Shown here: positions 1 to 64,000 of the stretch, one piece after another
Numbering within the stretch: the stretch's first letter is position 1
How the letters are laid out: each line of letters begins with the position of its first letter
From: an uncultured Candidatus Saccharibacteria bacterium
GTDB lineage: Bacteria; Patescibacteriota; Minisyncoccia; Phycocordibacterales; UBA918
NCBI GenBank assembly: GCA_964350985.1
Contig: CAYGLK010000001.1
Location: 391,698 to 455,697, forward strand
Direction of reading: 5' to 3'
DNA length: 64,000 bases
Notes under the pieces: generated by a model
What the model was told of the DNA's origin: nothing
Seen by the model: the letters and a program-made list of their open reading frames with translations, nothing else
The model's database searches: none
Position numbers and translations under genes: made by a program

Positions 1-767
1 CCGATATAAACCTTATCTTCAGGAAAATCTTCTAAAGCTAGCTCAAGAACCTTCTCAACCCAGTCAGTATCAGCTACTGGCATGTACGGAACACCTGCTC
101 GCACCGAATTTAACTTCAAGTCAGCTCGTTGCTGGTCATAAGCCATAATCTCAATTCTGTCACAATGACGGCCAATTTCTTTGTAATCATTAGCATACTC
201 AAGAACTGCCGGTACTACTTTAAAGCGTGAGTCAGCTGGTGTTCTGGCTTCAATTGCACAAGTTAACAGTTTTCTACCCAGTTTTTTATCTAGTTCTTTT
301 AAAAATAATGAGAAGTAGTCTTTAGTCTCTGCTTTTTTTTGTTCGTAATCAATATTAATACCATCAAACTTTCCTTTCCTTACAAGATCATAGATTTCAT
401 CAATATGAGCCTCTCTTTTCTTTGAATTACTTAAAATCTCATGTATCTGAGCGCCATCAAACCAAGCAATAGTTGGAATTACTGTTACGTCTTCTCTCTT
501 AGCCAACCTAAAAAATTTAGTCCAGGCAGAACTTTTTATATTAGTCTTGGCAATAATAGCTCCAGAAGCATTAACTTCATAAACAAATGGATAGACAGTA
601 TCTAGTTTTTCAATGTTTTTTGTGGCGCTCTTGATACCTGCTTCGTCCTGCCACCACGGTATCCAACCTGAAAGTTGCAGATTAGCAGCGATAGCTGAAT
701 TAGGCAGCACAAAAATACTAACTGCAAAAAAGCCAAAAATAATACTGTTTATTGTTTTTCTATCCAT
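1..767 (-). CDS. Glycoside hydrolase family 18 (chitinase-like) protein, secreted; partial (C-terminus beyond window start)
   Basis: Hand translation of minus strand from ATG at 767 gives a signal peptide ([28 protein letters not shown]) then GWIPWW and DGINIDYE (GH18 DxxDxDxE catalytic motif); no stop before position 1; absent from ORF track because truncated by window edge. Confidence 0.7.
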
Positions 768-819
768 AATATATAACTAAATGTAACTTTGATGACGTCA
801 GTGGACACTTACTCTTACA

Positions 820-1269
820 CTAAAATACCCTAGCTAACCCAACAACAACTCCCCAGATAAAGCAGTCCTCGTTATCATTGATTGATATAGGCTTATAGCC
901 CTCTTGTTCTGAAACTAAAAGTGTTTGTCCATTCTTAATAGAGAGTCTTTTAACCACCATTTCTCCGTACACAGCTGCCACTACAATTTGACCGTCTTTA
1001 ATCTCAATCGAACGATCAACTACTAAAACATCACCAGAAAAAATCTTCGCCCCTTCCATTGAATCCCCTTCCACCTTCACAAAAAAAGTAGCACTTGGGT
1101 TATCTATCAACAGGTCATTAAGGTCTAAAGCCTTTTCAACCAAGTCATCTCCTGGCGCTGGAAAACCGGCAGCTGGTCTTGATGAGTATAGATCAAACGT
1201 CGACTTACTACCCTCTTTAGCTGGTATGATTTTTGTTATTTTTAAAGCTGATTTTGACATATTAGACAA
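820..1269 (-). CDS. S24 peptidase of LexA/UmuD family lacking an N-terminal DNA-binding domain (UmuD-like)
   Basis: 149 aa; AGFPAP cleavage-site region, GDSM catalytic Ser motif and downstream KRL Lys; the sequence can be aligned along essentially its whole length to E. coli UmuD by eye (same length class, same motif order); 8-nt overlap with upstream ORF. Confidence 0.75.
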   Translation of the reverse strand: MSNMSKSALKITKIIPAKEGSKSTFDLYSSRPAAGFPAPGDDLVEKALDLNDLLIDNPSATFFVKVEGDSMEGAKIFSGDVLVVDRSIEIKDGQIVVAAVYGEMVVKRLSIKNGQTLLVSEQEGYKPISINDNEDCFIWGVVVGLARVF

Positions 1270-2362
1270 TCAAAACTCCCCCCGTTACTAAGCTGTGTAC
1301 ATAGAACAACCCTACCATCAAAAGTAACAGAGCCGCTCCATAACCTACCTCAACTATCCTATGCTTTCTTAGGCCGTTTATGACTGAAGCCCAGAGAGCC
1401 AGTATTACTAAAGCACCCATAAATATATACAGGTATCTAAGTAAGTTATTAGGCTGAGTTACCAGACTTAAGTCAGTTGCAGAATTATTTTGTTTATTCT
1501 CAATTTGAGAAATAACTGGAAGTAAGCCTGAGGATGTGGCGACAGGACTAGAAAATAGAAAAGCTGGTTTTTTATTATTGGTTTCGGTCGTGCGTGCAAC
1601 TTGTGCTTCTTCTGGCGCTGTTTCTTCAACCAACTCTATAGCAATCTCAGGTGATATAACTTCTGTCTCCACCCCCAAGACTTCAGCTACTGACAACTCT
1701 ACCTCTTCACTGGTTGTAGCTTGGGCCAAACTAACCGCCACTACTTCACTTACGCTTGGAGTAGCTAATACTTCCGAATCATTAGTTTCTGGCAACGGAA
1801 TAGCTGGTGTACCAAACAACTGCACTACAAAGACAGTATCATGACCCTGATAACGCCCTTTAGCAGTTCCAATACCTATTTCCTGGTAACTTTTATTAAC
1901 AATATTTGCTCTGTGCGTTGGTGAGTTCATCCAAGCATCGACTACGTCATCAGAATCACTGAAGTAGACCGCTAAATTTTCTCCAGCATGGGCATAGACA
2001 TAGTTAACTTCATCAAACCAATGCCAAGGAGTGACACCATCTGGACTATCATGAGAAAAGTATTCTAAAGAAGCCATATGAGCTGCTTTTAAATTTGCGG
2101 CTTGATCTAAGACACTACTTCTTACCAAAGGTTGCTCCGCTAGATCTTCTCTTTCTTGGTTAGTTAGTTGCACTACTACCGCTGGTAAAATTGCGCCTAC
2201 TAACCAATCTGAGTTTTGCCATAGTAACGCTTGAAAGTTTGCTAAGACAAAAGAAAGCAACACCAAGAATCCCATTCCTAGAATTGCTCCTTTTTGCAAC
2301 AAAGAAGGTTGGTAGTCATTGTCACTATGTGGCAACCAAGAGTCACGTAAAATTTTCTTCAT
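1262..2362 (-). CDS. CAP/SCP/PR-1 domain protein with C-terminal transmembrane anchor
   Basis: HAGENLA....WMNSPTHRANI resembles CAP (cysteine-rich secretory protein) signature; N-terminal and C-terminal hydrophobic segments. Confidence 0.6.
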   Translation of the reverse strand: MKKILRDSWLPHSDNDYQPSLLQKGAILGMGFLVLLSFVLANFQALLWQNSDWLVGAILPAVVVQLTNQEREDLAEQPLVRSSVLDQAANLKAAHMASLEYFSHDSPDGVTPWHWFDEVNYVYAHAGENLAVYFSDSDDVVDAWMNSPTHRANIVNKSYQEIGIGTAKGRYQGHDTVFVVQLFGTPAIPLPETNDSEVLATPSVSEVVAVSLAQATTSEEVELSVAEVLGVETEVISPEIAIELVEETAPEEAQVARTTETNNKKPAFLFSSPVATSSGLLPVISQIENKQNNSATDLSLVTQPNNLLRYLYIFMGALVILALWASVINGLRKHRIVEVGYGAALLLLMVGLFYVHSLVTGGVLIV

Positions 2363-2444
2363 TTCTTAATAAGTATACAACATCAAACAAAGACCGCGAC
2401 CTTCGGTCGCGGTCTTTGTTTCCCCAAAACTTAAGGCTGATTTC

Positions 2445-4130
2445 TTAAAGATCAGGAGTCAAATCAGGGTAAGTCTCACTTCCTGGACAAACAATGTTGT
2501 TTATTTTCCATCTTGTAGTTTTGTAGACGTAACCAGTTGGTTCTTCTAAGTCCCAAGGTTCAAGCACATCTAAGGCATGCTCTGCTTGAAACAATCGCAC
2601 ATTAGCCTCTGTTGCATCATCGAAGATTCCAGTTACTGGAGTAAAGAAACCTTGTCCAGCAAGGAAATATTGGAGCTTCATTACTTCCCTGGCGTAAGTC
2701 ACCATATCAGCCCGCATATAGTCATACAAATATGGTTCACAAACAGGCGTTCCTGATACACTTCCGTTACTAGTACTAGCGCCTAATACTTGCCCAGATG
2801 GAGCATTGCGGAAACCAACCTTTGTTCCAGTCGACCTACTACTAGATTGTTCTTCTTCCGGCTCTGGTTCTGGTTCAGTATCATCATTTCGCTGATTACC
2901 AAAATCACAAGAGTAATTACCAAAAGGCTCAGCCGTAGCAAAAGTTACAAAATCTCCTCCTACTGCAGGAAAATCTAGAGAATTAACTTGAAGTAGATTT
3001 TGATTGAAAATAGGTTCTTCTATCACAAAGGCACACTCAGGTGTCTGCTGATCTACAGTTACAGATTCTCCATTTTCCCTTAATCCAGTTGGTGTCCAGC
3101 CTTCTTGATTTATTTCAGTAACTGTCCAATTACCTGGACCTACATTGAACGAATAATAACCGAACTCATCTGTAGTTACACGATCTACTTCTCCATCGCT
3201 ATTGCTTAAAACAATCTCCCAATCAGCTAGCCGTGCTTCGTCTTCATCAAAAAATCCGTCGCCATCAACATCTTCCCACTTAGTACCGTAGATTTGATCA
3301 AGATATGGTGTACTAGAGCTTTCAATCACAAATGTACGCCCGCTCTCTATACTGCTCTCTTCTGCATTATCAAATACCCGGAGAGAGAAACAGTAGTTTC
3401 CAGACGTAAACTGAGTTGTATCCACAAATGCACTGAAGCTTCCTTCAGTGAAATCGAAAGGGTCTGTTAAATCATCAACATTTCCAACAAGTGCTCCAGT
3501 ACTTGAGTCACAGGTGCCTTCATAGATTTCCCACGCAGCATTATCTTCATTATCATCGTTATCTATGTATTCTGCTGTAAATTCATACTGTCCATAAACT
3601 GTATCGTAATTATTTTCTGGTTCGATAATTTTAAGCGTAGCTTCTCTAAGATCTCCGGTGACAGACAGATTACTGAGGTAAACAGAATCTGAAGCTGGAT
3701 TGTCATTATCTGTGACTTTTATATATATCATCAAGTCTGCCACTTGAGCATTTTCCGGTAAGGATGTTAAGACGGAGTCAATTTCATCCTCATTCGTAGG
3801 GGGTGCATTAGGGTCAGTAGACTCATCTGTGCCCGGGATAGTATTAATATCATTATCTCCGCTAATAGTTCGCCAACCATAAGTAAAGCTATCGGTATCA
3901 TCCAACTCTTCAGCATCGTAATCAAAAATTAGAAGTAGATTTTCGTAATATAGAGCGTTGATGCTTGTTGAAACAAATTCATTATTTTGATCAGCAGAAG
4001 CTGAAGACTGACTATAGATAGTATCTGCCGCAGCCAAACTTACTCCTGTAAGTAAAAATACGAAGAAAACTCCAGAGATCAGAGCAATGAACTCTTTCTG
4101 CTTAAAACTTAAAATAAAATCCATAAACAA
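2445..4130 (-). CDS. Secreted cell-surface protein with SdrD-B/Cna-B-like fold segment and C-terminal peptidoglycan-binding-like domain
   Basis: Signal peptide; WEDVDGDGFFDEDE...GYYSF motif typical of SdrD B-like repeats; C-terminal LQYFLAGQGFF..G.FDDAT..AV..FQ resembles PG_binding_1. Confidence 0.5.
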   Translation of the reverse strand: MFMDFILSFKQKEFIALISGVFFVFLLTGVSLAAADTIYSQSSASADQNNEFVSTSINALYYENLLLIFDYDAEELDDTDSFTYGWRTISGDNDINTIPGTDESTDPNAPPTNEDEIDSVLTSLPENAQVADLMIYIKVTDNDNPASDSVYLSNLSVTGDLREATLKIIEPENNYDTVYGQYEFTAEYIDNDDNEDNAAWEIYEGTCDSSTGALVGNVDDLTDPFDFTEGSFSAFVDTTQFTSGNYCFSLRVFDNAEESSIESGRTFVIESSSTPYLDQIYGTKWEDVDGDGFFDEDEARLADWEIVLSNSDGEVDRVTTDEFGYYSFNVGPGNWTVTEINQEGWTPTGLRENGESVTVDQQTPECAFVIEEPIFNQNLLQVNSLDFPAVGGDFVTFATAEPFGNYSCDFGNQRNDDTEPEPEPEEEQSSSRSTGTKVGFRNAPSGQVLGASTSNGSVSGTPVCEPYLYDYMRADMVTYAREVMKLQYFLAGQGFFTPVTGIFDDATEANVRLFQAEHALDVLEPWDLEEPTGYVYKTTRWKINNIVCPGSETYPDLTPDL

Positions 4131-4224
4131 TTGATTATTTACTAAAAACCCACAACTTAAGCCTGACCCAAGGATACAAGGCTTTATTTACCTCAAGATT
4201 ACTCTAAATACCTGTAATTGCAAG

Positions 4225-5118
4225 TTAGAATCTGTCCGGTGGGGCAAATTTTTTAATGACCTTCAGATCATCGCACACCTCTAATTTATCATTCTGACGC
4301 AGTGGGTCACGAAGCCGGTCTTTAAAGTTAGCTAATTTATTCTTTATATCACCACGAAGTATACGAAGCTCTTGCCTAGAATATTCATATTCATAAACCC
4401 AAGGAAAGACAGCACAAGCATGAAAGTTTTTATCACCTTTCATCACCTCTCCCAATAACCGCACCTGATTTCCCAAACTTAAAAGTTCCAGGTCTTTAAG
4501 ACTAAGAGAGCTAATGTCAGTTTTCCAAACATCGCCTGTAATATCCTCAAATCTAATTACTTCCAAAAATACTTTTTCTACCCTACTCTCCTTAGAACTT
4601 CCCACCAATCTTCCAGCTTCCGGATTTTGCCAAAAACGTAATTCAAATTTTTCCCGAGAAGGATAACTTGAGGCCATCTTACCTAATTCTTTATCTAAGA
4701 CAAAACCAAGTCCAAAGAAATGAAATATGCCACCAGTGACAACACTTAGAAGTAAAGTACCGCCTAAGATCTTCCACAACGCATAGCGATATCCATGTTT
4801 TGTATGTCTAACGTTAAAAATAGCTAGGAAAACTACCAAACCGAAAATAATCAGCCATAGATATGGCAGTATATCGAACAAGAACATTAAGAAAGATTGG
4901 TGAGTTGCTTCGTATAGAGCATAATTACCATAGATTAAAGCCGAGAAGGTCACTGCCAAAGCAATAGCACTTATTAAAACCAAGAAACCAAGAAAGACCC
5001 AGACAATTAGCTCACGACAGGTAAACACCCAGCGAGACTTCGGAGACATGGATTCCCCTTCAATTTTTTGCAAAATTTGATCTTTCAATTCTTGATTCTG
5101 ATTTGGTAGCTGTTCCAT
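4225..5118 (-). CDS. Membrane protein, possible anti-sigma factor partner of upstream ECF sigma
   Basis: Multiple TM helices; immediately downstream (4 nt) of the ECF sigma gene on the same strand. Confidence 0.35.
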   Translation of the reverse strand: MEQLPNQNQELKDQILQKIEGESMSPKSRWVFTCRELIVWVFLGFLVLISAIALAVTFSALIYGNYALYEATHQSFLMFLFDILPYLWLIIFGLVVFLAIFNVRHTKHGYRYALWKILGGTLLLSVVTGGIFHFFGLGFVLDKELGKMASSYPSREKFELRFWQNPEAGRLVGSSKESRVEKVFLEVIRFEDITGDVWKTDISSLSLKDLELLSLGNQVRLLGEVMKGDKNFHACAVFPWVYEYEYSRQELRILRGDIKNKLANFKDRLRDPLRQNDKLEVCDDLKVIKKFAPPDRF

Positions 5119-5122
5119 ATTG

Positions 5123-5704
5123 TTATATACGCAAATTTGTGGAATTTAGGACATTGTATAACTGTTTTTTACCTCTGGAAACCAAAGTTCCAACTGAACC
5201 GGTTGGTATTTTCAAAATATCAGAGATTTCTTGATAATCTTTCTCTTCAAAATAACGCAAAATAATCACTTCGCGATATTTCTTATCAATTTTTTCCAGA
5301 GCTTGTGCTAGCTCATCAGCGTTTATTTGTCTGTCAAAAAGTACTTCTGCATCGTCTTCTTTGGCTGACATTAACTTTAGCGCTTCGTCACTATCTAAAA
5401 GCAAATGACCTTCCGGTCTGACTTTTTGCTTCCGATACCAGCTAATCGTCTCATTGTGAGCAATACGATAGATCCAAGAAGAAAATGATAAGGAGGTATC
5501 AAAGCTATTGAGATTTTTGTATGCTTTGATAAAGATCTCCTGCATCACGTCTTGCTGATCCTCTGCGTTACTTAGCCCTAACCTAAATATATAGCGTTTT
5601 AGCTTCGCTTCATAACGTTCAATTAAAAACCCAAAAGCACTGTGGTCCTTGAGGGTTAAGCTGACAATCTCAGAATCAGATAATTTATTGATTTCAGGAT
5701 CCAT
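5123..5704 (-). CDS. ECF-type RNA polymerase sigma-70 family factor
   Basis: Sigma70 region 2 (DVMQEIFIKAYKNL..F..W) and region 4 (YREVIILRYFEEKDYQEISDILKIPTGSVGTLVSRGKKQL) motifs. Confidence 0.75.
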   Translation of the reverse strand: MDPEINKLSDSEIVSLTLKDHSAFGFLIERYEAKLKRYIFRLGLSNAEDQQDVMQEIFIKAYKNLNSFDTSLSFSSWIYRIAHNETISWYRKQKVRPEGHLLLDSDEALKLMSAKEDDAEVLFDRQINADELAQALEKIDKKYREVIILRYFEEKDYQEISDILKIPTGSVGTLVSRGKKQLYNVLNSTNLRI

Positions 5705-5766
5705 ACTGCTTTTTATATTCTACCAGCAACTTGAGCAAGCTCATACATTCGTAGTACAATCTGCAT

Positions 5767-6267
5767 ATGAAAAAAATATTATTTTTGAGCCTATTGTCAC
5801 TTTGTATTCTAGTTTCTAGTAACAGCGCCGAAGCCTATAGTGCCAGCAACCAAAAAGCCGTTCGTTTAAGCCCAGAATTCAGTTTATTTACAATTACTTA
5901 TACGTCTAAATTTCTAAATCGTGACGCCTACCTGCCAGTAGCGGCAGAACGTGGCTTAGACAATGAAAACCGAAAGCCAATTGTTGGTTTCGAACTTATC
6001 ACTGATGGTGGTCTACGAATTAAAGACGGAACAGCTTACGCTATTGTTTTAAGTTCTGCTTCTGTTAAAGAAAAAATGTATTTTACTGAAGAGAACGAAG
6101 CTGGTTCTTATACATTAGTTGTTTTATATAAGCATGCTGCTGACCGTAATGACACAGCCCTACAAATCACTTCCCTACCTTTTATCTTTGAAAAAGACGA
6201 TAAAAGAACAAGCACTAAACTCAACGAACACGAACTTGTTGATTACCGTACTGAGGCGTTAAACTAA
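5767..6267 (+). CDS. Secreted hypothetical protein
   Basis: Signal peptide MKKILFLSLLSLCILVSSNSAEA; no recognisable domain. Confidence 0.4.
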   Translation: MKKILFLSLLSLCILVSSNSAEAYSASNQKAVRLSPEFSLFTITYTSKFLNRDAYLPVAAERGLDNENRKPIVGFELITDGGLRIKDGTAYAIVLSSASVKEKMYFTEENEAGSYTLVVLYKHAADRNDTALQITSLPFIFEKDDKRTSTKLNEHELVDYRTEALN

Positions 6268-6309
6268 AATCCCTGAAGCACAAAAAATACCCTTGATAAA
6301 GGGTATTTT

Positions 6310-7047
6310 TTGTGCTATAATCAAAGATATATGTCTGAATTCCCAATGCGGATCAATAAATACATCGCCGAACAAAAAATCGCTTCACGTCGTGAAGCGG
6401 ATGTTTTAATTGCTGCTAAAAAGGTACGTGTTAACGGCAAAATAGCTGTTATTGGCCAAACTATCAATGAAGGTGACCAAGTAGAAGTCAAAGGTGCTAC
6501 TAAGAAATACGTATACTTAGCCTATTACAAAGGCCGAGGTATCATCACTCACTCCCCAACCAATGGTGAGATCGATATTGTTACTCGCCTACAAAAAGAC
6601 TATGGTCTGAAAGATCTCTCACCGGTTGGACGTTTAGACAAAGACTCTGAGGGTTTAATCATCATCAGTAACGACGGTCGGATTACTGGACCTCTTTGTG
6701 ACCCTGAAGCCAAGCACGAAAAAGAATACGAAGTAACTGTCAATAAACCAATCACGAGCATCTTTACCAAAATGATGGCACTAGGTGTAGACATAGAGGG
6801 CTACCGCACCAAACCAGCGCAAGTCAAAACGATTCCCAGAAGTGACAAACGATTTCTACTTACACTAACTGAAGGTAAGAAGCACCAGATCAGACGCATG
6901 TGCGCTGCTCTAGGTTACCAAGTACAATCGCTCAAACGAGTACGGATCATGAGTGTAGAACTAGGAACTCTAAAACCAAATCAATATCGAAAGATAAACG
7001 GTAATGATTTAAAAACCTTCTTAAAAGATTTAGATATTACATCTTAA
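6310..7047 (+). CDS. rRNA pseudouridine synthase (RsuA/RluB family); true start probably 6331 (MSEFPMRINKY)
   Basis: N-terminal S4 domain (RINKYIAEQKIASRREADVLI) and catalytic GRLDKDSEGLIIISNDG motif. Confidence 0.8.
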   Translation: MCYNQRYMSEFPMRINKYIAEQKIASRREADVLIAAKKVRVNGKIAVIGQTINEGDQVEVKGATKKYVYLAYYKGRGIITHSPTNGEIDIVTRLQKDYGLKDLSPVGRLDKDSEGLIIISNDGRITGPLCDPEAKHEKEYEVTVNKPITSIFTKMMALGVDIEGYRTKPAQVKTIPRSDKRFLLTLTEGKKHQIRRMCAALGYQVQSLKRVRIMSVELGTLKPNQYRKINGNDLKTFLKDLDITS

Positions 7048-7056
7048 ATATAAAAC

Positions 7057-7090
7057 AAAACCTTTGAGTCGACTCAAAGGTTTTGTTTTA
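7057..7090 (+). terminator. Rho-independent terminator after pseudouridine synthase gene
   Basis: aacctttgagtc/gactcaaaggtt hairpin followed by TTTTGTTTT. Confidence 0.6.
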
Positions 7091-7098
7091 ATTTTTTA

Positions 7099-7177
7099 TC
7101 TATCATGCATGATAGATAAAACTGAGGTCATATCATGCATGATATGAAGACTTAGATCGTATCATGTATGATACGAT
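7099..7177. repeat. Three phased palindromes sharing core ATCATGCATGAT (7099-7116, 7128-7147, 7156-7177; ~30-bp spacing)
   Basis: Read directly: tctatcatgcatgataga, tcatatcatgcatgatatga (perfect palindromes), atcgtatcatgtatgatacgat (imperfect centre); followed by further palindromes (atatcaaggttcgaccttgatat at ~7219-7241). Confidence 0.6.
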
Positions 7178-7284
7178 TAATTAATCGTTACAATTAAAGA
7201 GTCTGTCTCCTGTCTCCATATCAAGGTTCGACCTTGATATGACCTTGATGTAATAGAGTTTGCGTAGGGTTCTCCTTTGTAACA

Positions 7285-7316
7285 AAAAAGACGCGGCCGA
7301 AGACCGCGTCTTTTTT
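7285..7316 (-). terminator. Rho-independent terminator of typA
   Basis: gacgcggccgaagaccgcgtc hairpin flanked by A/T runs directly after the typA stop. Confidence 0.6.
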
Positions 7317-7331
7317 ATGTAATTAGTTTAA

Positions 7332-9113
7332 TTACTTCTTTCTTTCACTTTCCTTCAGCTTTGATTTTCGGAGACGAACGTTATGTGGCGTCACTTCTAG
7401 ATATTCGTCACCTGAAATGATTTCTAGACCAACTTCGATTGAAATAATTCGAGGATTGATTAGATTGATCGCTTCATCTGTTCCAGCAGAACGCATGTTT
7501 GTCAGCTGCTTTCCTTTAGTTGGATTTACAGTCATTTCTTCACCCTTACTAGTGTTTCCGATAACCATACCCTCGTAAACTTCTGTTCCAGCTGAGATAT
7601 ATAGCTGTCCACGGTCTTGGAGGCCATAAAGGGCAAAGCCAAGCGCTTTTCCTTGAACCATTGAAATCATAGATCCTACTTGTCGTTTCTTGATTTCTCC
7701 AGCATATGGTTGGAATCCTAATACTCGTGAAGCTAAGATACCTTCTCCCTTTGTATCAACGATAAATTGGTTCTTGTAGCCAAGCAGACCTCGTGTCGGT
7801 CCTTCGAAAAGAAGTCGAACCTGGTTTTCATGCATAATCATATTAGACATTATGAAGGCTCGGTTACCAAGACGTTCAATTACTGCTCCTTGGAATTCAG
7901 ATGGAATATCAATAGTCACTTCTTCAAACGGTTCCATTTTCTGTCCGTTTTCTTCTTTGATAATTACTTGTGGTTGAGATACAGAAAGCTCGTAACCTTC
8001 TCGACGCATGTTTTCAAGCAAGATAGCGATGTGCATTTCTCCACGACCTCGTACTTCATAAGAATCACCTTGTGAGAAGTCTACTTGCAAACCAACGTTG
8101 ATTTCAAGTTCTTTTTCAAGTCTTTCACGGATTTGACGTGAAGTAACATACTTTCCTTCTCGTCCAGCAAACGGTGAGGAGTTAGGCATGAACTGAAGTG
8201 CGATTGTTGGCTCATCTACAGCAATAGTTGGCAACGGCTCTGCAGTTTCGTCATCAGTTAGGGTATCTCCAATATTGATCTCTGAAAATCCAGCAATCAT
8301 CACAATATCTCCAGCAAAAGCTTCTGGTGTCTCTTGTTTCTGGATACCTTTGAAAGTAGACAGCTTTACAATTTTTCCTTTATTTATATTTGTCACTCCT
8401 TCGTGCTTAACAAACAGAGATTGATTAGCCTTCATCGAACCTTCATAGATTCGAGCTACAGCTAAACGACCAAGGAAGTTGTCGTACCCAAGGTTAAATA
8501 CTTGAGCTCGTAGTTTTTCTCCAGGAACATATTCACGGGCTGCTGGTACTTTTTCTAAAATAACATCAAGTAGTGGCGACAGGTCTTTTAGTTCATCATC
8601 CATCTTTCGTTTTGCTACACCATTTCTACCGATAGCATATACCACTGTGAAGTCTGATTGTTCATCGTTTGCCCCAAGTTCTAGGAAGAGTTCTAGTACT
8701 TGTTCTTCAGTTCGAGCTGGATCAGCTGCTGGCTTATCGATCTTGTTGATCACTACAATTGGCTTTAAACCGAGTTCTAGTGACTTTTTTAGTACAAACC
8801 GTGTCTGAGGCATTGGACCTTCTTGAGCGTCCACCACCAAGAGTACAGAGTCAATAGAACGTAGTACACGTTCTACTTCAGAACCGAAGTCGGCGTGACC
8901 AGGAGTATCAACAATGTTGATCTTTGTACCTTTGTATTCAACTGAGGTATTTTTGGCATAAATCGTAATACCACGCTCTTGTTCTAGAGCGTTACTATCC
9001 ATTGAAGTTGAACCATCACGAGCGCCAGTTTGCTCCATCAGAGCATCAGTAAGAGTGGTCTTACCATGGTCCACGTGAGCAATAATAGCGATATTACGAA
9101 TTTCCTTTGACAT
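7332..9113 (-). CDS. typA: GTP-binding protein TypA/BipA
   Basis: AIIAHVDHGKTTL G1 motif, DTPGHADF, NKIDK; 593 aa full length translational GTPase with BipA-type C-terminus. Confidence 0.9.
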   Translation of the reverse strand: MSKEIRNIAIIAHVDHGKTTLTDALMEQTGARDGSTSMDSNALEQERGITIYAKNTSVEYKGTKINIVDTPGHADFGSEVERVLRSIDSVLLVVDAQEGPMPQTRFVLKKSLELGLKPIVVINKIDKPAADPARTEEQVLELFLELGANDEQSDFTVVYAIGRNGVAKRKMDDELKDLSPLLDVILEKVPAAREYVPGEKLRAQVFNLGYDNFLGRLAVARIYEGSMKANQSLFVKHEGVTNINKGKIVKLSTFKGIQKQETPEAFAGDIVMIAGFSEINIGDTLTDDETAEPLPTIAVDEPTIALQFMPNSSPFAGREGKYVTSRQIRERLEKELEINVGLQVDFSQGDSYEVRGRGEMHIAILLENMRREGYELSVSQPQVIIKEENGQKMEPFEEVTIDIPSEFQGAVIERLGNRAFIMSNMIMHENQVRLLFEGPTRGLLGYKNQFIVDTKGEGILASRVLGFQPYAGEIKKRQVGSMISMVQGKALGFALYGLQDRGQLYISAGTEVYEGMVIGNTSKGEEMTVNPTKGKQLTNMRSAGTDEAINLINPRIISIEVGLEIISGDEYLEVTPHNVRLRKSKLKESERKK

Positions 9114-9216
9114 ACCTAAATTGTTAAATTATTAAACCTCGCTTCTGAAAACGAGAAGAGCGCGCAAATAAGAAACCAGCGCGCCCAGAATCGTTGCTAT
9201 CATACCGATAAATGGT

Positions 9217-9477
9217 CTATTTGTCCATGCTTTTGATTAGAGACAACTTTGTTTGTCTAGGCAACTTACGTAATACTGCTTCCCTTCTAAAAGCCTCAAT
9301 TTTTGTCAGATCCTTTTCTTGATAAGCTAAAACCACAGGTCTTCTGGCTTTGGTGTACTTTGCACCAGTCGGAGCTGTATTATGGGCATGTAATCTCTTC
9401 TTAATATTGTTCGTGACACCAGTGTAGAGAGTATCGTCAGAACATCTAAGCATATAGACGGACCATTCTTTTTCCAT
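9217..9477 (-). CDS. GIY-YIG nuclease superfamily protein (UPF0213/YhbQ-like)
   Basis: WSVYMLRCSDDTLYTGVTNNIKKRLHAHN matches GIY-YIG motif. Confidence 0.75.
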   Translation of the reverse strand: MEKEWSVYMLRCSDDTLYTGVTNNIKKRLHAHNTAPTGAKYTKARRPVVLAYQEKDLTKIEAFRREAVLRKLPRQTKLSLIKSMDK

Positions 9478-9480
9478 AGA

Positions 9481-10155
9481 TTACTGCTTGCGAGCAAATT
9501 TACTCTGAATTTCACTTCGGTAACGTCGTGTCAGCCAGATAAGAGTTATAAGCAACAGTATTCCGAGTGGATAATAATAGTATGACGATTTAAGTAGTGA
9601 AAAAACTGATTTATCAAAAAACTTTTGGATTGCCCTAATGTCTCCGAGTGTTTTAAAATAACCAGCCTCATTATCTTCGCTACCAACAACTAATAGATAC
9701 TTACCGAAGTTTTCCGGCGTACTTACTTCTACTCGATAAATACCGGTATCAATATCAGAACTAAATACTTTGCTTTCTAAAAAAGATAGTCCTAAAACCG
9801 AATCTTCAGTTACTGTCCATTCTGCGTCTACTGCCTTCAATCGTCCAACCTCTGAAACACCACCATTGTTATTATTTTCACGGACTACTATTAGGGAAAA
9901 AGGGATTGGTGTTTCGTTTTCTAGTTGCTTCAACTTCAAAGTTAAGTTTCTCCCAGAACCAATAGCGAATTCGTACATTTGCGGATAACCAATAAGTTCA
10001 CCTAAATACTCCGCTTGCATCTCAACATCGCCGCTCATTACAGAGACTTCATAGGGGATGACTGTTTCGTTGATGGTTGGATTGTAGGCTGTAGCAATTG
10101 CCACTGTAGAAAAACAAAATACTAGAGTAATAAAAATTTGAAGCGTTTTTTTCAT
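9481..10155 (-). CDS. Secreted/membrane-anchored hypothetical protein
   Basis: Signal peptide and C-terminal TM helix; no recognisable domain. Confidence 0.4.
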   Translation of the reverse strand: MKKTLQIFITLVFCFSTVAIATAYNPTINETVIPYEVSVMSGDVEMQAEYLGELIGYPQMYEFAIGSGRNLTLKLKQLENETPIPFSLIVVRENNNNGGVSEVGRLKAVDAEWTVTEDSVLGLSFLESKVFSSDIDTGIYRVEVSTPENFGKYLLVVGSEDNEAGYFKTLGDIRAIQKFFDKSVFSLLKSSYYYYPLGILLLITLIWLTRRYRSEIQSKFARKQ

Positions 10156-10173
10156 GTGGGTTAATCATACCAA

Positions 10174-10209
10174 ATAAGAGACGCGCCCTAAAGGGCGCGT
10201 CTCTTATTT
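10174..10209 (-). terminator. Rho-independent terminator
   Basis: aagagacgcgccc/gggcgcgtctctt hairpin plus T-run downstream of 10238-10855 gene. Confidence 0.55.
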
Positions 10210-10237
10210 GTGTCGAAGTATAAATTTATCTAACTCT

Positions 10238-10855
10238 TTAACTCTTATGTTGTCCTCTTGGTTTAATGTCACTGACACCAGCCTCAAGCAAGATTGCTTT
10301 CATTGTTTCTTTGTCATTTGCTTCTTTTGCTACCCTAAAAGCTTCTTTTTGGTCATCTGAGAGCTCACTAAGTAATTCTCTATGGTGATGCTTACCCCGA
10401 TGAACAAAATGAGACTTAGCAGGTAAACCTAGCTCTGTAAAAATTTCAATTGCTTCTTTATGACTTCCCTTACCATGTAATTCGTGCGCTTGTCTAAACA
10501 ACTGAAAGTCTTCTTCGGTAGTGATAATGTCTATTAAGGGAGAGTTAGCGGCTGCCAATTTAAATGCGGCATAATCATTATCTGTCACCGCAACTTTAAT
10601 TGCTTGACGGGATTCTTTATTAGCTTTTCTTAAATCACTAATAGTTTCCTCATCAATACCAGCTTTTATTAAGACATCACGCGCTTTCACTACTTCACCT
10701 TTCTCCTTCAGCTCTCTTGCCTCAGCAAAAGCAGCTACTTGATTAGAAGAAAGTAACGACGTACTTCCTATGTATGCTTGAGCTCCTGATGCTGTTACTG
10801 CAAACGCAGCAATGGCAATAAGTAATGATTTTGATTGCATGTATCTTTTCTTCAA
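10238..10855 (-). CDS. Secreted alpha-helical hypothetical protein
   Basis: Signal peptide; charged helical repeats; His-rich stretch KHHHRELL. Confidence 0.4.
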   Translation of the reverse strand: MKKRYMQSKSLLIAIAAFAVTASGAQAYIGSTSLLSSNQVAAFAEARELKEKGEVVKARDVLIKAGIDEETISDLRKANKESRQAIKVAVTDNDYAAFKLAAANSPLIDIITTEEDFQLFRQAHELHGKGSHKEAIEIFTELGLPAKSHFVHRGKHHHRELLSELSDDQKEAFRVAKEANDKETMKAILLEAGVSDIKPRGQHKS

Positions 10856-10927
10856 ATTAACTAGAAAATGAATTCATATGAATCTTGCGACTCACACTAA
10901 TTAATACGATGCCACTTTAGTTTTATT

Positions 10928-11443
10928 TCAGAATTCCAAACTTGTAAAATAATTTAGCAATTTGACAAGGGATACCCAGGCAGCTCCTTGATAATCAATC
11001 CTGGTTTCGCAAGTATCTAGGTCATAGTTAATTTGGTCTTTGGAAATACTGAAGTTGTAGTTATTTTCTGTAGTGATGTCATAACGACACTCAGGAAACT
11101 GTAGTGGGTCAGACTGTCTGTCCAAAGCGACAGCATTTAAAGCGCGATCCAGTTCAGTCCTAAGAGATCTAGGGATTTTTCCTTCTTTAACAAGATCTTC
11201 ATTACCATTTTCTACAATAGCTCTATAGCTGCCGTTTTCTAGTAGTTGAAAAGAGAGACAATTTTGCAGCTGGTCACAGACACCATAAGTGTCGCCAATA
11301 ATAACAAACTCATTGTAGACATCATCCGTACTCGCTTCTGGTAATTCAAAAGTAGTAGCAAAACCGGTTAGGTATAAATAAGAACCAGCAATAAGTCCAA
11401 TTACAAAAGTGATAGCAATACTGATTTTATCTTGGCGAAACAT
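10928..11443 (-). CDS. Membrane-anchored hypothetical protein
   Basis: N-terminal TM helix; no recognisable domain. Confidence 0.4.
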   Translation of the reverse strand: MFRQDKISIAITFVIGLIAGSYLYLTGFATTFELPEASTDDVYNEFVIIGDTYGVCDQLQNCLSFQLLENGSYRAIVENGNEDLVKEGKIPRSLRTELDRALNAVALDRQSDPLQFPECRYDITTENNYNFSISKDQINYDLDTCETRIDYQGAAWVSLVKLLNYFTSLEF

Positions 11444-11545
11444 AGCACTTATTATACTACTCTAAGCTTTTATATAAAATGACTAAGATGTAATAGCAAA
11501 AAGCGGCAGAATCAAAGATTCTGCCGCTTTTTGCTATTTTTTAAA

Positions 11546-12265
11546 TTAATTTTCCGGTTCGATCTCTGTATTTGTCTCTCCAGTAACTTCAACTTCAGTT
11601 GTATCTTCGTCCTCCATGATAACTGATTCATCTTCAGATCCTTCATTTTCAACTTCCTCCTCAGATCCTTCATCTTCAACTTCTTCCTCAGTTACTTCTT
11701 CACCATCTGTATTTTCGTCTTCAGTCGAGTTCTCCATATCTTCAGTTCCTTCTTCCATTTCATCTTCTTCGGGAGCGACATAATCATCGACCACTTCTTC
11801 AACATGTTCCTCTACCACTTCAATAGTTTCATCCACGATAGTAGCTAGATTCTTCCCTCGATTACTTCCCTTTGCTTTCGGTCTTTCAGATTCTGGTAAT
11901 TTTAATACCTCTTGGTCAACAGCTACTAAAGTTGACTTATATTGAACCAGAACATCCTTGAGACGGTCTAATCCAGCAACCAACATCGCTCTTTGAGCAT
12001 CACTCAGCTTTACGTCAGCTTTTCCGTCAACACTTGCTTGAATAGAATCCAGACGAGTAAAGATTTTTGCTTGCGCTATTGCTGCCGCCTCTGGAGAAAG
12101 GGTTCCTGCTTGGACCTGTGCCTCAATCAGAACTAGTTCTGATTCAAGTTCTGTTATTTGCTCATCAACATTAGCTACATACTCTACTTCTGGACTGGCG
12201 ATAAAAAAGCTTACTGCTAAAAATAGCAGAAATACTGAAACCACCCCGATAATCACTTTATACAT
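11546..12265 (-). CDS. Membrane-anchored coiled-coil protein with strongly acidic (E/D-rich) C-terminal tail
   Basis: N-terminal TM; C-terminal ~80 aa almost entirely E/D/T/G. Confidence 0.4.
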   Translation of the reverse strand: MYKVIIGVVSVFLLFLAVSFFIASPEVEYVANVDEQITELESELVLIEAQVQAGTLSPEAAAIAQAKIFTRLDSIQASVDGKADVKLSDAQRAMLVAGLDRLKDVLVQYKSTLVAVDQEVLKLPESERPKAKGSNRGKNLATIVDETIEVVEEHVEEVVDDYVAPEEDEMEEGTEDMENSTEDENTDGEEVTEEEVEDEGSEEEVENEGSEDESVIMEDEDTTEVEVTGETNTEIEPEN

Positions 12266-12396
12266 ATAATATTTTAATTTTTAATAACTCTAATGACAAA
12301 CTTCGAACTAGTATCTCTGTCTCCTGCTTATGACGATCCAATAATCTAAATCTTACTAATTTAAAAAAACTAGCCCAAGGGCTGGTTTTTCATTGA

Positions 12397-13461
12397 TTAA
12401 ATTGAAATTATATTGGTTCTAAAATCACTAGCTGGCAACATTAATTGTTGAGCATTAGGATTACTGTTTTGGCCATTAAAGTTAAGGCCGTGCAGCTGAA
12501 GTCTATAGAAACCTGAAACGACAGGATCAATTGTAGTTGTCAGAGTAAAAGTTTCAACCTCACCTTGTCTTACCACGTAACGCTTTGTTGGACGATCCAA
12601 ATAACTAGAAGTTGATTCGTCTACCACATCAGCACTAGATGAAAGTACTCCTGAAGTATTTCCTGGTGGAACAGAAACAATTGTTGCAGAACCGTCAGTG
12701 AAGAAATAATTAACAGCTGAATTTGTAGAAGAGGCACCTACTGAAACTTTTTGGTTTACGTAAATATCCGCTTCTGGAGCAGTAACTTCAAATTTCATGA
12801 CAAACACTCCTTCATCGTCGTCTGGTGTTGTTGCACTATTTGTCTTCAGTGTTGCTGAACTAGAAACATAATCTAATAAAACTGTATGAACTGGCTTCGG
12901 ACCAAAGTTTACTTTTACCGAGTCCTTAGCCAATTCTCCATACTTATCTTTGCAATTAATAACATAAGTTATTTCAGAACCATTAAAATTGATTGCCCAG
13001 GTATTTTGTGATCCTTCAGCTTTTTTTGGACCTGACCAGAAATCAAATGTAATTGGTTTTTCCGTTGAACCAACGCAAGACAAGGAATCTCCCGCAGAAG
13101 TCCATTTCAGCGTAACCTGACCTGGATTAGTATAAAGTGTCCCATCTGTACAAGTGCCAGTATTACCACATATCTTCAAATCTACTGATGGCGGTGTAAT
13201 AATTGGCTGAGGTAATGGAGCACTGACCGGTTTTTTCTCTGTAGTAATACCAGAATCAATAGAAGTTGATTCTTTTTTATAGACACTTTCTTTTACCTCT
13301 ACTTCTTTTGAAGCACTGGAAACTTCCATCGCTGCAACCGTTAAAGCCTGGTCCGCGATTTTAAAAGCTTGTTGCTGGGTAGATTTATCTATATTCACTC
13401 CGCCCTGAACAGCTAAGATTAATGCCAAAACGCTTTCCAAAATCATTGCGGTGGATATCAT
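12397..13461 (-). CDS. Secreted hypothetical protein
   Basis: Signal peptide; Ser/Thr-rich; no recognisable domain. Confidence 0.4.
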   Translation of the reverse strand: MISTAMILESVLALILAVQGGVNIDKSTQQQAFKIADQALTVAAMEVSSASKEVEVKESVYKKESTSIDSGITTEKKPVSAPLPQPIITPPSVDLKICGNTGTCTDGTLYTNPGQVTLKWTSAGDSLSCVGSTEKPITFDFWSGPKKAEGSQNTWAINFNGSEITYVINCKDKYGELAKDSVKVNFGPKPVHTVLLDYVSSSATLKTNSATTPDDDEGVFVMKFEVTAPEADIYVNQKVSVGASSTNSAVNYFFTDGSATIVSVPPGNTSGVLSSSADVVDESTSSYLDRPTKRYVVRQGEVETFTLTTTIDPVVSGFYRLQLHGLNFNGQNSNPNAQQLMLPASDFRTNIISI

Positions 13462-13590
13462 AAATTTATATATAATTAAGTAATTAATATCACTATATCA
13501 CAACCATATTTATAAACCGAGGTTATTTCAAGGCGTTAAAAATATAAAATTTGCTATAATTAATACATTATTAGATCAGTTCAAATAATT

Positions 13591-14037
13591 ATGTTTAATC
13601 AATTTATGGAAGGAGTACGGATGAACAAGTGGTCAAGTTGCTCACCAGTCTTCTTAAGAGTAGCCCTGGGTATTATATTTCTATGGCATGGTTGGGATAA
13701 AGTTTTCAGAACTGGAATTGAAGGAGTTAGTGGTTTTTTAAGCAGTCTTGGTTTCCCAATGGCTACTTTATTCGCATACATTTTGTCCTACGGTGAAATA
13801 ATCGCAGGCATCCTGTTGATTCTTGGTTTATTTACTTATGTTGCTGCAAAATACGCAGCTATCGTTGCCTTTGTAGCTTTTGTTACTGTTCATATGGGTA
13901 ACGGATTCTCAATCAGTGAAGGAGGTTACGAATTTATTATGTTGATCTTTGCAGTTTCTGTCTCTATTGGACTAACTGGTCCGGGAGCTTACTCTCTGGA
14001 TGAAAAGAGAAAGAAAAAAGCAACGACGCAGTATTAA
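13591..14037 (+). CDS. DoxX family membrane protein
   Basis: LRVALGIIFLWHGWDKV and four TM helices typical of DoxX. Confidence 0.7.
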   Translation: MFNQFMEGVRMNKWSSCSPVFLRVALGIIFLWHGWDKVFRTGIEGVSGFLSSLGFPMATLFAYILSYGEIIAGILLILGLFTYVAAKYAAIVAFVAFVTVHMGNGFSISEGGYEFIMLIFAVSVSIGLTGPGAYSLDEKRKKKATTQY

Positions 14038-14054
14038 TTTAAGATACGATAATA

Positions 14055-14087
14055 AAAACCTCCAAAGCAGAGCTTTGGAGGTTTTTA
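14055..14087. terminator. Bidirectional rho-independent terminator between convergent doxX and Nudix genes
   Basis: aaaacctccaaagc/gctttggaggtttt hairpin with A/T flanks. Confidence 0.6.
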
Positions 14088-14564
14088 TTATTTAACAAGT
14101 TCAAGAGCCGTTGAGGCGTATTTATAAACTTCGAGTGATAGTCTCTCGTCACTCGCTCTCATTTCCTCTAATTCATCTTTAGTGACCCAGACACACTTCA
14201 CTCCCTTATCAGCTTCGGTCTGCGGGATTATTTCTCTTGTATCTGATGTAGCTGCAAAGATAAAGGCTGAGTGATCATGATGATCATTTATCTTATGTCG
14301 ATTTACAAATATTGGCGGCACTAAGTCTATATTGGTCTCTGTATCAGTTTTTTCCCAACCTTTTGGTCCAATAAGCTTTACCTTTATACCTACCTCTTCC
14401 CAGGCTTCACGAAGTGCTGCTTCATTAGCGTCCTCGCCTGGGTCAATATGTCCTCCAGGACCAGTCCAGATGTCGTATTTTTCATGAAGTCTGAGCAAGA
14501 CAGCTCCTTCATTAACTACAAAAACTTCCGCACAAAGATCTATATAATAATTTAAATGAGCCAT
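14088..14564 (-). CDS. Nudix hydrolase
   Basis: Nudix box GHIDPGEDANEAALREAWEEVGI. Confidence 0.8.
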   Translation of the reverse strand: MAHLNYYIDLCAEVFVVNEGAVLLRLHEKYDIWTGPGGHIDPGEDANEAALREAWEEVGIKVKLIGPKGWEKTDTETNIDLVPPIFVNRHKINDHHDHSAFIFAATSDTREIIPQTEADKGVKCVWVTKDELEEMRASDERLSLEVYKYASTALELVK

Positions 14565-14636
14565 TTCATTATTTTAACATGAAGTAAAAAACACAGAAGC
14601 AATGCTCCTGTGTTTTTTATAATCAGAACGTCGATA

Positions 14637-14798
14637 ATCTATTCTTCTTCACCACCATCTCCGGGAAGCGTAATTTCAATACTCGCCTTATCTTCTTCTT
14701 GCGGAGCGGCATTACTAAAATACCAAACACCAGCAGCAACTAGGCCAATAGCAATTAGTACTAGTAATAGTGTATTCAGTCCTGAATTGTTGTTCATA
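14637..14798 (-). CDS. Possible small membrane protein (53 aa, below ORF-track cutoff)
   Basis: Minus-strand ATG at 14798 gives MNNNSGLNTLLLVLIAIGLVAAGVWYFSNAAPQEEDKASIEITLPGDGGEEE*; single TM; sits in an otherwise unexplained gap. Confidence 0.3.
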
Positions 14799-14820
14799 CT
14801 TACTTAAGTTAATTTATATT

Positions 14821-15069
14821 TTACCGACGAACCATCTTTACAATCCACAGCAGTACAACTGAGCCGATAACAGCTACAAATAAACTATAGAAGCTAAAGC
14901 CTTGAACTCCTGAACCTCCAAGTTGATTAAATAAAAAGCCCCCAATAAAGGCGCCTACAATTCCCACAACAATATTACCAATGATTCCTTGTGAAGCATC
15001 GGTTCCCATAATCATTGAACCAATCCATCCTGCTAATCCTCCTAAAATTACCCAAGCTAAAATACTCAT
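14821..15069 (-). CDS. GlsB/YeaQ/YmgE (transglycosylase-associated) family small membrane protein
   Basis: WVILGGLAGWIGSMIMG...GIIGNIVVGIVGAFIGGFLF is the family signature. Confidence 0.75.
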   Translation of the reverse strand: MSILAWVILGGLAGWIGSMIMGTDASQGIIGNIVVGIVGAFIGGFLFNQLGGSGVQGFSFYSLFVAVIGSVVLLWIVKMVRR

Positions 15070-15162
15070 ACTTTAAATTAAATTTAGTTGATGAATAAAC
15101 ACTCAACCTATTAATTGTATACCTTACAATTAAACCTGCAAGGTAGTTTATTAAAATAATAC

Positions 15163-15190
15163 AGCCGGCGCATAGCATGCGCCGGCCTTT
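15163..15190 (-). terminator. Rho-independent terminator
   Basis: gccggcgcat-agc-atgcgccggc palindromic GC hairpin followed by ctttc, after the stop of the 15202-15810 gene. Confidence 0.55.
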
Positions 15191-15201
15191 CACCATCCAG
15201 A

Positions 15202-15810
15202 TTAACTTCTCCTCCATCTTTCGACGTAGGACTCGAGTTCTTCCCACGAATCAACCACTGTTCGAACTGGAGATGTCAGCAATAATTCACGAGAGTGGTA
15301 ACCAAAGCTGACTGCAACTACCGGCAAGCCAACTTTCTCCGCTTCATAAACATCACCAGTCGTATCAGTGATGAACAAAGCATTGCTAAGATCAATATCT
15401 TCCACTCTTTCAAGATGGAGGAACTTCTGAACTTTCGACAGTCCTGCCTCCATACCCAGAATAGATTGGAACAAATGATCCATTCTCGCATCCCGAAGCA
15501 CTCGCGCTATTGCGGCCCCGCAATTGCTTGAGACTACATGAAGCACTAATGATTCGGCTAAGCGCTTGATGTAGGGGGTCGAGGACTCAACGTGTTCCAG
15601 CGACAGATGCTGGTTGTAAAATGCCGCGTACGCCGCTGATGTTTCCGGCGTAAAACCGACCACGTTGCGCTCATAAACATTCCCCAAATGATGGTCGACC
15701 CGATAACTGTCTTCAAGCACCTCAGGATGAAGTTGCTTTACCAGCGACCAATTCAAAGCAAGTGTGTCGCCGACAACACCGTCGAAGTCAAGAAGAAGAT
15801 GCCTTTTCAT
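15202..15810 (-). CDS. HAD superfamily hydrolase (phosphoglycolate-phosphatase-like)
   Basis: LLLDFDGVV motif I; C-terminal FITDTTGDVYEAEKVGLPVV motif III/IV. Confidence 0.7.
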   Translation of the reverse strand: MKRHLLLDFDGVVGDTLALNWSLVKQLHPEVLEDSYRVDHHLGNVYERNVVGFTPETSAAYAAFYNQHLSLEHVESSTPYIKRLAESLVLHVVSSNCGAAIARVLRDARMDHLFQSILGMEAGLSKVQKFLHLERVEDIDLSNALFITDTTGDVYEAEKVGLPVVAVSFGYHSRELLLTSPVRTVVDSWEELESYVERWRRS

Positions 15811-15928
15811 TTCGTGGTTTTCCTATGATTTGTACAGATATGCCAACCAGAACATTACCATAAGTAAATAATTTACACTATCAGGTGGGCAGTATGAAAC
15901 GAAATTAGATCTCTATTTATATAAACTT

Positions 15929-16411
15929 TTACTCATTCGACATTTCTCTAACAGGATTCATATATCCCATTTCTCTAAAAAATTCCCGGCCACCAGGTAT
16001 CTGCTCAACCTCATTCAATTCTTCTCTAGAGAACCACTCAAGTTTTTCGAATTCACCATCGGAACTTAAAACCACCTCTTCTGCATTCACCGGAAGATGT
16101 ACCTCAAACCTATTAAATTTCATATGAGCTATAACCTCTTCACCGGTTGCCTTATCAATTTTTTTACTTGACCCTTCGCCAACAGCTTCCAAAGGCTTTA
16201 AATCTGCCTCACTCAATTCAATACCGGTCTCTTCTCGAACCTCTCGAATCACTGCCTCAATAAGAGTTTCGCCATCATCTATACCTCCGCCCGGTATATG
16301 CCAACAGTCAGCGTATGATCCACCACCTTCAGCATGCTTCTTGCCCATCAATAGTTTCCCATCTTTACTAAAAATGATTGCGGACGCAATCTCTCGATTT
16401 ATTTCTTTCAT
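15929..16411 (-). CDS. Nudix hydrolase
   Basis: Nudix box GGGIDDGETLIEAVIREVREETGIE. Confidence 0.8.
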   Translation of the reverse strand: MKEINREIASAIIFSKDGKLLMGKKHAEGGGSYADCWHIPGGGIDDGETLIEAVIREVREETGIELSEADLKPLEAVGEGSSKKIDKATGEEVIAHMKFNRFEVHLPVNAEEVVLSSDGEFEKLEWFSREELNEVEQIPGGREFFREMGYMNPVREMSNE

Positions 16412-16546
16412 GTATCTATTATAACAAAATTGGCGCGAAACACAGTCTGTTGCAGGCTTTAATCCTTATGTTTATTAAGTGGCTGTACTAAAAGACAATT
16501 GTTGAAATCTTATGATAAACTGAGCGTTCTTACAAAAATAGAATAC

Positions 16547-16633
16547 GGAGAGATGGCAGAGTGGTTGAACGCGCATCCTTGGAAAGGATGTATGGGGGCA
16601 ACCCCATCGGGGGTTCGAATCCCCCTCTCTCCG
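16547..16633 (+). tRNA. tRNA-Ser (anticodon GGA)
   Basis: Cloverleaf read by hand: acceptor GGAGAGA/TCTCTCC, anticodon stem CATCC/GGATG with loop TTGGAAA, long variable arm (TATGGGGGCAACCCCATC), T-arm GGGGGTTCGAATCCCCC, discriminator G; no encoded CCA. Confidence 0.8.
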
Positions 16634-16760
16634 CAAAATTGATAAACTCATACTTTTGTATGGGTTTATTAATTTCTGCGCTGGTGGATTCGAAGCCCGA
16701 TTGAGCTGGATTATGAGTCTACGAAATAATCTAGCCAATCGGGGTACTGAAACTGTAAGT

Positions 16761-16776
16761 TTCGAATCCCCCTCTC
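16761..16776 (+). repeat. 16-nt direct repeat of tRNA-Ser T-loop/3' end (TTCGAATCCCCCTCTC), att-like scar
   Basis: Exact match to 16614-16629 inside the tRNA; the surrounding gtaag..cat does not fold as a T-stem, so it is a fragment rather than a second tRNA. Confidence 0.6.
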
Positions 16777-16852
16777 ATAAAATCCATGAGAGTGACCGAA
16801 TCCCAGTATCTACGCACTTTGCGTGAAGCTTTTAGTAGTTACCAGAACAAAC

Positions 16853-16881
16853 ATTGACATTATTAATATTTTGTGCTAAGG
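16853..16881 (+). promoter_or_regulatory. Putative sigma70-type promoter (TTGACA-N17-TAAGGT) for the GC-rich insert gene
   Basis: ttgacattattaatattttgtgctaaggt upstream of the strong RBS aaggagg and ATG at 16934. Confidence 0.35.
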
Positions 16882-16933
16882 TTTCAACTAGCCATTTCTG
16901 GCTTATTCATATATCCACAACAAGGAGGGTTCC

Positions 16934-17455
16934 ATGTACATTGACCACTTACCAATGCCGAACTGCCCCGCAAGGAAGGTGGTTGTCATCGAAGATTGCG
17001 ACAAGCCCTACACTGTGCTCTTCGTCGATCAGGTGATCGAGAAAGCTCGCATCCACGATGCTACCTCGCGGGACAGCGATAGCGACGAGATCTTCTGGAT
17101 CGTCTTTGCCAACGAACCGCGACGTGCTTGGGACATGACCGAGTCGGCGCTGCGCAGCTCGCTGCGCCGCCCGAAGTCGGAGCGTCTGCCCAAGGAGCAG
17201 CTTATCGCCATGGGCGATGATGCTCCGATCGGCGAGATCCTCGAGACCTTCGACTACGGCGGCCTCATCTCGTTCGCTCAGCGCGACATGCCGATGGTGT
17301 GCCGGGAACTCGAAATGTCCACGCTCGGCGATATTGCCAAGCTGAAGCGTTCTGAGATCACTGGTCCGCAGTACCGCTACGCCGGTAACAAGACGCTGTC
17401 GTACCTTGACTCCGTCCTGAACGAGTTTGGCAAGCCGCCGCTCCAGGCCCTCTAG
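16934..17455 (+). CDS. Hypothetical protein with C-terminal RNA-polymerase-alpha-CTD-like helix-hairpin-helix segment; GC-rich foreign gene
   Basis: Local GC ~60% vs ~38% flanks; AAGGAGG 8 nt upstream of ATG; C-terminal LGDIAKLKRSEITGPQYRYAGNKTLSYLDSVLNEFG resembles alphaCTD HhH; the antisense ORF 16949-17497 is the usual high-GC artefact. Confidence 0.55.
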   Translation: MYIDHLPMPNCPARKVVVIEDCDKPYTVLFVDQVIEKARIHDATSRDSDSDEIFWIVFANEPRRAWDMTESALRSSLRRPKSERLPKEQLIAMGDDAPIGEILETFDYGGLISFAQRDMPMVCRELEMSTLGDIAKLKRSEITGPQYRYAGNKTLSYLDSVLNEFGKPPLQAL

Positions 17456-17514
17456 AACGCCGGACGACCAATCCGAGGAGATGAAGATACTGCTCATTCG
17501 TGCTCCACCTCACC

Positions 17515-17545
17515 ATGATCCGCCCTTCCAGGCGGATCATTTTTC
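17515..17545 (+). terminator. Rho-independent terminator of GC-rich insert gene
   Basis: gatccgcccttccaggcggatc hairpin followed by ATTTTTC. Confidence 0.55.
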
Positions 17546-17614
17546 ATATAAAAACTTGGCTTTTGAAAAAATGTATTTAATTTTTATTCAACGGAGAAAA
17601 ATTCTACGAACATT

Positions 17615-18511
17615 CTACTTCCCCATCTCTCGAAGTATACGAATACGATCTTCTGCTGGTGGATGAGTGGCAAAAAGGCCATTGATCCTCTGACCAATAG
17701 ATTTCTTTTTTTCTTCACCATATGGGTCAGAGATAAACAAGTGTGCTGTAGCGTGAGATGAACGTTTCATCGGCCTGCTTGCTCCACTGATTTTTTCTAG
17801 AGCAGAAGCCAGACCTTCTGGATAACGAGTCAAAAGAGAAGCAGAAGCATCAGCTAAGTATTCACGCTTACGTGAAATAGCTAATTGGATCATTTGCGCT
17901 GCAATCGGAGCCAAGATAATTCCCGCAATACCCAAGATCAAGAAGATTGGACTCCGGTCTCGATCTCCACCACCAAAAAACATTGCTCGAGAAAGAAAGT
18001 CTGCCAAGATAGCAACAAAACCAGCCAACACCACAGCCACAGTCATCACTAGCATGTCACGATTGCCAACGTGAGATAACTCATGAGCCATTACTCCTTC
18101 TAGTTCATTTCGATCCAAGATATCCAAGAGACCAGTTGTAGCGGCTACTACAGCATGTTCAGGATCACGTCCTGTTGCAAACGCGTTAGGTGAAGGATCG
18201 TTTACTATATAAATCTTAGGCATTGGTAAACCAGCTGTGATTGAAAGATTTTCTACCACGTTATGAAGCTCTGGAAACTCTTGTTTTGTCGCTGGCACAG
18301 CCCCAGTCATTCTCAAAACGAGTTTATCGGAAAACCAATAACTATAAACATTCATTCCTAAGGCAAAAATAACAGCAATGTAGACAATTGAAGGATTATT
18401 TAAGTACCAAGAAGCGGCATAACCAATAGCAATAATTGCCACCAAAAAACCAGTCATTAAAAACCAAGTCTTTCGTACGTTTGCATCCTTTTGAGTGTAT
18501 ATTGTAGCCAT
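17615..18511 (-). CDS. htpX: Heat-shock membrane zinc protease HtpX (M48)
   Basis: HELSHV zinc-binding HExxH, N-terminal TM helices, characteristic length/topology. Confidence 0.85.
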   Translation of the reverse strand: MATIYTQKDANVRKTWFLMTGFLVAIIAIGYAASWYLNNPSIVYIAVIFALGMNVYSYWFSDKLVLRMTGAVPATKQEFPELHNVVENLSITAGLPMPKIYIVNDPSPNAFATGRDPEHAVVAATTGLLDILDRNELEGVMAHELSHVGNRDMLVMTVAVVLAGFVAILADFLSRAMFFGGGDRDRSPIFLILGIAGIILAPIAAQMIQLAISRKREYLADASASLLTRYPEGLASALEKISGASRPMKRSSHATAHLFISDPYGEEKKKSIGQRINGLFATHPPAEDRIRILREMGK

Positions 18512-18553
18512 ATTTACTTCATTATAACCTAAAAACTAATTGACGGATATATT

Positions 18554-18690
18554 AGACTTCTTTCAAAAGTGAGTACAGGTGTGCAAGTTGCAGGGATTTT
18601 TATGAAGAAGGCGTAGTTAAATCTACGATGATTTAATAAAAATCCTGAAACTGGTGCAGATGTGCCACTTTTGAAAGAAGTATTCTACCA
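18554..18690. repeat. Long imperfect inverted repeat (~55-nt arms, outer 15-bp perfect CTTCTTTCAAAAGTG/CACTTTTGAAAGAAG; inner CAGGATTTTTAT/ATAAAAATCCCTG)
   Basis: Read directly from sequence; spans the htpX upstream region and overlaps the stop of the DUF2207 gene. Confidence 0.5.
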
Positions 18691-20364
18691 ACTGCCTCCT
18701 CCACCACCTCCACCTCCTCCTCCCGAAGATCCTCCACCTGAAGAACCACTAGTTCCAGAGCTAGCTGAGAAAGAGTTAGAAAAAGCGCTAATATCATTTG
18801 TTAAGGCGGTAGCAGAAAAGGTGCCGATATTTCCACCTTCGTACCAATCAGGTTGTGGGATTGTTATATCTGCAAAAACTTTAGACCATTCTTTTTCTAC
18901 CCCTAAAGCAATAGCGTAAGGCAAATACTCCATAAATACTTCTGGACTCTTTTCTGGCGCGTTATGGAAAGCAAAACGATCTTTATCCGTTACAGAAAGA
19001 AATAACTTAAAGCCCTCTAGATGATTCTTTAACTCGTAACCACGCGCTGTAGATCGGTCCACGATGAAAGCAATCCCAATAAAAAGAGAAGTTATGGACA
19101 CTAAGACAACCAAAATTATTCCATTTTCAACCCAAAGGAAAAATCCAAGAAAGACAATGGGGCACGCCAAAATAAAAGTCTTACCGAATGTCCAAGGTGG
19201 TAAAGTAGCTATCGTCAGTCCCGTTTTCTTTAAGTCTGCCTGCAAAGCACTTTTAAGCGATAATATTTTCTTACTATTTGCTACTCTGCTCTCACTCAAT
19301 TTAGACAACATTACAGTAGTGGAGACTGGAGTATTTTTTGTAAACAAAAGACCGCTTAGTTTTTCTAAAAACTGATTGTCCAGCTCACTTAGCGGTCGGA
19401 GTAAAGTAATTTCATAGTCAGTCACCTCAAAAAATACTAAAACTTTCTTTTCTGTTTTTTTAATTTTTATAAAACCTTGTTCTGCTAAGTAGACAATACC
19501 CGCCGTGACATCCCGTGGATCAAGTTGACCGTCAAATATAACCCCAGTATACATTGGCAGATAACCCTTCACTGGCTCATACTGAGCTACAACAGGACGA
19601 TCGGCTTTATCTTTAGTTCTAAAACGATAGGCAGAGCGCGCAAAGTAAAGTAACCACAGAAATGCAACTACAAAACCAAAGGGTAAGTAAGATATTTCCT
19701 CAGCTATAAGTTTAGCTACCACTGCCTGATCTATCTCAGTTGCAATAGTTAATCCTTCTCCCGGAAGTAGATCTAGACTACTAAAAACAACGTCTTCGCC
19801 GTTAGTGTTTGCCTGACAAGTATCTGTCTCTCCCGTAAAACCGCGATAACACGCAAAATTTTCCTGATTAAGTGGACCATTTACAAAAGCTGTAACAGAC
19901 TGAATCTCAACCGGCCAATCATTCCCTGTAGCGTTCCAATAAAATTCAGCTCCTTCACTACCATACGATAAAGCACCGCTTAAAACGTACTCGATTGTAT
20001 AGGTATGTGGACCAGAAATAGTTACTGCTGGGTTGCCGATCTTGAATTCAATCTGATTTTTGCTTTCAGTAACTGAAACTGGTTCTGTCTTATTGTCTCT
20101 GGTTACTTTTACTAAATCAATCTCTACTGTTCTACTCTTATACCAAGCTGTAGCTGGCTGAGGATGGTGCTTTTCAATAATTCGAAAAATCCCTCGGCGC
20201 TGCGCTGTCTCAAAATCATAAACAATAGTCTCTTCAACTAATACTGTTCCGTCAGTGTTAATTTGATATTCAATAGCAAAATCTCTGATAACTTCAGCGT
20301 GAGCTTCAGACACCAGGAAAAAACTAACAAAAATAAATAGACTCGCTTGGAAAAAATATTTCAT
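18685..20364 (-). CDS. DUF2207-family membrane protein with C-terminal Gly/Ser-rich tail
   Basis: Signal peptide, large extracytoplasmic N-domain, TM bundle and terminal SGSSGGGSSGGGGGGGGGGSW tail as in DUF2207; LemA partner encoded nearby. Confidence 0.6.
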   Translation of the reverse strand: MKYFFQASLFIFVSFFLVSEAHAEVIRDFAIEYQINTDGTVLVEETIVYDFETAQRRGIFRIIEKHHPQPATAWYKSRTVEIDLVKVTRDNKTEPVSVTESKNQIEFKIGNPAVTISGPHTYTIEYVLSGALSYGSEGAEFYWNATGNDWPVEIQSVTAFVNGPLNQENFACYRGFTGETDTCQANTNGEDVVFSSLDLLPGEGLTIATEIDQAVVAKLIAEEISYLPFGFVVAFLWLLYFARSAYRFRTKDKADRPVVAQYEPVKGYLPMYTGVIFDGQLDPRDVTAGIVYLAEQGFIKIKKTEKKVLVFFEVTDYEITLLRPLSELDNQFLEKLSGLLFTKNTPVSTTVMLSKLSESRVANSKKILSLKSALQADLKKTGLTIATLPPWTFGKTFILACPIVFLGFFLWVENGIILVVLVSITSLFIGIAFIVDRSTARGYELKNHLEGFKLFLSVTDKDRFAFHNAPEKSPEVFMEYLPYAIALGVEKEWSKVFADITIPQPDWYEGGNIGTFSATALTNDISAFSNSFSASSGTSGSSGGGSSGGGGGGGGGGSW

Positions 20365-20411
20365 GCTTCAAGAGTCACTAATACCTCAACAGATTCTCTT
20401 AACCACCTCAA

Positions 20412-20795
20412 TTACAGCGGTATCCCTTGTGGACTTTCGTTTGATTGATAACCAACATCTTCAGACCAAAGTAAGAAATGCTGATGCTTATAATCCCCTT
20501 TTCGAAGTAGATTTTCTTTCCGTGCCTCTGCTAGTTCAGTATCAGAGATCTCTAATTGCTTTATTATAGTATCAAGCACAACCATCAAGTCAGTATACTC
20601 ACCAATGAATTCCTCTTTTGTGCGAACCATAGCTAGTGAAGTAGCTTCCTCTTTAATTTTCTTAAAGAGTTCCTGCTGAAACTCTTGCATGTCAGAAATT
20701 TGACGCACTTCACACTCTTCACGCTTAGCACGAATAATCTCAGGAATATTATCGCGAACTAACTTATTGTAGTAAACGCGCGTTATTTGAGACAT
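20412..20795 (-). CDS. Putative MazG-like all-alpha nucleotide pyrophosphohydrolase
   Basis: N-terminal YYNKLVRDNIPEII and EExxE/D pattern typical of MazG/PRA-PH-like house-cleaning NTP pyrophosphatases; weak. Confidence 0.45.
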   Translation of the reverse strand: MSQITRVYYNKLVRDNIPEIIRAKREECEVRQISDMQEFQQELFKKIKEEATSLAMVRTKEEFIGEYTDLMVVLDTIIKQLEISDTELAEARKENLLRKGDYKHQHFLLWSEDVGYQSNESPQGIPL

Positions 20796-20798
20796 GGA

Positions 20799-21377
20799 CT
20801 AAAAGCTTACTTTTACTGGTTCTCTTTCTTGACTACCTTCTGCTAGTTCAAAGAATTGTTCTTCTTTAAAGTTAAAAGCATTACCAACAATATTAGCCGG
20901 GAAAGATTGAAGTCCGATCTTAAGATCTCGAACGTTTCCGTTATAGAATCGACGTGCTGCTTGGATCTTGTTTTCTGTATCTGTTAGTTCTGTTTGTAGT
21001 TGTGCAAAGTTTTGATTAGCTTTAAGGTCAGGATAAGCTTCAGCCACAGCTAGAAGTTTTCCAAGAGAAGCACCAAGCGCTGATTCAGCTCCAGCCATTG
21101 CTGTAATTTGTTCTGGAGTAATATTTGAAGGATCTACGTGTACTTGAGTTGCTTTTGCGCGCGCATTTGTAACTTCTTCGAATACTCCTCGTTCATGTGC
21201 TGCGTAACCTTTAACAGTTTCAATCAAATTAGGGATCAAATCGTAACGACGCTTCAGTTGTACATCAATATCAGCCCAAGCTTCTTTTGTACGTTGTGTT
21301 AGACGAACAAAATTGTTGTATAGATAAACAACATAAACAGCTACCACTACCAGTATTGCAATAATTATCCAGGTCAT
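20799..21377 (-). CDS. lemA: LemA family protein
   Basis: N-terminal TM, LTQRTKEAWADIDVQLKRRYDLIPNLIETVKGYAAHE matches the LemA signature. Confidence 0.8.
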   Translation of the reverse strand: MTWIIIAILVVVAVYVVYLYNNFVRLTQRTKEAWADIDVQLKRRYDLIPNLIETVKGYAAHERGVFEEVTNARAKATQVHVDPSNITPEQITAMAGAESALGASLGKLLAVAEAYPDLKANQNFAQLQTELTDTENKIQAARRFYNGNVRDLKIGLQSFPANIVGNAFNFKEEQFFELAEGSQEREPVKVSF

Positions 21378-21487
21378 ATTTTTAGCAAAATCTTTAAATT
21401 TATAAACTTAGGCAAATTATACCACAATATAAAAAAGTAAAAAGCCGGACGACGCCCAGCTTTTTACTTTAATTATTCCTCTGTTTA

Positions 21488-23143
21488 TTAGTACATTCCT
21501 CCACCCATACCTCCCATTCCTCCCATATCTGGCATAGATGGCTTATCTTTCTCTGGCTCGTCAGCAATAGCTGCTTCGGTTGTGAGTAAGATTCCTGCAG
21601 CTGAAACAGCGTGTTGTACACAAGCTCGCTCTACTTTTACTGGGTCAATAATTCCAGCTTTAATCATATCATCGACCATCTCTCCTTTTGCAGCGTCAAA
21701 GCCTGCATTTCCTCCAGCAGTTTTTACTTTCTCTACAATCACCGCCCCGTCTACCTTTCCAGTATTATCAGCAATCTGCTTTAACGGCATCTCAAGGGCC
21801 TTAAGTACAATACTGTACCCAACCAACTCTTCTTTACTTAGTTGTTTTTTAGACAAGATTTCTTTCTCAACAATAGCTGCCGCTCGAGCTAGCGAAGTAC
21901 CACCTCCAGGAACAATTCCTTCTTCAATCGCCGCTTTAGTGGCATTGACAGCATCTTCAATCTTCAACTTTAGATACTTCATTTCAGTTTCTGTTGCAGC
22001 TCCTACCCGAATTACTGCTACTCCTCCAGAAAGTTTAGCAATTCTTTCTTCTAGTTTTTCTTTATCAAACTTAGAAGAAACGGAGTCTACTTGAGCTTTC
22101 AGAGCTTTTACTCGATCAGTAATTGCACTCTTTTCTCCAGCACCACCAACAATCACAGTACTGTCTTTAGTAGACACTACTCGATCCGCCTTACCTAGTT
22201 GAGCTATTTCAGTATTTTCAAGCTTTAGTCCAACTTCTTCAGAGATAACTTCAGCCCCAAGAGTGATCGCCAAATCTGCCAGTAATTCTTTCTTTCGATC
22301 ACCGTAGCCTGGCGCTTTGATAGCCAAGACTGAAAATCCTCCCTTTAGTTTGTTAACCACAAAAGTAGCTAGGGCTTCACCTTCGACATCGTCAGCAATG
22401 ATCACCAGTTCTTTCTTCCCTGTTTGGGCAATTTTTTCAAGTAGTGGCAAGATATCTTGCACTGAAACAATCTTCTTGTCTGTAATAAGGACGTGAGCAT
22501 TCTTATATTCAGCTTCCATTCGTTCTGGGTTAGTCACCATATAAGGAGAAACATATCCCCGATCGAATTCCATTCCTTCAGTAAATTCTGTTTCAATTCC
22601 AAAAGATTGTGACTCTTCTACGGTAACTACTCCGTCTTTCCCAACTTTATCAATAGTTTCGGCAATTTTTTCTCCTAGCTCAGCACTCTCAGCTGAAATA
22701 GTCGCTACTTGTTTGATCTCATCAATTGAACTGATCTTAGTCGCCATCTTATGAAGTGTTTCAACTACATCCTTAGCAGCATGCTCCATACCAGTTCGAA
22801 CTGCCATTGAGTTTAGACCCATAGTAGTCTGCTTCAGACCTTCATTTACCAAAGCTTGAGTCAAAACTGTAGCTGTAGTAGTACCGTCTCCGGCTAGCTC
22901 GTTAGTTTTATTGGCTACCTCTTTAATGATCTCAGCTCCCATATTCTCGAACTTGTCAGACAGGGTAATATCTCTGGCAATTGAAACGCCGTCGTTGGTG
23001 ATAGTTGGACCACCAAAACCCTTATCTAAAATCACATTTCGCCCTCGTGGACCTAGAGTTACTTTTACAGCATTAGCAACCGTATCAACGCCTTTTTGCA
23101 ATTTCTTTTTTACCTCCTCACCAAAAATAACTTGTTTAGCCAT
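21488..23143 (-). CDS. groEL: Chaperonin GroEL (60 kDa)
   Basis: 551 aa; AKQVIFGEE...VTLGPRGRNVIL...GDGTTTATVL and C-terminal GGM repeats. Confidence 0.95.
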   Translation of the reverse strand: MAKQVIFGEEVKKKLQKGVDTVANAVKVTLGPRGRNVILDKGFGGPTITNDGVSIARDITLSDKFENMGAEIIKEVANKTNELAGDGTTTATVLTQALVNEGLKQTTMGLNSMAVRTGMEHAAKDVVETLHKMATKISSIDEIKQVATISAESAELGEKIAETIDKVGKDGVVTVEESQSFGIETEFTEGMEFDRGYVSPYMVTNPERMEAEYKNAHVLITDKKIVSVQDILPLLEKIAQTGKKELVIIADDVEGEALATFVVNKLKGGFSVLAIKAPGYGDRKKELLADLAITLGAEVISEEVGLKLENTEIAQLGKADRVVSTKDSTVIVGGAGEKSAITDRVKALKAQVDSVSSKFDKEKLEERIAKLSGGVAVIRVGAATETEMKYLKLKIEDAVNATKAAIEEGIVPGGGTSLARAAAIVEKEILSKKQLSKEELVGYSIVLKALEMPLKQIADNTGKVDGAVIVEKVKTAGGNAGFDAAKGEMVDDMIKAGIIDPVKVERACVQHAVSAAGILLTTEAAIADEPEKDKPSMPDMGGMGGMGGGMY

Positions 23144-23162
23144 AATAATTTAAGAATCAAGT

Positions 23163-23495
23163 TTAGTTGTTAAAAATACCGAGAATACTACTCTCACCAA
23201 CGATAAAGAAATCTTTTTTCTCAATTTTCAATTCATCGTAACCGTACTTTGAGAAAATAACTCGATCGCCTACTTTCACATCAAGAGGAATTCTTTTTTC
23301 GCCATCCTCATCCCATTTTCCTGGTCCAACAGCGACTACAATTCCCTGCTCTGGCTTTTCCTTTTTTGCTGTATCCGGAATAATAATGCCTGAAGGTGAC
23401 ACAGCGCCCGATTCTTCTTCAGCCAAAGGCCGGACGATCACTCGGTCTCCTAGAGGCTTAATTGGACTTTCGTTTGTCTTACTATTTTCTGACAT
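23163..23495 (-). CDS. groES: Co-chaperonin GroES (10 kDa)
   Basis: [12 protein letters not shown]...[21 protein letters not shown] pattern, 19 nt upstream of groEL. Confidence 0.9.
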
Positions 23496-23591
23496 ATATT
23501 TATTAATTACTTTTACGCAAAATTACTAAAATTTAAATTTAAGTTGCCGCATAGAATCTTTTTTTTCGTTTTACCTCCACGCAGCCGTGTC

Positions 23592-23619
23592 ATTATACGG
23601 CACCTATATTCTCTGTCAA
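23592..23619 (-). promoter_or_regulatory. Putative sigma70 promoter for groES-groEL (TTGACA-N16-TATAAT)
   Basis: Minus strand reads ttgacagagaatataggtgccgtataat ~95 nt upstream of the groES ATG; no CIRCE inverted repeat found. Confidence 0.5.
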
Positions 23620-23636
23620 AAATTCGCTTTTTAAAT

Positions 23637-24032
23637 TTACTTTCTTGCCACACTCTTATAACGGCGACGACCAAACCAAACATTTAAAGCTGCTGATATT
23701 ACCCTGAGTGCGCGCACTGCTCGAAGAATTCTCAGAGCTTGCGCCAGTTCAGTTGTTAGCGGAATTGATGAAACAAAGTCGAGCCAATTGTGTTTCCAGT
23801 ATTGCTTCTTCGAATACTTAAGATTAAAAAATAATCCGATAATAAAATCCGTCAAAAATACCCAAGCAACGGCTAAGTCCAGATTTTTACTTAATTCAAT
23901 ATATTTATCTTCAGCGTAAGGAGAAACTTCATAAATAAGAAGGGCTACAGTAAAAAGAGCCAAAACGAGCATCAGTAAGGCATACCAAGGATTGCTTTGG
24001 ATTTTGGTAACAAATACTGAAAACTTTTTCAT
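23637..24032 (-). CDS. Small membrane protein with voltage-sensor/ion-transport-like helix
   Basis: Three TM helices and an S4-like LRILRAVRALRVI arginine ladder. Confidence 0.4.
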   Translation of the reverse strand: MKKFSVFVTKIQSNPWYALLMLVLALFTVALLIYEVSPYAEDKYIELSKNLDLAVAWVFLTDFIIGLFFNLKYSKKQYWKHNWLDFVSSIPLTTELAQALRILRAVRALRVISAALNVWFGRRRYKSVARK

Positions 24033-24176
24033 TAACTTAATTATAACTGATCCTATAATTATTTTTTAGATATAAAGAGCATATCCTGATAGTCATACTT
24101 CTATTGATTTTGAGTTTAAATGTACCAAGTCTAGATATCTTGCCACCGGACCCGGTTTCTGATATCATCTCCCGTA

Positions 24177-24416
24177 ATGGACATCATTCAAACAGTGCAA
24201 CCGGCACTGCCCTACATTCAGATCGTTCTTGCTGTACTATTGGTAGCAGCTATTTTACTGCAACAACGTGGTTCTAGTCTGGGTGGAGCATTCGGAGGTG
24301 ACAACTTTAGCTCAGCTTTTCACAAGCGTCGTGGAGCAGAACAATTCCTATTCCAGTTTTCTATTGGGATTGCAATTCTTTTCGTTGTTTCTACTTTCTT
24401 GAATATTCTTGTATAG
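24177..24416 (+). CDS. secG: Preprotein translocase subunit SecG
   Basis: Two TM helices flanking LLQQRGSSLGGAFGG, the SecG signature. Confidence 0.75.
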   Translation: MDIIQTVQPALPYIQIVLAVLLVAAILLQQRGSSLGGAFGGDNFSSAFHKRRGAEQFLFQFSIGIAILFVVSTFLNILV

Positions 24417-24483
24417 ATGACCTAAATTAGGTTTATTTTCTCAACCACACTGAAGTTGTTCTTTTGAGTCTATTTTACATACT

Positions 24484-26235
24484 ATGAGCTTACAATTAAA
24501 ACGTTATTCGATCTTGGATAAATTTTTTAACCTGATTGAAAAGCAAAAACCAAGTGATCGCCTACTACTTAGAGGGCTTTTCTTCCTGGCTTTATTTGCA
24601 GCAATATTTTACCTATACAATATTAACCAAGATCATTCTTTTGCTACACCCACTCGCGGTGGTGTATTAATTGAAGGTATTGTTGGTATTCCTCGATTTG
24701 TTAATCCTGCTCTGGCGATCGCCAGAGCAGATCAAGACACTGTTGCCCTCTTATATAGCGGCCTACTGAAGATTGATACCTTAGGTGAACTTGAACCTGA
24801 TTTAGCTGAAAGTATTACTGTTTCTGAAGATGGAACTCAATACACAATTATCTTAAGAAAAGACCAAAGTTTCCATGACGGATTACCTATTACAGCTAGT
24901 GATGTTATATACACCATAAACCTAATCCAAAATCCTGATCTCAAGAGCCCACTTAGGGGTAATTGGAGCGATGTACAAATAGAAGAAATTTCTGAATATG
25001 AGTTCAAAGTAATTCTGGCTGAAGCTTATTCACCTTTTATGGAGAACTTCACTCTCGGAATAATGCCAAAACATATTTGGAGCACTATCCCAATTGAACA
25101 ATTGCCTTTTAGTCAACGCAACACTGAGCCAGTCGGTTCTGGACAATTTAGTATTGATAAAATAAATCGAGACACCTCAGGCTTGATTGATAGCTATATT
25201 TTAAAACCAGAGACCAATAACCAAACCGATCCAAATCTTGCTGGTATTGAATTAAAGTTTTTCCAAAATGAAGCAGATCTTAAAACAGCTTTCTTGGATA
25301 ATAAAATAAACAGTACTGTCTACCTACCTACAGCTGAAATTGCTGATTTAGAAAAAGACGATATTAAAATCATAAGTGAACCGCTACCACGATTATTTGG
25401 GATCTTCTTTAACCAAAACCGTTCAGCAGCCTTACGTGACAATGCTGCCAGAGAAGCGTTAAGTGTAGCTATCAACAGAGATAGACTGGTGTCCGAAGTA
25501 TTGCATGGTTTTGGTGTCCCCATCACTAAACCTATTTTTAGTATTGCAGGTGAGTTAGAATCAGGTAGTACTGCAGATATCCTATCTCCTAAAGAACAAG
25601 CCGAAGAAATCCTGGTTAATGGAGGTTGGGAGCAAAATGAATCTGGTTTTTGGGAAAAATCAATCGACAAAAGCTTAGAAACACTAAGTCTCACAATTAA
25701 AACTAGCAACAGTGAACTTTTCGACAAGACTATAAATCTTATCGCGGAAGACTGGCAAGAACTTGGAGTAGAAGTACAAATAGAACAATACGAACAGACT
25801 GGTTTGGTTCAATCTGTGATACGCACCCGAGACTTTCAAGCTTTATTGTTTGGTCTTGATATGAACCGAACTCAAGATCTTTACCCTTTCTGGCATTCTT
25901 CACAAAAGAATGATCCTGGTCTAAATATTGCTCAATATACAAATATAGCAGTTGATAGACTACTAGAAAAAACTCGTAATTCTCAAGATAAGACAGAAAG
26001 AGACACTCTTTTAAAAGAAATCAGTGAAGCAATAGATCAAGAGAACCCAGCAATTATGCTTTTTGCACCAAGTATTGCTTACGTTGTGGACGAAAAAATT
26101 ATTACCACACCGATGATTAATCTTGGTAAACCGTCTGATCGTTTTATGAACGTCTCTAACTGGTATGCAAAGTCAGAAATAGTCTGGCCAATTTTTCAAA
26201 AGAAAGAAGTAGAACAAAATATAAATATTAATTAA
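24484..26235 (+). CDS. ABC transporter substrate-binding protein, family 5 (peptide/oligopeptide-binding) with N-terminal membrane anchor
   Basis: Length, N-terminal anchor and overall SBP_bac_5-like pattern (DPD..S, W.DG.P.TA.DV.); no cognate permease/ATPase genes adjacent. Confidence 0.6.
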   Translation: MSLQLKRYSILDKFFNLIEKQKPSDRLLLRGLFFLALFAAIFYLYNINQDHSFATPTRGGVLIEGIVGIPRFVNPALAIARADQDTVALLYSGLLKIDTLGELEPDLAESITVSEDGTQYTIILRKDQSFHDGLPITASDVIYTINLIQNPDLKSPLRGNWSDVQIEEISEYEFKVILAEAYSPFMENFTLGIMPKHIWSTIPIEQLPFSQRNTEPVGSGQFSIDKINRDTSGLIDSYILKPETNNQTDPNLAGIELKFFQNEADLKTAFLDNKINSTVYLPTAEIADLEKDDIKIISEPLPRLFGIFFNQNRSAALRDNAAREALSVAINRDRLVSEVLHGFGVPITKPIFSIAGELESGSTADILSPKEQAEEILVNGGWEQNESGFWEKSIDKSLETLSLTIKTSNSELFDKTINLIAEDWQELGVEVQIEQYEQTGLVQSVIRTRDFQALLFGLDMNRTQDLYPFWHSSQKNDPGLNIAQYTNIAVDRLLEKTRNSQDKTERDTLLKEISEAIDQENPAIMLFAPSIAYVVDEKIITTPMINLGKPSDRFMNVSNWYAKSEIVWPIFQKKEVEQNININ

Positions 26236-26245
26236 TAATAAATTT

Positions 26246-28231
26246 ATGAATCCAAATTCAAATCAAAATTCAAATCCAAGCACCGGACCAAGCCAAAATC
26301 CAAGTACTAGAAATTCTTCTAGTCATACTGGACCAAGAACTCGCCCTCAGCAAAACTCTACACATAGAACTGCAGGGACTAATTCTTCATATAGAGGCAG
26401 TGGCCGAAATGGTACCCAGGGTCGTAGACCTGAAGGCAGTGGACGACCAAAACGTCGTGGACATCCGCAAAGACGTCGTAGCACAACAGCTCCTGCACTT
26501 ACTCACCGCATGAGCTTTACCAACGAAAAGAATCCTGTATTACCTGAGGTTACAGACGAAGACACAGTACGTGTTATTCCTGTATCAGGAGTAGAAGAAA
26601 TCGGTCGAAACATGATCGTTGTCGAAACAAAAGATGATATCGTTGTTATTGATGCCGGCTTCCAGTTTGTCTCTGAAGAAAGTAATGCTCCAGGTATTAA
26701 CTATATTCTTCCAAATACTCAATACCTTGAGGAAAGAAAGCATAAAATCCGAGCGCTAATCATCACTCACGGCCACTTAGACCACATTGGTGGTATTCCT
26801 TTCATTATGGAAAGAATCGGTAATCCACCAATTTACACTCAGTACTTGACTTCACTAATGATCCTCAAGCGACAAGAAGAGTTCCCTCATATGGATCCGG
26901 TAACTATGCAAGTAGTTAAGGAAGGAGAAAGCTTTACTGTTGGTAAACTGAAAGTTAAAACTTTCCCAGTAACTCACTCTATTCCAGACGCTATGGGTGT
27001 TGGTATAGAAACTAAACACGGTGATGTAGTTATTACTGGAGACATCAAGCTAGTTCATGAAAATGGAAAAGTTGTTGTTGAAGAACGAGCTTCTTGGGAA
27101 AAGGTTGGTCTCAACAAAAACTTAGTGTTGCTTTGCGACTCTACTAATGCTGACCGAGAAGGCTTTTCTGCTTCAGAAGAAAAGGTTTATGAGACCCTAG
27201 AAAGTATCATTAAATCAGCTAGTGGTCGTTTGATCATTGGTACCTTTGCCTCACAGTTCGATCGCCTAATCAACATCATTAAAACTTGTGAAGCAACTGG
27301 TAAGAAAATCTTACTTGAAGGTCGTAGTATCAAAACAAACATTGATATTGCTATCATGGCCAAACTACTTGAAGTAAAGCCACATACTTTCATCAATGCT
27401 GGAGACATGAGTGATTACCCAAGTGATAAGATTGTTATTCTTTCAACTGGAGCTCAGGGTGAAGAATTTGCTGCGCTAATGCGTATGGCAACTGACAAAC
27501 ATAAGTTTGTTACCTTAACTGAGAGAGATACAATTGTACTTTCCTCTTCTATTATTCCCGGAAACGAAATCGCTGTTCAAAAGCTAAAAGATAACATTTA
27601 CCGAAAAAACGTTCGTGTTATCAACTACAAAGGTTCTCACGTTCACTCATCTGGACACGGTAACGCTGGAGAACTAGTATGGGTACACCAAACTGTAAAG
27701 CCAACATTCTTGGTACCAGTTCACGGTCACCACTACCACCTCAAGAGTCACATGTATGCGGCTGTTGAAAATGGTTTTCCGAAAGAAAAAGTAGTGGTTC
27801 CAGACAATGGTTCTATCATTGATATCAAAAACGGTACTGAGATCGTAAAACACGCTGTAAAAATACCGACTGAACTTATGATGGTAGACGGCTTTACTGT
27901 TGGTACTAAGCAAGAAGTTGTACTTCGAGACCGACTAAGCCTGGCTCAAGATGGAATGTTTGTCATTATTGCAACAGTAAACAGTAAGACAGGACGTCTA
28001 CGAAAATCTCCAGATATCATCTCTCGTGGTTTTGTTTATCTTAGAGAAAACCAACAACTTCTTTCAGAAGCTAGAGTACTAATTAAACGAACAGTCGAAA
28101 AAGAAACTGAAAGAATGAATCCAATTGATCTTGATTTAGTTAAGGATCAACTAACAGATGTTGTTAGTGGTTTCTTAATGCAAAAGACACAAAAGACACC
28201 GATGGTGATTCCAGTATTGATTGGAGTCTAG
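26246..28231 (+). CDS. rnj: Ribonuclease J (metallo-beta-lactamase/beta-CASP) with ~95-aa low-complexity N-terminal extension
   Basis: IITHGHLDHIGGIPF His motif, beta-CASP region, C-terminal domain; N-terminus is N/S/P/T/R/G-rich. Confidence 0.85.
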   Translation: MNPNSNQNSNPSTGPSQNPSTRNSSSHTGPRTRPQQNSTHRTAGTNSSYRGSGRNGTQGRRPEGSGRPKRRGHPQRRRSTTAPALTHRMSFTNEKNPVLPEVTDEDTVRVIPVSGVEEIGRNMIVVETKDDIVVIDAGFQFVSEESNAPGINYILPNTQYLEERKHKIRALIITHGHLDHIGGIPFIMERIGNPPIYTQYLTSLMILKRQEEFPHMDPVTMQVVKEGESFTVGKLKVKTFPVTHSIPDAMGVGIETKHGDVVITGDIKLVHENGKVVVEERASWEKVGLNKNLVLLCDSTNADREGFSASEEKVYETLESIIKSASGRLIIGTFASQFDRLINIIKTCEATGKKILLEGRSIKTNIDIAIMAKLLEVKPHTFINAGDMSDYPSDKIVILSTGAQGEEFAALMRMATDKHKFVTLTERDTIVLSSSIIPGNEIAVQKLKDNIYRKNVRVINYKGSHVHSSGHGNAGELVWVHQTVKPTFLVPVHGHHYHLKSHMYAAVENGFPKEKVVVPDNGSIIDIKNGTEIVKHAVKIPTELMMVDGFTVGTKQEVVLRDRLSLAQDGMFVIIATVNSKTGRLRKSPDIISRGFVYLRENQQLLSEARVLIKRTVEKETERMNPIDLDLVKDQLTDVVSGFLMQKTQKTPMVIPVLIGV

Positions 28232-28249
28232 CTAGTAAATGATAAAATA

Positions 28250-28287
28250 AAATACCCTGACGGCGTAGCCGTCAGGGTATTTTATTT
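28250..28287 (+). terminator. Rho-independent terminator after rnj
   Basis: aataccctgacggc-gtag-ccgtcagggtatt hairpin followed by TTATTT. Confidence 0.6.
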
Positions 28288-28406
28288 GTTGCGGCATCAG
28301 GGGTGGGTTGCTAGCTAAGGAAATGGCTCCGCCATAACTATTTTATGGCGCACTCATCCACGAGCTGAGGCTCGCGAATCAGTGCGTATACTAGTAAAAT
28401 AATACT

Positions 28407-29606
28407 ATGGATTTTTATCGTCATCTTGTCTCTCAAACTTTTACTGGCAAGAACATTTCTTTTGCACTGGTCTATTTGATATCAATCATTTTTACCTTTC
28501 AAACTTTAGTAACAGCCTATAGTAGCTCTACTTACCTAGAACAGTTTATTCTCCCTCAATTTGTCGGTTTAGTGTTTGCAGCCGCAGCTTTTTTTGCTTT
28601 GGTTATTACCTTGTTTCTGCCGAGAGTTCTCAACATTATTGGTAATGTAAATACTACCTTGTTCTTGATGTGCATCATGATTGCCTCGTTAGTGATGACT
28701 GGGATGGCTATAACTCCTTGGATCACTATTGCTAGCTTTGTCACTTTTATGGCTGTCTCGCCACAAATATACTTTAATATAGATATTTTTCTAGAAGCAT
28801 TGATTGGAAATTCTGAAGGCACAACCGGAAGCAGACGAGGTCTTATTCTCACCCTGATGAGTTTAGCTGCTTTTTTTTCGCCACTAGCCATGGGTTACGT
28901 AATTGGAGACGACAACAACCTAGGTGGAGTATATTACATTGCAGCTGGAGTAGGATTGCTATACATCGCAGTTATTATAAGTAAATTTAGACTATTTGTT
29001 GATCCAATATACTCTCGTATAAGTTTCAGCGATTTATTCTTTACCACCCTTAGAAACAAAAATATCAGCAGCGTTCTAATTGCTCAATTTTTATTACAAT
29101 TTTTCTTCACCTGGGCAATTATCTACTTCCCTCTTTATATGGCTACCGTGGTCGGTTTTGACTGGGAAACCATCGGTATCATAATCGCCGCTGGATTAAT
29201 TGCTTATGTCATTTTTGAATACCCTATCGGTATCATAGCTGACAAAAAACTCGGAGAAAAAGAAATGATGGCACTAGGTTTTGTCATTCTGGCTCTAACT
29301 TCAGCCAGTCTTTCATTTATGCAAGCTGTTGCAGTAAATGGTTGGGTCATGGTGATGTTTATTAGTCGGTTTGGTGCCGGATTGGTAGAAGTAACAACTG
29401 AGAGCTATTTTTTTAAGCAAGTAAAAGGACAAGACTCCAACCTAATTAGTCTCTTTCGTTTAATGAGACCCTTAGCTAACCTTTTTGGAGCTCTGGCGGG
29501 TAGTGTTTCACTTTTCTTCTTGCCAATAAACCTTATGTTTATTGTCCTAGCTTTTATAATGATTATTGGCGCCTTTATTACTCAAAGACTAGTTGATACC
29601 CGATAG
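28407..29606 (+). CDS. MFS transporter
   Basis: ~12 predicted TM helices in two six-helix halves. Confidence 0.6.
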   Translation: MDFYRHLVSQTFTGKNISFALVYLISIIFTFQTLVTAYSSSTYLEQFILPQFVGLVFAAAAFFALVITLFLPRVLNIIGNVNTTLFLMCIMIASLVMTGMAITPWITIASFVTFMAVSPQIYFNIDIFLEALIGNSEGTTGSRRGLILTLMSLAAFFSPLAMGYVIGDDNNLGGVYYIAAGVGLLYIAVIISKFRLFVDPIYSRISFSDLFFTTLRNKNISSVLIAQFLLQFFFTWAIIYFPLYMATVVGFDWETIGIIIAAGLIAYVIFEYPIGIIADKKLGEKEMMALGFVILALTSASLSFMQAVAVNGWVMVMFISRFGAGLVEVTTESYFFKQVKGQDSNLISLFRLMRPLANLFGALAGSVSLFFLPINLMFIVLAFIMIIGAFITQRLVDTR

Positions 29607-29611
29607 TAGAA

Positions 29612-30298
29612 CTAAAGATGGTAAATCACATCCTTCCTTTCAACCACCACTTTCCACTTCATTAGTTTTGCGTGATTAAATAGTTCTTGGTTGGGATTAA
29701 AGCAAATTGGATTCTCAACTAACTCTAGTAAAGAAATATCGCCATCAGTGTCTCCCACTGCTACTGAGTCCTTTAATGTATAGTCTGGGTGATGTTCTAA
29801 TACTCTTTTAACGATATTAGCTTTATTTTGAATAAGATGCTCGTCGACTATTTTTCCTGTAAACCTGTCTTGGGGACCAATCTCATAGATACGCCCATAC
29901 ACCTTATCAAAACCATAACCTTCACAAAAATCATCTAAAATTCTTTTTGGTGATTGAGATATGGCTACAATTAGATAATCTTTTTCTTTTAATTCAGCTA
30001 TCAAATCTCTGGTGTAACGGTAGATTTTTGCTCCATGATGTTTTACTACATGCTGTCCAACATCAGCCATCTCACCATAATGAACCCCTTTTAAATTATT
30101 TAAGAAAGACTCAATTACAGCATTAATATAATCAGAGTATTCCCCAGTTCGATTCAGCCATGCCTGATGTTCATCAGCAAAAACTTCTCTAGCTTCTTTA
30201 GGAAAAATTCCGCGACATATCATCTCTTCAATTAACTCGATAAGCAGGCTTGAACGGAATAAAGTCCCATCAACATCAAAGAAAGCGAGTTTTTTCAT
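29612..30298 (-). CDS. HAD superfamily hydrolase (subfamily IB-like)
   Basis: AFFDVDGTL motif I, VAVGDTDGD motif IV. Confidence 0.7.
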   Translation of the reverse strand: MKKLAFFDVDGTLFRSSLLIELIEEMICRGIFPKEAREVFADEHQAWLNRTGEYSDYINAVIESFLNNLKGVHYGEMADVGQHVVKHHGAKIYRYTRDLIAELKEKDYLIVAISQSPKRILDDFCEGYGFDKVYGRIYEIGPQDRFTGKIVDEHLIQNKANIVKRVLEHHPDYTLKDSVAVGDTDGDISLLELVENPICFNPNQELFNHAKLMKWKVVVERKDVIYHL

Positions 30299-30329
30299 TT
30301 TTCTATTTTAACACGCTAAAATTAGTCGT

Positions 30330-31172
30330 CTAACTTATCGATATCCAAACCGGACGCCATTCTTGCCAAGTACTTTTTGGTATCTGCTCTTCCAGATATT
30401 CACCGTCTTTATTCCTACCAACTCCTACAATGGAGATGGATTCGTCTACCATTACAGACTTAGTGTAGCCTACCCAACCTTCTCCGTTTTCTTTCCAATA
30501 TTCAATAACCGATCCAGACTTTGGTGTGATACCAATGCTAATACCCAACTGCCCTTTTAAAAGTTGCTGCCAAGTCCCTGAAGTTCTTGGTCTCACATTT
30601 GACCATTCTATCTCAAGACCTTTTTGATTTAAAAAATAGGTCACAACTTCTTCTGGTTGTAATGATAAAAATAACTCTTCTGCAAAAAAATCATCTTCAA
30701 TCAATTTTCTGAGCTTAACAGTCTCACTGTTTGTTGCATCATAGACATTTCCAGAAACCAACTGCGGAAAGATAGTTATCAAATCAGTATGAATATCTTC
30801 TTTTAAGATCCAGCCGTGTCTTTTGACTGAATTAATATGAGCAAAGCGACCTTCATAGCCAATAATTGCTACTTTTGTTCCGTATTCCAACTCATCTACC
30901 ACACCATCGTAAGACATTACCGCTCGATCGAAAACCTTAGCTATTGGCACACAAACGAAGCTGACTTCTCCATGTACAGGAGAAAGACTGTTAGCAGGCA
31001 CTGCTTGAGCTACTTTAGTCACTGGTTGATTATTCTGATCTAAGGTTAAAACTTTTCCCCTGCTTCTAGTTTCTATTCTTAGAAGCTGACTAGTTTTTGT
31101 TTTCTCTAGACGCAATAAAGACTCTTTAACGAAATCTTTTAAATCTAGCAGCACTGCAATAAAAGTTTGCAT
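30330..31172 (-). CDS. Hypothetical protein
   Basis: Intact 280-aa ORF; no confident domain (possible SH3-like segment). Confidence 0.4.
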   Translation of the reverse strand: MQTFIAVLLDLKDFVKESLLRLEKTKTSQLLRIETRSRGKVLTLDQNNQPVTKVAQAVPANSLSPVHGEVSFVCVPIAKVFDRAVMSYDGVVDELEYGTKVAIIGYEGRFAHINSVKRHGWILKEDIHTDLITIFPQLVSGNVYDATNSETVKLRKLIEDDFFAEELFLSLQPEEVVTYFLNQKGLEIEWSNVRPRTSGTWQQLLKGQLGISIGITPKSGSVIEYWKENGEGWVGYTKSVMVDESISIVGVGRNKDGEYLEEQIPKSTWQEWRPVWISIS

Positions 31173-31182
31173 AAGCTAGTGC

Positions 31183-32310
31183 TTATAAGCGAATGGTGCG
31201 GTAGAGGAACGTAGTTAAAGCACCAAGAGTAGTAAGCCACAAAGCAAAGAATAGTACTGGACCAAGGATAGGAATAAACAAAAGCAAGTAAGTTACCGTC
31301 ACTCCTATTGCCACCATAGAGATAGATATTGTAGTAGGCTTTTTAAACAACTTCATCAAGTACATGCCGAGAACTACTCCAGTAACAGTCACGCTGATTA
31401 TAAGTAGAGCGAAGTAGATAGCCATTAAAGTCAGACCAAGGAAGCTACCTAAGGTACTAATGAGAAGTATCAAGACTGCTACCGGTGTAACAAAGAATAG
31501 TCCAAAACCAATAAGTAAACTTCGAAGCGGGTGATTATTTGCTTGCAGTGAAACCTTGTCTAAGAAGCGACTAAATAGTAGATACCAGACCAAAGCAGCA
31601 AAAATTAATATCAAAAATGGAACTAATAAGTCTTTTACTTCACTAACATTAGTATTTATAATTGGCTTATCTTGTATTACTTTTCCTCCGACCTCAGCGC
31701 CCTGAGCTCGCACTAATTCTTTTTCACTAGTAAATTTAACCAAGCCAGTCACTACTGATCTTTCACCTAACAGCAGTTGTCCAGTACGAACTTGTATGTC
31801 TCCTGCCACTAAACCATCAACTCTAATACGATCACTAGTGCCTAAAATAGACTTACCAACTTCACCACTTATATCAGCCTCCCCACCAAAAAATAAGATG
31901 TCTCCATTGATTTTAGCTGTTGATAAGACTTTAAGAGTACCTGCCACAACAACTAAATCTCCTTTTATTTCTCCGGCAACTGTTACCTCACCTCCAACTA
32001 TTCGGACATCATCTTCAGCTTCACCGTGAAAATCAACAGTTCCACCAACAACAGCAATATCACCGCCTACCTTTCCGGTAGCTGTCACTTCCCCTCCTAA
32101 GACCAAAAGATCTTCTGTAACTTCACCAGAAATAACTGGAGCACTAGCAAGCCAGTAAAAATCGCCTTCTACAATCTGATCCACAGCAAAACTGGATTCA
32201 TCTCCAGTTCGCACAACAGAGGAAGCTAATGAGACCGCTGGAATCAAAAGAAATAGTAATGCGATGATAATTTGCCGTGACATAATGTTAGTTAAATTAT
32301 TTATAATCAT
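31183..32310 (-). CDS. Bactofilin-like (polymer-forming cytoskeletal domain) protein with C-terminal multi-TM region
   Basis: Repeated G(D/E)(I/V)xVxG beta-helix pattern (GEVTEDLLVLGGEVTATGKVGGDIAVVGGTVDF...) characteristic of bactofilin/CcmA domain; 3-4 C-terminal TM helices. Confidence 0.5.
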   Translation of the reverse strand: MIINNLTNIMSRQIIIALLFLLIPAVSLASSVVRTGDESSFAVDQIVEGDFYWLASAPVISGEVTEDLLVLGGEVTATGKVGGDIAVVGGTVDFHGEAEDDVRIVGGEVTVAGEIKGDLVVVAGTLKVLSTAKINGDILFFGGEADISGEVGKSILGTSDRIRVDGLVAGDIQVRTGQLLLGERSVVTGLVKFTSEKELVRAQGAEVGGKVIQDKPIINTNVSEVKDLLVPFLILIFAALVWYLLFSRFLDKVSLQANNHPLRSLLIGFGLFFVTPVAVLILLISTLGSFLGLTLMAIYFALLIISVTVTGVVLGMYLMKLFKKPTTISISMVAIGVTVTYLLLFIPILGPVLFFALWLTTLGALTTFLYRTIRL

Positions 32311-32675
32311 GATGACTAAAGCTATTTAAAATAAGGCTTTAATACCATTAATTTTGCCAATTATAGCATAAAATAGTTGTTTTGTGTCTTTAAAACTAGG
32401 TAGATTTATCCTAAATCAAACTTTGAATATACAAGTATATGATTACAAATAGCCCTAGAGCTAAGACCATAAAAAAACTAGTCGTTAGAAGAAATTTTTT
32501 CATATAGCCGAGTATTCAACCGGAGCTTGTAAAAAAGTAATCAGGGTAATTGCCAGAACAATCAAAAATATAGACGCAGAAAATAAAGCAATGCGTGAGC
32601 GCGATAACTCCATTTGGCCAGTGTGCCAATCTCTTACATATAAAAAAGAAAATATAAATCGCCAAAAAGTCATAA

Positions 32676-33002
32676 CTAACCAAGCTTCTTATATAGTCTA
32701 CCAGTAAAAATTAAAATAGTAATACCCAAAAGTAAGATAAGTTCTGGAGAATTATTGAGAAGATCATAACGAGTAATCATTTTCTCCAAACCAAGAAAAG
32801 TAGCTGAAGCCCCTAAAGATACTAGCAGCATAAACAAAACTGGAAAACGTCTAATAATGGACTGTCTCACTGGAATAACATAATTCGCCAAAGTCCTTTC
32901 AGCTCTCTTAGTTAAAACTTCCAAATCTTTTAAAATCAAATCTGCTTCATCTATTAGATCCGGAGCGGATATATTATCTTTTAGATTTATTTTTTTATTC
33001 AT
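32676..33002 (-). CDS. Small membrane protein
   Basis: Two C-terminal TM helices. Confidence 0.4.
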   Translation of the reverse strand: MNKKINLKDNISAPDLIDEADLILKDLEVLTKRAERTLANYVIPVRQSIIRRFPVLFMLLVSLGASATFLGLEKMITRYDLLNNSPELILLLGITILIFTGRLYKKLG

Positions 33003-33018
33003 ATGTATTGAACTCTAC

Positions 33019-34017
33019 TTATTTATACAAAGTTTTTCCTTTTTCCCACATATCTGTATGGCCTTGTAGAGAAAGCCAGTACCACCACTCAGCTCCCCAA
33101 AGATATTGTTTATCATATCTGGTGTCTTTAGCGTACTCTAAAATATCATTAAATTTATCAATATCCATCCTGGTAAACTGTGTATCAAGTGGTACTGAAG
33201 TAACCGGAGCAATTAGCCAAGGTTCAGCCGAAAGTTCTATTAAAAATGTCGGCTTATCTCCGTAGATCAAAGCTAGAATATTTTCCTTTAGACGGTAAAC
33301 AGATGGAGGTAACAAAGTTCTAAATTGACCCAGCTCAGGGTTCCAAAAGTGTACATAGACACTTGTACCAAAAGCATCGCCTCTACTATAAGCTCCATGC
33401 CATAGACCTAAGTTTCCACTATCTGTTATCAATACTGGTCTCTCTGGGTCTAAAGACTTAACAAAAGCTATTTCTTTATCTAGAAAATCTTCATCCAGTA
33501 TTCCGCAATGATCAAAAGCAAACACTTCCAAAAAGGGTTCATTCTCAATTTGCCAATACTTTATTATTTTTCGATCTTTATATCTCTCCACCACCTTTTT
33601 CATATACTCTAATTGTAAAGCTTGTGATTTTTGAGTATCAAATTCATCTAACCAATCTGGTTCGTGACACTCTGGCCATCTCGGTAACCTTCTACCGACA
33701 GCCAGTATTACTTCAGCTCCTACCTCTTCAGCTTTACTTATTTGGTAGTCTAACTCAACGAAGTTATATTCGCCGCGCTCCGGCTCAACCATTGGCCAGT
33801 GGGCTGCTAAACGTAAGTGCCTTACACCTAGATCGATTAAAATTGCATCGTAGGTCTCCTTCCAATCTAGACCTAATTCTTCTGCATACATAGTATTAAA
33901 AGACATTCCGTAAGTAATAGTTTCCGGAATTTCCTTTTGTATCAAAAATACAATTACCAATACTAAAATAAGTATTTTAACTAAAAGTAAGCTTAGAATT
34001 ATTTTCCACCAAGACAT
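33019..34017 (-). CDS. Membrane-anchored TIM-barrel glycoside hydrolase (GH5/GH42-like clan GH-A)
   Basis: N-terminal TM; WQIENEP acid/base motif typical of clan GH-A; RHLRLAAHW region. Confidence 0.5.
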   Translation of the reverse strand: MSWWKIILSLLLVKILILVLVIVFLIQKEIPETITYGMSFNTMYAEELGLDWKETYDAILIDLGVRHLRLAAHWPMVEPERGEYNFVELDYQISKAEEVGAEVILAVGRRLPRWPECHEPDWLDEFDTQKSQALQLEYMKKVVERYKDRKIIKYWQIENEPFLEVFAFDHCGILDEDFLDKEIAFVKSLDPERPVLITDSGNLGLWHGAYSRGDAFGTSVYVHFWNPELGQFRTLLPPSVYRLKENILALIYGDKPTFLIELSAEPWLIAPVTSVPLDTQFTRMDIDKFNDILEYAKDTRYDKQYLWGAEWWYWLSLQGHTDMWEKGKTLYK

Positions 34018-34019
34018 AA

Positions 34020-34952
34020 CTAAATAAACAGAATTAAGTAACCGACAGCAATTACCGCCACGTACAGAATACGCCGAATTGTTTCCTTAGGCCTCGCTTC
34101 ATGCTTTGCGGCGCTATCAGGTAAAGTCGCTCCAAAAATAACTGCTATGACCAAGATGAAAACAAACTTAAGTCCATCCATGGCTTGTACTACAGCCACA
34201 TCTCCCAAGTCCGTTGCTTTCAAGAGCAAAAACGCCGCTACTCCAGCTAACACTTTAGTTAGAATCACCACCACGCCAGTTTTCTTTGTAGTCTTTTTTG
34301 TCTGTTCGGTTATCTTTTCAAAATAAGCCGGTACCATAAGAAGTGAAAGAGCAAAGAGGACAAAACTAACACGGGACCAAAAGAAACCGTCGTCAAAACT
34401 GGTCTCTTGGAACAATCCTTTCATCGAAATAAAGTGTAGAGCGAAAAATACACCACTATGGATAACGCTCAAAAAAATACTTCTCTTTGGTAATGTTTGG
34501 GCTACAAGCAGTGTCCCTAAAGCCAAAACAATAACTCCCCACATGTAGTGCGTTTGAAATGGAGTATTAAGGAAGAAATAGCTCATAGCAAAGGTAGCCA
34601 AAGCTGAAGTGGCTCCAATAACTGGCATCACATTTACCGCCTCTGCTTTCTTTAAAGCTTCATACATCGATACCAAAGCCATGAAAAAAGTATAAGCGGC
34701 CAAGAAAGACATCCCAATCACTTGAATTGATGGTTTTTTAATACTTTCAAAAGACGGCATACCTAGCTCAGTTAATCCAGGAATATAACCAAAAAAATAA
34801 ATCACCACCCAAAAGCCAGTCAGTAAACAGGAATAAAAAGCATAAACAAAAGGCCTTGGTAAGACCTGTTCATCAGAGACAATGTACTTATCTAAAAATG
34901 CTACTACCGCATTGATTAACTGACCAATGGTAGCGAGCAAGACCCATGACAT
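34020..34952 (-). CDS. Polytopic membrane protein (~9 TM helices) (possible transporter)
   Basis: ~9 TM helices; sits between two glycoside hydrolase genes. Confidence 0.45.
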   Translation of the reverse strand: MSWVLLATIGQLINAVVAFLDKYIVSDEQVLPRPFVYAFYSCLLTGFWVVIYFFGYIPGLTELGMPSFESIKKPSIQVIGMSFLAAYTFFMALVSMYEALKKAEAVNVMPVIGATSALATFAMSYFFLNTPFQTHYMWGVIVLALGTLLVAQTLPKRSIFLSVIHSGVFFALHFISMKGLFQETSFDDGFFWSRVSFVLFALSLLMVPAYFEKITEQTKKTTKKTGVVVILTKVLAGVAAFLLLKATDLGDVAVVQAMDGLKFVFILVIAVIFGATLPDSAAKHEARPKETIRRILYVAVIAVGYLILFI

Positions 34953-34958
34953 ATGAGT

Positions 34959-36188
34959 TTATTCTAACACTGCGTTTTTCTCACAAATTTCTTTATACAC
35001 GTATGCGGACTGGCGTATCTTTCTCTCTTGGGTGTCGTAATTTATTTCAACTAAACCAAATCTTTTTGCAAAACCAAGTGCCCACTCGTAGTTATCAAGA
35101 AGCGACCAATACATATGACCTCTAACGTCTGCCCCGGCTTGTATAGCCCTGTAAGTACCTTCAACTTGTCGCTTGATATATTCAGCTCGCCCACTATCAC
35201 TGGCATCTGCTAGACCTCCTTCAGACACAAACAAAGGCTTATTATATTTAGCTAACATCATCAAAGCTTTTTCTATATACTCTGGAGCAAAATTCCAATC
35301 CATATCTGTTTTACGCCACTTTCGCTTATCGCCAAACTTTGTATAAAAATAATAATTTAGACCGATTGAATCACAATGATCTTCAACTCTAGCCATAAAT
35401 TTTTGCGTCCAAAAATAATTAGCGAACGCTGCTTTCAAAATGTTAAAAGGATTGAGATTAGAATCAAAGACAATGACATGTTTTACTACACTAACTTCTG
35501 TTTTGGGTGATATTTTTTTTATTGAGTCATACGCTGCATTATGAGCTAAAGCAAGATTTTTCATTACTTTAAAATAAGTGAAAACAGGTCCAAATCCTTT
35601 ACTAGCTTTTGCTTCATACTGCCTACCTGAATTAGTAATCGAAACCAAGTCTGTCAAAGCAAACCTCTTAAAAGGAGGCCATGTACCTCTAAGCCAGCCA
35701 TTACTACCAAAAACATTTGGTTCATTCATTGTTGAAAAATGATCACACAGATCCCCTAGCTGAGATACGACATAAGCAGAATAGCGAGCAAAAATTTGCG
35801 GTGAATCTTCTCTCTCAAAGCCTCCAGACTCAGAGAACCATTCAGGCAAGGTAAAGTGCCAAATTGTAATAAACGGCATAAGTCCTCGCTGGTGTAACGC
35901 TTCTAATACCTTTCTATAATGTCTAATTGCTTCGGTATCGTATTTTCCTTCTTCCGGCTCAATCCGAGACCATTCTACCGAAAAACGATGGGCAGAATGT
36001 CCAAGTTCTTTTGCAATATCAAAATCTTTCTCATATAACTCGTAGTGATTACAAGCCAATCCGCAAACAGGAACCCTGCCTTCTCTTGCTCCTTTTGCCC
36101 AATCGTTATTTTCGATTCCTCCCTCAACTTGATAAGAAGCAGTAGCTGACCCCCAATAAAAACCATCTGGAAATTTTTTCGCTGTCAT
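34959..36188 (-). CDS. Glycoside hydrolase family 1 (beta-glucosidase/6-phospho-beta-glucosidase-like)
   Basis: N-terminal FPDGFYWGSATASYQVEGG GH1 signature; NEP acid/base; 409 aa. Confidence 0.85.
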   Translation of the reverse strand: MTAKKFPDGFYWGSATASYQVEGGIENNDWAKGAREGRVPVCGLACNHYELYEKDFDIAKELGHSAHRFSVEWSRIEPEEGKYDTEAIRHYRKVLEALHQRGLMPFITIWHFTLPEWFSESGGFEREDSPQIFARYSAYVVSQLGDLCDHFSTMNEPNVFGSNGWLRGTWPPFKRFALTDLVSITNSGRQYEAKASKGFGPVFTYFKVMKNLALAHNAAYDSIKKISPKTEVSVVKHVIVFDSNLNPFNILKAAFANYFWTQKFMARVEDHCDSIGLNYYFYTKFGDKRKWRKTDMDWNFAPEYIEKALMMLAKYNKPLFVSEGGLADASDSGRAEYIKRQVEGTYRAIQAGADVRGHMYWSLLDNYEWALGFAKRFGLVEINYDTQERKIRQSAYVYKEICEKNAVLE

Positions 36189-36297
36189 GATTTAGAGATT
36201 ATAACAGACTGATAAAGTAATTTAGCTTTATTTTGTATTAATCTAAAACTGAGTATTTCTCCCCTGTCTTACTTGAGACGTAAGTTATAATATATTT

Positions 36298-36816
36298 ATG
36301 AATAGAAACGCTGGTTTTACACTGATGGAGCTGTTAGTTGTCATTGCGGTCATTGGCATACTAGCGACTGTTTTAGTGACAAGCACCTCTAGTGCTAGAG
36401 TATTAGCTGAAGACGCAGTTAGAAAAGCAGATTCCACCAGCATTGCTAAAGCTTTATTTGTTTATAATTTAAAATTAGGAAATTGGATTGGGGATGGAAG
36501 TGGCTGTGGCTACCAAGGCAATGGTAATGGTTGGTTTAATCATGTTGGACCAGACCATCCAAAGTCTATAGCTACGTGCTTACTTGAAAACGGTTTTATT
36601 CCTGAAATTATTATTGATCCTTCTAAGGGTACTGTTTCTGATGCCGCTACCGGTAATGCCTACATGAAATACTCATGTACAGAAAACAGCAAGCCAACGA
36701 CTTACGTTTACGCCAAACTTTCCTCAGTACCACAAAGCTCTACAGCAACTGATGGAACCTGCTGCCCTACTTGCGATACTAGCTACGGAATGAATTACTT
36801 TATTAAAGTAGACTAA
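36298..36816 (+). CDS. Type IV pilin / pseudopilin (prepilin-type N-terminal cleavage/methylation domain)
   Basis: GFTLMELLVVIAVIGILA class-III signal peptide motif immediately after a short leader. Confidence 0.8.
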   Translation: MNRNAGFTLMELLVVIAVIGILATVLVTSTSSARVLAEDAVRKADSTSIAKALFVYNLKLGNWIGDGSGCGYQGNGNGWFNHVGPDHPKSIATCLLENGFIPEIIIDPSKGTVSDAATGNAYMKYSCTENSKPTTYVYAKLSSVPQSSTATDGTCCPTCDTSYGMNYFIKVD

Positions 36817-36822
36817 AACAAT

Positions 36823-37056
36823 ATGCCTAACTTATATCAAAACAAAAAGAAGTCTGGTCCGAGCAAATTAGTCTTGTGGGTTATAAAAAGTAATTTAGCC
36901 AAAGATGAAAACTCTGCTAACAATTTTTTACTGTTAATTACCGTTTTTATTTTTGTTACCATCGCCTGGGTGTTTGTGAATGAAAATAAACCCATCTACA
37001 TCGATCAAAACTTAATTGATAACGCCGGATCTCCTAATGAAATCATTAATAGTTAA
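36823..37056 (+). CDS. Small membrane protein
   Basis: Single TM helix; 6 nt after pilin gene. Confidence 0.3.
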   Translation: MPNLYQNKKKSGPSKLVLWVIKSNLAKDENSANNFLLLITVFIFVTIAWVFVNENKPIYIDQNLIDNAGSPNEIINS

Positions 37057-37783
37057 TAAAATCTTCTTCTTTATTACCTTTTGAAAAATTTAAATACTCT
37101 AACCACTTTTTATATAAAGCTGTAGTTGCCACTACATCCTTGGCATTATATTCAGCAATAGCTCGAAGATTACCGTCGTAATACAGTTCAGCCACATCAT
37201 CACCCCCAACCTCTCCTTTTGGACTTTCAATACCAAAAGCTCGACAAAAAAGATGTAGACTTGGTCGGCGCTGCATGGCTCCAAAAAAAGTTAATTCGTC
37301 TTGCAAATCAACATGACGGCAGCTTTTTTGTTGATATGGGTACCGTCCCTCTAATAGATTTTGACTTGGTTTAATTGAGTTAGCTACAGACCGATGATAG
37401 AGAAAAGGCACATCAAAACCCCGGCCATTAAAAGTAACAAAAGTATCGTAGTGTTTAGCGCCTTCCCAAAACTCCTCAAGCATTTGCTGCTCGTTTCTTT
37501 GCTTGTAAGTAAATTCTCCTACCTGATCATCTTCTTTGGAACCATTTCCAGTATAGTAAATTACTCCTGCTTTTCTTTCCAAATCATAGATACCTATAGC
37601 TACTACAAAGCCTGTTAGTGGAGAAAAACCTAAACCGCTTTCTATATCAGTTTGCAGCGCTTTTCTTTCATCTTTATTTTTGGCTGATCGATCAGCCCAT
37701 CGTGTTAAAGAAGATTTTGTTACCTCATCCAAAGACACCCAGTCTTCTCCAACTGTTTCAATATCAAAGATTAAAGTCTTCAT
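37046..37783 (-). CDS. RNase H-like 3'-5' exonuclease (PolB-exonuclease-like/YprB-type)
   Basis: LIFDIET Exo I motif with downstream acidic motifs (FNGRGFDVPFL, YNAKDV). Confidence 0.55.
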   Translation of the reverse strand: MKTLIFDIETVGEDWVSLDEVTKSSLTRWADRSAKNKDERKALQTDIESGLGFSPLTGFVVAIGIYDLERKAGVIYYTGNGSKEDDQVGEFTYKQRNEQQMLEEFWEGAKHYDTFVTFNGRGFDVPFLYHRSVANSIKPSQNLLEGRYPYQQKSCRHVDLQDELTFFGAMQRRPSLHLFCRAFGIESPKGEVGGDDVAELYYDGNLRAIAEYNAKDVVATTALYKKWLEYLNFSKGNKEEDFINY

Positions 37784-37784
37784 A

Positions 37785-38516
37785 CTAAATAGTTACCGGT
37801 ACTCCAGCAAAACAACCAACGACTCCCTCTCGATCTTTATCTAAGTAATATGCATATTGTCCGTTTGTACTTGCTCCACCACACTTATCAGTGTTTTTAC
37901 TTGAATTTAAACCGTATATTGGAAAACCATCCAAAGCATAACCTAAGAGAGTTTCACTACTAAAAATACCATAAAGCTTATAGTCACTATTCCTGATTAA
38001 TGAACCATCAAGAGCAATACCGACAACATCCGTTTTCAAACAAGAAGAAGCGCCGTATGGAGTACTAAACAAAGACAATTGTAAAACAAGCTCTGATCCA
38101 GTGTCTGTTGTACGAGATAGTAGTCGAGCACCTTCTACCACTTCAAACTGCAGCCCAGACGCTGACCAAAAACCATTATATTTTTGATAGTTACTACAAA
38201 GCACCACTTCCCCGACTGTATTAGGATCTATGGTTTCAGCTTCTACTTCAGGTTCAGGTTCTTCTACTGCCGGGATAGAGATCTGAGCAATTTTTGCCGT
38301 AAGTGCATCTAATCTCTTTTCTCTTTGTTCATCAATATCAATAAAACTTTCTTCAACTGAATAATCTCTATCAGTCTCATCAAACTCAAGAGCTAAAATT
38401 GTACCAGCTTCTTGATCAAGTGCAGAGCTACTACTTGAAAAAGACAAGACCATTATCAAAAGCAATACTATGGCAACAATAATAGCGATAACTAGATATT
38501 TAGTCCTGAAAAACAT
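37785..38516 (-). CDS. Membrane-anchored/secreted hypothetical protein
   Basis: N-terminal TM; no recognisable domain. Confidence 0.4.
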   Translation of the reverse strand: MFFRTKYLVIAIIVAIVLLLIMVLSFSSSSSALDQEAGTILALEFDETDRDYSVEESFIDIDEQREKRLDALTAKIAQISIPAVEEPEPEVEAETIDPNTVGEVVLCSNYQKYNGFWSASGLQFEVVEGARLLSRTTDTGSELVLQLSLFSTPYGASSCLKTDVVGIALDGSLIRNSDYKLYGIFSSETLLGYALDGFPIYGLNSSKNTDKCGGASTNGQYAYYLDKDREGVVGCFAGVPVTI

Positions 38517-38735
38517 AATACCTATATCTTAACAGATATTGAGTTCAAAACTATAGTTTATTTAACTTTTGACTAAGATTTGATCTTAACTTCAACCAAC
38601 TGCTCAATCTTATTTATCCCTTTCACCTCTATAATTTTCATTCTTTAGCAGGTTAGTTTTTACTAAAAAACAATACTCCAGTAGTAATTTTAACTGATTA
38701 ATAAAAATCAAGCGTTTACACCAAAAGAGTGTCAA

Positions 38736-39377
38736 CTATTGAGTGATTCCAAACTCAACTGTTGGATTAACCGCATCTGAGACTTGTTGGTAGAACTCTT
38801 CATAGGTCTCAAAAACCATTCTTTCTCCGTTGAGGAAAAATGAAGGAGTTCCTGAAAGCCCTAACTCTCTAGCCTCTGCAAAGTCATCTTGAACTCTGTC
38901 ACGTATTAAAGAAGCATTGTAGTGGCGCTTAAATAGAGGTACGTCTAGACCCAGCTCTCCAGCATACTGAAAGAAGAAAGCACTAGGGTTAGGGTTGGTT
39001 GACCAAGTTGTCTGGTTATTAAAAAGGAGGTCATGGAACTCAAAGAATTTATCTTGTTGTCCAGCTGCTTCTGCAGCTCTCGCTGCTGGCTCTGCATATG
39101 GGTGAATCTGAACCAAAGGAAAATGTTTGTATTCTAGCTTTACATCATCTGGAAAGTCTTCGAGAATCTCTGCCACTCTAGGATGGAAAGCAGCACAAGC
39201 AGGACATTGAAAATCACTGTATTCAGTTAGAGTTACACTAGCGTCAAGGTTGCCTTTTACGTTAGGTGTAAAAACAATTCCTTCATTACTCTTCTCAGCC
39301 GCATTTCCAGCATACCAAACTGATCCCCCGATTAAAACTGCAGCAACAACCAATACAACTATCCATGGATTTTTCAT
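38736..39377 (-). CDS. DsbA-like thiol:disulfide oxidoreductase (thioredoxin fold)
   Basis: Signal/anchor then CPAC active site in SDFQCPACAAFHP. Confidence 0.75.
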   Translation of the reverse strand: MKNPWIVVLVVAAVLIGGSVWYAGNAAEKSNEGIVFTPNVKGNLDASVTLTEYSDFQCPACAAFHPRVAEILEDFPDDVKLEYKHFPLVQIHPYAEPAARAAEAAGQQDKFFEFHDLLFNNQTTWSTNPNPSAFFFQYAGELGLDVPLFKRHYNASLIRDRVQDDFAEARELGLSGTPSFFLNGERMVFETYEEFYQQVSDAVNPTVEFGITQ

Positions 39378-39501
39378 ATAAATAAAATTGTATCATACAG
39401 AAACTCAATTTCACTACCCAATACTCAATAAACTTACTATTAGATATGAAGTCAATTTGAAGACTGTTATGCTTGCTAAAAAATAAAAATAGTGTTCTAA
39501 T

Positions 39502-40248
39502 TTGGGCAACATGGCTCGAAAACCTAACTTTGTTAGAAAGAAAAAAAGAAAGCAGCATGGTGAAACTTTTTGGGATACAGAATACAAGAACCCGACTCAC
39601 CTAAAGCTGTCTACTAACCCTAGTGAAGACCTCGAGAAATTCACTCGCTGGGTTATTCGTCGTAAGCGTGAAGACGTTTTTGGTCCTAAAGCAAGTGTCT
39701 TGGACGTTGGCTGCGGTAATGGACGTAATCTTATTTACTTAAACAATTACTACGGGAACAAAGGAGTTGGTTATGATATTTCTAAGGCAGCTATCGCTCA
39801 AGCAGCAACAGCTTCCAAGGGGTTACCTTTAAAATACACCGCCCGCTCTATCGCCGGTAAACTAGATGTTCCAGATGACTCACAGGCCTTAGTTTTAGAC
39901 ATGATGAGTTCCCATTTTCTTAACGCCGAAGAAAGAAAATTCCTTCGTGACGAAATATACAGAACACTAGAACCAGGAGGTCTACTTTTTATGAAGACAT
40001 TCCTTAAAGACGGCGACATTCACACAAAAAGATTAATTCAAGAAAGTCCTGGTAAAGAAGACGGTAGCTACATTCACCCCGTGATGGGAGTTGCTGAATA
40101 TGTTTACGGGGAAGAAGAACTAGTTTTGTTCTTAGCTGAAAAGTTTGTCATTCACAAGATCTACCGTTCACACAAACACTCCTTCCGTGGACAGGCTCGT
40201 AAGAGAAGGACTATCACTATCTACGCTGAAAAAGATCGTTTTAAGTAG
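39502..40248 (+). CDS. Class I SAM-dependent methyltransferase
   Basis: VLDVGCGNGRNL motif I and downstream LEPGGLLF motif. Confidence 0.65.
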   Translation: MGNMARKPNFVRKKKRKQHGETFWDTEYKNPTHLKLSTNPSEDLEKFTRWVIRRKREDVFGPKASVLDVGCGNGRNLIYLNNYYGNKGVGYDISKAAIAQAATASKGLPLKYTARSIAGKLDVPDDSQALVLDMMSSHFLNAEERKFLRDEIYRTLEPGGLLFMKTFLKDGDIHTKRLIQESPGKEDGSYIHPVMGVAEYVYGEEELVLFLAEKFVIHKIYRSHKHSFRGQARKRRTITIYAEKDRFK

Positions 40249-40255
40249 AGAATAA

Positions 40256-40296
40256 AAAAGACCTCAGTTTCTCGAGAAACTGAGGTCTTTTTTTAA
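40256..40296. terminator. Bidirectional rho-independent terminator
   Basis: agacctcagtttctc-gagaaactgaggtct hairpin flanked by A6 and T7 between convergent genes. Confidence 0.65.
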
Positions 40297-40299
40297 GCA

Positions 40300-40998
40300 T
40301 TACTGACAACTAAAGGCTGCCATACATGAGTCCCTTCCTTCCCCAGCTGGTACCTGGGCACAAAGTTCACACTGCTTTGCTTTGTCAGGACTATCTTCAT
40401 AGATTGTCCCAAATTCCATTCCTGTATTTATAATAGTAGAAAAATCTTTAAAGATCACATCTGATGGCGGTTCAAATATACTGCCGTCTACATTAGTCCA
40501 AGCCTTACAATCATACTGAACTGGAGCATCGAGTGGTACAGGCTCGTTGGTATCCGGAACCTCTCCGTTTGCCCGCTTCTCTTCTACAGCATTAATATCA
40601 ATCTTTACTCCATACTTTTCTCCATTTATTTCTGACCAAGAGTAAAGATTATCGTCACGCATAATCACAGAAGATACAACGTCTTCACCAGCTCCAGGCA
40701 CAATGAAATCCCCTCTCATCTTTCCATTACTTGTAAAATAAGTACCACTAACCTCCTCCGAAGAATTATTATCTAGCTTGTGACTGATATTACACTCTAA
40801 ATCAACTGCTCTAGATAATAAGTCACTTAAAGTAGAGCGACCACTGGTTGGCAGCTGGGTTTCTTCTTCAAGAACCACTTTAGTATCGGAATCTTCAGCG
40901 GTTATCATTTCATCGGAATCTGTCTGCACCAGTAACGAAACTGCTACTCCTCCAACCAATAATGCTCCTCCAATACTAAATAAAAGAAACTTATTCAT
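40300..40998 (-). CDS. Secreted hypothetical protein with Cys-rich C-terminus
   Basis: Signal peptide; six Cys in the last 70 aa. Confidence 0.4.
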   Translation of the reverse strand: MNKFLLFSIGGALLVGGVAVSLLVQTDSDEMITAEDSDTKVVLEEETQLPTSGRSTLSDLLSRAVDLECNISHKLDNNSSEEVSGTYFTSNGKMRGDFIVPGAGEDVVSSVIMRDDNLYSWSEINGEKYGVKIDINAVEEKRANGEVPDTNEPVPLDAPVQYDCKAWTNVDGSIFEPPSDVIFKDFSTIINTGMEFGTIYEDSPDKAKQCELCAQVPAGEGRDSCMAAFSCQ

Positions 40999-41056
40999 AA
41001 ATAAAGCAAATATCTCTGACTAACAATAATGATTATATTATAGCATTTTAACCAAA

Positions 41057-41938
41057 ATGACTCCTAGATATAGGTGTAATCAAGTGTTTAATGTTAAAAT
41101 ACAATTAATAATTAAATTTATGAACGAAAAACCCAAACTAAAAGTAGTGAGTGTAGAAACTCAACAACAAAAAGAAGCCAGGCTTGAAAAGAACTGGGAG
41201 AAAATTTACGAAAAAGCAAAATCTTTTGCTGAAATACATAAAATGACACCCAAAGATGTACTTCACTTTTATGCCCTGGAGATGATTGAAGATGCGTCCG
41301 AGATGGACGATGATACAGACCTAATCAATAAACTTAAAAGGTTGAGTAGTCCACAATTAGACAACTCATTTTGGAAAAGAACTGACTTAAAAATAAAGTT
41401 AGAAAAAGCTGAGAAAGCTGCTATCACTGACAAATTAACTGGTCTATATAACAGACGTGAATTTGATACTAGACTGGAAGAAATGATTGGTAACTACAGA
41501 ACAAAATTAATACCTTTCTCTGTTATTTTACTTGATATCGATGATTTTAAAGGGATAAATGATACTTTTGGCCACAAAGCTGGAGACCTGGTTATTCAAA
41601 AAGTTGCTGAAGTGATTAATTCATCTGTTAAAAGCCAAGATAGCGCTACTAGATACGGAGGAGAGGAGTTTGGAGTCATTATTGAAGGTAATCCAGATGT
41701 TAATGAGTTAGATGAGATTGTTAATAAAGTAATTACTAGAATTAATAAAGCCATTTCAGAAATTAATCTTGGAGAACTAGTTAACCGACCAGAGGTAACA
41801 GAAAAAATCAGCATCAGTGCCGGCTTTGCAGAATATGACCCTAGTGCAGAAGTTGGTGTCACAGAGAGTGCTGACAGAGCATTATACGCAAGCAAAAAAG
41901 CAAAAGGATCTTATAAAGGAAGATATGCTAAGTATTAA
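41057..41938 (+). CDS. GGDEF-domain diguanylate cyclase (likely true start 41120, MNEKPK)
   Basis: RYGGEEFGVII active-site motif and upstream DxLTGLYNRREF. Confidence 0.8.
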   Translation: MTPRYRCNQVFNVKIQLIIKFMNEKPKLKVVSVETQQQKEARLEKNWEKIYEKAKSFAEIHKMTPKDVLHFYALEMIEDASEMDDDTDLINKLKRLSSPQLDNSFWKRTDLKIKLEKAEKAAITDKLTGLYNRREFDTRLEEMIGNYRTKLIPFSVILLDIDDFKGINDTFGHKAGDLVIQKVAEVINSSVKSQDSATRYGGEEFGVIIEGNPDVNELDEIVNKVITRINKAISEINLGELVNRPEVTEKISISAGFAEYDPSAEVGVTESADRALYASKKAKGSYKGRYAKY

Positions 41939-41950
41939 AAAGACTCTCAA

Positions 41951-42931
41951 TTACCCCCGCAACACCAAGAAGACTAAGTAAGCAATGTACAAGAGTACAA
42001 ATAGAACACCTTGCCAGCGTTCTAGGATATTTCTCTTACCTACAAATAAAGTAAGGAACAAGACAAGCGTTACTACAAAAGTAATCCTTAGATCAGCAGC
42101 CAGATCAGCAGTAAATGGTAGTGGTTGAATAGTCGAGCTAATTCCTAGTATCCAAAAAATATTAAAAATATTTGAGCCGATAACATTACCGACAGCAATA
42201 TCGACATTCTTTTTTAGCGCAGCGACGATAGATGTCGCCAACTCAGGTAGCGAGGTGCCTATCGCAACCACAGTTAATCCAACCAAAGCTTCGCTAACTC
42301 CAAATATTTGCGCAAAAGCTACGGCTCCGTCAACAATCCACTTACCTCCTACTACTAGGCCAAGCATACCAAGCACAACCATTAGTACTGATTGCCACAG
42401 AGGTCTTTCAGATACAGTGTCAACCTCAGCTACAAAAACTTTATTAGCATCCGCTGCTTTGTCTGATTTTGTTAGACGGTAAACATAATATAGAAAACCA
42501 ACAAAAAAAGTAATTAGAACAAGTCCATCAACTCTACTTAAGAGAGCTGATTCAGCACCTTGAAACATCACTTCGTAAACCAATACAATCAAGACGGCTA
42601 CTGCTAGTAAAGAAAAAGGGATTTCTTTCCAGACAGTTCCTCGTTGAACTAGTAGAGGACAGATTATTGAAGAGATACCCAAAATCAACAAAATATTTGC
42701 GATATTACTTCCAAGAATATTCCCGACTGCAATATCAGTATTTCCACTCAAACTAGCTAAGATGTTTACCGCTAATTCAGGTGCTGAGGTCCCAAAAGCA
42801 ACTACCGTAAGACCAATCACCAATGAAGAAACGCCGATTCTACTAGCTAATGAAGAAGCACCATCGACAAGTAAGTCCGCCCCTTTGACCAGGATAACGA
42901 AACCAATAAAAAATAGTATGTAAGTTAGCAT
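41951..42931 (-). CDS. CaCA-family sodium/calcium exchanger (YrbG-like)
   Basis: Two alpha-repeats GTSAPELAV and GTSLPELATS in a 10-TM protein. Confidence 0.8.
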   Translation of the reverse strand: MLTYILFFIGFVILVKGADLLVDGASSLASRIGVSSLVIGLTVVAFGTSAPELAVNILASLSGNTDIAVGNILGSNIANILLILGISSIICPLLVQRGTVWKEIPFSLLAVAVLIVLVYEVMFQGAESALLSRVDGLVLITFFVGFLYYVYRLTKSDKAADANKVFVAEVDTVSERPLWQSVLMVVLGMLGLVVGGKWIVDGAVAFAQIFGVSEALVGLTVVAIGTSLPELATSIVAALKKNVDIAVGNVIGSNIFNIFWILGISSTIQPLPFTADLAADLRITFVVTLVLFLTLFVGKRNILERWQGVLFVLLYIAYLVFLVLRG

Positions 42932-43007
42932 GAAATATTGTTACCTTTAAATCCCAACAATTATGCTCTTTATACAACCAAATAACTAGATAAACAAGCA
43001 GTAGAGC

Positions 43008-43445
43008 TTATATACAGGACTTGGCTTTGAAAAATTCTATTGCCCCAGGAACTGCCCCTGCTCTAATCTCAGCTACTCTTGACTCTCCTAAAACATTTAC
43101 AAAACACTGCTCTTGTTCAACACTAATTGAGTCAGGGACAGATTCAGGTGATATTCCTAGATTTATTAGTGCTTCCTTTTGAGCTGGAGACAAGTTAAAA
43201 GTTGCACGTGTATTTGTAGAGGTAGAGTCACTCTCAGTTCCCGTCTCAGCTGATACCTCCTCACTAGCATTTTGTGAGCTTTCATCTGAGTCAGTTGATC
43301 TTGTTTCAGTATAGCTTTGTTGACTGCCTAAAAGTAACGGCTTCAAGTTGTATGGATCGGCAATAATAAAGTAAGACAACCAAATCAAGATAATCAGGAA
43401 TATAAAACCGAGCGCAGCAAAGAAGTACAGGATAAAATTTTTCAT
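43008..43445 (-). CDS. Membrane-anchored hypothetical protein
   Basis: N-terminal TM; Ser/Thr/Glu-rich linker. Confidence 0.35.
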   Translation of the reverse strand: MKNFILYFFAALGFIFLIILIWLSYFIIADPYNLKPLLLGSQQSYTETRSTDSDESSQNASEEVSAETGTESDSTSTNTRATFNLSPAQKEALINLGISPESVPDSISVEQEQCFVNVLGESRVAEIRAGAVPGAIEFFKAKSCI

Positions 43446-43490
43446 ATCTTATATATTACCACTAAATCTAGGAATATGGGCTCCTAATTA

Positions 43491-44357
43491 CTATTTCACA
43501 GTCCTCATCACCCTCTGTGGGAACGGAATTTCAATACCTTCTCGATCAAAAGCTATTTTAAGGCGCATTCTAAACTCTCCTGCCACCTCCCATTGTTTGC
43601 TTGGTTGAGTGTCACCCAGAATTTTCACAACAACAGCAGAATCAGCAAACTCTTCGACTCGCAAAAATTTTGGTTGCTTTATAATTAAATTAGACCAAGC
43701 TGGGTCTTTAGCCATTTCTTCACCAACTTCATTTACTACCTTTATCACCTTCTCCAATGGAGCGTCGTAAGCTACACCAATATTTATGTTTATTCTTGAG
43801 AATACTTTTGATTGATTGGAGACAATATTCACTTCCCCATGCGGTACATGGTGAACAGTTCCGTTTAAGTCACGCAAAGTTGTCATACGAAGCGAAACAT
43901 TTTCTACCAAACCACAAGTGTCATTAAAGCAGACGACGTCTCCAGCCCGATATTGATTTTCAAGTAAAATAAAAATTCCGGAAATAATATCGCGAATCAA
44001 ATACTGTCCACCAAAACCGAGAGCAAGTCCCGCTACTCCAGCAGCAGCCAGGAGTGGCCCGATAGCAATACCAAACTCTGACATAATCATCATTCCCGCA
44101 CTAATCCAGATAGCTATATTGGCAGCCCCAGCCATCACTTGAATTAAAGTGTTCTCTCTTTTCTCTTCGGCTTCTTTAGAATAAGGTCCTTGTTTAATCA
44201 AACGTTTAATAACACTTTTAATCAAACGCCCAACAAAATAATGAGCCACTGTTGCAACTACAATAATAAGTAAAACCTTAACTCCATTTGTAGAAATCCA
44301 TCCTAGTATCATTTCCCAATAATTATTTAAAAAGTTTTGCATAAAAATACCATACAC
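43491..44357 (-). CDS. Small-conductance mechanosensitive channel (MscS family)
   Basis: Three TM helices then the conserved MscS beta-domain (GDVVCFNDTCGLVENVSLRMTTLRDLNGTVHHVPHGEV). Confidence 0.8.
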   Translation of the reverse strand: MYGIFMQNFLNNYWEMILGWISTNGVKVLLIIVVATVAHYFVGRLIKSVIKRLIKQGPYSKEAEEKRENTLIQVMAGAANIAIWISAGMMIMSEFGIAIGPLLAAAGVAGLALGFGGQYLIRDIISGIFILLENQYRAGDVVCFNDTCGLVENVSLRMTTLRDLNGTVHHVPHGEVNIVSNQSKVFSRININIGVAYDAPLEKVIKVVNEVGEEMAKDPAWSNLIIKQPKFLRVEEFADSAVVVKILGDTQPSKQWEVAGEFRMRLKIAFDREGIEIPFPQRVMRTVK

Positions 44358-44543
44358 TATCTTTCATCATAAACAACCCCGCAAATCCCAAGCATGGATT
44401 CATTTTAAGTTCATATTTTTAATCAACCGCAGTGAATCTCATGAAGTAGCTCATGCCTACTCTCAGAGATCGGAAAATTATATTATTAAAGTAAATACTC
44501 CTGTAAAAGAAGTAGCGGATCGGGTCAGAACTTCATTATTTTA

Positions 44544-45083
44544 CTAAACGCAAACCAGAGGTGCCATAATTTTTTTGAGCAAAAATCTAATTGAATAAAT
44601 CAGCAATCCGACACCCAACAATCCAAATTCAGCCCCTCCGAGTGGCAAAAAAGTCAAAACACTTGCTACTCCAAAGATAGATAAACTTGAGGTAAGTAAG
44701 ACTGTACCGCAAGCGGTACAACCAATACCAAAAAAGCCAGTGATGAGCCCGACAAAACCGGCAGAGCCAATTCTCCCCAAAGCCGCTCGACTCTTTACCT
44801 GATTAAAGAAATAAAGCATTAGCGAAACCTGAACTCCAAACAATACTGCTATCATAAAAACAGTAACCGCTGATAGTGTAGTGAAGTTTGTCCCTATCGA
44901 AGCGTAAAGTGAGAATAGGAAAATAAATTTATTTACCAAAGATACAGATGAGTCAGTAAAGATTTGAAATATCAAGTTTAAATTTGGTAACCAAACAGCT
45001 AAACTAAATATCAAAAATGAAAGTAAAAAAGCCAGTAAGAGGTATCTCGGGATTTTAAATACTTTTACTAGAACTTCGAACAT
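44544..45083 (-). CDS. Polytopic membrane protein with intramembrane CxxC (possible disulfide-relay partner of adjacent DsbA-like protein)
   Basis: 5-6 TM helices; GIGCTACGT motif; 5 nt downstream of the thioredoxin-fold gene. Confidence 0.35.
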   Translation of the reverse strand: MFEVLVKVFKIPRYLLLAFLLSFLIFSLAVWLPNLNLIFQIFTDSSVSLVNKFIFLFSLYASIGTNFTTLSAVTVFMIAVLFGVQVSLMLYFFNQVKSRAALGRIGSAGFVGLITGFFGIGCTACGTVLLTSSLSIFGVASVLTFLPLGGAEFGLLGVGLLIYSIRFLLKKIMAPLVCV

Positions 45084-45088
45084 GAATA

Positions 45089-45826
45089 TTATTTCTGCTG
45101 TCTAGCAATATTAATAATCTGTTCAATTGCTGCCTGTGGTTGCGCACCATTGATTGGGAAAGTTTTGCCATTTGGAGCAATCACAATAGTCCAAGGGGTT
45201 CCGTTTCCTCCTGTCTCAACCGCATTAGCTATATCAGCATCAATTTTTGCGTCATGCTTTCCACTACTTAAACAAGCGCTAAAGTTAGCAGCGTCTAAGC
45301 CTATCTCTGCGGCAATAGCAGGGATTACAGTCTCAATATCAGTTCGATTGTTAGTTAAAGTTAATTCGAAGTATCGATCAGCGAAATTCCAAAAACCATC
45401 ATTTCCACCCTGCTCAGCAGCACACTCAGAAGCCACAGCTACCGCTCGAGCTTTTACTGGATGAAGTCCCTCTAAAGGCAGCTGTCTAAAGACCCAGGCC
45501 ACATCTCCATTAGGGCCATTTTTCTCAATCACAGCATTGAGAGTATCGTGTAACACCTTACAGAAAGGACATTCAAAGTCAGAATACTCAACAATCTTTA
45601 TCGCTGCACTGGGATTGCCTTTAATGTGATCAATCTCTGTCACCGCTCGGACTAAGTCAGTATTTGCTGTCTGGAGTTGTACTGGCTCAACAACTTCTTT
45701 GTCATTAAAGATATTACCGCCAGAGAAAAAAATAGCCGCCGCTATAAATGCTCCTGAGATTAAAATAGACCCTGGTACAAGATAAGGATTATTTCTTTTT
45801 ACTACGACTACATTCGACTCTTCCAT
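45089..45826 (-). CDS. DsbA-like thioredoxin-fold protein
   Basis: N-terminal anchor, CPFC active site (YSDFECPFCKVLH). Confidence 0.7.
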   Translation of the reverse strand: MEESNVVVVKRNNPYLVPGSILISGAFIAAAIFFSGGNIFNDKEVVEPVQLQTANTDLVRAVTEIDHIKGNPSAAIKIVEYSDFECPFCKVLHDTLNAVIEKNGPNGDVAWVFRQLPLEGLHPVKARAVAVASECAAEQGGNDGFWNFADRYFELTLTNNRTDIETVIPAIAAEIGLDAANFSACLSSGKHDAKIDADIANAVETGGNGTPWTIVIAPNGKTFPINGAQPQAAIEQIINIARQQK

Positions 45827-45930
45827 ATAAACAAATTAATTAAAAATTCATAGTAATTCTAGCAGTGTTTTAGCTAAAATAATATTTGCTAAATTATAAC
45901 ATCTCTACTTAAATCAAAATATATAGCTTT

Positions 45931-47703
45931 CTAAAGTCTTTGTTTTTCCCACAATTCATGAAAACGACCTTCTTTTTCATAGAGCTCCTTAAAACTTCCC
46001 TGTTCTATTATTCTTCCATTTTCTATAACCAATATTTTATCCATCTCTTTAATGGTTGTAAGCCGGTGTGCAATAACAACAGCGGTAACTGATTCAAAAA
46101 ATTTATGTAGAGAGTCTTGAATTTTCTCTTCTGATTCAATATCAAGATGAGAGGTTGCTTCATCTAATAATAACAAGTTTGGATCTTTGAAAATAGCGCG
46201 AGCAACTCCAACGCGTTGTTTCTCTCCCCCAGAAAGCTTTACCCCTTTTTCACCAATCAGTGTGTCCACACCATCTGAAAGTGTCTTTGAAAATTCTGTG
46301 ACATGCGCAACATCTAACGCCCTCCTAAGAACCTCCTCATCACTACTCTTATCTGAATTAGATATTGTAATATTATCGCGTAAGGATAAATTAAAGACTT
46401 CTGTTTCTTGAAGAACTACTGCTGTATGTTTAAAATATTCAGTCTTTTTAATTGTTTTAAGTGGGACTCCGTCAATTAATATTTCCCCATCATAGTCTTC
46501 TCGCTCTTTCAGAAGAAGTTTAAACAATGTAGATTTGCCAGCACCCGAAAGACCAACAATACCTATTTTTTCACCACGATCTATAGTGAAAGATAATTTA
46601 TCAAGAACTTTTTTGTCTTCATACGAAAACGATACTTCGTTGATCGATATTTGTTTCCAATTTTCTGGCATTGGAACCTTGTTATTTAATGCGTCTGTAC
46701 CTGGTTCTACTGCTAAAATATTAAACATTCTATCAACATCTTGCTTTCTAACCGCAAAATCTTGCGAACTATCAGCCAACCTAGAGACTGCGCCTTGAAT
46801 AATAGAAAAATACCCATAAAAAAGAACAAGGAATCCAACCTCGTAGTGCCCTTGAGATATGCCCCAACCAATAAAACACAGCATAGCAATACGAAATGTC
46901 TGTCCGATCAAGTTTTTAACCCCTCCCCCAGACTGATACCAAAATATACGTTTTAAAATAAGTTCGTAAAGTTCATGTCCTAAAGTTAAAAGATTAGTAG
47001 AGAGCTGCTCGGCCATAGACATTACTTTGACACTTCTTATATTACTGACTGATTCAAAAACAATTCCAGATAATTTTTCATCTTTTTTATTTTCTTTTCG
47101 TTTGGCTCTTGTCGCTCCGCGTGTATAAAAAACAGAGACAAAGAAATACACAGCCAAAAACAATAGCGTGAATAAGGCAACGATTGAATCGAATTTTGTA
47201 ATGATAAACAAGACTCCAATAAGTCCTACAGCAATCTCTAAAAACGGACCAAACCAAAGCCGGATAATTTGATTTACTCCTTCACCTCCTCGATCAATTC
47301 TTTTTACTTTATTGCCTGTGTTTTCTTTTTCATGCCACTCAATATCTAGAGTAAACATATGTTTAATAGTTTGCAGTTTTGCGTCAATAGCGGATTTCTC
47401 AGCAATCGGGTAACCGAAAAAATTTGCATAGTAGGTTGCCACAACGTGGACAATGGTGACAATTACGAAGACTGCCATAATACTCCAGAAAGGGGTTAAA
47501 GATTCACCAATCTGATATGAGGCAAAAAAAGTAATGATTGCTGCCAAAGCATAGGTAGGATATAGCCAGGCTAACTCCCCTATTATTTTTAAGAATGATG
47601 CAAAAACAAACTTGCCTCGATAAGGCTTAAGTAACCTGTACAGATTGCGAATCAAAGAAATAGTTGAGTTAGTAGGATTAGAATTACCAGCCTTTTCTGT
47701 CAT
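45931..47703 (-). CDS. ABC exporter, fused permease/ATP-binding protein (MsbA-like)
   Basis: Six-TM N-domain; Walker A GLSGAGKST, signature LSGGEKQR, Walker B LLLDEATS. Confidence 0.85.
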   Translation of the reverse strand: MTEKAGNSNPTNSTISLIRNLYRLLKPYRGKFVFASFLKIIGELAWLYPTYALAAIITFFASYQIGESLTPFWSIMAVFVIVTIVHVVATYYANFFGYPIAEKSAIDAKLQTIKHMFTLDIEWHEKENTGNKVKRIDRGGEGVNQIIRLWFGPFLEIAVGLIGVLFIITKFDSIVALFTLLFLAVYFFVSVFYTRGATRAKRKENKKDEKLSGIVFESVSNIRSVKVMSMAEQLSTNLLTLGHELYELILKRIFWYQSGGGVKNLIGQTFRIAMLCFIGWGISQGHYEVGFLVLFYGYFSIIQGAVSRLADSSQDFAVRKQDVDRMFNILAVEPGTDALNNKVPMPENWKQISINEVSFSYEDKKVLDKLSFTIDRGEKIGIVGLSGAGKSTLFKLLLKEREDYDGEILIDGVPLKTIKKTEYFKHTAVVLQETEVFNLSLRDNITISNSDKSSDEEVLRRALDVAHVTEFSKTLSDGVDTLIGEKGVKLSGGEKQRVGVARAIFKDPNLLLLDEATSHLDIESEEKIQDSLHKFFESVTAVVIAHRLTTIKEMDKILVIENGRIIEQGSFKELYEKEGRFHELWEKQRL

Positions 47704-47807
47704 CTGTATATTCTAGCAGATATTAAAACAAAAGGTTTAAATACTTTAACGTAGTGAATTTTGACACAAATAGTAACAGTCTAGACTCTTTAGTTAGGCG
47801 GTTTCTA

Positions 47808-48263
47808 TTATAGTATTTTAGTAAATTGAAATTCTGTCCCTATTTTTTCTTGCTTGAAGTTTAGTGACTCAGCTAATTTACGGCTTGGTAGATTACCTTC
47901 GTCAGCAGTATAGATAACCTGCTCGACACCTTCATTCTTAAGTCGGTCTATTAGTTCACTCAAGACCTGCCGACCATAACCCTGACCCTGCTTTGGAACA
48001 CAAAGCCACATACCAATCTCAGCTATTTTAGGTTCCGGATAACTAGGTGAAATCATACCAATGAAATCATCACCTTCAAAAATGACATACTCAAGCTTGG
48101 TACCAAGTGTCTGTTTTTCTATTGCATCAATGACCCAAGTCTCTACTTCGTCCCGATTTTTAAAATCATAAAAATATTCAGCTACGTTTCCAGAATTAGT
48201 TTCAAAAATTAAATCAATATGTTCTGTCGAGAGCGGTTTCCAAGTTAAGGTTCGATTTTTCAT
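47808..48263 (-). CDS. GNAT family N-acetyltransferase
   Basis: QGQGYGRQVLSELIDRL motif A. Confidence 0.75.
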   Translation of the reverse strand: MKNRTLTWKPLSTEHIDLIFETNSGNVAEYFYDFKNRDEVETWVIDAIEKQTLGTKLEYVIFEGDDFIGMISPSYPEPKIAEIGMWLCVPKQGQGYGRQVLSELIDRLKNEGVEQVIYTADEGNLPSRKLAESLNFKQEKIGTEFQFTKIL

Positions 48264-48283
48264 ATAAATATTATTTTAAAAGA

Positions 48284-49033
48284 TTACTCTTTAATTAAAT
48301 CAGACACAGACTGGGAAGACTCTATAACCTTTTTTATAATTGTACGAGAAGGTATATGTAAGGGAAGATCAAAAAAATCTAAATGAGAATCTGAAGTATA
48401 ATTGCTAGGCATAACATGTATTTTTTTTACACATTTCTTTTTAATTTCTTCTAAACTTAGCTTTAAGAAAAAAGAAACAACCAACATCTTTTCACAAATA
48501 TCATCATAAGGGAGTATACCTAAAACCTGATGATCGAAAATATCCTCTTCTGTAATTCCAATATCACCCTCCATAAATCTAAGTGCCTGAGGATATAAAG
48601 CTGTACCTAGTGACGGGCGCATAAATGCTCCTGGTAACTCAAGTGATTTGGGCCAATCACCAGAATCTCTTTCTATTAAAATTAATTGTTTATCTTTTGT
48701 ATAAACCAAAGCAATCATGCTTAAAACATAGGGTATATTTAGATCTAAAAAATAAGTGTTGAATTTATCTATATTTCTTAGTCCCACAACTTCTTTATAT
48801 GAAAAATCAGTCGAAACATTTATTCTAAAACTGTTTTTGTTTTTTTCTGTATCAATAACCCTATATAGAGGTGAAGCATGTAGTTTGGGTTGATTCTTCT
48901 TCAGATTGTTCCAAACTAATTCAATTTTTTTATCTATATCACTAGGCAGAGTATAAACCTCATCTACTTGTTTATGGACAACTTCTAGATTATGTAATTT
49001 TAATTCTGAAAAGGTTTGGAATTCTGCTTTCAT
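48284..49033 (-). CDS. Hypothetical protein
   Basis: Intact 249-aa ORF, no confident domain. Confidence 0.4.
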   Translation of the reverse strand: MKAEFQTFSELKLHNLEVVHKQVDEVYTLPSDIDKKIELVWNNLKKNQPKLHASPLYRVIDTEKNKNSFRINVSTDFSYKEVVGLRNIDKFNTYFLDLNIPYVLSMIALVYTKDKQLILIERDSGDWPKSLELPGAFMRPSLGTALYPQALRFMEGDIGITEEDIFDHQVLGILPYDDICEKMLVVSFFLKLSLEEIKKKCVKKIHVMPSNYTSDSHLDFFDLPLHIPSRTIIKKVIESSQSVSDLIKE

Positions 49034-49053
49034 AAATTTAGCCGGTGCATAAT

Positions 49054-49590
49054 TTATTTCTTCTTTTTAGTTTTTAAGTACTCTGTCCGTCCAATAAGGG
49101 TTTTGGTGTCAGTTACTTTATCAATAAAGCAAATGCCATTTAAGTGATCTACTTCATGTTGAATTATTCTGGCCAATAAGCCAGAAGTCTCTAGCTCAAA
49201 CTCATCACCAAACTCATCAAATGCCCTCACCGAAACAGTCTCCGGTCTTTTTACAATACCAAACAGTGTCCCGGCAGACACACTGCCACATCCTTCATAT
49301 CCATCAACTTTTTTTTTAGAAAATTTAGTTATTACTGGATTAATAAAAACTCTGACAGGATCAAGTATTGAGACATCTTTACGACTCTTTGTTTTTCTAA
49401 CTTCAGTTACAAAAACTCTAGCTCCGACACCTATCTGTGGAGCTGCCATACCAACGAGATCCTTATCGCGCATTGAATCAATCAGATCAGTAATTATTTT
49501 CTTAACCTTGGCAGAAGTAACTTTATCTACCTCTTTAGCTCGAGAACGAATAACTTCACTCCCAATTTCCGCTGTCTTTCGTATTGCCAT
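49054..49590 (-). CDS. def: Peptide deformylase
   Basis: GMAAPQIG, EGCGSV and HEVDHLNG motifs. Confidence 0.85.
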   Translation of the reverse strand: MAIRKTAEIGSEVIRSRAKEVDKVTSAKVKKIITDLIDSMRDKDLVGMAAPQIGVGARVFVTEVRKTKSRKDVSILDPVRVFINPVITKFSKKKVDGYEGCGSVSAGTLFGIVKRPETVSVRAFDEFGDEFELETSGLLARIIQHEVDHLNGICFIDKVTDTKTLIGRTEYLKTKKKK

Positions 49591-49604
49591 AATAATGAAT
49601 TAAA

Positions 49605-50159
49605 TCACTCAATAGAATAAATAAACTGATACGACTCGTCAAAGATTCGCTCTTGAGTCTTTACCGGTAAAACTTCAGTTAAAATAACCGAGTAATCCCC
49701 AAATACTTGTGGTTCACCTAGAGTTAACGTTAGCTCTCCATGAGCTACTTCTGTTGATAAAATAGTCCTTACTTCTACAGTTCCGGCCCAGATACACTCA
49801 ACATCAATTGGACACCGGCTATCTGAGACAACTTCTTGAGGTGAGATAGTGACGTTCATGATTTTTCCGCTATTACCTAGAGTAACAACAGTCTGCATTT
49901 CATCAACAGACGGCAGCGGACACTCAGAAAAATTACACTCTGGACCACTTCTAGCGACAGACGAACCATCTGGACACATCTTCGCTTCTTCAGTACATCC
50001 GATAGGTTCAGGGACGACATTATCACCCTGTTTCTCTGTATAGATAAGATCATTTATTAGAAAAAAACCCCCGACAAGAATAACGACGACAATAAAGCCT
50101 ATAGTCCTACCGATAAAAAAACTCCTAATATTCATATGGTAATTATAGCAAATAATCAC
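49605..50159 (-). CDS. Membrane-anchored secreted hypothetical protein
   Basis: N-terminal TM, Cys-containing ectodomain. Confidence 0.4.
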   Translation of the reverse strand: MIICYNYHMNIRSFFIGRTIGFIVVVILVGGFFLINDLIYTEKQGDNVVPEPIGCTEEAKMCPDGSSVARSGPECNFSECPLPSVDEMQTVVTLGNSGKIMNVTISPQEVVSDSRCPIDVECIWAGTVEVRTILSTEVAHGELTLTLGEPQVFGDYSVILTEVLPVKTQERIFDESYQFIYSIE

Positions 50160-50294
50160 TTACTAGTTATTCAAATCATTATGTAGATTATTTATAATGA
50201 TGAACCAAATATTGACAATTTATATATTTATTATATATTGTCATCAGCTCATTGCCGAGCATCAATCACAAACTATGGGGAGGCGACAATGCTC

Positions 50295-50570
50295 GAATTC
50301 ACAAACCTTCTCGTCTCTTGTCACACCTACTGCGGTGATGACGGTCTTGAGAGGTCAAATCTCCGTTTCTTTCACTCCGAAGAAGAGTACCGGAGCAAAT
50401 CACTTAGACTAGGCTGGGACAAGGACGGCTGGTGTACACCACCAGTTAGTCTACCTGCTTTAGTTGAAGAAAAGGCTTTAGCAGAGTTCAAAGGGGGTCA
50501 GGACCTCCCTTTGTACAACGTGTTCTTTCCAGACGATCTAGAGACGACGTTTCTGCGTCTTGTCGGCTAG
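50295..50570 (+). CDS. Small GC-rich hypothetical protein (opposite strand at distal end of cassette array)
   Basis: GGGGAGG 6 nt upstream of ATG; ~50% GC; followed by GC hairpin terminator at 50584-50611. Confidence 0.4.
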   Translation, partial: EFTNLLVSCHTYCGDDGLERSNLRFFHSEEEYRSKSLRLGWDKDGWCTPPVSLPALVEEKALAEFKGGQDLPLYNVFFPDDLETTFLRLVG

Positions 50571-50583
50571 AAAAAACTGTGTC

Positions 50584-50611
50584 AGGCGCTTCCGTTCACT
50601 CGGAGGCGCCT
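50584..50611. terminator. GC-rich hairpin terminator
   Basis: aggcgcttccgttcactcggaggcgcct followed by ATAATTTTA. Confidence 0.5.
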
Positions 50612-50656
50612 ATAATTTTATAAACATACGTCCATTTTCCTACTCCAACATTGTAA

Positions 50657-50683
50657 GCTGGCTGTATGGGACAATGTTAGAAC
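50657..50683 (-). repeat. Cassette-boundary element copy 1 (gctggctgtatgggacaatgttagaac), overlaps stop of 50683-51009
   Basis: Member of the ~30-bp family with consensus (gene-sense strand) AAAAAGTTCTAACRTCGTCCCATACAGCCAGC. Confidence 0.6.
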
Positions 50684-51009
50684 TATTCTCCATCAGGAAC
50701 CTCATTCAGAACAGCATAATCTACATGAGACACCTTAAGTATATCCTTGACCTCAGTAAATGATATTTCGCCGTATACACTACTCTTTCCCCATACATAG
50801 ATGTTTCTAGATTTACTAACCACCCTTATTCGACCTCCCCCCAACACATTCTCTACTACAATACCAGATTCCTCCATTTCTGTAGTTATATCTTTATGCC
50901 ACTCTACATTTGGATTACCCCACAAAATTAATTGTTCCAGACCGGAAACTTTTGCGACGATATATTTTTGAGTTACTTCTGGAAAAAGTTTTACTGCCTC
51001 AATATTCAT
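50683..51009 (-). CDS. Hypothetical protein (cassette)
   Basis: Intact 108-aa ORF; no domain recognised. Confidence 0.45.
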   Translation of the reverse strand: MNIEAVKLFPEVTQKYIVAKVSGLEQLILWGNPNVEWHKDITTEMEESGIVVENVLGGGRIRVVSKSRNIYVWGKSSVYGEISFTEVKDILKVSHVDYAVLNEVPDGE

Positions 51010-51042
51010 AAATTAATTATACTAAAGCAAGGAATAAGGCTT

Positions 51043-51837
51043 CTAGATCAATAAATTATTTATCTTTTTGAGCAATTCGGGGTTGCTGCACAAATAATCA
51101 CCCTCATACACACTGACATCGCTTCCTGCCAAATTATTCATCATGGCACCTGCCTCAGAAGCAATAATACTACCTCCCGCCACATCCCAAGGCTTTTGCT
51201 TTAGCCTAATCAAACCGTCAATCCTTCCACAGGCTAGATAACAAAATTCTGCTGCCATAGAACCTCTGCCAAAAACTGGGTCGATGTCTTCTTTGTTAGT
51301 GAATCCAAAATTCTTTAGATTTCCAATATTTTTTGAAAGTTTTTCGGTAACTCCTTCACTTTCTTTTTCTCTTCCAGGGTAAACTGAATAAGTAACAATA
51401 GCTTTATCTAAATCCGTTTGATCACCTACTTTTATTAGTTGGTCATTCATGAACGCCCCTCCACCCAAGGTGGCGTGAAATAATTCATCCCTTTTTGGCA
51501 AGAAAACCAATCCCATTATCAAAAGACCATTCTTCTCTAACCCTATAGAGATAGAAAAAGTGTCTCTACCAGCAACATAATTATTGGTTCCATCAATTGG
51601 GTCAATTATCCATTTATATTCTGAAGTACCAATTTCTTCACCGGATTCTTCACACAAAAAACCATCCTCAGGAAATTCTTTTTTCAGTATTTTGAGGATC
51701 AATGATTCTGAATCTTTATCCTGCTCTATTGCCAAAATACTTAAACTATCACTATCACGCGCACTATTTATATTCTTCATTAAAAACTCTCCTGCCTCTA
51801 AAGCAGCTTGTTTGGCAACGGATAAATATTTTTCCAT
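51043..51837 (-). CDS. Inositol monophosphatase family protein (SuhB/CysQ-like)
   Basis: WIIDPIDGTNNY and downstream GG..MN/D motifs of the IMPase fold. Confidence 0.8.
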   Translation of the reverse strand: MEKYLSVAKQAALEAGEFLMKNINSARDSDSLSILAIEQDKDSESLILKILKKEFPEDGFLCEESGEEIGTSEYKWIIDPIDGTNNYVAGRDTFSISIGLEKNGLLIMGLVFLPKRDELFHATLGGGAFMNDQLIKVGDQTDLDKAIVTYSVYPGREKESEGVTEKLSKNIGNLKNFGFTNKEDIDPVFGRGSMAAEFCYLACGRIDGLIRLKQKPWDVAGGSIIASEAGAMMNNLAGSDVSVYEGDYLCSNPELLKKINNLLI

Positions 51838-51927
51838 GTCTAATTACACTATCAGACTGGAAGTAATTTGCAATTTAAATTAAATTACTCAAATGTTTGA
51901 GGAGTGTTAAAATTGTTAACAACTCAA

Positions 51928-52209
51928 CTACATAGTAATAGTTGGATAGAAATGTTCTGGATTCCGGTTTTGTTCTTCAACCTCCAACAAAGAAAAGCGT
52001 TTCTTCCCTTCACTATTCATTCCTGTAAATCTTTCGATTGAAGTTGAATAAAGTTGTCCATGATCATATAAGGCTCGATAGATAACACGGAATTCATCCC
52101 CGTCATTGTCAGCAAATTTTGCTATATCAACTACTAAGTACTGATTGCCCCGATAGTGTTCGTAAACACGATTTCGCATTACTAAAGTTTCCAGTTTTTT
52201 GTATTCCAT
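51928..52209 (-). CDS. DUF1653-like small protein
   Basis: YEHYRGNQYLVVDIAKFADNDGDEFRVIYRALY pattern; leaderless TATAAT 7 nt before ATG. Confidence 0.55.
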   Translation of the reverse strand: MEYKKLETLVMRNRVYEHYRGNQYLVVDIAKFADNDGDEFRVIYRALYDHGQLYSTSIERFTGMNSEGKKRFSLLEVEEQNRNPEHFYPTITM

Positions 52210-52302
52210 ACTTAAAATTATACCAGCCTATACAGTCTGGAGTAGTGTTGTAACTTTTCTAAGTATACCAAAAAATCAGACTTCGTAAGAAAGTAAATAA
52301 AG

Positions 52303-53022
52303 CTAAATTGCTTTCACGGCCGAGACAATGACATCCATTATGTGACGAAAATGGAATTCGATATCTTCAAATCCAGATTTCTTTAAAGAGTCCCTCTGCT
52401 CTCTTTCAGTAAGTTTGAATTCGTCATCTTCGAGGTAATGATCCCTCCAATGACTTTCGAGTTCAGGGTATCCTTTCTCAGTAAATATCTTAAACGCGTC
52501 AAGCATATCTTGGAGATCTTTTTGATGTAAACTTGAATTATCTCGAGCAATCTTGTCTCCATTTATATAAACCCCTCCAGACAGCATAATATTGCCAATC
52601 CGATCGAAAAGACTTTTCCTATATCCCACAGGAAGATTGTGAATCGTAAAAGCCGAGACAAAGATATTAATGTTATAAATCTCATTCAAAGCATCCAATA
52701 AATCTTTTTCAATGAAAACAACCCTGTCTTCGTATTCCTTAAGATATTCCTTGGCCTGATTCATTAAAGCGGGTTCATTATCAATAGCCAAAACCCTGAC
52801 TCTCTTGTCACTGTCTAAAAGAATCTTTGTAGTTAAACCAGTTCCGCTTCCTCCTTCGTATACATCAATTTGAGTAGAATCATCTGCTTCATACTTGGAC
52901 TGAATATATTTTGCTAAGACATTACCTACCTCTTTCTGAAAAGAGTCATAGTGTGGAACAGCCATATTGAAGAGGTTGTATTCCTGACCTATTGAACCTG
53001 AGAATCTTTGATCGCTTTTCAT
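52303..53022 (-). CDS. Class I SAM-dependent methyltransferase
   Basis: VYEGGSGTGLTTKILL motif I. Confidence 0.6.
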   Translation of the reverse strand: MKSDQRFSGSIGQEYNLFNMAVPHYDSFQKEVGNVLAKYIQSKYEADDSTQIDVYEGGSGTGLTTKILLDSDKRVRVLAIDNEPALMNQAKEYLKEYEDRVVFIEKDLLDALNEIYNINIFVSAFTIHNLPVGYRKSLFDRIGNIMLSGGVYINGDKIARDNSSLHQKDLQDMLDAFKIFTEKGYPELESHWRDHYLEDDEFKLTEREQRDSLKKSGFEDIEFHFRHIMDVIVSAVKAI

Positions 53023-53191
53023 AAATAATATTTGAAGAATGTTAAAAATTATACGATTTATTTTAGATTTGTTTATTCAAGAGCATCTTAACACAATCAG
53101 CTTGTTAGTGAAAAAGTAAATATTAAAATACAAAAACAGCCCGCGAAACGAGTCCGTAGACTGTTCCTGCGAGCTATTGCTCAAATCCATC

Positions 53192-53884
53192 TCACCAACT
53201 CTTCGAGATTCGCATCCCGAATGTTGCATGTTGCCCAGTTTCGCCGGCATACCAGTCGACCAACGAGCCAACCGACACACGGTTGGGTAACTGATAGTCG
53301 ACAGCAACCCTGCCCCAAGCGCCGGTGTACCCATCATGAGTTTGATGACTGACGCCGATGCCAACGGTCGAAGACCAAGGGCTATCGAAATCACGTATCC
53401 AATCCGCACCCGTCCGGATTGACCAGGTCTCGATAAGACCTGTTATGCGGCCACCACCAGCCCAGATCCTGAGTGAATCATTCTCGCTCAGAGTGATAGT
53501 CCTTCCGATTTCGGCCTGTAGCCGAATGATGTCGGAATCGAGGTCAAAATCAGTCGCTGACGGAGTCGGCAGGTCGAAGTAGGCGAAGGAGATCTTCAGA
53601 TCGACTTCTCCGACCTTGGTTCCACAGCCGAGGGAGTAGTCGATTTCATTCCCTTCGTTGCCGAAGTCGATTGCCGACGATGCCCAGAAGTCTGCGAAAC
53701 AGTCTTCTCCGCTGAAAGTTATTCCACTTTGCACGACTGGGTTCTGATCTTGTACAAACCCAAACTCAACGAAAGAATAGTCCGACTTGATGGCGCTGTA
53801 AGCCGTCACTGTCTGACTCTGAGCCTTACCAGCCAAAAAAGAGGCGGTAAGGATGAAAATTACGAAGAACGAGAATCTGTTCAC
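53192..53884 (-). CDS. Outer-membrane beta-barrel-like secreted protein (GC-rich, GTG start)
   Basis: Signal peptide; alternating amphipathic beta-strand pattern; C-terminal aromatic (..SKSW); local GC ~55%; GCAGGAG RBS before GTG. Confidence 0.5.
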   Translation of the reverse strand: MNRFSFFVIFILTASFLAGKAQSQTVTAYSAIKSDYSFVEFGFVQDQNPVVQSGITFSGEDCFADFWASSAIDFGNEGNEIDYSLGCGTKVGEVDLKISFAYFDLPTPSATDFDLDSDIIRLQAEIGRTITLSENDSLRIWAGGGRITGLIETWSIRTGADWIRDFDSPWSSTVGIGVSHQTHDGYTGAWGRVAVDYQLPNRVSVGSLVDWYAGETGQHATFGMRISKSW

Positions 53885-54166
53885 GGTCTACTCCTGCGAT
53901 TAAGGTAAGAACTACTGATCAAACAACGTTTACTATAGAATAATAACCCGTTTTATTCAAATGTCAAGCTTCACTTTCATCTCTTACTGCAGCCTACAAA
54001 AAAACATGCTACATTAGCAATGCTGTGCTGAGGTATGTGTAGCATAGGTGGGAGGCTTTGAAGCAGTTTCGCCAGATTCTGTGGAGCCGACAGTGAAATA
54101 CCAGCCCGCCCTGGACAGCCGGAGCGTCTCTCGAGACGCTCCGTTTTATATTATAAATTGAACTTT

Positions 54167-54194
54167 CTGCATGGGACGATGTTAGAACTTTTTT
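54167..54194 (-). repeat. Cassette-boundary element copy 2 (ctgcatgggacgatgttagaactttttt)
   Basis: Same family as other copies. Confidence 0.6.
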
Positions 54195-54252
54195 ATAAAT
54201 AAAAAGGCTCCCGATCGCTCGGGAACCTCTTGGCACTCCACAGTGCCTGCTA

Positions 54253-54414
54253 TCCTTCGGACTCGTCCTCAACGAGCAAACCAGTTTCCTTATCCACGGA
54301 AAGGATTCTGCCTTCGTCATCAAGGACTGAGTGTGCACGGACACCGAGGCCGGTTTCGAAGGATCCGTCTTCAGCAAGCCCTGGAGGCTTTTGACCAATG
54401 GCATATTCGCTCAT
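54253..54414 (-). CDS. Small GC-rich hypothetical ORF (53 aa) followed by hairpin
   Basis: MSEYAIGQKPPGLAEDGSFETGLGVRAHSVLDDEGRILSVDKETGLLVEDESEG; the overlapping listed ORF 54009-54404 runs through the boundary repeat and is rejected. Confidence 0.3.
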
Positions 54415-54505
54415 TTGAGTTCTTCTTCAGTTTGCGGACGGGATTCATCCAAAAGTATTTTAACACACCTTTACAAAACCGAAAATATCAGTGCTGTAAC
54501 AGATT

Positions 54506-55018
54506 TTAGTTATTTTTAATATATTCTTCTACTGCCAGGACATCCTGCATTTGATACTGATGGTCTGCATCAGCTAGTTCTTTTTTGTAGGCCACTAAGT
54601 CGCGTGGATCCATTAATGAAACTTCTATACCGTTTATCACTACCAACTTATTGGGAAATTTACGAAAGTGATCTTTTGTTTGAAACCATTCTGTTTGTTC
54701 CTTATTGCTCATCCGCAAGGTGTCGATGTCAGTCATATCAATTTCTTGACCAAAGTAATTAAGTGAAAGTGTATTACAATCCCACTTTGCGTTTGAATAG
54801 TGTTTTGGACCAGCGGTTATATATTCCTTAGTTTCTGAGACAATAATTGGAAAGTGTTCACCGGAGATAGAAAAATCTAAATCATTTACAGGCCGACCAG
54901 ATCCATAGATATGAGCAGCAAATCCGCCGCCGATGCGGTACGGAATATTATTTCTATTTAAAATTTCCACAATCCACTTCAGGGCATTTAATGTTTTATC
55001 TTCTAGTTCTATTTTCAT
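54506..55018 (-). CDS. Pol-beta-fold nucleotidyltransferase, lincosamide/aminoglycoside nucleotidyltransferase (Lnu/ANT)-like
   Basis: IGGGFAAHIYGSGRPVNDLDFSI matches the G-x-G...D-x-D NTase motif in a ~170-aa protein like LinB/Lnu enzymes. Confidence 0.55.
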   Translation of the reverse strand: MKIELEDKTLNALKWIVEILNRNNIPYRIGGGFAAHIYGSGRPVNDLDFSISGEHFPIIVSETKEYITAGPKHYSNAKWDCNTLSLNYFGQEIDMTDIDTLRMSNKEQTEWFQTKDHFRKFPNKLVVINGIEVSLMDPRDLVAYKKELADADHQYQMQDVLAVEEYIKNN

Positions 55019-55035
55019 GTTTTGATTATATATTT

Positions 55036-55560
55036 CTAATTCGCAACCACATATTTAGCTGCATCTAGAAGTGTCGGAGAAACATAAGTTACTTTCTCAA
55101 CAATAACTGGAACTGTCGCAGTCTGTAAAAGAATTGTTTTTACTCCGGCGCTGATTCCCGACTTAATGTCTGACTCCCGATCTCCAACCATATATAAATT
55201 TTCTGGCTGTAGATTAAATTCTTTTATTGCTTCCAAAATCATTTTTGGACTTGGTTTTCGACAATCACACATGTCTCCTGGCCCATGTGGACACATGTAA
55301 GTTTTTAAAACCTTAACATCACTTGCCTTGAGTAATTCAAGGACCTTAGTATGAATTCTTTCAAAATCAGAAACAGTAATTCTGCCTTCTGCGATACCTG
55401 CTTGATTAGTTATTAAAATAACTGAAAAATCATGTTGCGCTAGATATGAAAGAGATTCAATGGTATCTGGAAATAATTCTATTTTGTTTTCCGTATCAAC
55501 CCTTTCATCAGCAGGTTCCCTGATAACGGTACCATCACGATCTAAAAAAATTACTTTCAT
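55036..55560 (-). CDS. HAD-IIIA phosphatase, D,D-heptose-1,7-bisphosphate phosphatase (GmhB)-like
   Basis: FLDRDGTV motif I, ITNQ motif II, Zn-site CPHGPGDMCDCRKP, GDRESD motif IV. Confidence 0.75.
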   Translation of the reverse strand: MKVIFLDRDGTVIREPADERVDTENKIELFPDTIESLSYLAQHDFSVILITNQAGIAEGRITVSDFERIHTKVLELLKASDVKVLKTYMCPHGPGDMCDCRKPSPKMILEAIKEFNLQPENLYMVGDRESDIKSGISAGVKTILLQTATVPVIVEKVTYVSPTLLDAAKYVVAN

Positions 55561-55591
55561 GTTCTTATTACATTAACTAATATCATAATCT

Positions 55592-56515
55592 TTATAATAA
55601 ACGAGTCACTCTTACCTTATTCTTTTCATATTTCTCTTTTTGGTTTGTAAATGAAGAAAATGCCAAACTACCCAGGCCGATACATAACTTATAACAAAGC
55701 ATACGCTCAGTATAATCCTTTATTTGTTTTCCATTTTTACTTGAATGCTCTAAATAGGCCGCCTGAAAATCAAATTCACTTGCGGACCAAAAATCCAGCC
55801 AAGCCAAATCAAATAAAAAATCTCCGTACATTGAATTTTCCCAATCAATTACCCCAGTAATTTTTTCACCATCCGACAAAGTGTTATTAAAACCATAATC
55901 TCCATGGATCAAGTAACGGTCTTCTGGGCAATATGAAACTAGTTCAGAGAATTTAGTATATGCAGTGTCCCAAAAATCTTTTTCAAGAAATGATGTCTCA
56001 AAAAGACCTGGTTTTTCTGCTGTACTAATAGTCCTCTTATTTACTGCCAATAACTCTTCCTTCCAACTCTTACTTTCACCACACTGTTCTAGATTCCATT
56101 CTCCATAACCAATTGTATGACTGATATCAATAACATGCACGGCATCGAGGACACTAAAAAGCTCAGGTAACAAACTTGTCATTTCATTGGTTGAAAATTC
56201 AGTCAAAATTTTACCTTTACTCTTTTCCGAAATACAAAATCGCAGCTCGTTATTTATTTTTCCAATGCTATATATTTTAGGTACAGGTAGGATATCTGAA
56301 CCAAAATTCTTAGCCGCATACTCATCTTTTCTAAAACCTAGAGTGTGATGCTTGTTAAGTCGAATAACATATTCGACTTTATTTACAGAAAAACTATATG
56401 CTTGCGACCCCTCACCACCTGAGATTACTTTAAAGTCTGTTACTTTATCCGAAAATGTTTTCTGCAGATATGCAACCACGTCAACTTGATCAACAATTGT
56501 TTTATAGTCGGACAT
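55592..56515 (-). CDS. Aminoglycoside phosphotransferase (APH) / protein-kinase-like family phosphotransferase
   Basis: IHGDYGFNN catalytic loop and VIDWENSMYGDFLFD Mg-binding segment (PF01636-like). Confidence 0.75.
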   Translation of the reverse strand: MSDYKTIVDQVDVVAYLQKTFSDKVTDFKVISGGEGSQAYSFSVNKVEYVIRLNKHHTLGFRKDEYAAKNFGSDILPVPKIYSIGKINNELRFCISEKSKGKILTEFSTNEMTSLLPELFSVLDAVHVIDISHTIGYGEWNLEQCGESKSWKEELLAVNKRTISTAEKPGLFETSFLEKDFWDTAYTKFSELVSYCPEDRYLIHGDYGFNNTLSDGEKITGVIDWENSMYGDFLFDLAWLDFWSASEFDFQAAYLEHSSKNGKQIKDYTERMLCYKLCIGLGSLAFSSFTNQKEKYEKNKVRVTRLL

Positions 56516-56584
56516 AAATTTATTTAAAAAATGACATAGATAATTATAAAAATTCCTTTCCCAGGGATAACAGTAGGTGAGTAA

Positions 56585-57112
56585 CTATGGTTTTTCTGTC
56601 ACGCTAAGGACTTTGGTTAATGTCTCCTCTAAAGTTCCATTCGCATCTATAACTACGGCCCCTAGTTGAGTTAAACTATCTTCAAATGATTTTTTAATTT
56701 CAATAATCCAATCTTGCATCTCTGGGTCTCTAGCAAAATCATGAGTCTCTCTTGTAGAGAGCCTGTGTCGAACATTATCAGGCGAGGCCTGAAGTAGAAT
56801 GACCTTATCGAACAATGGCACAATATCAGTAATGTTTGTTGCTGTTCCACAATAGAAACTAATTCTATCTGTCTCCTCTTCCATAAGTTGAGACAGCTTT
56901 TCTCTACTACAAGCAAAAACTAGATGCTTGATTTGATTAAGATCATTAGTATTCCATTCAGTAATAACTTCTCCTGTTCGCGAATCAGTAGTTTCAAACA
57001 TCCCAGGGATAATTTCAATATCATGTACAGTATAGCCACCCGCCCTTAAGCTTTTTCCAATAGTTGATTTTCCTGTCCCAGACATACCAGTAATTAGAAT
57101 AGTTTTCTTCAT
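56585..57112 (-). CDS. P-loop NTPase (AAA_33/shikimate-kinase-like small kinase)
   Basis: Walker A ITGMSGTGKSTIG at N-terminus; ~175 aa. Confidence 0.6.
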   Translation of the reverse strand: MKKTILITGMSGTGKSTIGKSLRAGGYTVHDIEIIPGMFETTDSRTGEVITEWNTNDLNQIKHLVFACSREKLSQLMEEETDRISFYCGTATNITDIVPLFDKVILLQASPDNVRHRLSTRETHDFARDPEMQDWIIEIKKSFEDSLTQLGAVVIDANGTLEETLTKVLSVTEKP

Positions 57113-57163
57113 ATGTTTAATAGTATCATTTTGTTTTAATATGACAGTTAATTATTTAAGTGA

Positions 57164-57197
57164 CATCTGCCTTTCTGAGACTAAGTTAAGATTTTTA
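57164..57197 (-). repeat. Cassette-boundary element copy (diverged: catctgcctttctgagactaagttaagattttta)
   Basis: ~70% match to family consensus. Confidence 0.45.
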
Positions 57198-57199
57198 TA

Positions 57200-57772
57200 C
57201 TATGACCTCAACTGAAACTTTCGATAAATATCCCAATATCCATCGTCACCTTCCAAAGCTAAACAAACATTATCAATACTTATACTCCTATCAAAAGTTG
57301 CATCGACCAAATGCTCTTTAATTTTTTCAAAGCCCTCCAGAGATAGATCTTTATAAGCAACTGTTATATGTGGATTATAAGGCCAAGGCTGATCATACCA
57401 ACTTGCATGTTCTTTTTTAAGATTATCTTCAAAAAAACTCGCTATCGTACCTAGACTTCCATAATCAAAAGGTTTTATATATACAACATACGGTGAAAAT
57501 CCTAATTTTGCTCCTGGCCAATTATCCATGTATGAATAATCATTAGTTTTAATTTCAGTAACAGGAACTGTATCTAAAAAATTCTGAATTTTTTCACAAA
57601 AAATATCCAGTTGTTCACCTGAAACCTTTAAACCCGAGCCCACAGTAATGTGGGGCGACCAAGCTTTAAGTGAACCTTTTGAGCCAGACAATAAAGATAA
57701 TTCATTTTGAATATCACGAATTTCTTTTGTCATTTCTTTATCAAAATATGAGACAATAGAAAATCTTTTCAT
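57200..57772 (-). CDS. 2H phosphoesterase superfamily protein (LigT / 2'-5' RNA ligase-like)
   Basis: Two H-x-T-x motifs (HITVG and HITVA) at typical spacing. Confidence 0.65.
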   Translation of the reverse strand: MKRFSIVSYFDKEMTKEIRDIQNELSLLSGSKGSLKAWSPHITVGSGLKVSGEQLDIFCEKIQNFLDTVPVTEIKTNDYSYMDNWPGAKLGFSPYVVYIKPFDYGSLGTIASFFEDNLKKEHASWYDQPWPYNPHITVAYKDLSLEGFEKIKEHLVDATFDRSISIDNVCLALEGDDGYWDIYRKFQLRS

Positions 57773-57831
57773 AAGTTAATTATATCAAACATAATCTCAA
57801 ACTTTTCAAGTTGATAAATATAGCTATATTA

Positions 57832-57861
57832 CTGTACTGGAGTGACGTTGGAACGTTTTTA
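57832..57861 (-). repeat. Cassette-boundary element copy (ctgtactggagtgacgttggaacgttttta)
   Basis: Same family. Confidence 0.55.
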
Positions 57862-57871
57862 GGTTAACAAA

Positions 57872-58308
57872 TTATCTAGTAGGGCGATAAATAACACCAT
57901 CTTTCATATTATTTAAAGTTCCTTCAGAGGGTTCAAAAATGTTTTCCGGGAGAGCATCTAGAGAGAACCATTCCCAACGATCGCATTTATGCGGCTCCAT
58001 ATTCTTCGGCTCACCCCCATTATAATGAGCTACCACAGAAACATTCAAGTAATGCTTATCGTCAGACTCTATGTAACGCATTTCATCAAAAACCGAGACT
58101 AGTTCAAAATCAGAAACATCTAAGTCAGTCTCTTCTTTTACTTCACGCTTCGCTGTCTCAAACACTGTTTCGCCAAATTCTAAGTGCCCCCTGGAAATGA
58201 CCACTCCCCTGTACCATGCGAAGAATTACGTAGACCTAAAAGCACTTCATTTTCGGAATTTAGAATAACGACACCAATCCCAACTCTAACATTTGGTTTT
58301 TCTTTCAT
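57872..58308 (-). pseudogene. Nudix hydrolase with -1 frameshift in a G5 tract (~58193-58197)
   Basis: Minus-strand ATG at 58308 encodes MKEKPNVRVGIGVVILNSENEVLLGLRNSSHGTGEWSFPGG then hits TAG; adding one G restores FPGGHLEFGETVFETAKREVKEETDL (Nudix box) continuing into ORF 57872-58204. Confidence 0.6.
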
Positions 58309-58387
58309 AACAACAGTATATCAAATTTGACCGTCCTCTATTGGAGTCTCGAACTTTAGTACGTTGCTAAATATAGCTTAAACTCGT

Positions 58388-58420
58388 TGCTGACTGTCTG
58401 GGACGACGTTAGAATTTTTT
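58388..58420 (-). repeat. Cassette-boundary element copy 3 (tgctgactgtctgggacgacgttagaatttttt)
   Basis: Same family; upstream flank gttgctaaatatagcttaaact also matches the array head at 62760-62780. Confidence 0.6.
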
Positions 58421-58426
58421 ACAACC

Positions 58427-59128
58427 TTAATCAACTTCTGGAACCCAAACCCCTTCTTTATACTTTTGAACAGGATGACCTCCACAAGGAATATCTCCCA
58501 TGAAGAAAACTACATCAATTACAGTCTCACCCGCATTATCATCCCTAGTGTAGTCGTACTTAACAATTTCACCATCTTCACCTTTAGTAGTGATATCCAA
58601 TCTCTTGAGACCATCTTCATCTTCCTCTCGTCGAACAATTTCATACTCGCCCCCACCAACAATTTCTTCAAGTACATTTAATACTTCTCTTTCATTGAGA
58701 ACTTTTTCTGCACTTTTTTCATTTGATTGTGTTTCCTCATTAGCCTGCATTAGTAGAGACACTTCTAATAGTAACTTCTCAGATTCTAACTGACTTCTTT
58801 CCACAGCAGCTTTGACTTCACTTGGTCGCGGATCTAAATCAATATCTAAATCAGCATACTGAGTAATATCTACCCAATTAAGACCTCTCCTTTTAACTTC
58901 TGCCCTAATTTCTTCAAAAGAAGCTGTTTCAGGCAACTCCAATAAATTAGCCATTTTCACAAAATGCCTTCTCTCATACTCTTCATCAATTTCTTCAAAA
59001 GAAGCCGTGTCTGGAAGGGCATATTTACGAGCTTTTAGTAGTCTCATTTCTTCACTCCATTCTATTTCATCTCTATGGTAAGGTAGTTCATTTCTCTTAA
59101 CACCTTCATTTGTCATTTTTTCAGTCAT
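58427..59128 (-). CDS. Hypothetical acidic protein (cassette)
   Basis: Intact 233-aa ORF; internal duplicated LPxTASFEEI segments; leaderless TATACT 6 nt before ATG. Confidence 0.45.
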   Translation of the reverse strand: MTEKMTNEGVKRNELPYHRDEIEWSEEMRLLKARKYALPDTASFEEIDEEYERRHFVKMANLLELPETASFEEIRAEVKRRGLNWVDITQYADLDIDLDPRPSEVKAAVERSQLESEKLLLEVSLLMQANEETQSNEKSAEKVLNEREVLNVLEEIVGGGEYEIVRREEDEDGLKRLDITTKGEDGEIVKYDYTRDDNAGETVIDVVFFMGDIPCGGHPVQKYKEGVWVPEVD

Positions 59129-59207
59129 GTTACAAGTATACCAAAAAATTCTATGGTCCCTATCAGGTACTAAATTTTAGTTTAAAAAATAAGGCTTAAA
59201 TAATTTA

Positions 59208-59237
59208 CTGGCCGTATGGGAATGTTAGAACTTTTTT
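59208..59237 (-). repeat. Cassette-boundary element copy 4 (ctggccgtatgggaatgttagaactttttt)
   Basis: Same family; forms 5' arm of ~100-bp imperfect inverted repeat ending tgatagggaccatagaat near 59150. Confidence 0.6.
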
Positions 59238-59276
59238 AAGTATATGAAAACGCCCTAACCAAGCAGCGCTTTCGGG

Positions 59277-59849
59277 TTAGGGCGTGGTCTCGATGAGACG
59301 AACTACATTGTTGAAGACTTCTTTTTTTGAACCGGCTGGCACTAGATTCAACTGTGGAATCTGCCCAGCAACCTGATCGAACACCATAGAGTCGGCCAAG
59401 CGCCTGACGATAGTTTCGTCTGTCTCTCCCCGGCTCCTGAGACGACGTGTCAGCTCATCAACTCCTGGAGCAACCAGATGAACTGGAATACATCTAACGC
59501 CCCTACCTTGGAACCAATCTGACACCAGCTGGTGGCACTCAGGAATAATGCAAACGAATGCCAGGCCACCTGTCTCAGCTGCCGCCTCAGCAAACTGTGA
59601 CTCAGTGCAACAGTATTGGTGGCCGTGATTAAGGACTTTCCAAATAAATTCCGTGATATCTCTCAGACCTTCCAATGTCTGAAAGTCATAATCGACGTCA
59701 GTTTCATAAGGACGGCGAGGACGAGTGGTAATGCTGCGCACCCTGCCGCCACCGTAGTGAGTCTCCAGAGCTCGTTCCAGGGTTGTTTTACCAACTCCTG
59801 AGGCCCCAGTGATTGTCACAACCTTCTTGATCATTGTCCAGAACTCCAA
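59277..59849 (-). CDS. Guanylate-kinase-like P-loop protein (GC-rich; probable start 59831)
   Basis: ITGASGVGKTTL Walker A then SITTRPRRPYETDVDYDF (GMP-binding TTRxxRxxE..G.DY.F); ~52% GC; GGAG RBS instead of leaderless -10; terminator hairpin cgccctaacc...ggttagggcg after stop. Confidence 0.65.
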   Translation of the reverse strand: MEFWTMIKKVVTITGASGVGKTTLERALETHYGGGRVRSITTRPRRPYETDVDYDFQTLEGLRDITEFIWKVLNHGHQYCCTESQFAEAAAETGGLAFVCIIPECHQLVSDWFQGRGVRCIPVHLVAPGVDELTRRLRSRGETDETIVRRLADSMVFDQVAGQIPQLNLVPAGSKKEVFNNVVRLIETTP

Positions 59850-59933
59850 TGTGTGCTTTCAGCATAAAATCACAGATTAAGTGATTCGTCAATATTAGAA
59901 AATGTGGCCAGCCGTCATTTTTTCAAAAGTTTT

Positions 59934-60524
59934 TTATAAAACAGCCCAAAATACTTTCCATTCAAAATCCCTCAATGTCACTAGCTCCAGTTCTAGGTTA
60001 GTGTTTTCTAAAAGTGAAAGGGCTTGTGGGTTTGGTGGTAAATCTTTGCTTTCAAAATGGCATACAATTCTCAACGGCAAAAGACCAAGTCCTTCACGAA
60101 CCTTACCTCCAGACTCGTCATCATGAAAAGGACTGTACTTACCAATCACATATGCTCCTGCAGAAGATCCGGCAATTGTCTTTCCCTTTAAGTTCTCCCT
60201 AAGGTTATTGTACTTATTTAATGCAGTGAGAAGTCTTGGTGTACTGCCTCCACGCAAGTAAAGTGCGTCTGACTTCTTGAGTTGTTCAATGAAATCATTT
60301 TCATTAGCTAACAAAAAATGCAACTGCTTTCCTTGTGCCTGCTCTTTATGCTTTTTAATATTTTCCTCAAACTTCCCGGCACTATCTTCATCTGTTGAAG
60401 CAAAATGACAAAGTAATATTGTCGCTTGATCTGGCAAATCACGCACAATCTCCTCATAAAAAGTCCGATTTTGTTCATTGTCAGTACCTGTATATCCACC
60501 ATGTAGAATAAACTTAGTTTTCAT
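59934..60524 (-). CDS. Peptidase S51 family (dipeptidase E / cyanophycinase-like)
   Basis: LYLRGGSTPRLL and IAGSSAGA (GxSAG nucleophile) motifs. Confidence 0.7.
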   Translation of the reverse strand: MKTKFILHGGYTGTDNEQNRTFYEEIVRDLPDQATILLCHFASTDEDSAGKFEENIKKHKEQAQGKQLHFLLANENDFIEQLKKSDALYLRGGSTPRLLTALNKYNNLRENLKGKTIAGSSAGAYVIGKYSPFHDDESGGKVREGLGLLPLRIVCHFESKDLPPNPQALSLLENTNLELELVTLRDFEWKVFWAVL

Positions 60525-60549
60525 ATATATATTATATCAAAATATCAAA

Positions 60550-60590
60550 CTGGCTGTTTTGGGACGATGTTAGAGCTTTTAAACTCTAAC
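60550..60590 (-). repeat. Cassette-boundary element copy 5 (ctggctgttttgggacgatgttagagcttttaaactctaac)
   Basis: Same family; contains a local palindrome GTTAGAGC-TTTAAAAG-CTCTAAC. Confidence 0.6.
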
Positions 60591-61133
60591 CTACTCTTGT
60601 ACTGGTCTCACCATCTCAATTACAGGCAACATCCCTTTATATAAAGCAATCTCTGTATCAGTCTTTTTGAAACCATATCTTTCATAAAAACTTATAGCTG
60701 AATCATTAAAACGAAATGCCTCCAAACGAGAATATTTTTCGTGATCTGACCATGACAAAAACTCTTCAATCAGTTTAGGTCCTATTCCCATACCCTTAGC
60801 TTCATTCAGTAGATATATAGCGTCAAGTTCGTTATATGTCTCATGTTTTATTCCATGCATAAAACCAACAATCTCTCCACTTCCATTTCTTACTACTCTA
60901 TAAATTACTTTTTCTGGATTTGCCAAAGCTTCAGCAATCACTTTTCTTCTATAGTCTGTATTAATTAACATCTCTCCACGCATTTCATCGACCATTTCAT
61001 CAGTAAGACCTGACTCTTCACCTACATATGATTCTTTCCAAGACTGAATATGCATCTTAGCTAGCGCTAATTCTTCACCAACTTTTGGTAATTCGATTTT
61101 GAATGACGGGCTATTCTCTATATTACTTTCCAT
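60591..61133 (-). CDS. GNAT family N-acetyltransferase
   Basis: GMGIGPKLIEEFL motif A; typical GNAT length. Confidence 0.75.
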   Translation of the reverse strand: MESNIENSPSFKIELPKVGEELALAKMHIQSWKESYVGEESGLTDEMVDEMRGEMLINTDYRRKVIAEALANPEKVIYRVVRNGSGEIVGFMHGIKHETYNELDAIYLLNEAKGMGIGPKLIEEFLSWSDHEKYSRLEAFRFNDSAISFYERYGFKKTDTEIALYKGMLPVIEMVRPVQE

Positions 61134-61164
61134 GTAGGAAGTATATCAGAGCAAAATATTACTT

Positions 61165-61584
61165 TTATAATGCTTCAAATGCCTTAGAAAGCATAGACCC
61201 CTGTCCTGACTGAAGTACATGGGCAGATTCTAGTGGAATCCAAAAACATTCAAATTTAATACCCCCTTCACTACTTGCCCAACGTTCTGGCAAATCTTCT
61301 GTTGGTTCAGCTAAGAAAAAGTGTCTTTCTTGTATTTCTTTTCTATATGGCGTCATATCATAATCTTGAACACCTAGCTGTTTAATTATTTTAAAACAAC
61401 TATAACCAGTCTCTTCTTGTAGTTCACGCATAGCTGCCACCTCAGGAGATTCGTCTTGTTCAATCGTTCCAGCCGGGACTTGAATACCTACTTCTTCATA
61501 AGAGAAATCAACATGGCGAAACACCAGTAATTTGTTATTACTAATTACATAAACAATTACTTTCTTTTTATGCGCTTTATCCAT
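61165..61584 (-). CDS. Nudix hydrolase
   Basis: Nudix box VPAGTIEQDESPEVAAMRELQEETGY. Confidence 0.8.
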   Translation of the reverse strand: MDKAHKKKVIVYVISNNKLLVFRHVDFSYEEVGIQVPAGTIEQDESPEVAAMRELQEETGYSCFKIIKQLGVQDYDMTPYRKEIQERHFFLAEPTEDLPERWASSEGGIKFECFWIPLESAHVLQSGQGSMLSKAFEAL

Positions 61585-61602
61585 TACCTTAATTATACCA
61601 AA

Positions 61603-61640
61603 CTGGTTTATGCCTATCTGAGACTATGTTTGAACTTTAA
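61603..61640 (-). repeat. Cassette-boundary element copy 6 (diverged; overlaps coding 3' end of 61614-62075)
   Basis: ctggtttatgcctatctgagactatgtttgaacttt; ~75% match to consensus and encodes C-terminal KFKHSLR. Confidence 0.5.
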
Positions 61641-62075
61641 TTTACCAATAGTAGATTTTGTAATTTCTGTAAGCGCTGCCTCAACATCCAGAAAATCCCC
61701 CACCTTTGTTTTTTTGCTTGGGTTACCTTCAAAATATCTTTTGTCGAAATCCAACAAATTATTTTTTAATTCTTCGCTGATTTCACATTCATCTCCTTTT
61801 ATTACAACTAGTATTTTGTGATCAGCTTGATCATCTTCAAAATATTCAACCATTCCGATTGGAACACACTCAACTACTGAACTATGTGTAAGTTCTTTGT
61901 CCGTTATTACATAACAATCTAATTCATCCCCATCTGCAGCCAGAGTGTCCAGAATGTAACCATAGGGGTACGGATAGGTAATATGAAAGTCTACCGTCTT
62001 TTCATAGGCACCTGTTTTTTTATTAAAAACATTCTTTTTTAATGTTTGACTAGTCTGCTCAATAAAAACTTTCAT
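61614..62075 (-). CDS. ppa: Inorganic pyrophosphatase (family I)
   Basis: YPYPYGYILDTLAADGDELDCYVI....VVECVPIGMVEYFEDDQADHKILVV matches the family I motifs (YPxNYGFIP.T...DGDPLDVLV....R.VG....D..G.D.K..AV). Confidence 0.75.
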   Translation of the reverse strand: MKVFIEQTSQTLKKNVFNKKTGAYEKTVDFHITYPYPYGYILDTLAADGDELDCYVITDKELTHSSVVECVPIGMVEYFEDDQADHKILVVIKGDECEISEELKNNLLDFDKRYFEGNPSKKTKVGDFLDVEAALTEITKSTIGKLKFKHSLR

Positions 62076-62152
62076 AATCTGAAGTATACCAAAGTTCTAT
62101 AGTCCCTAACGGATACTAAGTTTTAGATTGAAAAATAAGCCTCTAATATCGA

Positions 62153-62190
62153 GCTAGCTGCATGAGACGACGTTAGAACTTTTTTAATAA
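62153..62190 (-). repeat. Cassette-boundary element copy 7 (gctagctgcatgagacgacgttagaacttttttaataa)
   Basis: Same family; 5' arm of ~100-bp imperfect inverted repeat ending ccgttagggactatagaac at ~62100. Confidence 0.6.
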
Positions 62191-62191
62191 A

Positions 62192-62710
62192 TTAGTCAAT
62201 TCTGTATTCAGCATTTTCTGGTAATGAAATATCTTTAAACTCAAAAGTGACGCCAAGTCTCTTCATCTCTTCTACAGGATTATCAATTCTTTCAATTTCA
62301 ATTGGTTTAGTAGGTTCATTTGAAACCACTTCTAAATTACCTAATCCTTCTTTGTACACAAAAGTATTATCATCAAACTGATATAAATAGCCGCCTTCTC
62401 CATAAAGCACTTGCAGACTAGCTTCTAATGAATCAACCCCAATTATCAATACGGATTTATTATTGTCGTACAGACTGACACCCATACCATAGCTACCCTT
62501 AAAGCCCTCTTTTTTAATAGGCCTCGGATTATCTGTGTACGCTAGGGCAATCCACCTTTCTCGAGTAGCGTGAAATGATTCTTCATCAAAAACAACGACC
62601 GTAACACCCTCTTCATTTTCTTGAGTTCTGACTTGCCTTGATGGTCTAGCTTCTTCAGCATCAAATTTTTCACACGTACCGTGAAAAACTCTATTAGGTA
62701 TTTTTTCCAT
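62192..62710 (-). CDS. Hypothetical protein (first cassette after tRNA-Gln)
   Basis: Intact 172-aa ORF; leaderless TATAAT 6 nt before ATG. Confidence 0.45.
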   Translation of the reverse strand: MEKIPNRVFHGTCEKFDAEEARPSRQVRTQENEEGVTVVVFDEESFHATRERWIALAYTDNPRPIKKEGFKGSYGMGVSLYDNNKSVLIIGVDSLEASLQVLYGEGGYLYQFDDNTFVYKEGLGNLEVVSNEPTKPIEIERIDNPVEEMKRLGVTFEFKDISLPENAEYRID

Positions 62711-62785
62711 GATTAAATTATATCAAATATATTTCTATCAGAGACTCAAACTTTTATATGTTGCTAAATATAGCTAAACTGTGTA

Positions 62786-62804
62786 GCTGCCGATCAGGGA
62801 CTCG
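62786..62804 (-). repeat. 19-nt exact direct repeat of the tRNA-Gln 3' end (gctgccgatcagggactcg); proximal att-like site of the cassette array
   Basis: Identical to 62969-62987 inside/abutting the tRNA; the following sequence (ggtcaggagtcgtttatttaataa) is homologous to the tail of the downstream boundary elements (gacgttagaattttttacaa). Confidence 0.7.
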
Positions 62805-62927
62805 GTCAGGAGTCGTTTATTTAATAATCGTTCCACTCATTTAAATAATACGCTCACTACCCTGGCGGGTCAAACAGTCTCCAGACTGTTTGCTTCCGCC
62901 TTTCTCGTCCCCGATCTCGCAGGCTGA

Positions 62928-62967
62928 GACACTAAAATAGCTAGCAAAAGCTAGCTATTTTAGTGTC
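62928..62967. repeat. Perfect 18-bp-arm palindrome (gacactaaaatagctagc aaaa gctagctattttagtgtc) abutting the tRNA-Gln 3' end
   Basis: Read directly from sequence. Confidence 0.7.
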
Positions 62968-62969
62968 AG

Positions 62970-63040
62970 CTGCCGATCAGGGACTCGAACCCCAATAGCT
63001 GGTACCAGAAACCAGAGTCCTACCATTAGACGAATCGGCA
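62970..63040 (-). tRNA. tRNA-Gln (anticodon CTG)
   Basis: Minus strand folds as TGCCGAT / D-arm GTCT-AATGGTA-GGAC / anticodon arm CTGGT-TTCTGGT-ACCAG / variable CTAT / T-arm TGGGG-TTCGAGT-CCCTG / ATCGGCA + discriminator G; U1-A72 as in bacterial tRNA-Gln. Confidence 0.7.
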
Positions 63041-63058
63041 ATGTATTTGATTGTTTGT

Positions 63059-63087
63059 GAGCTGGGTTCAATTCCCGGACTCGATCC
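63059..63087 (+). repeat. Plus-strand tRNA 3'-half fragment (T-arm CTGGG-TTCAATT-CCCGG + acceptor ACTCGAT) with no 5' partner
   Basis: Canonical T-loop TTCAATT but no matching 5' acceptor strand upstream; integration scar. Confidence 0.4.
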
Positions 63088-63253
63088 TTACTTGAACAAA
63101 TGAGTATCTAAATCAATGCTTGCATGGATTTATGATACGAATGCAGTTCAAGAATGCTTTGCATACAGGATCAGTACAGGTTGTCATTATTTTATTTCGT
63201 TTCCTCATAAAATGCCAGGCAACCTCCTTCGACAGTTTCCCAAACTGTCTCAG

Positions 63254-63328
63254 CCCCAATAGCTGGTACTAGGTAAATAGTCATGGGATGACTATTTACG
63301 GAGTCCGCTTCAGGACGAATCGGCAATG
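63254..63328 (-). pseudogene. Disrupted second copy of tRNA-Gln (pseudo-tRNA)
   Basis: Shares TGCCGATTCGTC (acceptor/D-stem) and TACCAGCTATTGGGG with the intact tRNA, but anticodon region replaced by ~40 unrelated nt and no T-arm. Confidence 0.5.
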
Positions 63329-63418
63329 TTTTCTTTTGGTCTGCAACACCTTTATTCCACTCAATTTTTCTGTGCTGTGGCAACATATTGCCACAACTGT
63401 AAAAATATTCCAAGGATC

Positions 63419-64000
63419 TTAATCTTTGACTATTTTCCATTCACCTACCCCAGTAGCGTCTTTTAGATATCTAAGGTGGGTGATCTTAGCGTTTTTCATG
63501 AAATAAATTTTAGCTAAGCATTTAAAAGCTGCAAAAATATTCATCGGTTTTTTAGACCGGAGGTGTTGCAAGAATATATTAATAAAAATGGCGTGTGACA
63601 CTATAACCACTCGAGCATCTTGATCGAAGGCTTCCAAGTGAGATCTTGCTTTGGTAACACGATCAACAAAATCTTGGTAACTCTCCCCGTTCTCAACTTT
63701 GTCACCTCTAAACCAACACCAAATAAACCAAAGGGCTTTAACGCCCATATATCTCTCAGCTACTAAAATACTGGGACGGTGCCACTCTTCAAAAATACTG
63801 TCAGTCACAGGTATAACGTCTACACAACACGACATTATGATCCTGGTTGATTCTACAGCTCGTAGCTGGGTACTACTGAACACGTGAGTTGGATCTAAAG
63901 CAGCTATCTTAGGAGCAACCTCTGCAATCTGAGCTTTACCAGTAGCATTGAGTGGTGTGTCATGGTGCTGGTGTCTTCGAGCTACATTTCCATCAGTCTG
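63419..64000 (-). CDS. Histidine phosphatase (phosphoglycerate mutase) superfamily protein; partial (N-terminus beyond window end)
   Basis: Extending the ORF upstream of the listed Met gives ...VARRHQHHDTPLNATGKAQIAEV (RHG-like catalytic motif) and later VVIVSHAIFI. Confidence 0.5.
   Translation of the reverse strand, partial: QTDGNVARRHQHHDTPLNATGKAQIAEVAPKIAALDPTHVFSSTQLRAVESTRIIMSCCVDVIPVTDSIFEEWHRPSILVAERYMGVKALWFIWCWFRGDKVENGESYQDFVDRVTKARSHLEAFDQDARVVIVSHAIFINIFLQHLRSKKPMNIFAAFKCLAKIYFMKNAKITHLRYLKDATGVGEWKIVKD

Follow-up and report, generated by a model that had tools for sequence, protein, structure and literature searches.

Between a convergent rsuA-type gene and typA, the stretch of DNA analyzed here (64 kb in all, hereafter the window) carries a close series of short palindromes, and the question raised by this locus is whether such a series represents a binding array for a protein, a small structured RNA, a partition- or terminus-like site, or a repeat. 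Genomes of CPR/Patescibacteria are small and compact, and the general view is that they contain few repeats and little mobile DNA. The RsuA product of the window (238 aa, identical to protein P0001) showed 55-77% identity to proteins of Paceibacteria/Parcubacteria MAGs, indicating that the window comes from a CPR bacterium. In this context, we found that the array in the window belongs to a conserved family of hairpins in a CPR clade, of which it forms one cluster, a finding that goes beyond what the first-pass annotation of this DNA had described.

The palindromes of the rsuA-typA gap

The gap between rsuA and typA measures 284 nt and is among the four largest of the window, where most gaps are shorter than 150 nt (Table 1). 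Genes neighboring the array, as assigned by Pfam, were rsuA, typA, a sigma factor, and GIY-YIG, and the only small ORFs within the gap were TTG-initiated frames of 20-34 aa overlapping the terminators. The first-pass annotation had placed the palindromes between two convergent terminators, of the rsuA-type gene and of typA, and the positions of genes and terminators agree with this. The Logan contig of the source organism ends within terminator T1. Short-read assemblies of CPR genomes are interrupted at perfect palindromes such as those described below, as they are at palindromic terminators.

Table 1. Features of the rsuA-typA gap and its two flanks, in window positions.
Feature	Positions	Strand	Description
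RsuA/RluB-type pseudouridine synthase gene	6331-7047	+	Pfam S4 and PseudoU_synth_2; left flank, outside the element
Terminator T1, bidirectional intrinsic	7051-7090		perfect 40-nt palindrome (20-bp stem), then T run
H1, hairpin repeat copy	7094-7121		perfect 28-bp palindrome, TTTTATCTATCATG / CATGATAGATAAAA
29-nt tandem repeat register linking or generating H1-H3	7101-7173		Tandem Repeats Finder: 2.5 units, 81% match; direct-repeat families D1 and D2
H2, hairpin repeat copy, 'CA/TG' stem type	7128-7147		perfect 20-mer palindrome, TCATATCATGCATGATATGA
H3, hairpin repeat copy, 'CG' stem type	7156-7177		10-bp arms, asymmetric GT center, ATCGTATCATGTATGATACGAT
Second palindrome type, ACGATTAATTAATCGT	7173-7188		contains TTAATTAA; overlaps right arm of H3
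CTGTCTC x2	7203-7217		right-hand part of insert
Hairpin CATATCAAGGT-TCG-ACCTTGATATG	7217-7241		right-hand part of insert
Direct repeat GACCTTGAT x2	7230-7249		right-hand part of insert
Terminator T2, bidirectional intrinsic, typA side	7284-7316		A run, 13-bp GC-rich stem, T run
TypA/BipA GTPase gene	7332-9113	-	Pfam GTP_EFTU and BipA_C; right flank, outside the element

The three palindromes with a shared core that had been described in the first-pass annotation are real, but the first extends over 28 bp (7094-7121) and not from 7099 to 7116, and the core of the third, ATCATGTATGAT, carries one mismatch against the core given there. The unit common to H1, H2, and H3 is TATCAT-NN-ATGATA; in H1 it forms the apex TATCAT-GC-ATGATA, carried by a lower stem of TTTTATC paired with GATAAAA. 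The centers of the three palindromes lie at 7107.5, 7137.5, and 7166.5, which places neighboring ones at distances of 30 and 29 bp, and the spacers between them measure 6 and 8 nt. Furthermore, the second and third units, spacer included, are 79% identical. The further palindrome, the tandem repeat, and the hairpin of the TTCGA region that had been reported beside the three are all present in the sequence. The right-hand part of the insert (7178-7283) showed no similarity to any fetched locus, phage, or plasmid.

Folded as DNA, the hairpins ranged from -5 to -8 kcal/mol (z -2.7 to -6.9), with H1 at -8.0 kcal/mol (z -6.9) and a covariance model score of 37.6 bits. Folding of both strands, a check proposed along with the first-pass annotation, yielded structures well beyond those of shuffled sequences (z -8.7 and -9.6). 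Any palindrome will trivially score high in such folds.

Regarding chance, H1-H3 are the only matches to TATCATNNATGATA in the 64-kb window when up to one mismatch is allowed: three occurrences, against 0.23 expected from shuffles. The 12-mer of the first-pass annotation, searched with at most two mismatches, was found four times against 2.87 expected, a result that is uninformative alone. No other cluster of AT-rich, non-terminator hairpins was found in the 64-kb window. Intrinsic terminators were rejected as an identity for H1-H3, which are AT-rich and have no 3' T run, the terminator scan calling T1 only; whichever strand is read, H1 begins with T's at its 5' side and ends with A's at its 3' side.

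Copies at other loci and in related genomes

A second contig of the source organism (L143; same sample, recR product P0123) carries two tandem copies of the hairpin, 23 bp apart, in the 94-nt gap between dnaB and recR, where they sit 30-75 nt upstream of recR. The first is TATCATACATGATA flanked by AGGTCG and TGACTT, and the second is TATCATGTATGATA flanked by TTTCG and CGAAA. Their centers read AC and then GT, so that the two copies stand in opposite orientation, while GC-centered copies are symmetric and their orientation is unreadable. Proteins P0001 (RsuA), P0123 (RecR), and P0248 (RmuC) share one contig of 528,379 bp. Overall, the DNA available from the source organism (window, L138, L143, and L150; about 79 kb) contained two loci with five copies.

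Three palindromes are also present in another genome, at L101, in the convergent recR-rplU gap just before a bidirectional terminator. This array reads CATATCATGCATGATATG, 11 nt, TCGTATCATGTATGATACGA, 5 nt, and CATATCATGCATGATATG again, with spacings of 30 and 24 bp. The genes of L101 are 60-70% identical to, and syntenic with, named Paceibacteria loci, and in searches with RecR and RmuC the organism of the window was among its closest relatives. H2 is identical over 18 nt to the first and third L101 copies, and 91% identical over 23 nt to the first copy of L143; H3, in turn, is identical over 21 nt to the second L101 copy, GT center included, and over 20 nt to the second copy of L143, on the other contig of the same organism.

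Two AA-centered copies lie between the rmuC terminator and rplU in a third organism (L144), and its strain variants (L146-148) have one copy each, in which the center is flipped from AA to TT. One further copy each was found at L014, in a divergent sigma-factor/rsuA region, and at L028. All 13 copies lie between ORFs. Across loci and genomes they fall into stem sub-types, comprising 'CA' (H2 and L101 copies 1 and 3), 'CG' (H3, L143 copy 2, and L101 copy 2), 'ATG' (L144 and L146), and 'ATC' (H1), and three loci repeat one pair, in which a copy of 'CA' or hybrid type precedes a 'CG'/GT copy.

Exact TATCATNNATGATA was found at 15 sites in 1.38 Mb of Paceibacteria loci, against about 0.4 by chance as estimated from base composition; the loci were picked around rsuA and recR, which bears on the apparent clustering of the motif near these genes. 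In the same Paceibacteria loci, copies with one or two mismatches were not above shuffle level, and covariance model R1 retrieved nothing beyond its training copies over 1.4 Mb. A metagenome scan with a two-core pattern gave 56 matches, of which L101 was the only one that did not prove to be a micro- or minisatellite or an unrelated repeat. The first-pass annotation had itself considered that the motif could occur at random frequency with nothing conserved in relatives: the frequency is above random, but the motif is not conserved at the rsuA site, as seen in 80 rsuA loci from GTDB genomes.

A blastn search of phages and plasmids with the insert as query gave no match. Among viral contigs, the three exact hairpins had no matches and the two-core pattern had one, a microsatellite, whereas three patterns with a free NN center gave 60 single matches, consistent with chance or with generic palindromes; the exception was a pair in phage contig L168 that resembles an operator and seems to have no relation to the family.

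The convergent order of rsuA and typA is widespread in Paceibacteria/Parcubacteria relatives, and the content of the gap is highly variable among them. A single shared bidirectional terminator occupies this position in L002, L003, and L139, three of the closest relatives by RsuA identity (77-80%), and likewise in L050, L058, and L059; gaps with a single terminator measure about 40-120 nt, that of L139 being 37 nt. At least eight relatives have unrelated inserts of 0.3-0.75 kb between two terminators, mostly with small ORFs, and L142 (80% RsuA identity) has two terminators around a 140-nt insert with a palindrome of its own, ACGATTAATCGT, present twice and related to ACGATTAATTAATCGT. Consequently, the rsuA/typA gap is insertion-tolerant, and positions 7095-7283 of the window are extra with respect to several of the closest relatives. 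In L141 (79% RsuA identity), a hairpin directly after rsuA reads TATCTATC-ATCAGA-GATAGATA and has the same lower stem as H1; since it stands at the same place, H1 at least may predate the other parts of the array and may have been inherited vertically rather than newly inserted.

The gaps that hold copies in one genome can also be traced in others. In the source organism, the ends of L143 and L150 match in a palindrome, which points to one terminator shared by recR and rplU in the gap where L101 has its array. In the organism with RecR P0122 (loci L144-L149), the recR/rplU gap measures 45 nt and the dnaB/recR gap 18 nt; L139 is a contig from the same sample as L146, one of the recR contigs of this organism. 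The motif copies thus occupy non-orthologous positions among related genomes.

Hairpin, duplex, and rival readings

When the 13 copies are aligned without gaps (A2), with a stem of 12 pairs, the 12 specified bases of the apex are invariant in 13/13 copies and all other columns vary. Nevertheless, the varying columns remain complementary: 86.5% of stem cells are paired against 68.9% in shuffles, a value that none of 500 shuffles reached, and the stem covariation score is 0.446 against 0.148. Both sides change in seven of the 12 stem pairs, G-U pairs being part of the covariation. Moreover, the pairs 12-29 and 13-28, directly below the apex, are formed in each of the 13 copies, by two and five pair types, respectively, while pairing dropped to 20-42% in a control in which one partner was slid. 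A lower stem that is variable yet paired points to a single-strand hairpin and not to a duplex operator. As judged from the sequences, this pattern would fit either selection for a single-strand hairpin or palindrome-correcting mutation combined with a recognized apex. Multi-copy occurrence, non-orthologous placement, an invariant apex, compensatory stem changes, and tandem duplication are properties shown for this family.

In view of these properties, the explanation that we favor, with about even confidence, is a REP/BIME-like family of hairpin repeats with stem sub-types, which at the window occupies an insertion-tolerant gap insulated by terminators. A REP-like element had been one of several candidates in the first-pass annotation, and it is the one that fits best, as the hairpin recurs at non-orthologous intergenic sites, single or clustered, with sub-types and compensatory changes in the stem.

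It is unlikely, in our opinion, that the palindromes belong to an RNA element, that is, a small RNA between the terminators, or hairpins of untranslated or intercistronic regions bound by an RNA-binding protein or RNase as stabilizers or processing sites. The G-U pairs in the stem covariation would suit such an element, as would the stem extension of the first L143 copy, which needs two G.T wobbles on the sense strand of dnaB/recR; however, the wobbles favor no consistent strand, those of L101 and L028 pointing to the other one, and a strand test by G.T against A.C positions was inconsistent between copies. The L143 and L101 copies lie in regions expected to be co-transcribed with dnaB-recR or recR, and the terminator that closes the insert of the window could serve transcripts of both strands, but the window array is located behind a terminator with a 20-bp stem on one side and a GC-rich terminator with a 13-bp stem on the other. 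Although both strands fold well beyond shuffles, such scores carry little weight with palindromes. In addition, a promoter scan of the array returned only ATGATA-16-TATCAT matches, which are by-products of the palindromes and occur at the number expected from shuffles, and Rfam, searched permissively on 6500-7900 and at the gathering threshold on the whole window, gave noise and two tRNAs only.

A rather improbable reading is that TATCAT-NN-ATGATA is a duplex site for a clade-specific dimeric regulator or nucleoid-associated protein, with three sites loading several dimers. The constancy of the 12 specified bases across several genomes, with no degenerate copies, is what such a protein would impose, and some copies are placed as operators would be (upstream of recR in L143, between the sigma factor and rsuA in L014, and upstream of rplU in L144); the phage contig L168, with two such palindromes around a TATAAT box, illustrates that this type of sequence can resemble an operator. 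On the other hand, a dimer reading duplex DNA needs no pairing outside the core, where bases change yet stay complementary. The first-pass annotation had read the 30-bp period as phasing of sites on one face of the helix for a dimeric regulator, an idea that the other arrays do not support: spacings of 30/29, 30/24, and 23 bp across arrays mean that helical phasing is not a conserved property. No DNA-binding gene adjoins any array, and the sites are not orthologous in related genomes. The placement typical of a transcription-factor operator, at the promoter of a regulated gene and at orthologous positions in relatives, is not seen, the window and L101 sites being downstream of both convergent genes and positions differing among relatives.

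It is highly improbable that replication template-switching and slippage simply made the palindromes and kept them perfect in an unconstrained gap, with neither recognition nor function. Quasi-palindrome correction is an established mutational mechanism that can keep symmetry without selection. The symmetry of the copies may persist in this way, and the tandem 29-nt register and the hypervariability of the gap among relatives agree with a neutral origin; nevertheless, identical hairpins of 18-21 nt at unrelated loci, in the same and in another genome, would be left unexplained, and so would a constant apex alongside varying lower stems.

An orphan mini array of TIGR type (tandem interspaced guide RNAs) is scarcely credible: tandem, regularly spaced arrays of short repeats, including dual-repeat and stem-loop forms, have been described mostly in phages and parasitic bacteria (PMC12045711), and the array of the window likewise ends near a terminator, but its anatomy is different. 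TIGR units are 36 nt long, with two alternating repeats of 8-12 nt and two 9-nt spacers, and the stem-loop variant has variable stems and large loops with spacers and box C/D motifs; a tas gene encoding a Nop domain adjoins the arrays (PMC12045711). Here, one 14-nt repeat recurs in a unit of 29-30 nt, with 4-nt loops and only three units, so that the two kinds of array differ in the length of the unit, the make-up of the repeats, the size of the loops, and the spacers; Pfam recognized no Nop-domain protein in the 16 ORFs within about 6 kb on either side. TIGR-Tas was therefore rejected on anatomy, by comparison with the published description (PMC12045711).

Likeness to known systems and implications

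Like the REP/BIME elements of Proteobacteria, the hairpins studied here are short (20-40 nt in REPs), extragenic palindromes, present singly or in small clusters, often after convergent genes or between the genes of an operon; they form few sub-types, which may stand in opposite orientation within a cluster, as the AC- and GT-centered copies of L143 suggest, and their presence or absence differs between close relatives. The differences are also clear. REP stems are GC-rich and conserved over their whole length, whereas those of the window family are AT-rich, with an invariant apex and a stem foot that varies; REPs reach tens to hundreds of copies per genome, whereas copy number appears low here (two loci in about 79 kb); and the genome that hosts the hairpins is the reduced one of a CPR bacterium. 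No conserved base comparable to the GTAG-like flank was found beside the stem foot in the 13 copies of alignment A2. Regarding a mobilizing enzyme, a crude regular expression for the HUH...Y pattern of Y1/HUH transposases, including RAYTs (REP-associated tyrosine transposases), had no match in the 73 ORFs of the 64-kb window, and none of the 16 flanking proteins had a Tas, recombinase, transposase, or RAYT-type Pfam domain. Likewise, in the literature we found neither the 14-mer nor a report of REP-like repeats in CPR.

The Correia elements of Neisseria, the pneumococcal RUP and BOX, and the palindromic elements of Rickettsia are also intergenic, multi-copy, hairpin-capable, and strain-variable, but these measure 100-200 nt, carry inverted repeats at their termini, and are accompanied by target-site duplications, whereas here there is a single hairpin of 18-28 nt or longer, with no recognizable termini or duplications. 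Tandem, regularly spaced palindromes with an invariant core are in turn shared with sopC of F, parS clusters, and phage operator arrays; unlike these, the copies described here have no partition or repressor gene nearby, no conserved phasing, and flanks that covary as a stem, and the window array is chromosomal, between housekeeping genes.

The parS consensus is TGTTNCACGTGAAACA. The motif is unlike it, no operon of parAB or sopAB type is adjacent, and there is no plasmid or phage similarity, so that a parS or plasmid centromere was rejected and the partition-type candidate of the first-pass annotation was not borne out. Its terminus-like candidate fared no better, as at least two loci exist in one organism and GC skew is negative across the whole window, with no change of sign, which also speaks against a dif site. 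A CRISPR array, which has repeats of at least 23 nt and unique spacers of similar length, was rejected too, given spacers of 6 and 8 nt here and no Rfam CRISPR match above threshold.

Under the preferred reading, a REP/BIME-like hairpin family, each copy consists of an invariant apex, in which a TATCA/TGATA stem top closes a T-NN-A loop, and of a lower stem that is variable but paired, for a total length of 18-28 nt or more. Such copies make up a small multi-copy family in the Paceibacteria (CPR) genome studied here, shared with a few related ones, at non-orthologous intergenic sites, single or in clusters of two or three. The active form would be the single-strand hairpin, either as DNA during replication or transposition, or as RNA where the site is transcribed, and a putative clade-specific protein would recognize the apex. 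Local multiplication may occur by tandem duplication, in the 29-nt register at the window, and new intergenic sites would probably be reached as single hairpins or hairpin pairs. At the window itself, the cluster is expected to be largely shielded from transcription by the two strong bidirectional terminators and, the gap being insertion-tolerant, to be neutral for rsuA and typA, with no regulatory role.

An apex kept invariant despite RecR proteins that are only about 70% identical, together with the absence of degenerate copies, is more like functional constraint than like a decaying selfish repeat. In this regard, we offer as a doubtful extension that the apex TATCA-TNNA-TGATA could be the recognition site of a new hairpin-binding protein of the Paceibacteria clade, either an enzyme mobilizing what would be the smallest CPR mobile elements, or an RNA- or ssDNA-binding factor using the hairpins as punctuation (for processing, stabilization, or as a replication/recombination signal), with the sites kept by selection and not as selfish repeats.

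In brief, if the family is only a low-copy neutral repeat, its interest is local. An intergenic hairpin that is conserved, present in several copies, and constant at its apex would offer a way into the plasticity of CPR genomes and towards a nucleic-acid-binding factor.

Further palindromes in the rsuA/typA gap and its neighborhood

In the rsuA/typA gap of L142, a relative whose RsuA is 80% identical to that of the window organism, the palindrome ACGATTAATCGT was identified twice (1112-1149 and 1184-1195), one of the two copies forming the apex of the rsuA terminator. In the window, ACGATTAATTAATCGT (7173-7188) overlaps the right arm of H3, the third palindrome of the array, and the ACGATTAATCGT/ACGATTAATTAATCGT type may constitute a second small palindrome family. 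In L141, another relative (RsuA 79% identical), the hairpin located immediately 3' of rsuA (2229-2250) was TATCTATC-ATCAGA-GATAGATA followed by T's, with the same lower stem as H1, the first window palindrome, and a different apex. This hairpin could be a decayed or ancestral H1 orthologue, serving as terminator in L141.

The convergent rsuA/typA gap was additionally observed to be an insertion hotspot across Paceibacteria (gaps compared in loci L002-L081), with a single shared terminator in some genomes and, in others, unrelated inserts of 0.3-0.75 kb with a terminator at both ends, most of them carrying a small ORF.

Regarding the neighboring genes, TGCTATAAT (window 6312-6331) is an extended -10 box placed only ~10 nt 5' of the rsuA ATG, the start being that used by the 238-aa database protein; this short distance suggests, at the sequence level, that the rsuA mRNA is leaderless or has a very short leader. 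In L150, a contig of the same organism, the region before rplU is arranged similarly. Furthermore, a small stand-alone GIY-YIG protein adjoining typA is conserved in the window (9217-9477), L142 (3248-3505), and the family-bearing relative L028 (4367-4690), where a family-type hairpin (17-bp stem, one G.T) lies just upstream of its gene.

Strain variation, array architecture, and look-alike repeats

Among strains of one related organism with identical RecR, the rplU-rmuC spacer differs sharply (L144 6795-7300 vs. L146 2486-2740; also L147 and L148), L144 presenting one additional hairpin and ~190 nt. In the hairpin common to all of them the arms are identical and the loop is flipped (AA in L144, TT in the others). 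In the relative L101, the three-hairpin array between recR and rplU (12036-12117) is, as a whole, a higher-order palindrome (DNA fold, -25.7 kcal/mol), in which copy 1 has the same sequence as copy 3 and can pair with it, copy 2 occupies the apex, and GCCG/CGGC flank the outside.

Four sediment metagenome contigs share another kind of inverted repeat, ~70 nt long, whose two arms both contain ATCATGCATGAT (AGTTAGTAGTGGG...); this repeat family is unrelated to the TATCAT-NN-ATGATA hairpins. A phage contig (L168; IMGVR_UViG_3300023109_001582) has, at its edge (118-176), two palindromes with this latter apex, which are 40 nt apart and enclose a TATAAT box. This arrangement resembles a pair of operators for a repressor, and the two palindromes probably have no kinship with the CPR hairpins.

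Palindromic terminators and assembly breaks

Coordinates of inserts, repeats, and terminators
Feature	Sequence	Positions
rsuA/typA insert (example)	L004	10669-11337
rsuA/typA insert (example)	L053	10711-11464
rsuA/typA insert (example)	L051	6131-6892
~70-nt inverted repeat with ATCATGCATGAT	L087	915-960
~70-nt inverted repeat with ATCATGCATGAT	L108	1684-1728
~70-nt inverted repeat with ATCATGCATGAT	L116	1636-1679
~70-nt inverted repeat with ATCATGCATGAT	L117	1021-1065
Long bidirectional terminator	window	2385-2421
Long bidirectional terminator	window	10171-10210
Long bidirectional terminator	window	11492-11538
Long bidirectional terminator	window	14049-14091
Long bidirectional terminator	window	28245-28287
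Long bidirectional terminator	window	40254-40293
Long bidirectional terminator	window	62928-62967

At many gene ends, the window genome carries terminators that are bidirectional and very long, with a stem of 17-22 bp between an A run and a T run; several of them are perfect palindromes. The Logan short-read contigs of this organism (L138, L143, and L150; sample ERR3534985) end within perfect palindromic terminators, with break points 33-34 nt 3' of rsuA, recR, and rplU. Perfect palindromes of this kind lead to fragmented assemblies of such genomes.

Follow-up and report, generated by a model that had tools for sequence, protein, structure and literature searches.

How do single genes come and go in the tiny genomes of the candidate phyla radiation (CPR, Patescibacteria), where the routes of gene gain are poorly understood? 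The locus discussed here, part of a 64,000-nucleotide stretch of DNA that we call the window, is a tRNA hot spot at which different single genes have been swapped in among close relatives, and beside the tRNA lie gene-less, strongly structured units that carry its 3' end as a direct and an inverted copy and are present in some strains but absent from near-identical ones. An earlier note on this DNA had read the tRNA, a spacer, a repeat and a GC-rich cargo gene as one insertion. We lean, on balance, towards another account, in which positions 16635-17614, between the tRNA-Ser(GGA) gene and htpX, form a hot spot of recombination in a low-GC CPR genome of the Parcubacteria/Paceibacteria type and are made up of two unrelated layers. 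Layer one (16635-16848) would be what is left, after decay, of an array of miniature units, non-autonomous and inserted site-specifically, and layer two (16849-17545) a self-contained promoter-gene-terminator cassette that would have landed in a variable slot beside that array. The spacer and repeat are a module separate from the cargo, and relatives carry this module with other cargo or with none. Features lie on the forward strand unless stated otherwise.

What has been copied from the tRNA gene?

The tRNA-Ser(GGA) gene itself (16547-16634; ARAGORN, and 55.3 bits against the Rfam tRNA family) is 93-94% identical in the relatives L012-L015. What is copied in the units downstream is the segment from its T-loop to its 3' end (16614-16634), and the clearest copy is the 16-mer TTCGAATCCCCCTCTC, which occurs exactly twice in the window, at 16614-16629 and again at 16761-16776, with 147 nt from start to start and a gap of 126 nt between the end of the tRNA and the second copy. 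The repeat described earlier is therefore real and its second copy was correctly placed; the first begins at 16614 and not 16615, a trivial difference. A chance T-loop-like match, the objection that had been raised against it, can be set aside, since 0.03 matches are expected by chance and none of 100 shuffles produced two copies. The context of the second copy, which the note had judged unable to fold as a tRNA, is called as one by neither ARAGORN nor Rfam. Indeed, tRNA is the only known RNA family to pass in these searches: the units have no match, and the remaining Rfam matches, with E-values of 3e-5 to 0.5, all fall far under the gathering thresholds of their families. A third copy of the tRNA 3' end, degenerate this time (CGAATCCCAGTATCTACGCA, 16/20) and absent from the note, came from the repeat search and window-wide scan at 16797-16816.

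We regard the repeat as a genuine partial-tRNA copy of the type left by recombination at tRNA genes. Direct repeats of the tRNA 3' part, the mark of a tRNA-integrative element, stand at both ends of the mini-unit; the GC-rich gene has no such distal copy. The 21-mer from the tRNA-Ser end matches at least 120 contigs in IMG/VR and, being common to many viral and proviral contigs, says nothing on origin. In one of the contigs matched there (L045), a P4-type integrase island has an inverted tRNA end plus a hairpin motif at its far side, which is a single case.

What is left of the units in the window?

In relatives, the units share a plan, in which a terminator-like hairpin is followed by IR-L (an inverted copy of the tRNA 3' end), a structured centre and IR-R (a direct copy), all within about 100-170 nt. 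As part of the account that we lean towards, 16635-16848 would hold a decayed structured mini-element of about 140 nt copying the tRNA 3' end, its IR-L shortened and its IR-R cut short, and joined to it a piece of a second unit. The first of these, unit B, opens with a terminator-like hairpin, ATAAACTCATAC-TTTT-GTATGGGTTTAT, and a T-rich tail (16642-16677), which we read directly from the letters; it is absent from the output of a consensus terminator scan and is kept together with unit B in L012 and L015. Next comes IR-L, an inverted copy of the tRNA T-loop and T-stem found by the repeat search (GGTGGATTCGAA, 16678-16695), which is short by comparison with the full units of relatives, where it consists of GCGGAGAGAG, a hairpin and GGGGATTCGAA; this full-length form is present in L019, L020, L012 and L015.

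The centre of unit B folds into an 18-bp hairpin, CCCGATTGAGCTGGATTAT ... ATAATCTAGCCAATCGGG (16696-16743), and the 8-bp stem CCCGATTG/CAATCGGG that had first drawn attention to the spacer does exist, as part of this larger structure. Across six homologous copies of the hairpin 98.6% of cells are paired, three pairs (seven cells) have changed on both sides, and the covariation score was reached by none of 500 shuffles. The description of the spacer as highly structured holds as well, with z-scores of -5.5 for DNA and -5.9 for RNA folding. A second hairpin proposed earlier, CTCTCAT-N7-ATGAGAG (16772-16792), is present as letters but probably fortuitous as a structure, because it spans the junction between the two unit fragments and is not conserved in relatives, and we have rejected it as a functional element. 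At that same junction IR-R, the exact 16-nt direct copy at 16761-16776 located by the repeat search, is cut off before TCCGC; it is complete (…CTCTCTCCGC) in L015 and L019. The fragment beyond ('C-type', 16777-16848) contains the motif AATCCATGAGAGTGACCGAATCCCA (16781-16805), the degenerate tRNA-end copy and a small hairpin, ACGCA-CTT-TGCGT. L015 has this motif letter for letter and L021 has it with 2 of the 25 positions changed, and the DNA that follows is different each time.

How might the units come and go?

The comparison of tRNA-Ser flanks across relatives, which had been suggested as a check, turned up both the presence or absence of units and different cargo genes. Unit B is 89-90% identical in relatives whose htpX matches at only 77% on the DNA level. 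Arrays hold zero to three units in an order that varies between contigs: tRNA-A-B in L012, tRNA-C-B-A in L015, tRNA-B-D in both L019 and L145, a single A/B mosaic unit in L020 and none in L016 or L018. The break-points between occupied and empty sites fall exactly at the repeats. For example, L018 and L020 are 99.7% identical over 1325 nt with the sole exception of one 172-nt unit in L020, whose borders are TCCCCCTCTCTCCGC and the terminator, and the same TspO gene follows downstream in L016, which has no units, and in L145, which has two. In all unit types the identity with the tRNA sets in within the T-loop or at its end (TTCGAAT, CGAAT or T) and extends 3'-ward, which fits recombination with a cross-over in the T-loop.

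By this mechanism, units would enter and leave when recombination takes place between the T-loop and the 3' end of the tRNA gene, each event rebuilding the tRNA with a fresh terminator and pushing older units outward. The unit would pass through a circular intermediate, and the enzyme, most plausibly a tyrosine-type integrase encoded elsewhere than nearby, would act in trans. No integrase lies within or next to the element and no ORF inside the units; among ten ORFs of 288-399 aa from the window, Pfam places eight in unrelated families and gives no match for two. It also weighs against the mechanism that a duplex circle of about 150-170 bp would be very small for classical integrase chemistry, and that a plain attP/attB model would have no need of IR-L.

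Might the repeats instead have arisen locally and without any dedicated recombinase, through slippage, a template switch at the terminator palindrome or an unequal crossing-over that duplicated the tRNA 3' end? Hairpins are known to mutate by palindrome extension, and homologous recombination between the direct repeats that flank the L020 unit, about 50 nt of tRNA end and terminator, could delete it. We nevertheless think a local origin very improbable: the centres of types A-D are unrelated to the tRNA or to each other, and the same unit types recur in different orders across genomes, a pattern that local duplication does not give.

Recombination at the tRNA, the reading that we prefer, also has to be seen beside the distribution of the units. 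In the 64-kb window and the related loci examined, unit motifs occur 3' of tRNA-Ser(GGA) only, not as the many copies dispersed at unrelated intergenic sites that would mark a REPIN or MITE. The matching layout that had been reported at tRNA-Gln is there, in the form of an analogous unit at 62785-62968 with Gln-specific repeats. At other tRNAs in unrelated Parcubacteria loci we found no repeats of the unit kind, a search of IMG/VR for a parent element of unit B gave no match, and in the literature that we searched, units of this kind are not described for Patescibacteria.

Do the units work as RNA or as single-stranded DNA?

This is a fair question, since all 12 units fold better on the tRNA-sense strand, by 2.3-11.7 kcal/mol and with 23 G.U pairs against 7, and such a bias points to a single-stranded RNA or DNA form, not a purely duplex site. 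One possibility is that the units act as small structured RNAs, transcribed in the direction of the tRNA (for example by read-through), the DNA rearrangements being secondary. The closing helix copies the acceptor stem (GGAGAGA/TCTCTCC) and IR-L is antisense to the 3' half of the tRNA, and such an RNA might serve as a tRNA mimic, decoy, processing signal or regulator. Besides the strand bias, this would account for folds with z-scores of -4.4 to -11.4, for the compensatory changes in the central hairpin and for the P2 hairpin within IR-L, whose shape is constant even though its sequences are unrelated between units. In addition, unit B is, as noted, better conserved than the neighbouring protein genes. 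We still consider an RNA role unlikely, given that most units are preceded by a terminator-like hairpin, that no unit promoter is evident and the one Rfam match is the tRNA, that the units are mosaic and evidently dispensable, and that the copy in the window is incomplete, its acceptor-like 5' strand being absent and its 3' strand cut short.

The other possibility is that the units are single-stranded-DNA recombination substrates, integron-like, with the tRNA gene as primary site. A unit in single-stranded form would fold through IR-L and IR-R to mimic the duplex tRNA 3' end and so rebuild the target, and strand exchange and replication would then insert the circle by an integron/CTX-like route. 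The inverted and direct copies of a specific tRNA 3' end, different in the Ser and Gln versions, are what one would expect here, as are the one-sided bulge of the P2 hairpin and the strand-biased folding; a length of 100-170 nt suits single-stranded circles over duplex ones, and the newest unit adjoins the tRNA, as in cassette arrays. However, no recombinase, IntI-like or otherwise, is among the ten window ORFs scanned, no GTTRRRY core can be read in the unit ends, the units are mostly gene-less, G.T pairs add little in DNA, and the evidence is wholly architectural. We hold this route to be distinctly unlikely, and with it, jointly, the idea that units with inverted and direct tRNA 3'-end copies might form a class of miniature mobile elements, peculiar to the CPR, that has not been described before. 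Were it true, tRNA genes would be the 'attI' of cassette-like arrays, possibly with gene-carrying forms at tRNA-Gln. On either reading, if the units are active non-autonomous elements or single-stranded recombination substrates, they would amount to a highly compact way to integrate DNA, with a target programmable by tRNA.

Where did the GC-rich cassette come from?

The second layer of the two-layer account that we favour begins with a promoter, 5' UTR and Shine-Dalgarno sequence (16849-16933), the point at which DNA homology to contigs L002-L006 (81%) starts. The parts listed in the earlier note are all present: a -35 TTGACA (16854-16859), a 17-nt spacer and a -10 TAAGGT (16877-16882) with TG-n before it (16874), then AAGGAGG (16922-16928), the ORF for 173 aa (16934-17455) and a hairpin terminator. 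A consensus scanner does not list the promoter pair, because TAAGGT matches only 3/6 of TATAAT; the pair is kept in L002. In L002-type promoters the -35 lies within a perfect, operator-like 12+1+12 palindrome, GAAACATTGACA-A-TGTCAATGTTTC, which is degenerate in the window.

That the gene is foreign, as had been suspected, is borne out by composition and by context. In 200-nt windows GC runs at 0.52-0.645 over 16900-17500 against 0.383 for the whole window, confirming the GC-rich segment, and the gene has 59% GC and a GC3 of 0.79, when nine of ten host genes have a GC3 of 0.20-0.34 and the tenth 0.48. In relatives the same slot holds a racemase (L012) or a 189-aa ORF (L015), which speaks against the alternative that the gene is conserved here with host-like codon usage. 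The stretch that is 81-82% identical at the nucleotide level to contigs of 49-56% GC begins 6 nt before the -35 and reaches the terminator. Named relatives are Ca. Adlerbacteria and Ca. Parcubacteria MAGs, and the dN/dS of the gene is 0.15-0.22. Within the favoured account, the gene would be a recent import from within the same superphylum, its donor a member with higher GC; the high-GC bacterial donor imagined earlier gives way to other Parcubacteria-type genomes of 48-56% GC, not a classical high-GC phylum. The phage origin also considered finds no support in the databases: PHROGs, IMG/VR, INPHARED and PLSDB returned no phage or plasmid match for the gene, and we have rejected both sources. 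The 64-kb window has no second copy of the gene; a paralogue, P0016, is 54% identical to the 173-aa protein.

How the cassette entered is another matter. The gene lies outside the repeat-bounded segment and has no distal tRNA copy, so that its arrival by the tRNA mechanism is not supported. A Smith-Waterman scan with the 26-mer of the tRNA 3' end, in both orientations, found no copy in the AT-rich, unstranded junction from the cassette to the stop codon of htpX (17546-17614). The only direct match nearby, a weak one (score 20), falls in the conserved C-terminal coding end of htpX, a convergent gene on the reverse strand (17615-18511), and the inverted candidate (score 12) is at background level. 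Homologues of the gene occur in other genomes without mini-units, and no tRNA-end repeats accompany them in the flanks examined. As far as the sequence goes, the cassette would be linked to recombination at the tRNA only by adjacency.

What might the 173-residue protein do?

The protein has an alpha/beta domain of unassigned fold (residues ~1-80) and a C-terminal helix-hairpin-helix domain (residues ~85-170) that resembles, in its predicted fold, the C-terminal domain of the RNA polymerase alpha subunit (alpha-CTD). The resemblance noted earlier survives at this level, as a predicted compact bundle of ~65 residues with two helix-hairpin-helix motifs, and a Foldseek match to alpha-CTD at E about 1 is fold-level and modest. 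Membership of the sequence family does not survive. Pfam gives no family for the protein at E<=1, PF03118 included, and nothing for ten proteins with either domain; a PDB profile search did not find alpha-CTD, and hhalign against the E. coli domain gave E 0.16 and a probability of 0.4%. The '265 determinant' of alpha-CTD we take to be R265, N268, C269, G296, K298 and S299 (E. coli numbering). In our protein C123 and the motif GNKTL (G151, K153, T154) vary little or not at all, and GNKTL falls opposite LGKKSL of alpha-CTD in the alignment, at the hairpin G296-K298-S299; equivalents of R265 and N268 are not clear in the alignment. We infer that the protein may be a DNA-binding, possibly autoregulated, modulator of transcription that works by way of its alpha-CTD-like helix-hairpin-helix domain. 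The import adds a stand-alone family, alpha-CTD-like in predicted fold, whose members occur near CBASS and Shedu genes in other genomes.

Is there an arrest peptide over the terminator?

Downstream of the gene, alignment, translations and a terminator scan define a conserved 3' region (17475-17545) with an SD-like GAGGAG, a micro-ORF and an intrinsic terminator (stem 17515-17524/17531-17540, T-run 17541-17545). The micro-ORF starts at ATG 17481, reaches its R-A-P-P codons at 17499-17510 and runs into the terminator. Where the orthologues have their start codon the window reads ATA (17487-17489), and the in-frame ATG at 17481 directly abuts GAGGAG. Translations give R-A-P-P or R-G-P-P in five of six homologous loci, and in the A-P-P codons three synonymous changes set the window apart from the others. 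Another gene lies downstream of the micro-ORF in L001 and in L002 (the latter with R-G-P-P); in sequence terms this matches the RAPP type, where a small ORF with the motif comes before a regulated gene. R-A-P-P and R-G-P-P are the two motifs with the most robust arrest reported (PMC12992588; PMC10951233), and their position over a terminator suggests that an arrest peptide may act on transcription termination.

How does the locus compare with known systems?

Each part of the locus has a known cousin from which it differs. The RAPP/RGPP arrest peptides (ApdA, ApdP, SecM-like) are likewise short ORFs with R-A-P-P, but they regulate translation of a downstream secretion gene, whereas here only ~8 residues lead up to the motif and the micro-ORF, in the 3' region of a gene, runs into a terminator. 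The domain of PF03118 binds DNA and activators through its helix-hairpin-helix fold, which the 173-aa protein shares by prediction. REPINs, BIMEs and MITEs are, like the units, short non-coding palindromes with long hairpins just after genes; they are dispersed in many copies, while the units are seen at their cognate tRNA only, with arms that match it.

Integron attC sites (including CALINs) and the CTX attP come closer in their hairpin logic, with imperfect inverted repeats of 60-140 nt that fold to mimic a partner site, strand-specific folding and arrays beside a primary site. The likeness stops at the logic, since the window ORFs contain no integron integrase or other recombinase, unit ends are tRNA-derived (TTCGAATCCCCCTCTCTCCGC) instead of GTTRRRY, the primary site would be a tRNA gene and most units have no ORF.

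CIMEs are tRNA-linked non-autonomous derivatives that rely on an integrase in trans. Tycheposons integrate serially at tRNAs and leave partial tRNA copies behind, older elements being displaced outward by newer ones (bioRxiv 10.1101/2020.12.28.424599). With these tRNA islands, Prochlorococcus tycheposons and ICE/CIME accretion alike, our locus shares the tRNA 3' target and its regeneration, partial copies outward, variable cargo beside the tRNA and non-autonomous forms that would need an integrase in trans. It differs in that its units are only about 140-170 nt long and gene-less, have no integrase near, and bear an inverted copy and conserved hairpins, and in that its foreign gene stands outside the repeat-bounded segments.

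Mini-units behind tRNA-Ser

The tRNA-Ser(GGA) gene lies at 16547-16634 on the forward strand, as called by both ARAGORN and Rfam, and the 16-mer TTCGAATCCCCCTCTC, which spans its T-loop, the 3' strand of the T-stem and the beginning of the acceptor strand, has just two exact copies in 64 kb (16614-16629 and 16761-16776), with 0.03 matches expected by chance and 0 of 100 shuffles giving two. The earlier note, made by eye from the sequence alone, was thus right about this repeat, and right that it lies outside any tRNA, since neither ARAGORN nor Rfam calls a tRNA or Rfam family between the tRNA and the downstream ORF. A degenerate third copy of the tRNA end (16797-16816, 16/20 matching) ranks among the top matches to the tRNA 3' 26-mer in a window-wide scan.

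The locus is flanked by NUDIX, htpX, DUF2207, LemA and GroEL/ES genes, and HtpX has named relatives, 77-85% identical, that belong mostly to Ca. Paceibacterota, Nomurabacteria, Parcubacteria or Patescibacteria MAGs, which indicates that the host is a low-GC CPR bacterium. The GroES-GroEL-LemA-x-DUF2207-htpX block keeps its synteny in relatives, and past htpX gene content is variable. In most of them tRNA-Ser(GGA) is close by: in L012-L015 it converges with htpX, as it does in the window, and in L016 and L144-L146 it follows immediately behind htpX in the same direction. One relative, L142, has no tRNA-Ser beside htpX; there GACGAATCCCCTTCTCTCCCT, which resembles a degenerate tRNA-Ser end, stands about 330 nt away from where an IS110-family transposase gene ends (within 6219-7396). 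On the 5' side of tRNA-Ser in the window, two genes upstream, an HAD-family hydrolase gene (15202-15810, reverse strand) has a local GC of 0.50-0.53 and a GC3 of 0.48, against 0.20-0.34 in other host genes, and may be a further acquisition.

The spacer and the repeat are a module of their own. By BLAST, window positions 16620-16776 are 89-90% identical in L012-L015, whereas htpX DNA is only 77% identical, and in these loci, together with four metagenome contigs found by a tRNA-Ser pattern, we could read arrays of such units directly 3' of tRNA-Ser. Each unit usually starts with a terminator-like hairpin, followed by IR-L (the tRNA 3' end in reverse complement, which in full form has GCGGAGAGAG before and GGGGATTCGAA after a 9-bp hairpin whose sequence varies), a structured centre some 60-100 nt long, and IR-R, which is the tRNA 3' end as far as TTCGAATCCCCCTCTCTCCGC. 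At least four centre types, A to D, recur in an order that differs between loci: tRNA-A-B in L012, tRNA-C-B-A in L015, tRNA-B-D in L019 and L145, a single A/B mosaic unit in L020, and no unit at all in L016 and L018. Comparing tRNA-Ser flanks among relatives, as the earlier note had proposed, does reveal presence and absence: over 1325 nt, L018 and L020 share 99.7% identity apart from one 172-nt indel, which is exactly one unit plus its terminator, and L016, with no units, has the same TspO gene past the tRNA as L145, with two. The unit motifs were found nowhere in the window or the fetched loci beyond the tRNA-Ser arrays.

The B unit present in the window has no acceptor-like part in its IR-L, and its IR-R ends at CTCTC, the point of fusion with a C-type fragment (16777-16848) in which the third tRNA-end copy lies. 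The motif AATCCATGAGAGTGACCGAATCCCA of this fragment recurs unchanged in L015 and with 2 of its 25 positions altered in L021, and the DNA after it is different in all three loci, behaviour that fits a recombination junction.

A separate observation comes from a high-GC IMG/VR contig, L045, in which a P4-type integrase island begins with a partial tRNA-Ser 3' end (1920-1964) and shows, about 8.4 kb on (10406-10495), the tRNA-Ser 3' end in inverted form with a hairpin interrupting it (TGGCGGAGAGA-hairpin-GCGGGGGATTCGAAG), after which come another hairpin and a direct copy that is only partial. The split inverted end resembles the IR-L of the CPR units, and is the sole such case among 120 viral loci scanned from at least 120 matches.

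The tRNA-Gln locus

The same layout, built from Gln-specific sequence, is seen at tRNA-Gln(CTG) (62969-63040, reverse strand), in line with the likeness originally claimed: behind the tRNA come a terminator hairpin, the Gln 3' end in inverted, degenerate form, two hairpins and then a direct copy that matches over all of its 20 nt (62785-62804), the unit folding with a z of -6.7 (62785-63040, minus strand). About 220 nt upstream lies a second, partial tRNA-Gln-like sequence (63254-63332, reverse strand), not called by ARAGORN, which matches tRNA-Gln at 95% identity in its 5' and anticodon-arm parts, with an insert between them. Downstream, 58300-62820 is a run of short same-strand genes parted by related intergenic repeats of 30-80 nt, which include degenerate tRNA-Gln-end-like sequences and the motif CAGTTTAGCTAYATTTAGCAAC, also present in L012 between a racemase gene and htpX; this run may be a cassette-like array.

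The GC-rich cassette

The promoter-like pair, SD, 173-aa ORF (16934-17455) and terminator are all where they had been placed, in a segment with a GC of 0.52-0.645 over 16900-17500 against 0.383 for the window. The suspicion that the gene is foreign is borne out by its GC3, which is 0.79 where nine of ten host genes have 0.20-0.34 (the exception being the HAD-like gene), and by the slot in relatives, which holds other genes. Seventeen homologues share 54-100% identity, none with a Pfam domain or functional annotation, and those with a name or context are Parcubacteria-type (Ca. Adlerbacteria, 84%; Ca. Parcubacteria SURF_41, 73%). The proposed phage or high-GC donor fares badly, given that the homologues lie on contigs of 0.48-0.56 GC (the gene itself is richer, at 0.61-0.62, in all homologous loci) and that there is no phage or plasmid match in PHROGs, IMG/VR, INPHARED or PLSDB.

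DNA identity with the homologous loci L002-L006 is 81% from 16849, six bases ahead of the -35 box, to 17502, and continues at a lower level through the terminator, while L007 is 82% identical over 16952-17509; this extent argues that the entire transcription unit was transferred. A dN/dS of 0.15-0.22 against three homologues indicates that the gene is under purifying selection. Stand-alone homologues of the N-domain, about 77-100 aa, occur in L009 (5733-6038) and L010 (6001-6261) as small single-gene GC-elevated islands with their own TTGACA-type promoters, set between housekeeping genes of Parcubacteria and Saccharibacteria genomes. Elsewhere the gene's surroundings are variable regions, with tRNA-Ala or tRNA-Ser(GCT) about 3.5-4 kb off and CBASS-type or Shedu-type genes adjoining, and no tRNA-end repeats were found near it there. 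Because the window has no tRNA-end copy on the far side of the cassette, its tie to the tRNA recombination system is only adjacency to the hot spot. With spacer and repeat forming a separate module, the idea that tRNA, spacer, repeat and cargo are one insertion has to be given up.

The protein and a micro-ORF at its terminator

The idea that the protein resembles the RNA polymerase alpha-CTD stands as regards predicted fold and a conserved hairpin motif (an AlphaFold2 model made with 16 homologues has a pLDDT of 90.7), but not as family membership: neither Pfam nor a PDB profile search detects the relationship, and hhalign aligns LGDI...GNKTL to IGDL...LGKKSL of the E. coli alpha-CTD with an E of 0.16. 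In L002-type loci the -35 box lies inside a perfect 12-1-12 palindrome, degenerate in the window, which suggests possible autoregulation by a dimeric DNA binder. With low confidence, we take the protein to be a small DNA-binding transcription modulator.

Directly 3' of the gene, between stop codon and terminator, a micro-ORF for M-x-x-I-R-(A/G)-P-P stands behind a good SD in five of six homologous loci and reads into the intrinsic terminator stem (window 17475-17545; L001 4535-4620; L002 4532-4610; L007 6532-6610; L148 1103-1190). IRAPP is preserved in the window, where the codons for A-P-P carry three synonymous changes, although its orthologous start is ATA and an alternative ATG at 17481 directly abuts the SD-like GAGGAG. 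Since the most robust ribosome arrest is reported for RAPP and RGPP (PMC12992588; PMC10951233), the micro-ORF is a plausible candidate for an arrest-controlled terminator serving the downstream gene, Shedu-type in L001; a ribosome stalled at RAPP should, on our own estimate of its footprint, cover the 5' arm of the stem (17515-17524).

Folding and origin of the units

Complete units fold with an IR-L/IR-R closing helix around their hairpins (z -4.4 to -11.4). In six homologous copies of unit B, the central hairpin and inner closing helix make 24 pairs with 98.6% of cells paired, three pairs (seven cells) being changed on both sides; 0 of 500 shuffles reach the observed covariation score, which collapses in shifted registers. 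The sense strand, in the tRNA direction, folds more stably in 12 of 12 units, tRNA-Gln included, by 2.3-11.7 kcal/mol, with 23 G.U pairs against 7 in the complement, so that a single-stranded sense form, RNA or DNA, seems to be under selection.

In every unit type the stretch shared with the tRNA starts inside the T-loop or where it ends and extends to the 3' end, the inserted block carries a fresh terminator, and arrays differ in whole units, a pattern that is most likely the signature of site-specific recombination with a T-loop cross-over. A cross-over in the T-loop of the tRNA gene would insert a unit, and every insertion would rebuild the tRNA and shift older insertions outward; as none of the ten candidate ORFs of the window is a recombinase, the enzyme would presumably be supplied in trans. 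A plain duplex attP/attB model does not explain why the target is also copied in inverted form, why there is a one-sided hairpin or why one strand is favoured, and for this reason we keep alive two rivals, namely that the units are functional RNAs, or that they are folded single-strand substrates, perhaps analogous to integron attC or CTX attP.

A partial-tRNA repeat beside a foreign gene is of a known kind, the tRNA-linked integration hot spot. What goes beyond the ordinary is the gene-less, hairpin-rich mini-units, with the tRNA end in both orientations and variation between near-identical strains, the uncharacterised, wandering alpha-CTD-like gene family and the RAPP micro-ORF at the terminator. 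For recombination at the T-loop the closest comparison we can offer is with tycheposon islands, which hold tandem elements and partial tRNAs with earlier insertions pushed outward (bioRxiv 10.1101/2020.12.28.424599); there, as would be the case in the tRNA-Ser units, the tRNA is regenerated and older insertions are displaced outward.

Follow-up and report, generated by a model that had tools for sequence, protein, structure and literature searches.

A probable tRNA-Gln-anchored array of small cassettes with a shared 33-nt terminal site in a CPR chromosome

Background

The locus described here raises the question of what kind of system gathers small enzyme genes into a co-oriented run on a CPR chromosome. 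In the 64,000-nt stretch of DNA that we analyzed (hereafter, "the window"), which comes from a Paceibacteria/Nomurabacteria-type CPR chromosome, 18 of 18 genes between positions 50683 and 62710 lie on the minus strand. The initial annotation regarded them as an integron-like cassette array with antibiotic-resistance and detoxification cargo. Our re-analysis upholds the enzyme genes and the cassette-like array, but not the integron, the resistance cargo or several of the gene counts. We propose instead, with a probability of about 0.7, that positions 50657-63040 are an array anchored at tRNA-Gln, in which about 11-12 small cassettes end in a common site (M), are exchanged in trans and carry accessory, CPR-native cargo.

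Results

A 33-nt site follows the genes of the array

The site M is 33 nt long (AAAAAGTTCTAACATCGTCCCAGACAGCCAGCA; AAAAAGTTCTAAC[A/G]TC followed by GTCCCnnAnnGCCAGCA) and lies 3′ of genes in about 12 copies. There are six strict matches in the window, all within 50667-62182, versus zero expected. When about six degenerate copies are included, roughly half of the total, M is restricted to 50657-62185, always on the coding strand, with none in the remaining 50 kb of the window. Its 3′ half resembles a tRNA 3′ end in that it imitates the anchoring tRNA's T-stem and the 3′ strand of its acceptor stem, and the tails agree with the resident tRNA at about 13 of 17 positions, never exactly.

All copies are on the minus strand. 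Starting from the tRNA side, they lie at 62153..62185 (27/33 identical to the consensus, with an inverted arm following at 62091-62106), 61608..61640 (degenerate, 24/33; it overlaps the pyrophosphatase gene at that gene's 3′ end), 60549..60581 (28/33), 59904..59933 (decayed, 17/33, following the S51 peptidase gene), 59206-59236 (in the guanylate-kinase-like, or GK-like, cassette) and 58388..58420 (30/33, with a pseudo-tRNA-like leader after it, AGCTATATTTAGCAAC...GTTCGAGACTCC). Further on come degenerate copies at 57828..57860 (23/33) and 57166..57196 (24/33), a copy at 54162..54193 (27/33) that is preceded by a terminator hairpin and ends a four-gene cassette, a degenerate copy at 52228..52259 (21/33) and the last one at 50657..50686 (27/33), which overlaps a stop codon and ends the array.

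A typical cassette consists of a short promoter, one to four genes, often a terminator, and M. The units are cleanly bounded and measure 0.55-3 kb, and several neighboring genes have no M between them. In 10 of the 18 array genes, the promoter has an extended -10 box that ends only 6-7 nt 5′ of the ATG, which implies leaderless mRNA. The block at 59205..59895 (minus strand) is a complete mobile cassette with a promoter (ATATTGACG...), the GK-like gene (59277-59849), a terminator and M; its GC content is 0.52, as in other patches of the array, against a background of about 0.36.

An integron or CALIN array, as first annotated, would account for co-oriented cassettes with a repeated site 3′ of their genes, and an APH(4)-like kinase among the cargo would suit it. 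The R″ box of integrons has the consensus RYYYAAC, and the start of M, TTCTAAC, fits it at six of seven positions. However, a complementary R′ box is present at only 1 of 214 sites, no stable attC-type hairpin was found, and the window junctions fold like their shuffles (z ~0). Searching the window and 199 related loci for IntI turned up nothing but one Xer-like gene, although the phmmer control picked up a tyrosine recombinase elsewhere. With no intI, R′ box or hairpin, with cassettes that have their own promoters and with a tRNA as anchor, the integron reading is largely refuted, and we consider it very improbable.

The array is anchored at a tRNA gene

The anchor is a tRNA-Gln(CTG) gene at 62969..63040 (minus strand; ARAGORN and Rfam), with the 3′ end ...GGTTCGAGTCCCTGATCGGCAGC. 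On its conserved side, outside the array, lies a His_Phos_1 core gene (63419..63883, minus strand; Pfam 4.4e-12), whose syntenic homologues (38-47% identity) stand upstream of tRNA-Gln in five loci (L063, L027, L056, L060 and L058), with dnaX and an S11 carboxypeptidase gene further upstream. Synteny with these loci is kept upstream of tRNA-Gln and lost from tRNA-Gln onward. Directly 3′ of the tRNA, a gene-less segment (62805..62968, minus strand) contains a perfect 18-nt palindrome, a stem-loop and an inverted arm resembling a tRNA 3′ end (GATCGGGGACGAGAA); it has counterparts in L063 and L060. Next to it, 19 nt of the tRNA-Gln 3′ end recur exactly and in direct orientation (CGAGTCCCTGATCGGCAGC; 62786..62804, minus strand), an att-type duplication, and a tRNA-end repeat of about 20 nt is arranged alike in L063. 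In relatives, cassettes abut the tRNA 3′ end directly: tRNA-Gln immediately precedes Nudix and nucleotidyltransferase homologues in L058 and L001; the one in L058, first after the tRNA, matches the window's Nudix gene at 61165..61584 with ~60% identity.

One could also suppose a vertically inherited housekeeping cluster in which M is a shared terminator or regulatory motif. Terminator-like hairpins often precede or follow M, and the nucleotidyltransferase is strongly conserved in the lineage. The patches of 0.52 GC, the rarity of the GK-like gene and the confinement of M to the array all speak against such a cluster, and the synteny break exactly at the tRNA and the shuffled gene order in a related contig (below) contradict it; we find it scarcely credible.

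Cassettes are shuffled at M

In the related contig L084, cassettes shared with the window appear in another order with breakpoints at M; the re-ordered window segments are 50775-50657, 59895-59205, 58420-57847 and 50695-50512. The shared units are 82-91% identical, which indicates recent movement of units that lack an integrase. The GK-like cassette recurs in L084 as a 691-nt block of 88.7% identity whose flanks are unrelated on either side, and in L085 the GK-like gene begins directly after the M of another cassette. In L034 and L076, Nudix homology ends right after M. The distal flank of the array (50512..50656, minus strand) begins exactly after ...CAGCCAGC in both the window and L084, where a different cassette precedes it. 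Between the M of the Ocnus gene and this flank, L084 carries a Nudix gene, a reverse-strand gene of 251 aa and a PIG-L gene, all three absent from the window and situated among cassettes common to both. Cassettes have thus been gained, lost and re-ordered by recombination, with breakpoints inside M or on its 3′ border, a position that corresponds to the tRNA gene's 3′ end. Neither circular intermediates nor empty sites were observed.

The data do not fix one crossover point. The GK-like cassette carried its entire M along, tail included, while the last M of the window has a left half like the Ocnus copy of L084 and a tail like the distal copy of L084. Variable points would fit homologous recombination of the RecA type between M repeats and the M-like tRNA end, following DNA uptake or within the chromosome; M would then be a conserved homology anchor, and no dedicated site-specific recombinase would be involved. 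Besides the differing junctions, the M copies on both sides of the L084 insert are what repeat-mediated gain and loss predicts, and most arrays have no linked recombinase. Against this, RecA acts poorly on a 33-nt repeat, and the distribution of M across CPR, described next, makes RecA-type exchange appear unlikely to us.

M accompanies tRNA-Gln and tRNA-Val across CPR

Public CPR sequence contains more than 230 copies of M. Species-representative genomes contain 74 M loci, 58 of them named as CPR lineages, and metagenomes contribute more than 120 additional loci. The chance expectation is about 35 matches over the whole 596 Gb searched and, as a rough estimate that was not computed, well under one for the CPR share. 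Exact 19-21-mers of M are kept across CPR classes in differing surroundings. Where a tRNA is in view, 83% of the copies lie downstream of tRNA-Gln or tRNA-Val. For 66 copies the locus includes a tRNA upstream on the same strand; in 37 of these it is tRNA-Gln and in 18 tRNA-Val(TAC), and the tail class of M follows the tRNA type. Such cross-class identity is hard to explain by RecA without a sequence-reading protein, and the mimicry of tRNA 3′ ends, with tail classes for tRNA-Gln and tRNA-Val, equally so.

No integrase or other recombinase is encoded in the window or beside most arrays. Large serine recombinases are found in 11 of 199 M-bearing loci, and in 4 of these 11 the recombinase gene comes directly after the 3′ end of the anchoring tRNA-Val or tRNA-Gln and is oriented convergently to it; farther along, the tRNA strand carries M copies. 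That the same tRNAs host these enzymes is a further difficulty for the RecA explanation.

It does suit the view that successive integrative elements, carrying a serine or tyrosine integrase, inserted at the tRNA-Gln 3′ end and decayed. M copies would then be attR-type scars, each an element arm joined to a displaced tRNA end, and the present "cassettes" would be immobile leftovers. The exact 19-nt tRNA-end repeat, the structure of M (a conserved non-tRNA arm plus a tRNA-like tail tracking the tRNA class) and the large-serine-recombinase elements at the same tRNAs agree with this view, as does the growth of tRNA-seeded islands reported for tycheposons (bioRxiv 10.1101/2020.12.28.424599). However, the units are very small and cleanly bounded, they are re-ordered in L084 at high identity, and hundreds of unrelated cargo genes share an identical left arm of M. 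M is also missing from 2.9 million viral contigs, except for one chance match within a coding region. We regard decayed elements as a possible but doubtful source of the array.

The cargo consists largely of phosphate and nucleotide enzymes

Domain calls were checked against Pfam, NCBIfam and PDB, and most hold at the superfamily level; all genes below are on the minus strand. The initial view that small-molecule and nucleotide enzymes dominate is borne out, with phospho-transfer and hydrolysis prevailing. Profile matches confirm a family I inorganic pyrophosphatase (61614..62075; PF00719, 1.1e-19), an S51 peptidase (59934..60524; PF03575, 3.6e-14), a 2H (LigT-like) phosphoesterase (57200..57772; PF13563, 1.1e-8), a HAD-IIIA phosphatase of the GmhB/histidinol-phosphatase type (55036..55560; TIGR01656, 131 bits, cut-off 84), a DUF1653 protein (51928..52209) and an inositol-monophosphatase (IMPase) family phosphatase (51043..51837; PF00459, 9e-51). 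Both P-loop kinases stand as well: one of nucleoside/nucleotide type (56585..57112; AAA_18, Thymidylate_kin, dNK), which opens the four-gene cassette, and the GK-like one, which matches guanylate kinase TIGR03263 at 6e-13, under that model's cut-off, and has only three homologues among 5.8e9 proteins.

Some counts need correction. Two Nudix genes rather than three lie in the range, an intact one (61165..61584; PF00293, 8.6e-18) and the frameshifted one, a pseudogene with a single frameshift (57872..58308) whose intact 145-aa orthologue in L084 is 94% identical; by eye from translations, further Nudix genes lie outside it at 14088-14564 and 15929-16411. There is one SAM methyltransferase, distantly CmoA-like (52303..53022; profile match), and no second in the range. 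Likewise, one generic GNAT acetyltransferase is present (60591..61133; PF13508 and PF00583), the second (47808-48263) being outside the array. Four products had been overlooked: a Janus/Ocnus protein of the PHPT1-type phosphohistidine phosphatase family (50683..51009; PF05005, 5.6e-14), the cassette 1 protein (62192..62710; weak DUF6886 match), an acidic protein (58427..59128; no family match) and a secreted protein whose N-terminus resembles a signal peptide (53192..53884; GC-rich at 0.52, no family match).

As for resistance, the APH call at 55592..56515 is well founded (PF01636, 6e-19; APH(4)-Ia model, 1.9e-38; hygromycin-B kinase structure 3W0M, 6.6e-39). Among characterised proteins, APH(4)-Ia, a hygromycin-B kinase, is nearest to it at 34% identity. 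The window protein has the motifs HxDxxxxN (residues 204-211) and IDW...GD (residues 223-232) and belongs to a clade of some 110 proteins, most of them from CPR. Judged by profile matches, this kinase is the only cargo protein with specific resistance-family affinity. The supposed Lnu/ANT-like protein at 54506..55018 gave nothing significant in a profile search (DUF2204 0.042, Aminoglyc_resit 0.065); only its predicted fold marks it as a nucleotidyltransferase, with the minimal TM1012 type nearest (GGG at residues 30-32; conserved D46/D48), and it is 60-80% conserved across Paceibacteria. The GNAT shows no resistance affinity either, its best NCBIfam match being RimI at 35 bits, far under the cut-off of 86. 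PADLOC gave weak domain-level matches and called no defence system. The lack of resistance affinity in these two proteins and of a defence system also argues against an integron with resistance cargo.

Nor is the cargo, initially seen as out of place in a reduced genome, unexpected for this lineage, since like gene kinds (Nudix, kinases, methyltransferases, phosphatases and nucleotide deaminases) precede M in dozens of other CPR genomes. In a census of 48 genes before M elsewhere, Nudix accounts for seven, methyltransferases for two and AAA_33 kinases for two, with single cases of His_Phos_1, dCTP and cytidine deaminases, HD, GNAT and glyoxalase. For the three proteins searched (nucleotidyltransferase, APH and GK-like kinase), the nearest homologues are CPR proteins; homologues of the first two in general are overwhelmingly from Patescibacteria and also occur outside M contexts.

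Discussion

We favor an array in which the tRNA 3′ end would be the entry site for cassettes and a recombinase encoded elsewhere, outside the window, would catalyze their exchange in trans; the best lead may be the large serine recombinases that other CPR genomes encode convergently with the same tRNAs. The cargo would be a flexible pool of CPR-native accessory enzymes, mainly for phosphate and nucleotide chemistry (Nudix, pyrophosphatase, HAD, IMPase and PHPT phosphatases, 2H phosphoesterase, three kinases and a nucleotidyltransferase), together with a GNAT, a methyltransferase and a peptidase. It appears to be concerned mainly with nucleotide and phosphate housekeeping, not with antibiotic resistance, and, as far as superfamily membership indicates, may help a scavenging episymbiont with salvage, pool sanitation and the modification of metabolites.

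The array resembles integron arrays in its co-oriented cassettes and in the site at their 3′ ends, and differs from them in being anchored at a tRNA and in having cassettes with promoters of their own. If the tRNA 3′ end is indeed the entry site, the array would work in an integron-like manner without being an integron.

Gene content of the array

With a GC content of ~0.38, the window has the overall look of a typical CPR (Patescibacteria) chromosome. By-eye reading of its translations identifies GroEL, BipA, HtpX, LemA, RNase J and a sigma factor, and the nearest named relatives of its proteins belong to Nomurabacteria, Paceibacterota and Parcubacteria. Between 50683 and 62710 lie 18 genes, all on the minus strand, which the initial annotation had described as integron-like cassette cargo with antibiotic-resistance-like families. 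Its domain assignments are borne out by profile search for the APH-family kinase, the HAD-IIIA/GmhB-type and IMPase-family phosphatases, the 2H phosphoesterase, a pair of P-loop kinases (of which one is weakly guanylate-kinase-like, hereafter “GK”), the S51 peptidase, the family I pyrophosphatase and the DUF1653 protein. The Nudix gene at 57872-58308 is indeed frameshifted; its orthologue in L084, a related contig that carries the same cassettes re-ordered, is intact (145 aa, 94% identity). Some of the tallies for the interval were too high, as we find two Nudix genes (one of them intact), one GNAT and one SAM methyltransferase. A second GNAT (47808-48263) and two more Nudix genes (14088-14564 and 15929-16411, from by-eye reading of translations) lie outside the array. 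Overlooked were a Janus/Ocnus (PHPT1-type) protein at 50683-51009 (PF05005, 5.6e-14), two proteins without known function and a GC-rich secreted protein. The Janus/Ocnus family is chiefly eukaryotic; an Ocnus orthologue also stands at the start of L084, and with 50683-51009 the PHPT1-type phosphohistidine phosphatase family is present in a CPR bacterium.

Base composition is uneven along the array: GC is 0.52 at the GK-like and secreted-protein genes versus ~0.36 around them, and these GC-rich patches point to mixed origins. The gene for the secreted protein (53192-53884, GC 0.52), which bears a signal peptide and ends in ...RISKSW, has no Pfam match and no plasmid match. Beside it is a 620-nt GC-rich non-coding stretch (53885-54505) containing one of the repeated sites described below, and the composition of 53192-54505 as a whole looks foreign. 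Elsewhere in the window, a patch at 16547-17500 (GC 0.465 vs ~0.38) lies directly 3' of tRNA-Ser(GGA) and holds two antisense ORFs that overlap completely (plus strand, 16934-17455, without a Pfam match; minus strand, 16949-17497); it may be a further tRNA-linked insertion.

A repeated site that imitates a tRNA 3' end

The motif AAAGTTCTAACRTCGTCCCA occurs in six copies between 50667 and 62182, all on the coding strand, against an expectation of 0. The cassettes end in a 33-nt site, which we call M (consensus AAAAAGTTCTAACATCGTCCCAGACAGCCAGCA); a profile built from many copies, combined with by-eye inspection, places ~12 such sites in the window, half of them degenerate. M sites come after stop codons or terminators. 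The second half of M (GTCCC...GCCAGC) is like the T-stem plus acceptor 3' strand of tRNA-Gln, with ~13 of 17 positions alike between M tails and the tRNA 3' end. After tRNA-Val(TAC), M has the tail CCCACATGGTGCAC instead, which is tRNA-Val-like. A third tail class, CCCACCCGGGGAGC, is found at three loci (L043, L046 and L077) in MAGs named only “bacterium”, one of them a 3.78-Mb chromosome; given this class, M may reach beyond CPR or to another tRNA.

Among species-representative genomes, a 19-mer version of M is present at 74 loci, 58 of which bear CPR lineage names. The information content of the pattern predicts ~35 chance matches in the full 596 Gb, of which the CPR share is, by a rough estimate, well under one. 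A 21-mer version is found at 120 or more metagenome loci. Among the matches listed, there are 237 M copies across 199 loci, and where an upstream same-strand tRNA is in view (66 copies), 37 copies follow tRNA-Gln and 18 follow tRNA-Val(TAC), together 83%.

Several familiar kinds of site do not fit M. Its search against Rfam finds no family match, and gathering and E-value thresholds alike return tRNAs only, so that the junctions are not a known RNA. A phage attP is rejected, as M is missing from 2.9 million viral contigs (IMG/VR) save for one chance match inside a primase gene, and a DNA-uptake sequence is rejected on the ground that M is restricted to the array. T-arm-like second boxes past M are enriched (inverted, 19/211 vs 3 in the control; forward, 11/211 vs 4) yet occur in a minority of copies, and we do not count them as a defining part of the site. 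Several cassettes open with a conserved ~70-nt leader (AGCTATATTTAGCAAC ... GGTTCGAGTCCCAGAT) just ahead of the promoter, seen at 58340-58387 and 62740-62786 in the window and at L053, L027, L013 and L084; in appearance it matches the part of a tRNA made up of anticodon arm and T-arm.

Cassettes are exchanged as units at M

The GK-like gene has just three homologues among 5.8e9 proteins, and its cassette delimits a unit sharply. A block of 691 nt (59895-59205) is 88.7% identical to L084 with both flanks unrelated, and it spans the promoter (ATATTGAC) through the final base of M. At another locus (L085), the GK-like gene begins right after the M of a different cassette, and in a second family, the Nudix genes at L034 and L076, homology ends directly past M.

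The 3.9-kb L084 contig contains four window segments in changed order: the Ocnus end with its M (50775-50657), the GK cassette (59895-59205), an M with the Nudix cassette (58420-57847), and an M with the distal flank (50695-50512). In L084, the interval from the Ocnus M to the distal flank is occupied by the GK and Nudix cassettes plus three genes missing from the window (a NUDIX gene, a reverse-strand 251-aa gene and PIG-L). In both the window and L084, the distal flank begins exactly past ...CAGCCAGC. The shuffled order and this junction together mean that cassettes have been gained, lost and re-ordered at M. The cassettes are units bounded by M, and breakpoints fall within M or at its 3' edge.

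The array starts at a tRNA gene

The array begins at tRNA-Gln(CTG) (62969-63040), whose 3' end is repeated exactly over 19 nt at 62786-62804, 165 nt further downstream; this is a partial tRNA repeat of the att-duplication kind. Directly past the tRNA is a perfect 18-nt inverted repeat with a 4-nt loop (62928-62967). Upstream of tRNA-Gln, synteny extends to as many as five other loci and takes in His_Phos_1 (also in the window), dnaX and an S11 carboxypeptidase; downstream, only two genes, shuffled, are in common with the syntenic loci. The arrangement is that of a tRNA island, with a specific full-length tRNA and variable content beside a conserved flank. In relatives, cassettes directly adjoin the tRNA 3' end: a Nudix homologue (~60% identity) is the first gene past the tRNA at L058, and an 80%-identical nucleotidyltransferase lies directly past tRNA-Gln at L001. 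This region is probably a tRNA-anchored cassette array.

Promoters within the cassettes

Of the 18 array genes, 10 are preceded by an extended -10-like box (TGnTAnAnT) that stops 6-7 nt short of the start codon; these genes therefore carry their own promoters. When its end is allowed to lie anywhere 3-12 nt ahead of the start, the box is found at 9 of the 42 other minus-strand genes. Shine-Dalgarno-like motifs are scarce both in the array (1/18) and among the other minus-strand genes (3/42), a pattern that suggests widespread leaderless mRNAs in this genome. A generic sigma-70 scan gives no enrichment (35 sites vs 35.4 expected), and the informative promoter signal is confined to the extended -10 box beside the ATG.

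Cargo and the resistance question

Phosphate esters, phosphate anhydrides or nucleotides are the predicted substrates of 11 or 12 of the 18 array genes. Genes directly ahead of M elsewhere (48 cases) have the same profile: seven are NUDIX, two are methyltransferases and two are AAA_33 kinases, with singletons that include His_Phos_1, dCTP deaminase, cytidine deaminase, HD, GNAT, glyoxalase, SDR and MOSC. CPR bacteria lack much of de novo biosynthesis and scavenge from their hosts. On this background, and from superfamily membership, we infer that the cargo would be a flexible pool for salvage, pool sanitation and metabolite modification. A defence island is not indicated, with PADLOC yielding weak domain-level matches only and no defence system.

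For the APH-family kinase (55592-56515), the initial annotation had named placement among homoserine or choline kinases as the refuting outcome. That test fails, because the best characterised relative is the hygromycin-B 4-O-kinase APH(4)-Ia (34% identity; PDB 3W0M, 3TYK; for 3W0M, E 6.6e-39 over residues 16-284) and the catalytic motifs are aligned: HGDYGFNN (204-211) and IDWENSMYGD (223-232) pair with HADFGSNN and IDWSEAMFGD of 3W0M, so that the HxDxxxxN and DW...GD motifs are common to both enzymes. The two differ in that the window kinase sits in a separate clade of ~110 mostly CPR proteins at 40-61% identity, and its match to the APH(4) model NF000107 of NCBIfam (E 1.9e-38, 132.5 bits) is far under the 725-bit cut-off. 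Nearly all members of the clade are Patescibacteria, and their gene contexts vary. In the window, as at L081 and L082, the neighbour directly upstream of the APH(4)-like gene is a small P-loop kinase; it is of AAA_18 type in the window and of AAA_33 type at L081 and L082, and the two kinases have no detectable homology. Functional coupling of the four-gene cassette (P-loop kinase, APH, HAD, nucleotidyltransferase) is rejected, as the genes stand apart in relatives; within it, the only recurring neighbourhood is the P-loop kinase beside APH.

The nucleotidyltransferase (54506-55018), annotated as Lnu/ANT-like, fares differently as a candidate resistance protein. It has no significant sequence-profile or PDB sequence match and no Lnu or ANT match in NCBIfam; sub-threshold matches are to DUF2204 (0.042) and to Pfam Aminoglyc_resit / ANT(2'') (E 0.065, 13.8 bits vs a cut-off of 21). 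Its predicted structure (pLDDT 95) best fits TM1012 (PDB 2FCL; Foldseek TM-scores 0.79/0.85), with which it shares a minimal pol-beta-type nucleotidyltransferase fold, and the GGG...DxD motif is conserved. LnuA, ANT(2'')-Ia and MenT1 share the fold (TM 0.55-0.65) as relatives more remote than TM1012; in Foldseek, LnuA (4FO1) gives E 1e-5 and TM 0.55, and ANT(2'') (5CFU) gives TM 0.60. Sequence identity is just 12-15%, and no resistance-family profile rises over threshold. Since its 270 homologues are 60-80% identical and every taxon-named one belongs to Patescibacteria, with conservation across Paceibacteria, the comparison suggests a lineage housekeeping protein and not a mobile resistance gene. 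The GNAT is likewise not recognisable as an AAC-type resistance acetyltransferase: all its NCBIfam matches are under cut-off, the best being RimI (35 bits vs 86), with Sat3/Sat4 at ~22 vs 360-380 and AAC(6') group E at 18.5 vs 140. The APH(4)-like kinase is the only cargo protein whose predicted affinity to a resistance family merits a resistance assay.

How cassettes may move

In the mechanism we propose, the tRNA 3' end would be the entry site for cassettes, and the catalyst would be a site-specific recombinase acting in trans. Among the matches listed, 11 of the 199 M-bearing loci contain large serine recombinases; the window has none. At four loci, the recombinase gene comes directly 3' of the anchoring tRNA, in convergent orientation, with tRNA-Val at L045 (ORF 5955-7766) and L130 (532-2172) and tRNA-Gln at L141 (5159-6712) and L035 (2547-4061), and M copies follow further downstream on the tRNA strand. 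Further ORFs of this kind are at L205 (264-1817), L062 (7530-8000) and L054 (6645-8000); all these coordinates run from stop to stop, and the true genes may be shorter. Large serine recombinase ORFs in CPR converge on, and seem to overlap, the 3' ends of tRNA-Val(TAC), tRNA-Gln, tRNA-Arg(TCT) and tRNA-Ala, which indicates a putative family of tRNA-targeting serine integrases in CPR genomes.

The position of crossover differs between two junctions, that of the GK cassette and that of the last M. A simple attR model would fix the crossover at the point where the left arm of M joins the tail; it is rejected, as the GK cassette carries its own tail. Because the two junctions disagree, homologous recombination between M repeats is a live rival as the process that moves cassettes. 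We rate the involvement of a dedicated trans-acting recombinase, for which the ORFs convergent with the anchoring tRNAs would be candidates, at about even odds.

Discussion

Our most far-reaching interpretation, to which we give a probability of roughly 0.5, is a lineage-wide CPR cassette system that has not been described before. It would be integron-like, with single-gene, promoter-bearing cassettes that end in a tRNA-mimicking 33-nt site. A trans-acting recombinase, possibly a tRNA-targeting large serine recombinase, would insert and shuffle them where tRNA-Gln and tRNA-Val genes end on the 3' side, giving a shared enzyme pool. Full-text literature searches returned no account of CPR integrons, nor of cassette arrays linked to tRNAs in this group. 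CPR genomes are tiny, and gene gain and loss in them are poorly understood; if the reading is true, reduced-genome episymbionts share an exchangeable pool of salvage and housekeeping enzymes. With a conserved site to search for, a defined point of entry at the 3' end of tRNA-Gln or tRNA-Val, and a case of shuffling between two related genomes, gene flux in CPR becomes directly testable. To count the array as an integron resistome is a tempting misreading, which is corrected here.

Comparison with known systems

The array functions like an integron yet fails the tests of integron membership. As in integrons and CALINs, it consists of co-oriented, mostly single-gene units with a conserved recombination-type end site, at which the cassettes are exchanged; breakpoints fall at that site, the entry end is fixed and the cargo is accessory enzymes. 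Against the earlier integron-array reading stand the missing IntI, R' box and stable fold, and the cassettes' own promoters. Searches with IntI1, XerC and lambda Int by phmmer over every window ORF of at least 60 aa gave no match at E<1, while the same queries find a tyrosine recombinase at L171 as a positive control. The array begins ~960 nt from the window end, and the search covers the sequence to 64000; in the five syntenic relatives, the side beyond tRNA-Gln carries His_Phos_1 and dnaX. The R'' and R' boxes of attC have the consensus RYYYAAC and GTTRRRY. M has an R''-like TTCTAAC; of 214 copies, 1 is followed at 40-160 nt by the complementary GTTAGAR, a count equal to that of the upstream control. 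An attC hairpin is rejected, since three window junctions, on both strands, fold no better than shuffles (z -0.55 to +0.52); of 86 M copies, 36% have z<-2, and the best folders hold terminator-like hairpins just past M. M is a conserved linear 33-mer, whereas integron attC is a variable imperfect palindrome with R''/R' boxes, and entry here is at a tRNA gene 3' end in place of attI.

The pdif modules of Acinetobacter plasmids and Xer-dependent IMEX are also small and integrase-less, with short conserved sites and a recombinase encoded elsewhere. The array resembles them in its small integrase-less modules between such sites. pdif sites are 28-bp XerC/XerD dyads of alternating orientation; M, in contrast, is no dyad, always has a single orientation and is linked to tRNA. 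A dif/Xer site is further rejected in that GC skew in the window is uniformly negative, with no terminus switch.

Tycheposons of Prochlorococcus are defined by an in-element site-specific integrase plus replication or hallmark genes (bioRxiv 10.1101/2020.12.28.424599); in the window, no in-element integrase is found. With tycheposons and other tRNA-seeded islands, the array shares a streamlined genome, outward growth on the 3' side of one particular full-length tRNA, partial repeats of the tRNA, variable content by a conserved flank and metabolic cargo (bioRxiv 10.1101/2020.12.28.424599). It differs from tycheposons in that its units are 0.55-3 kb, carry no integrase and have one conserved end site over many CPR lineages.
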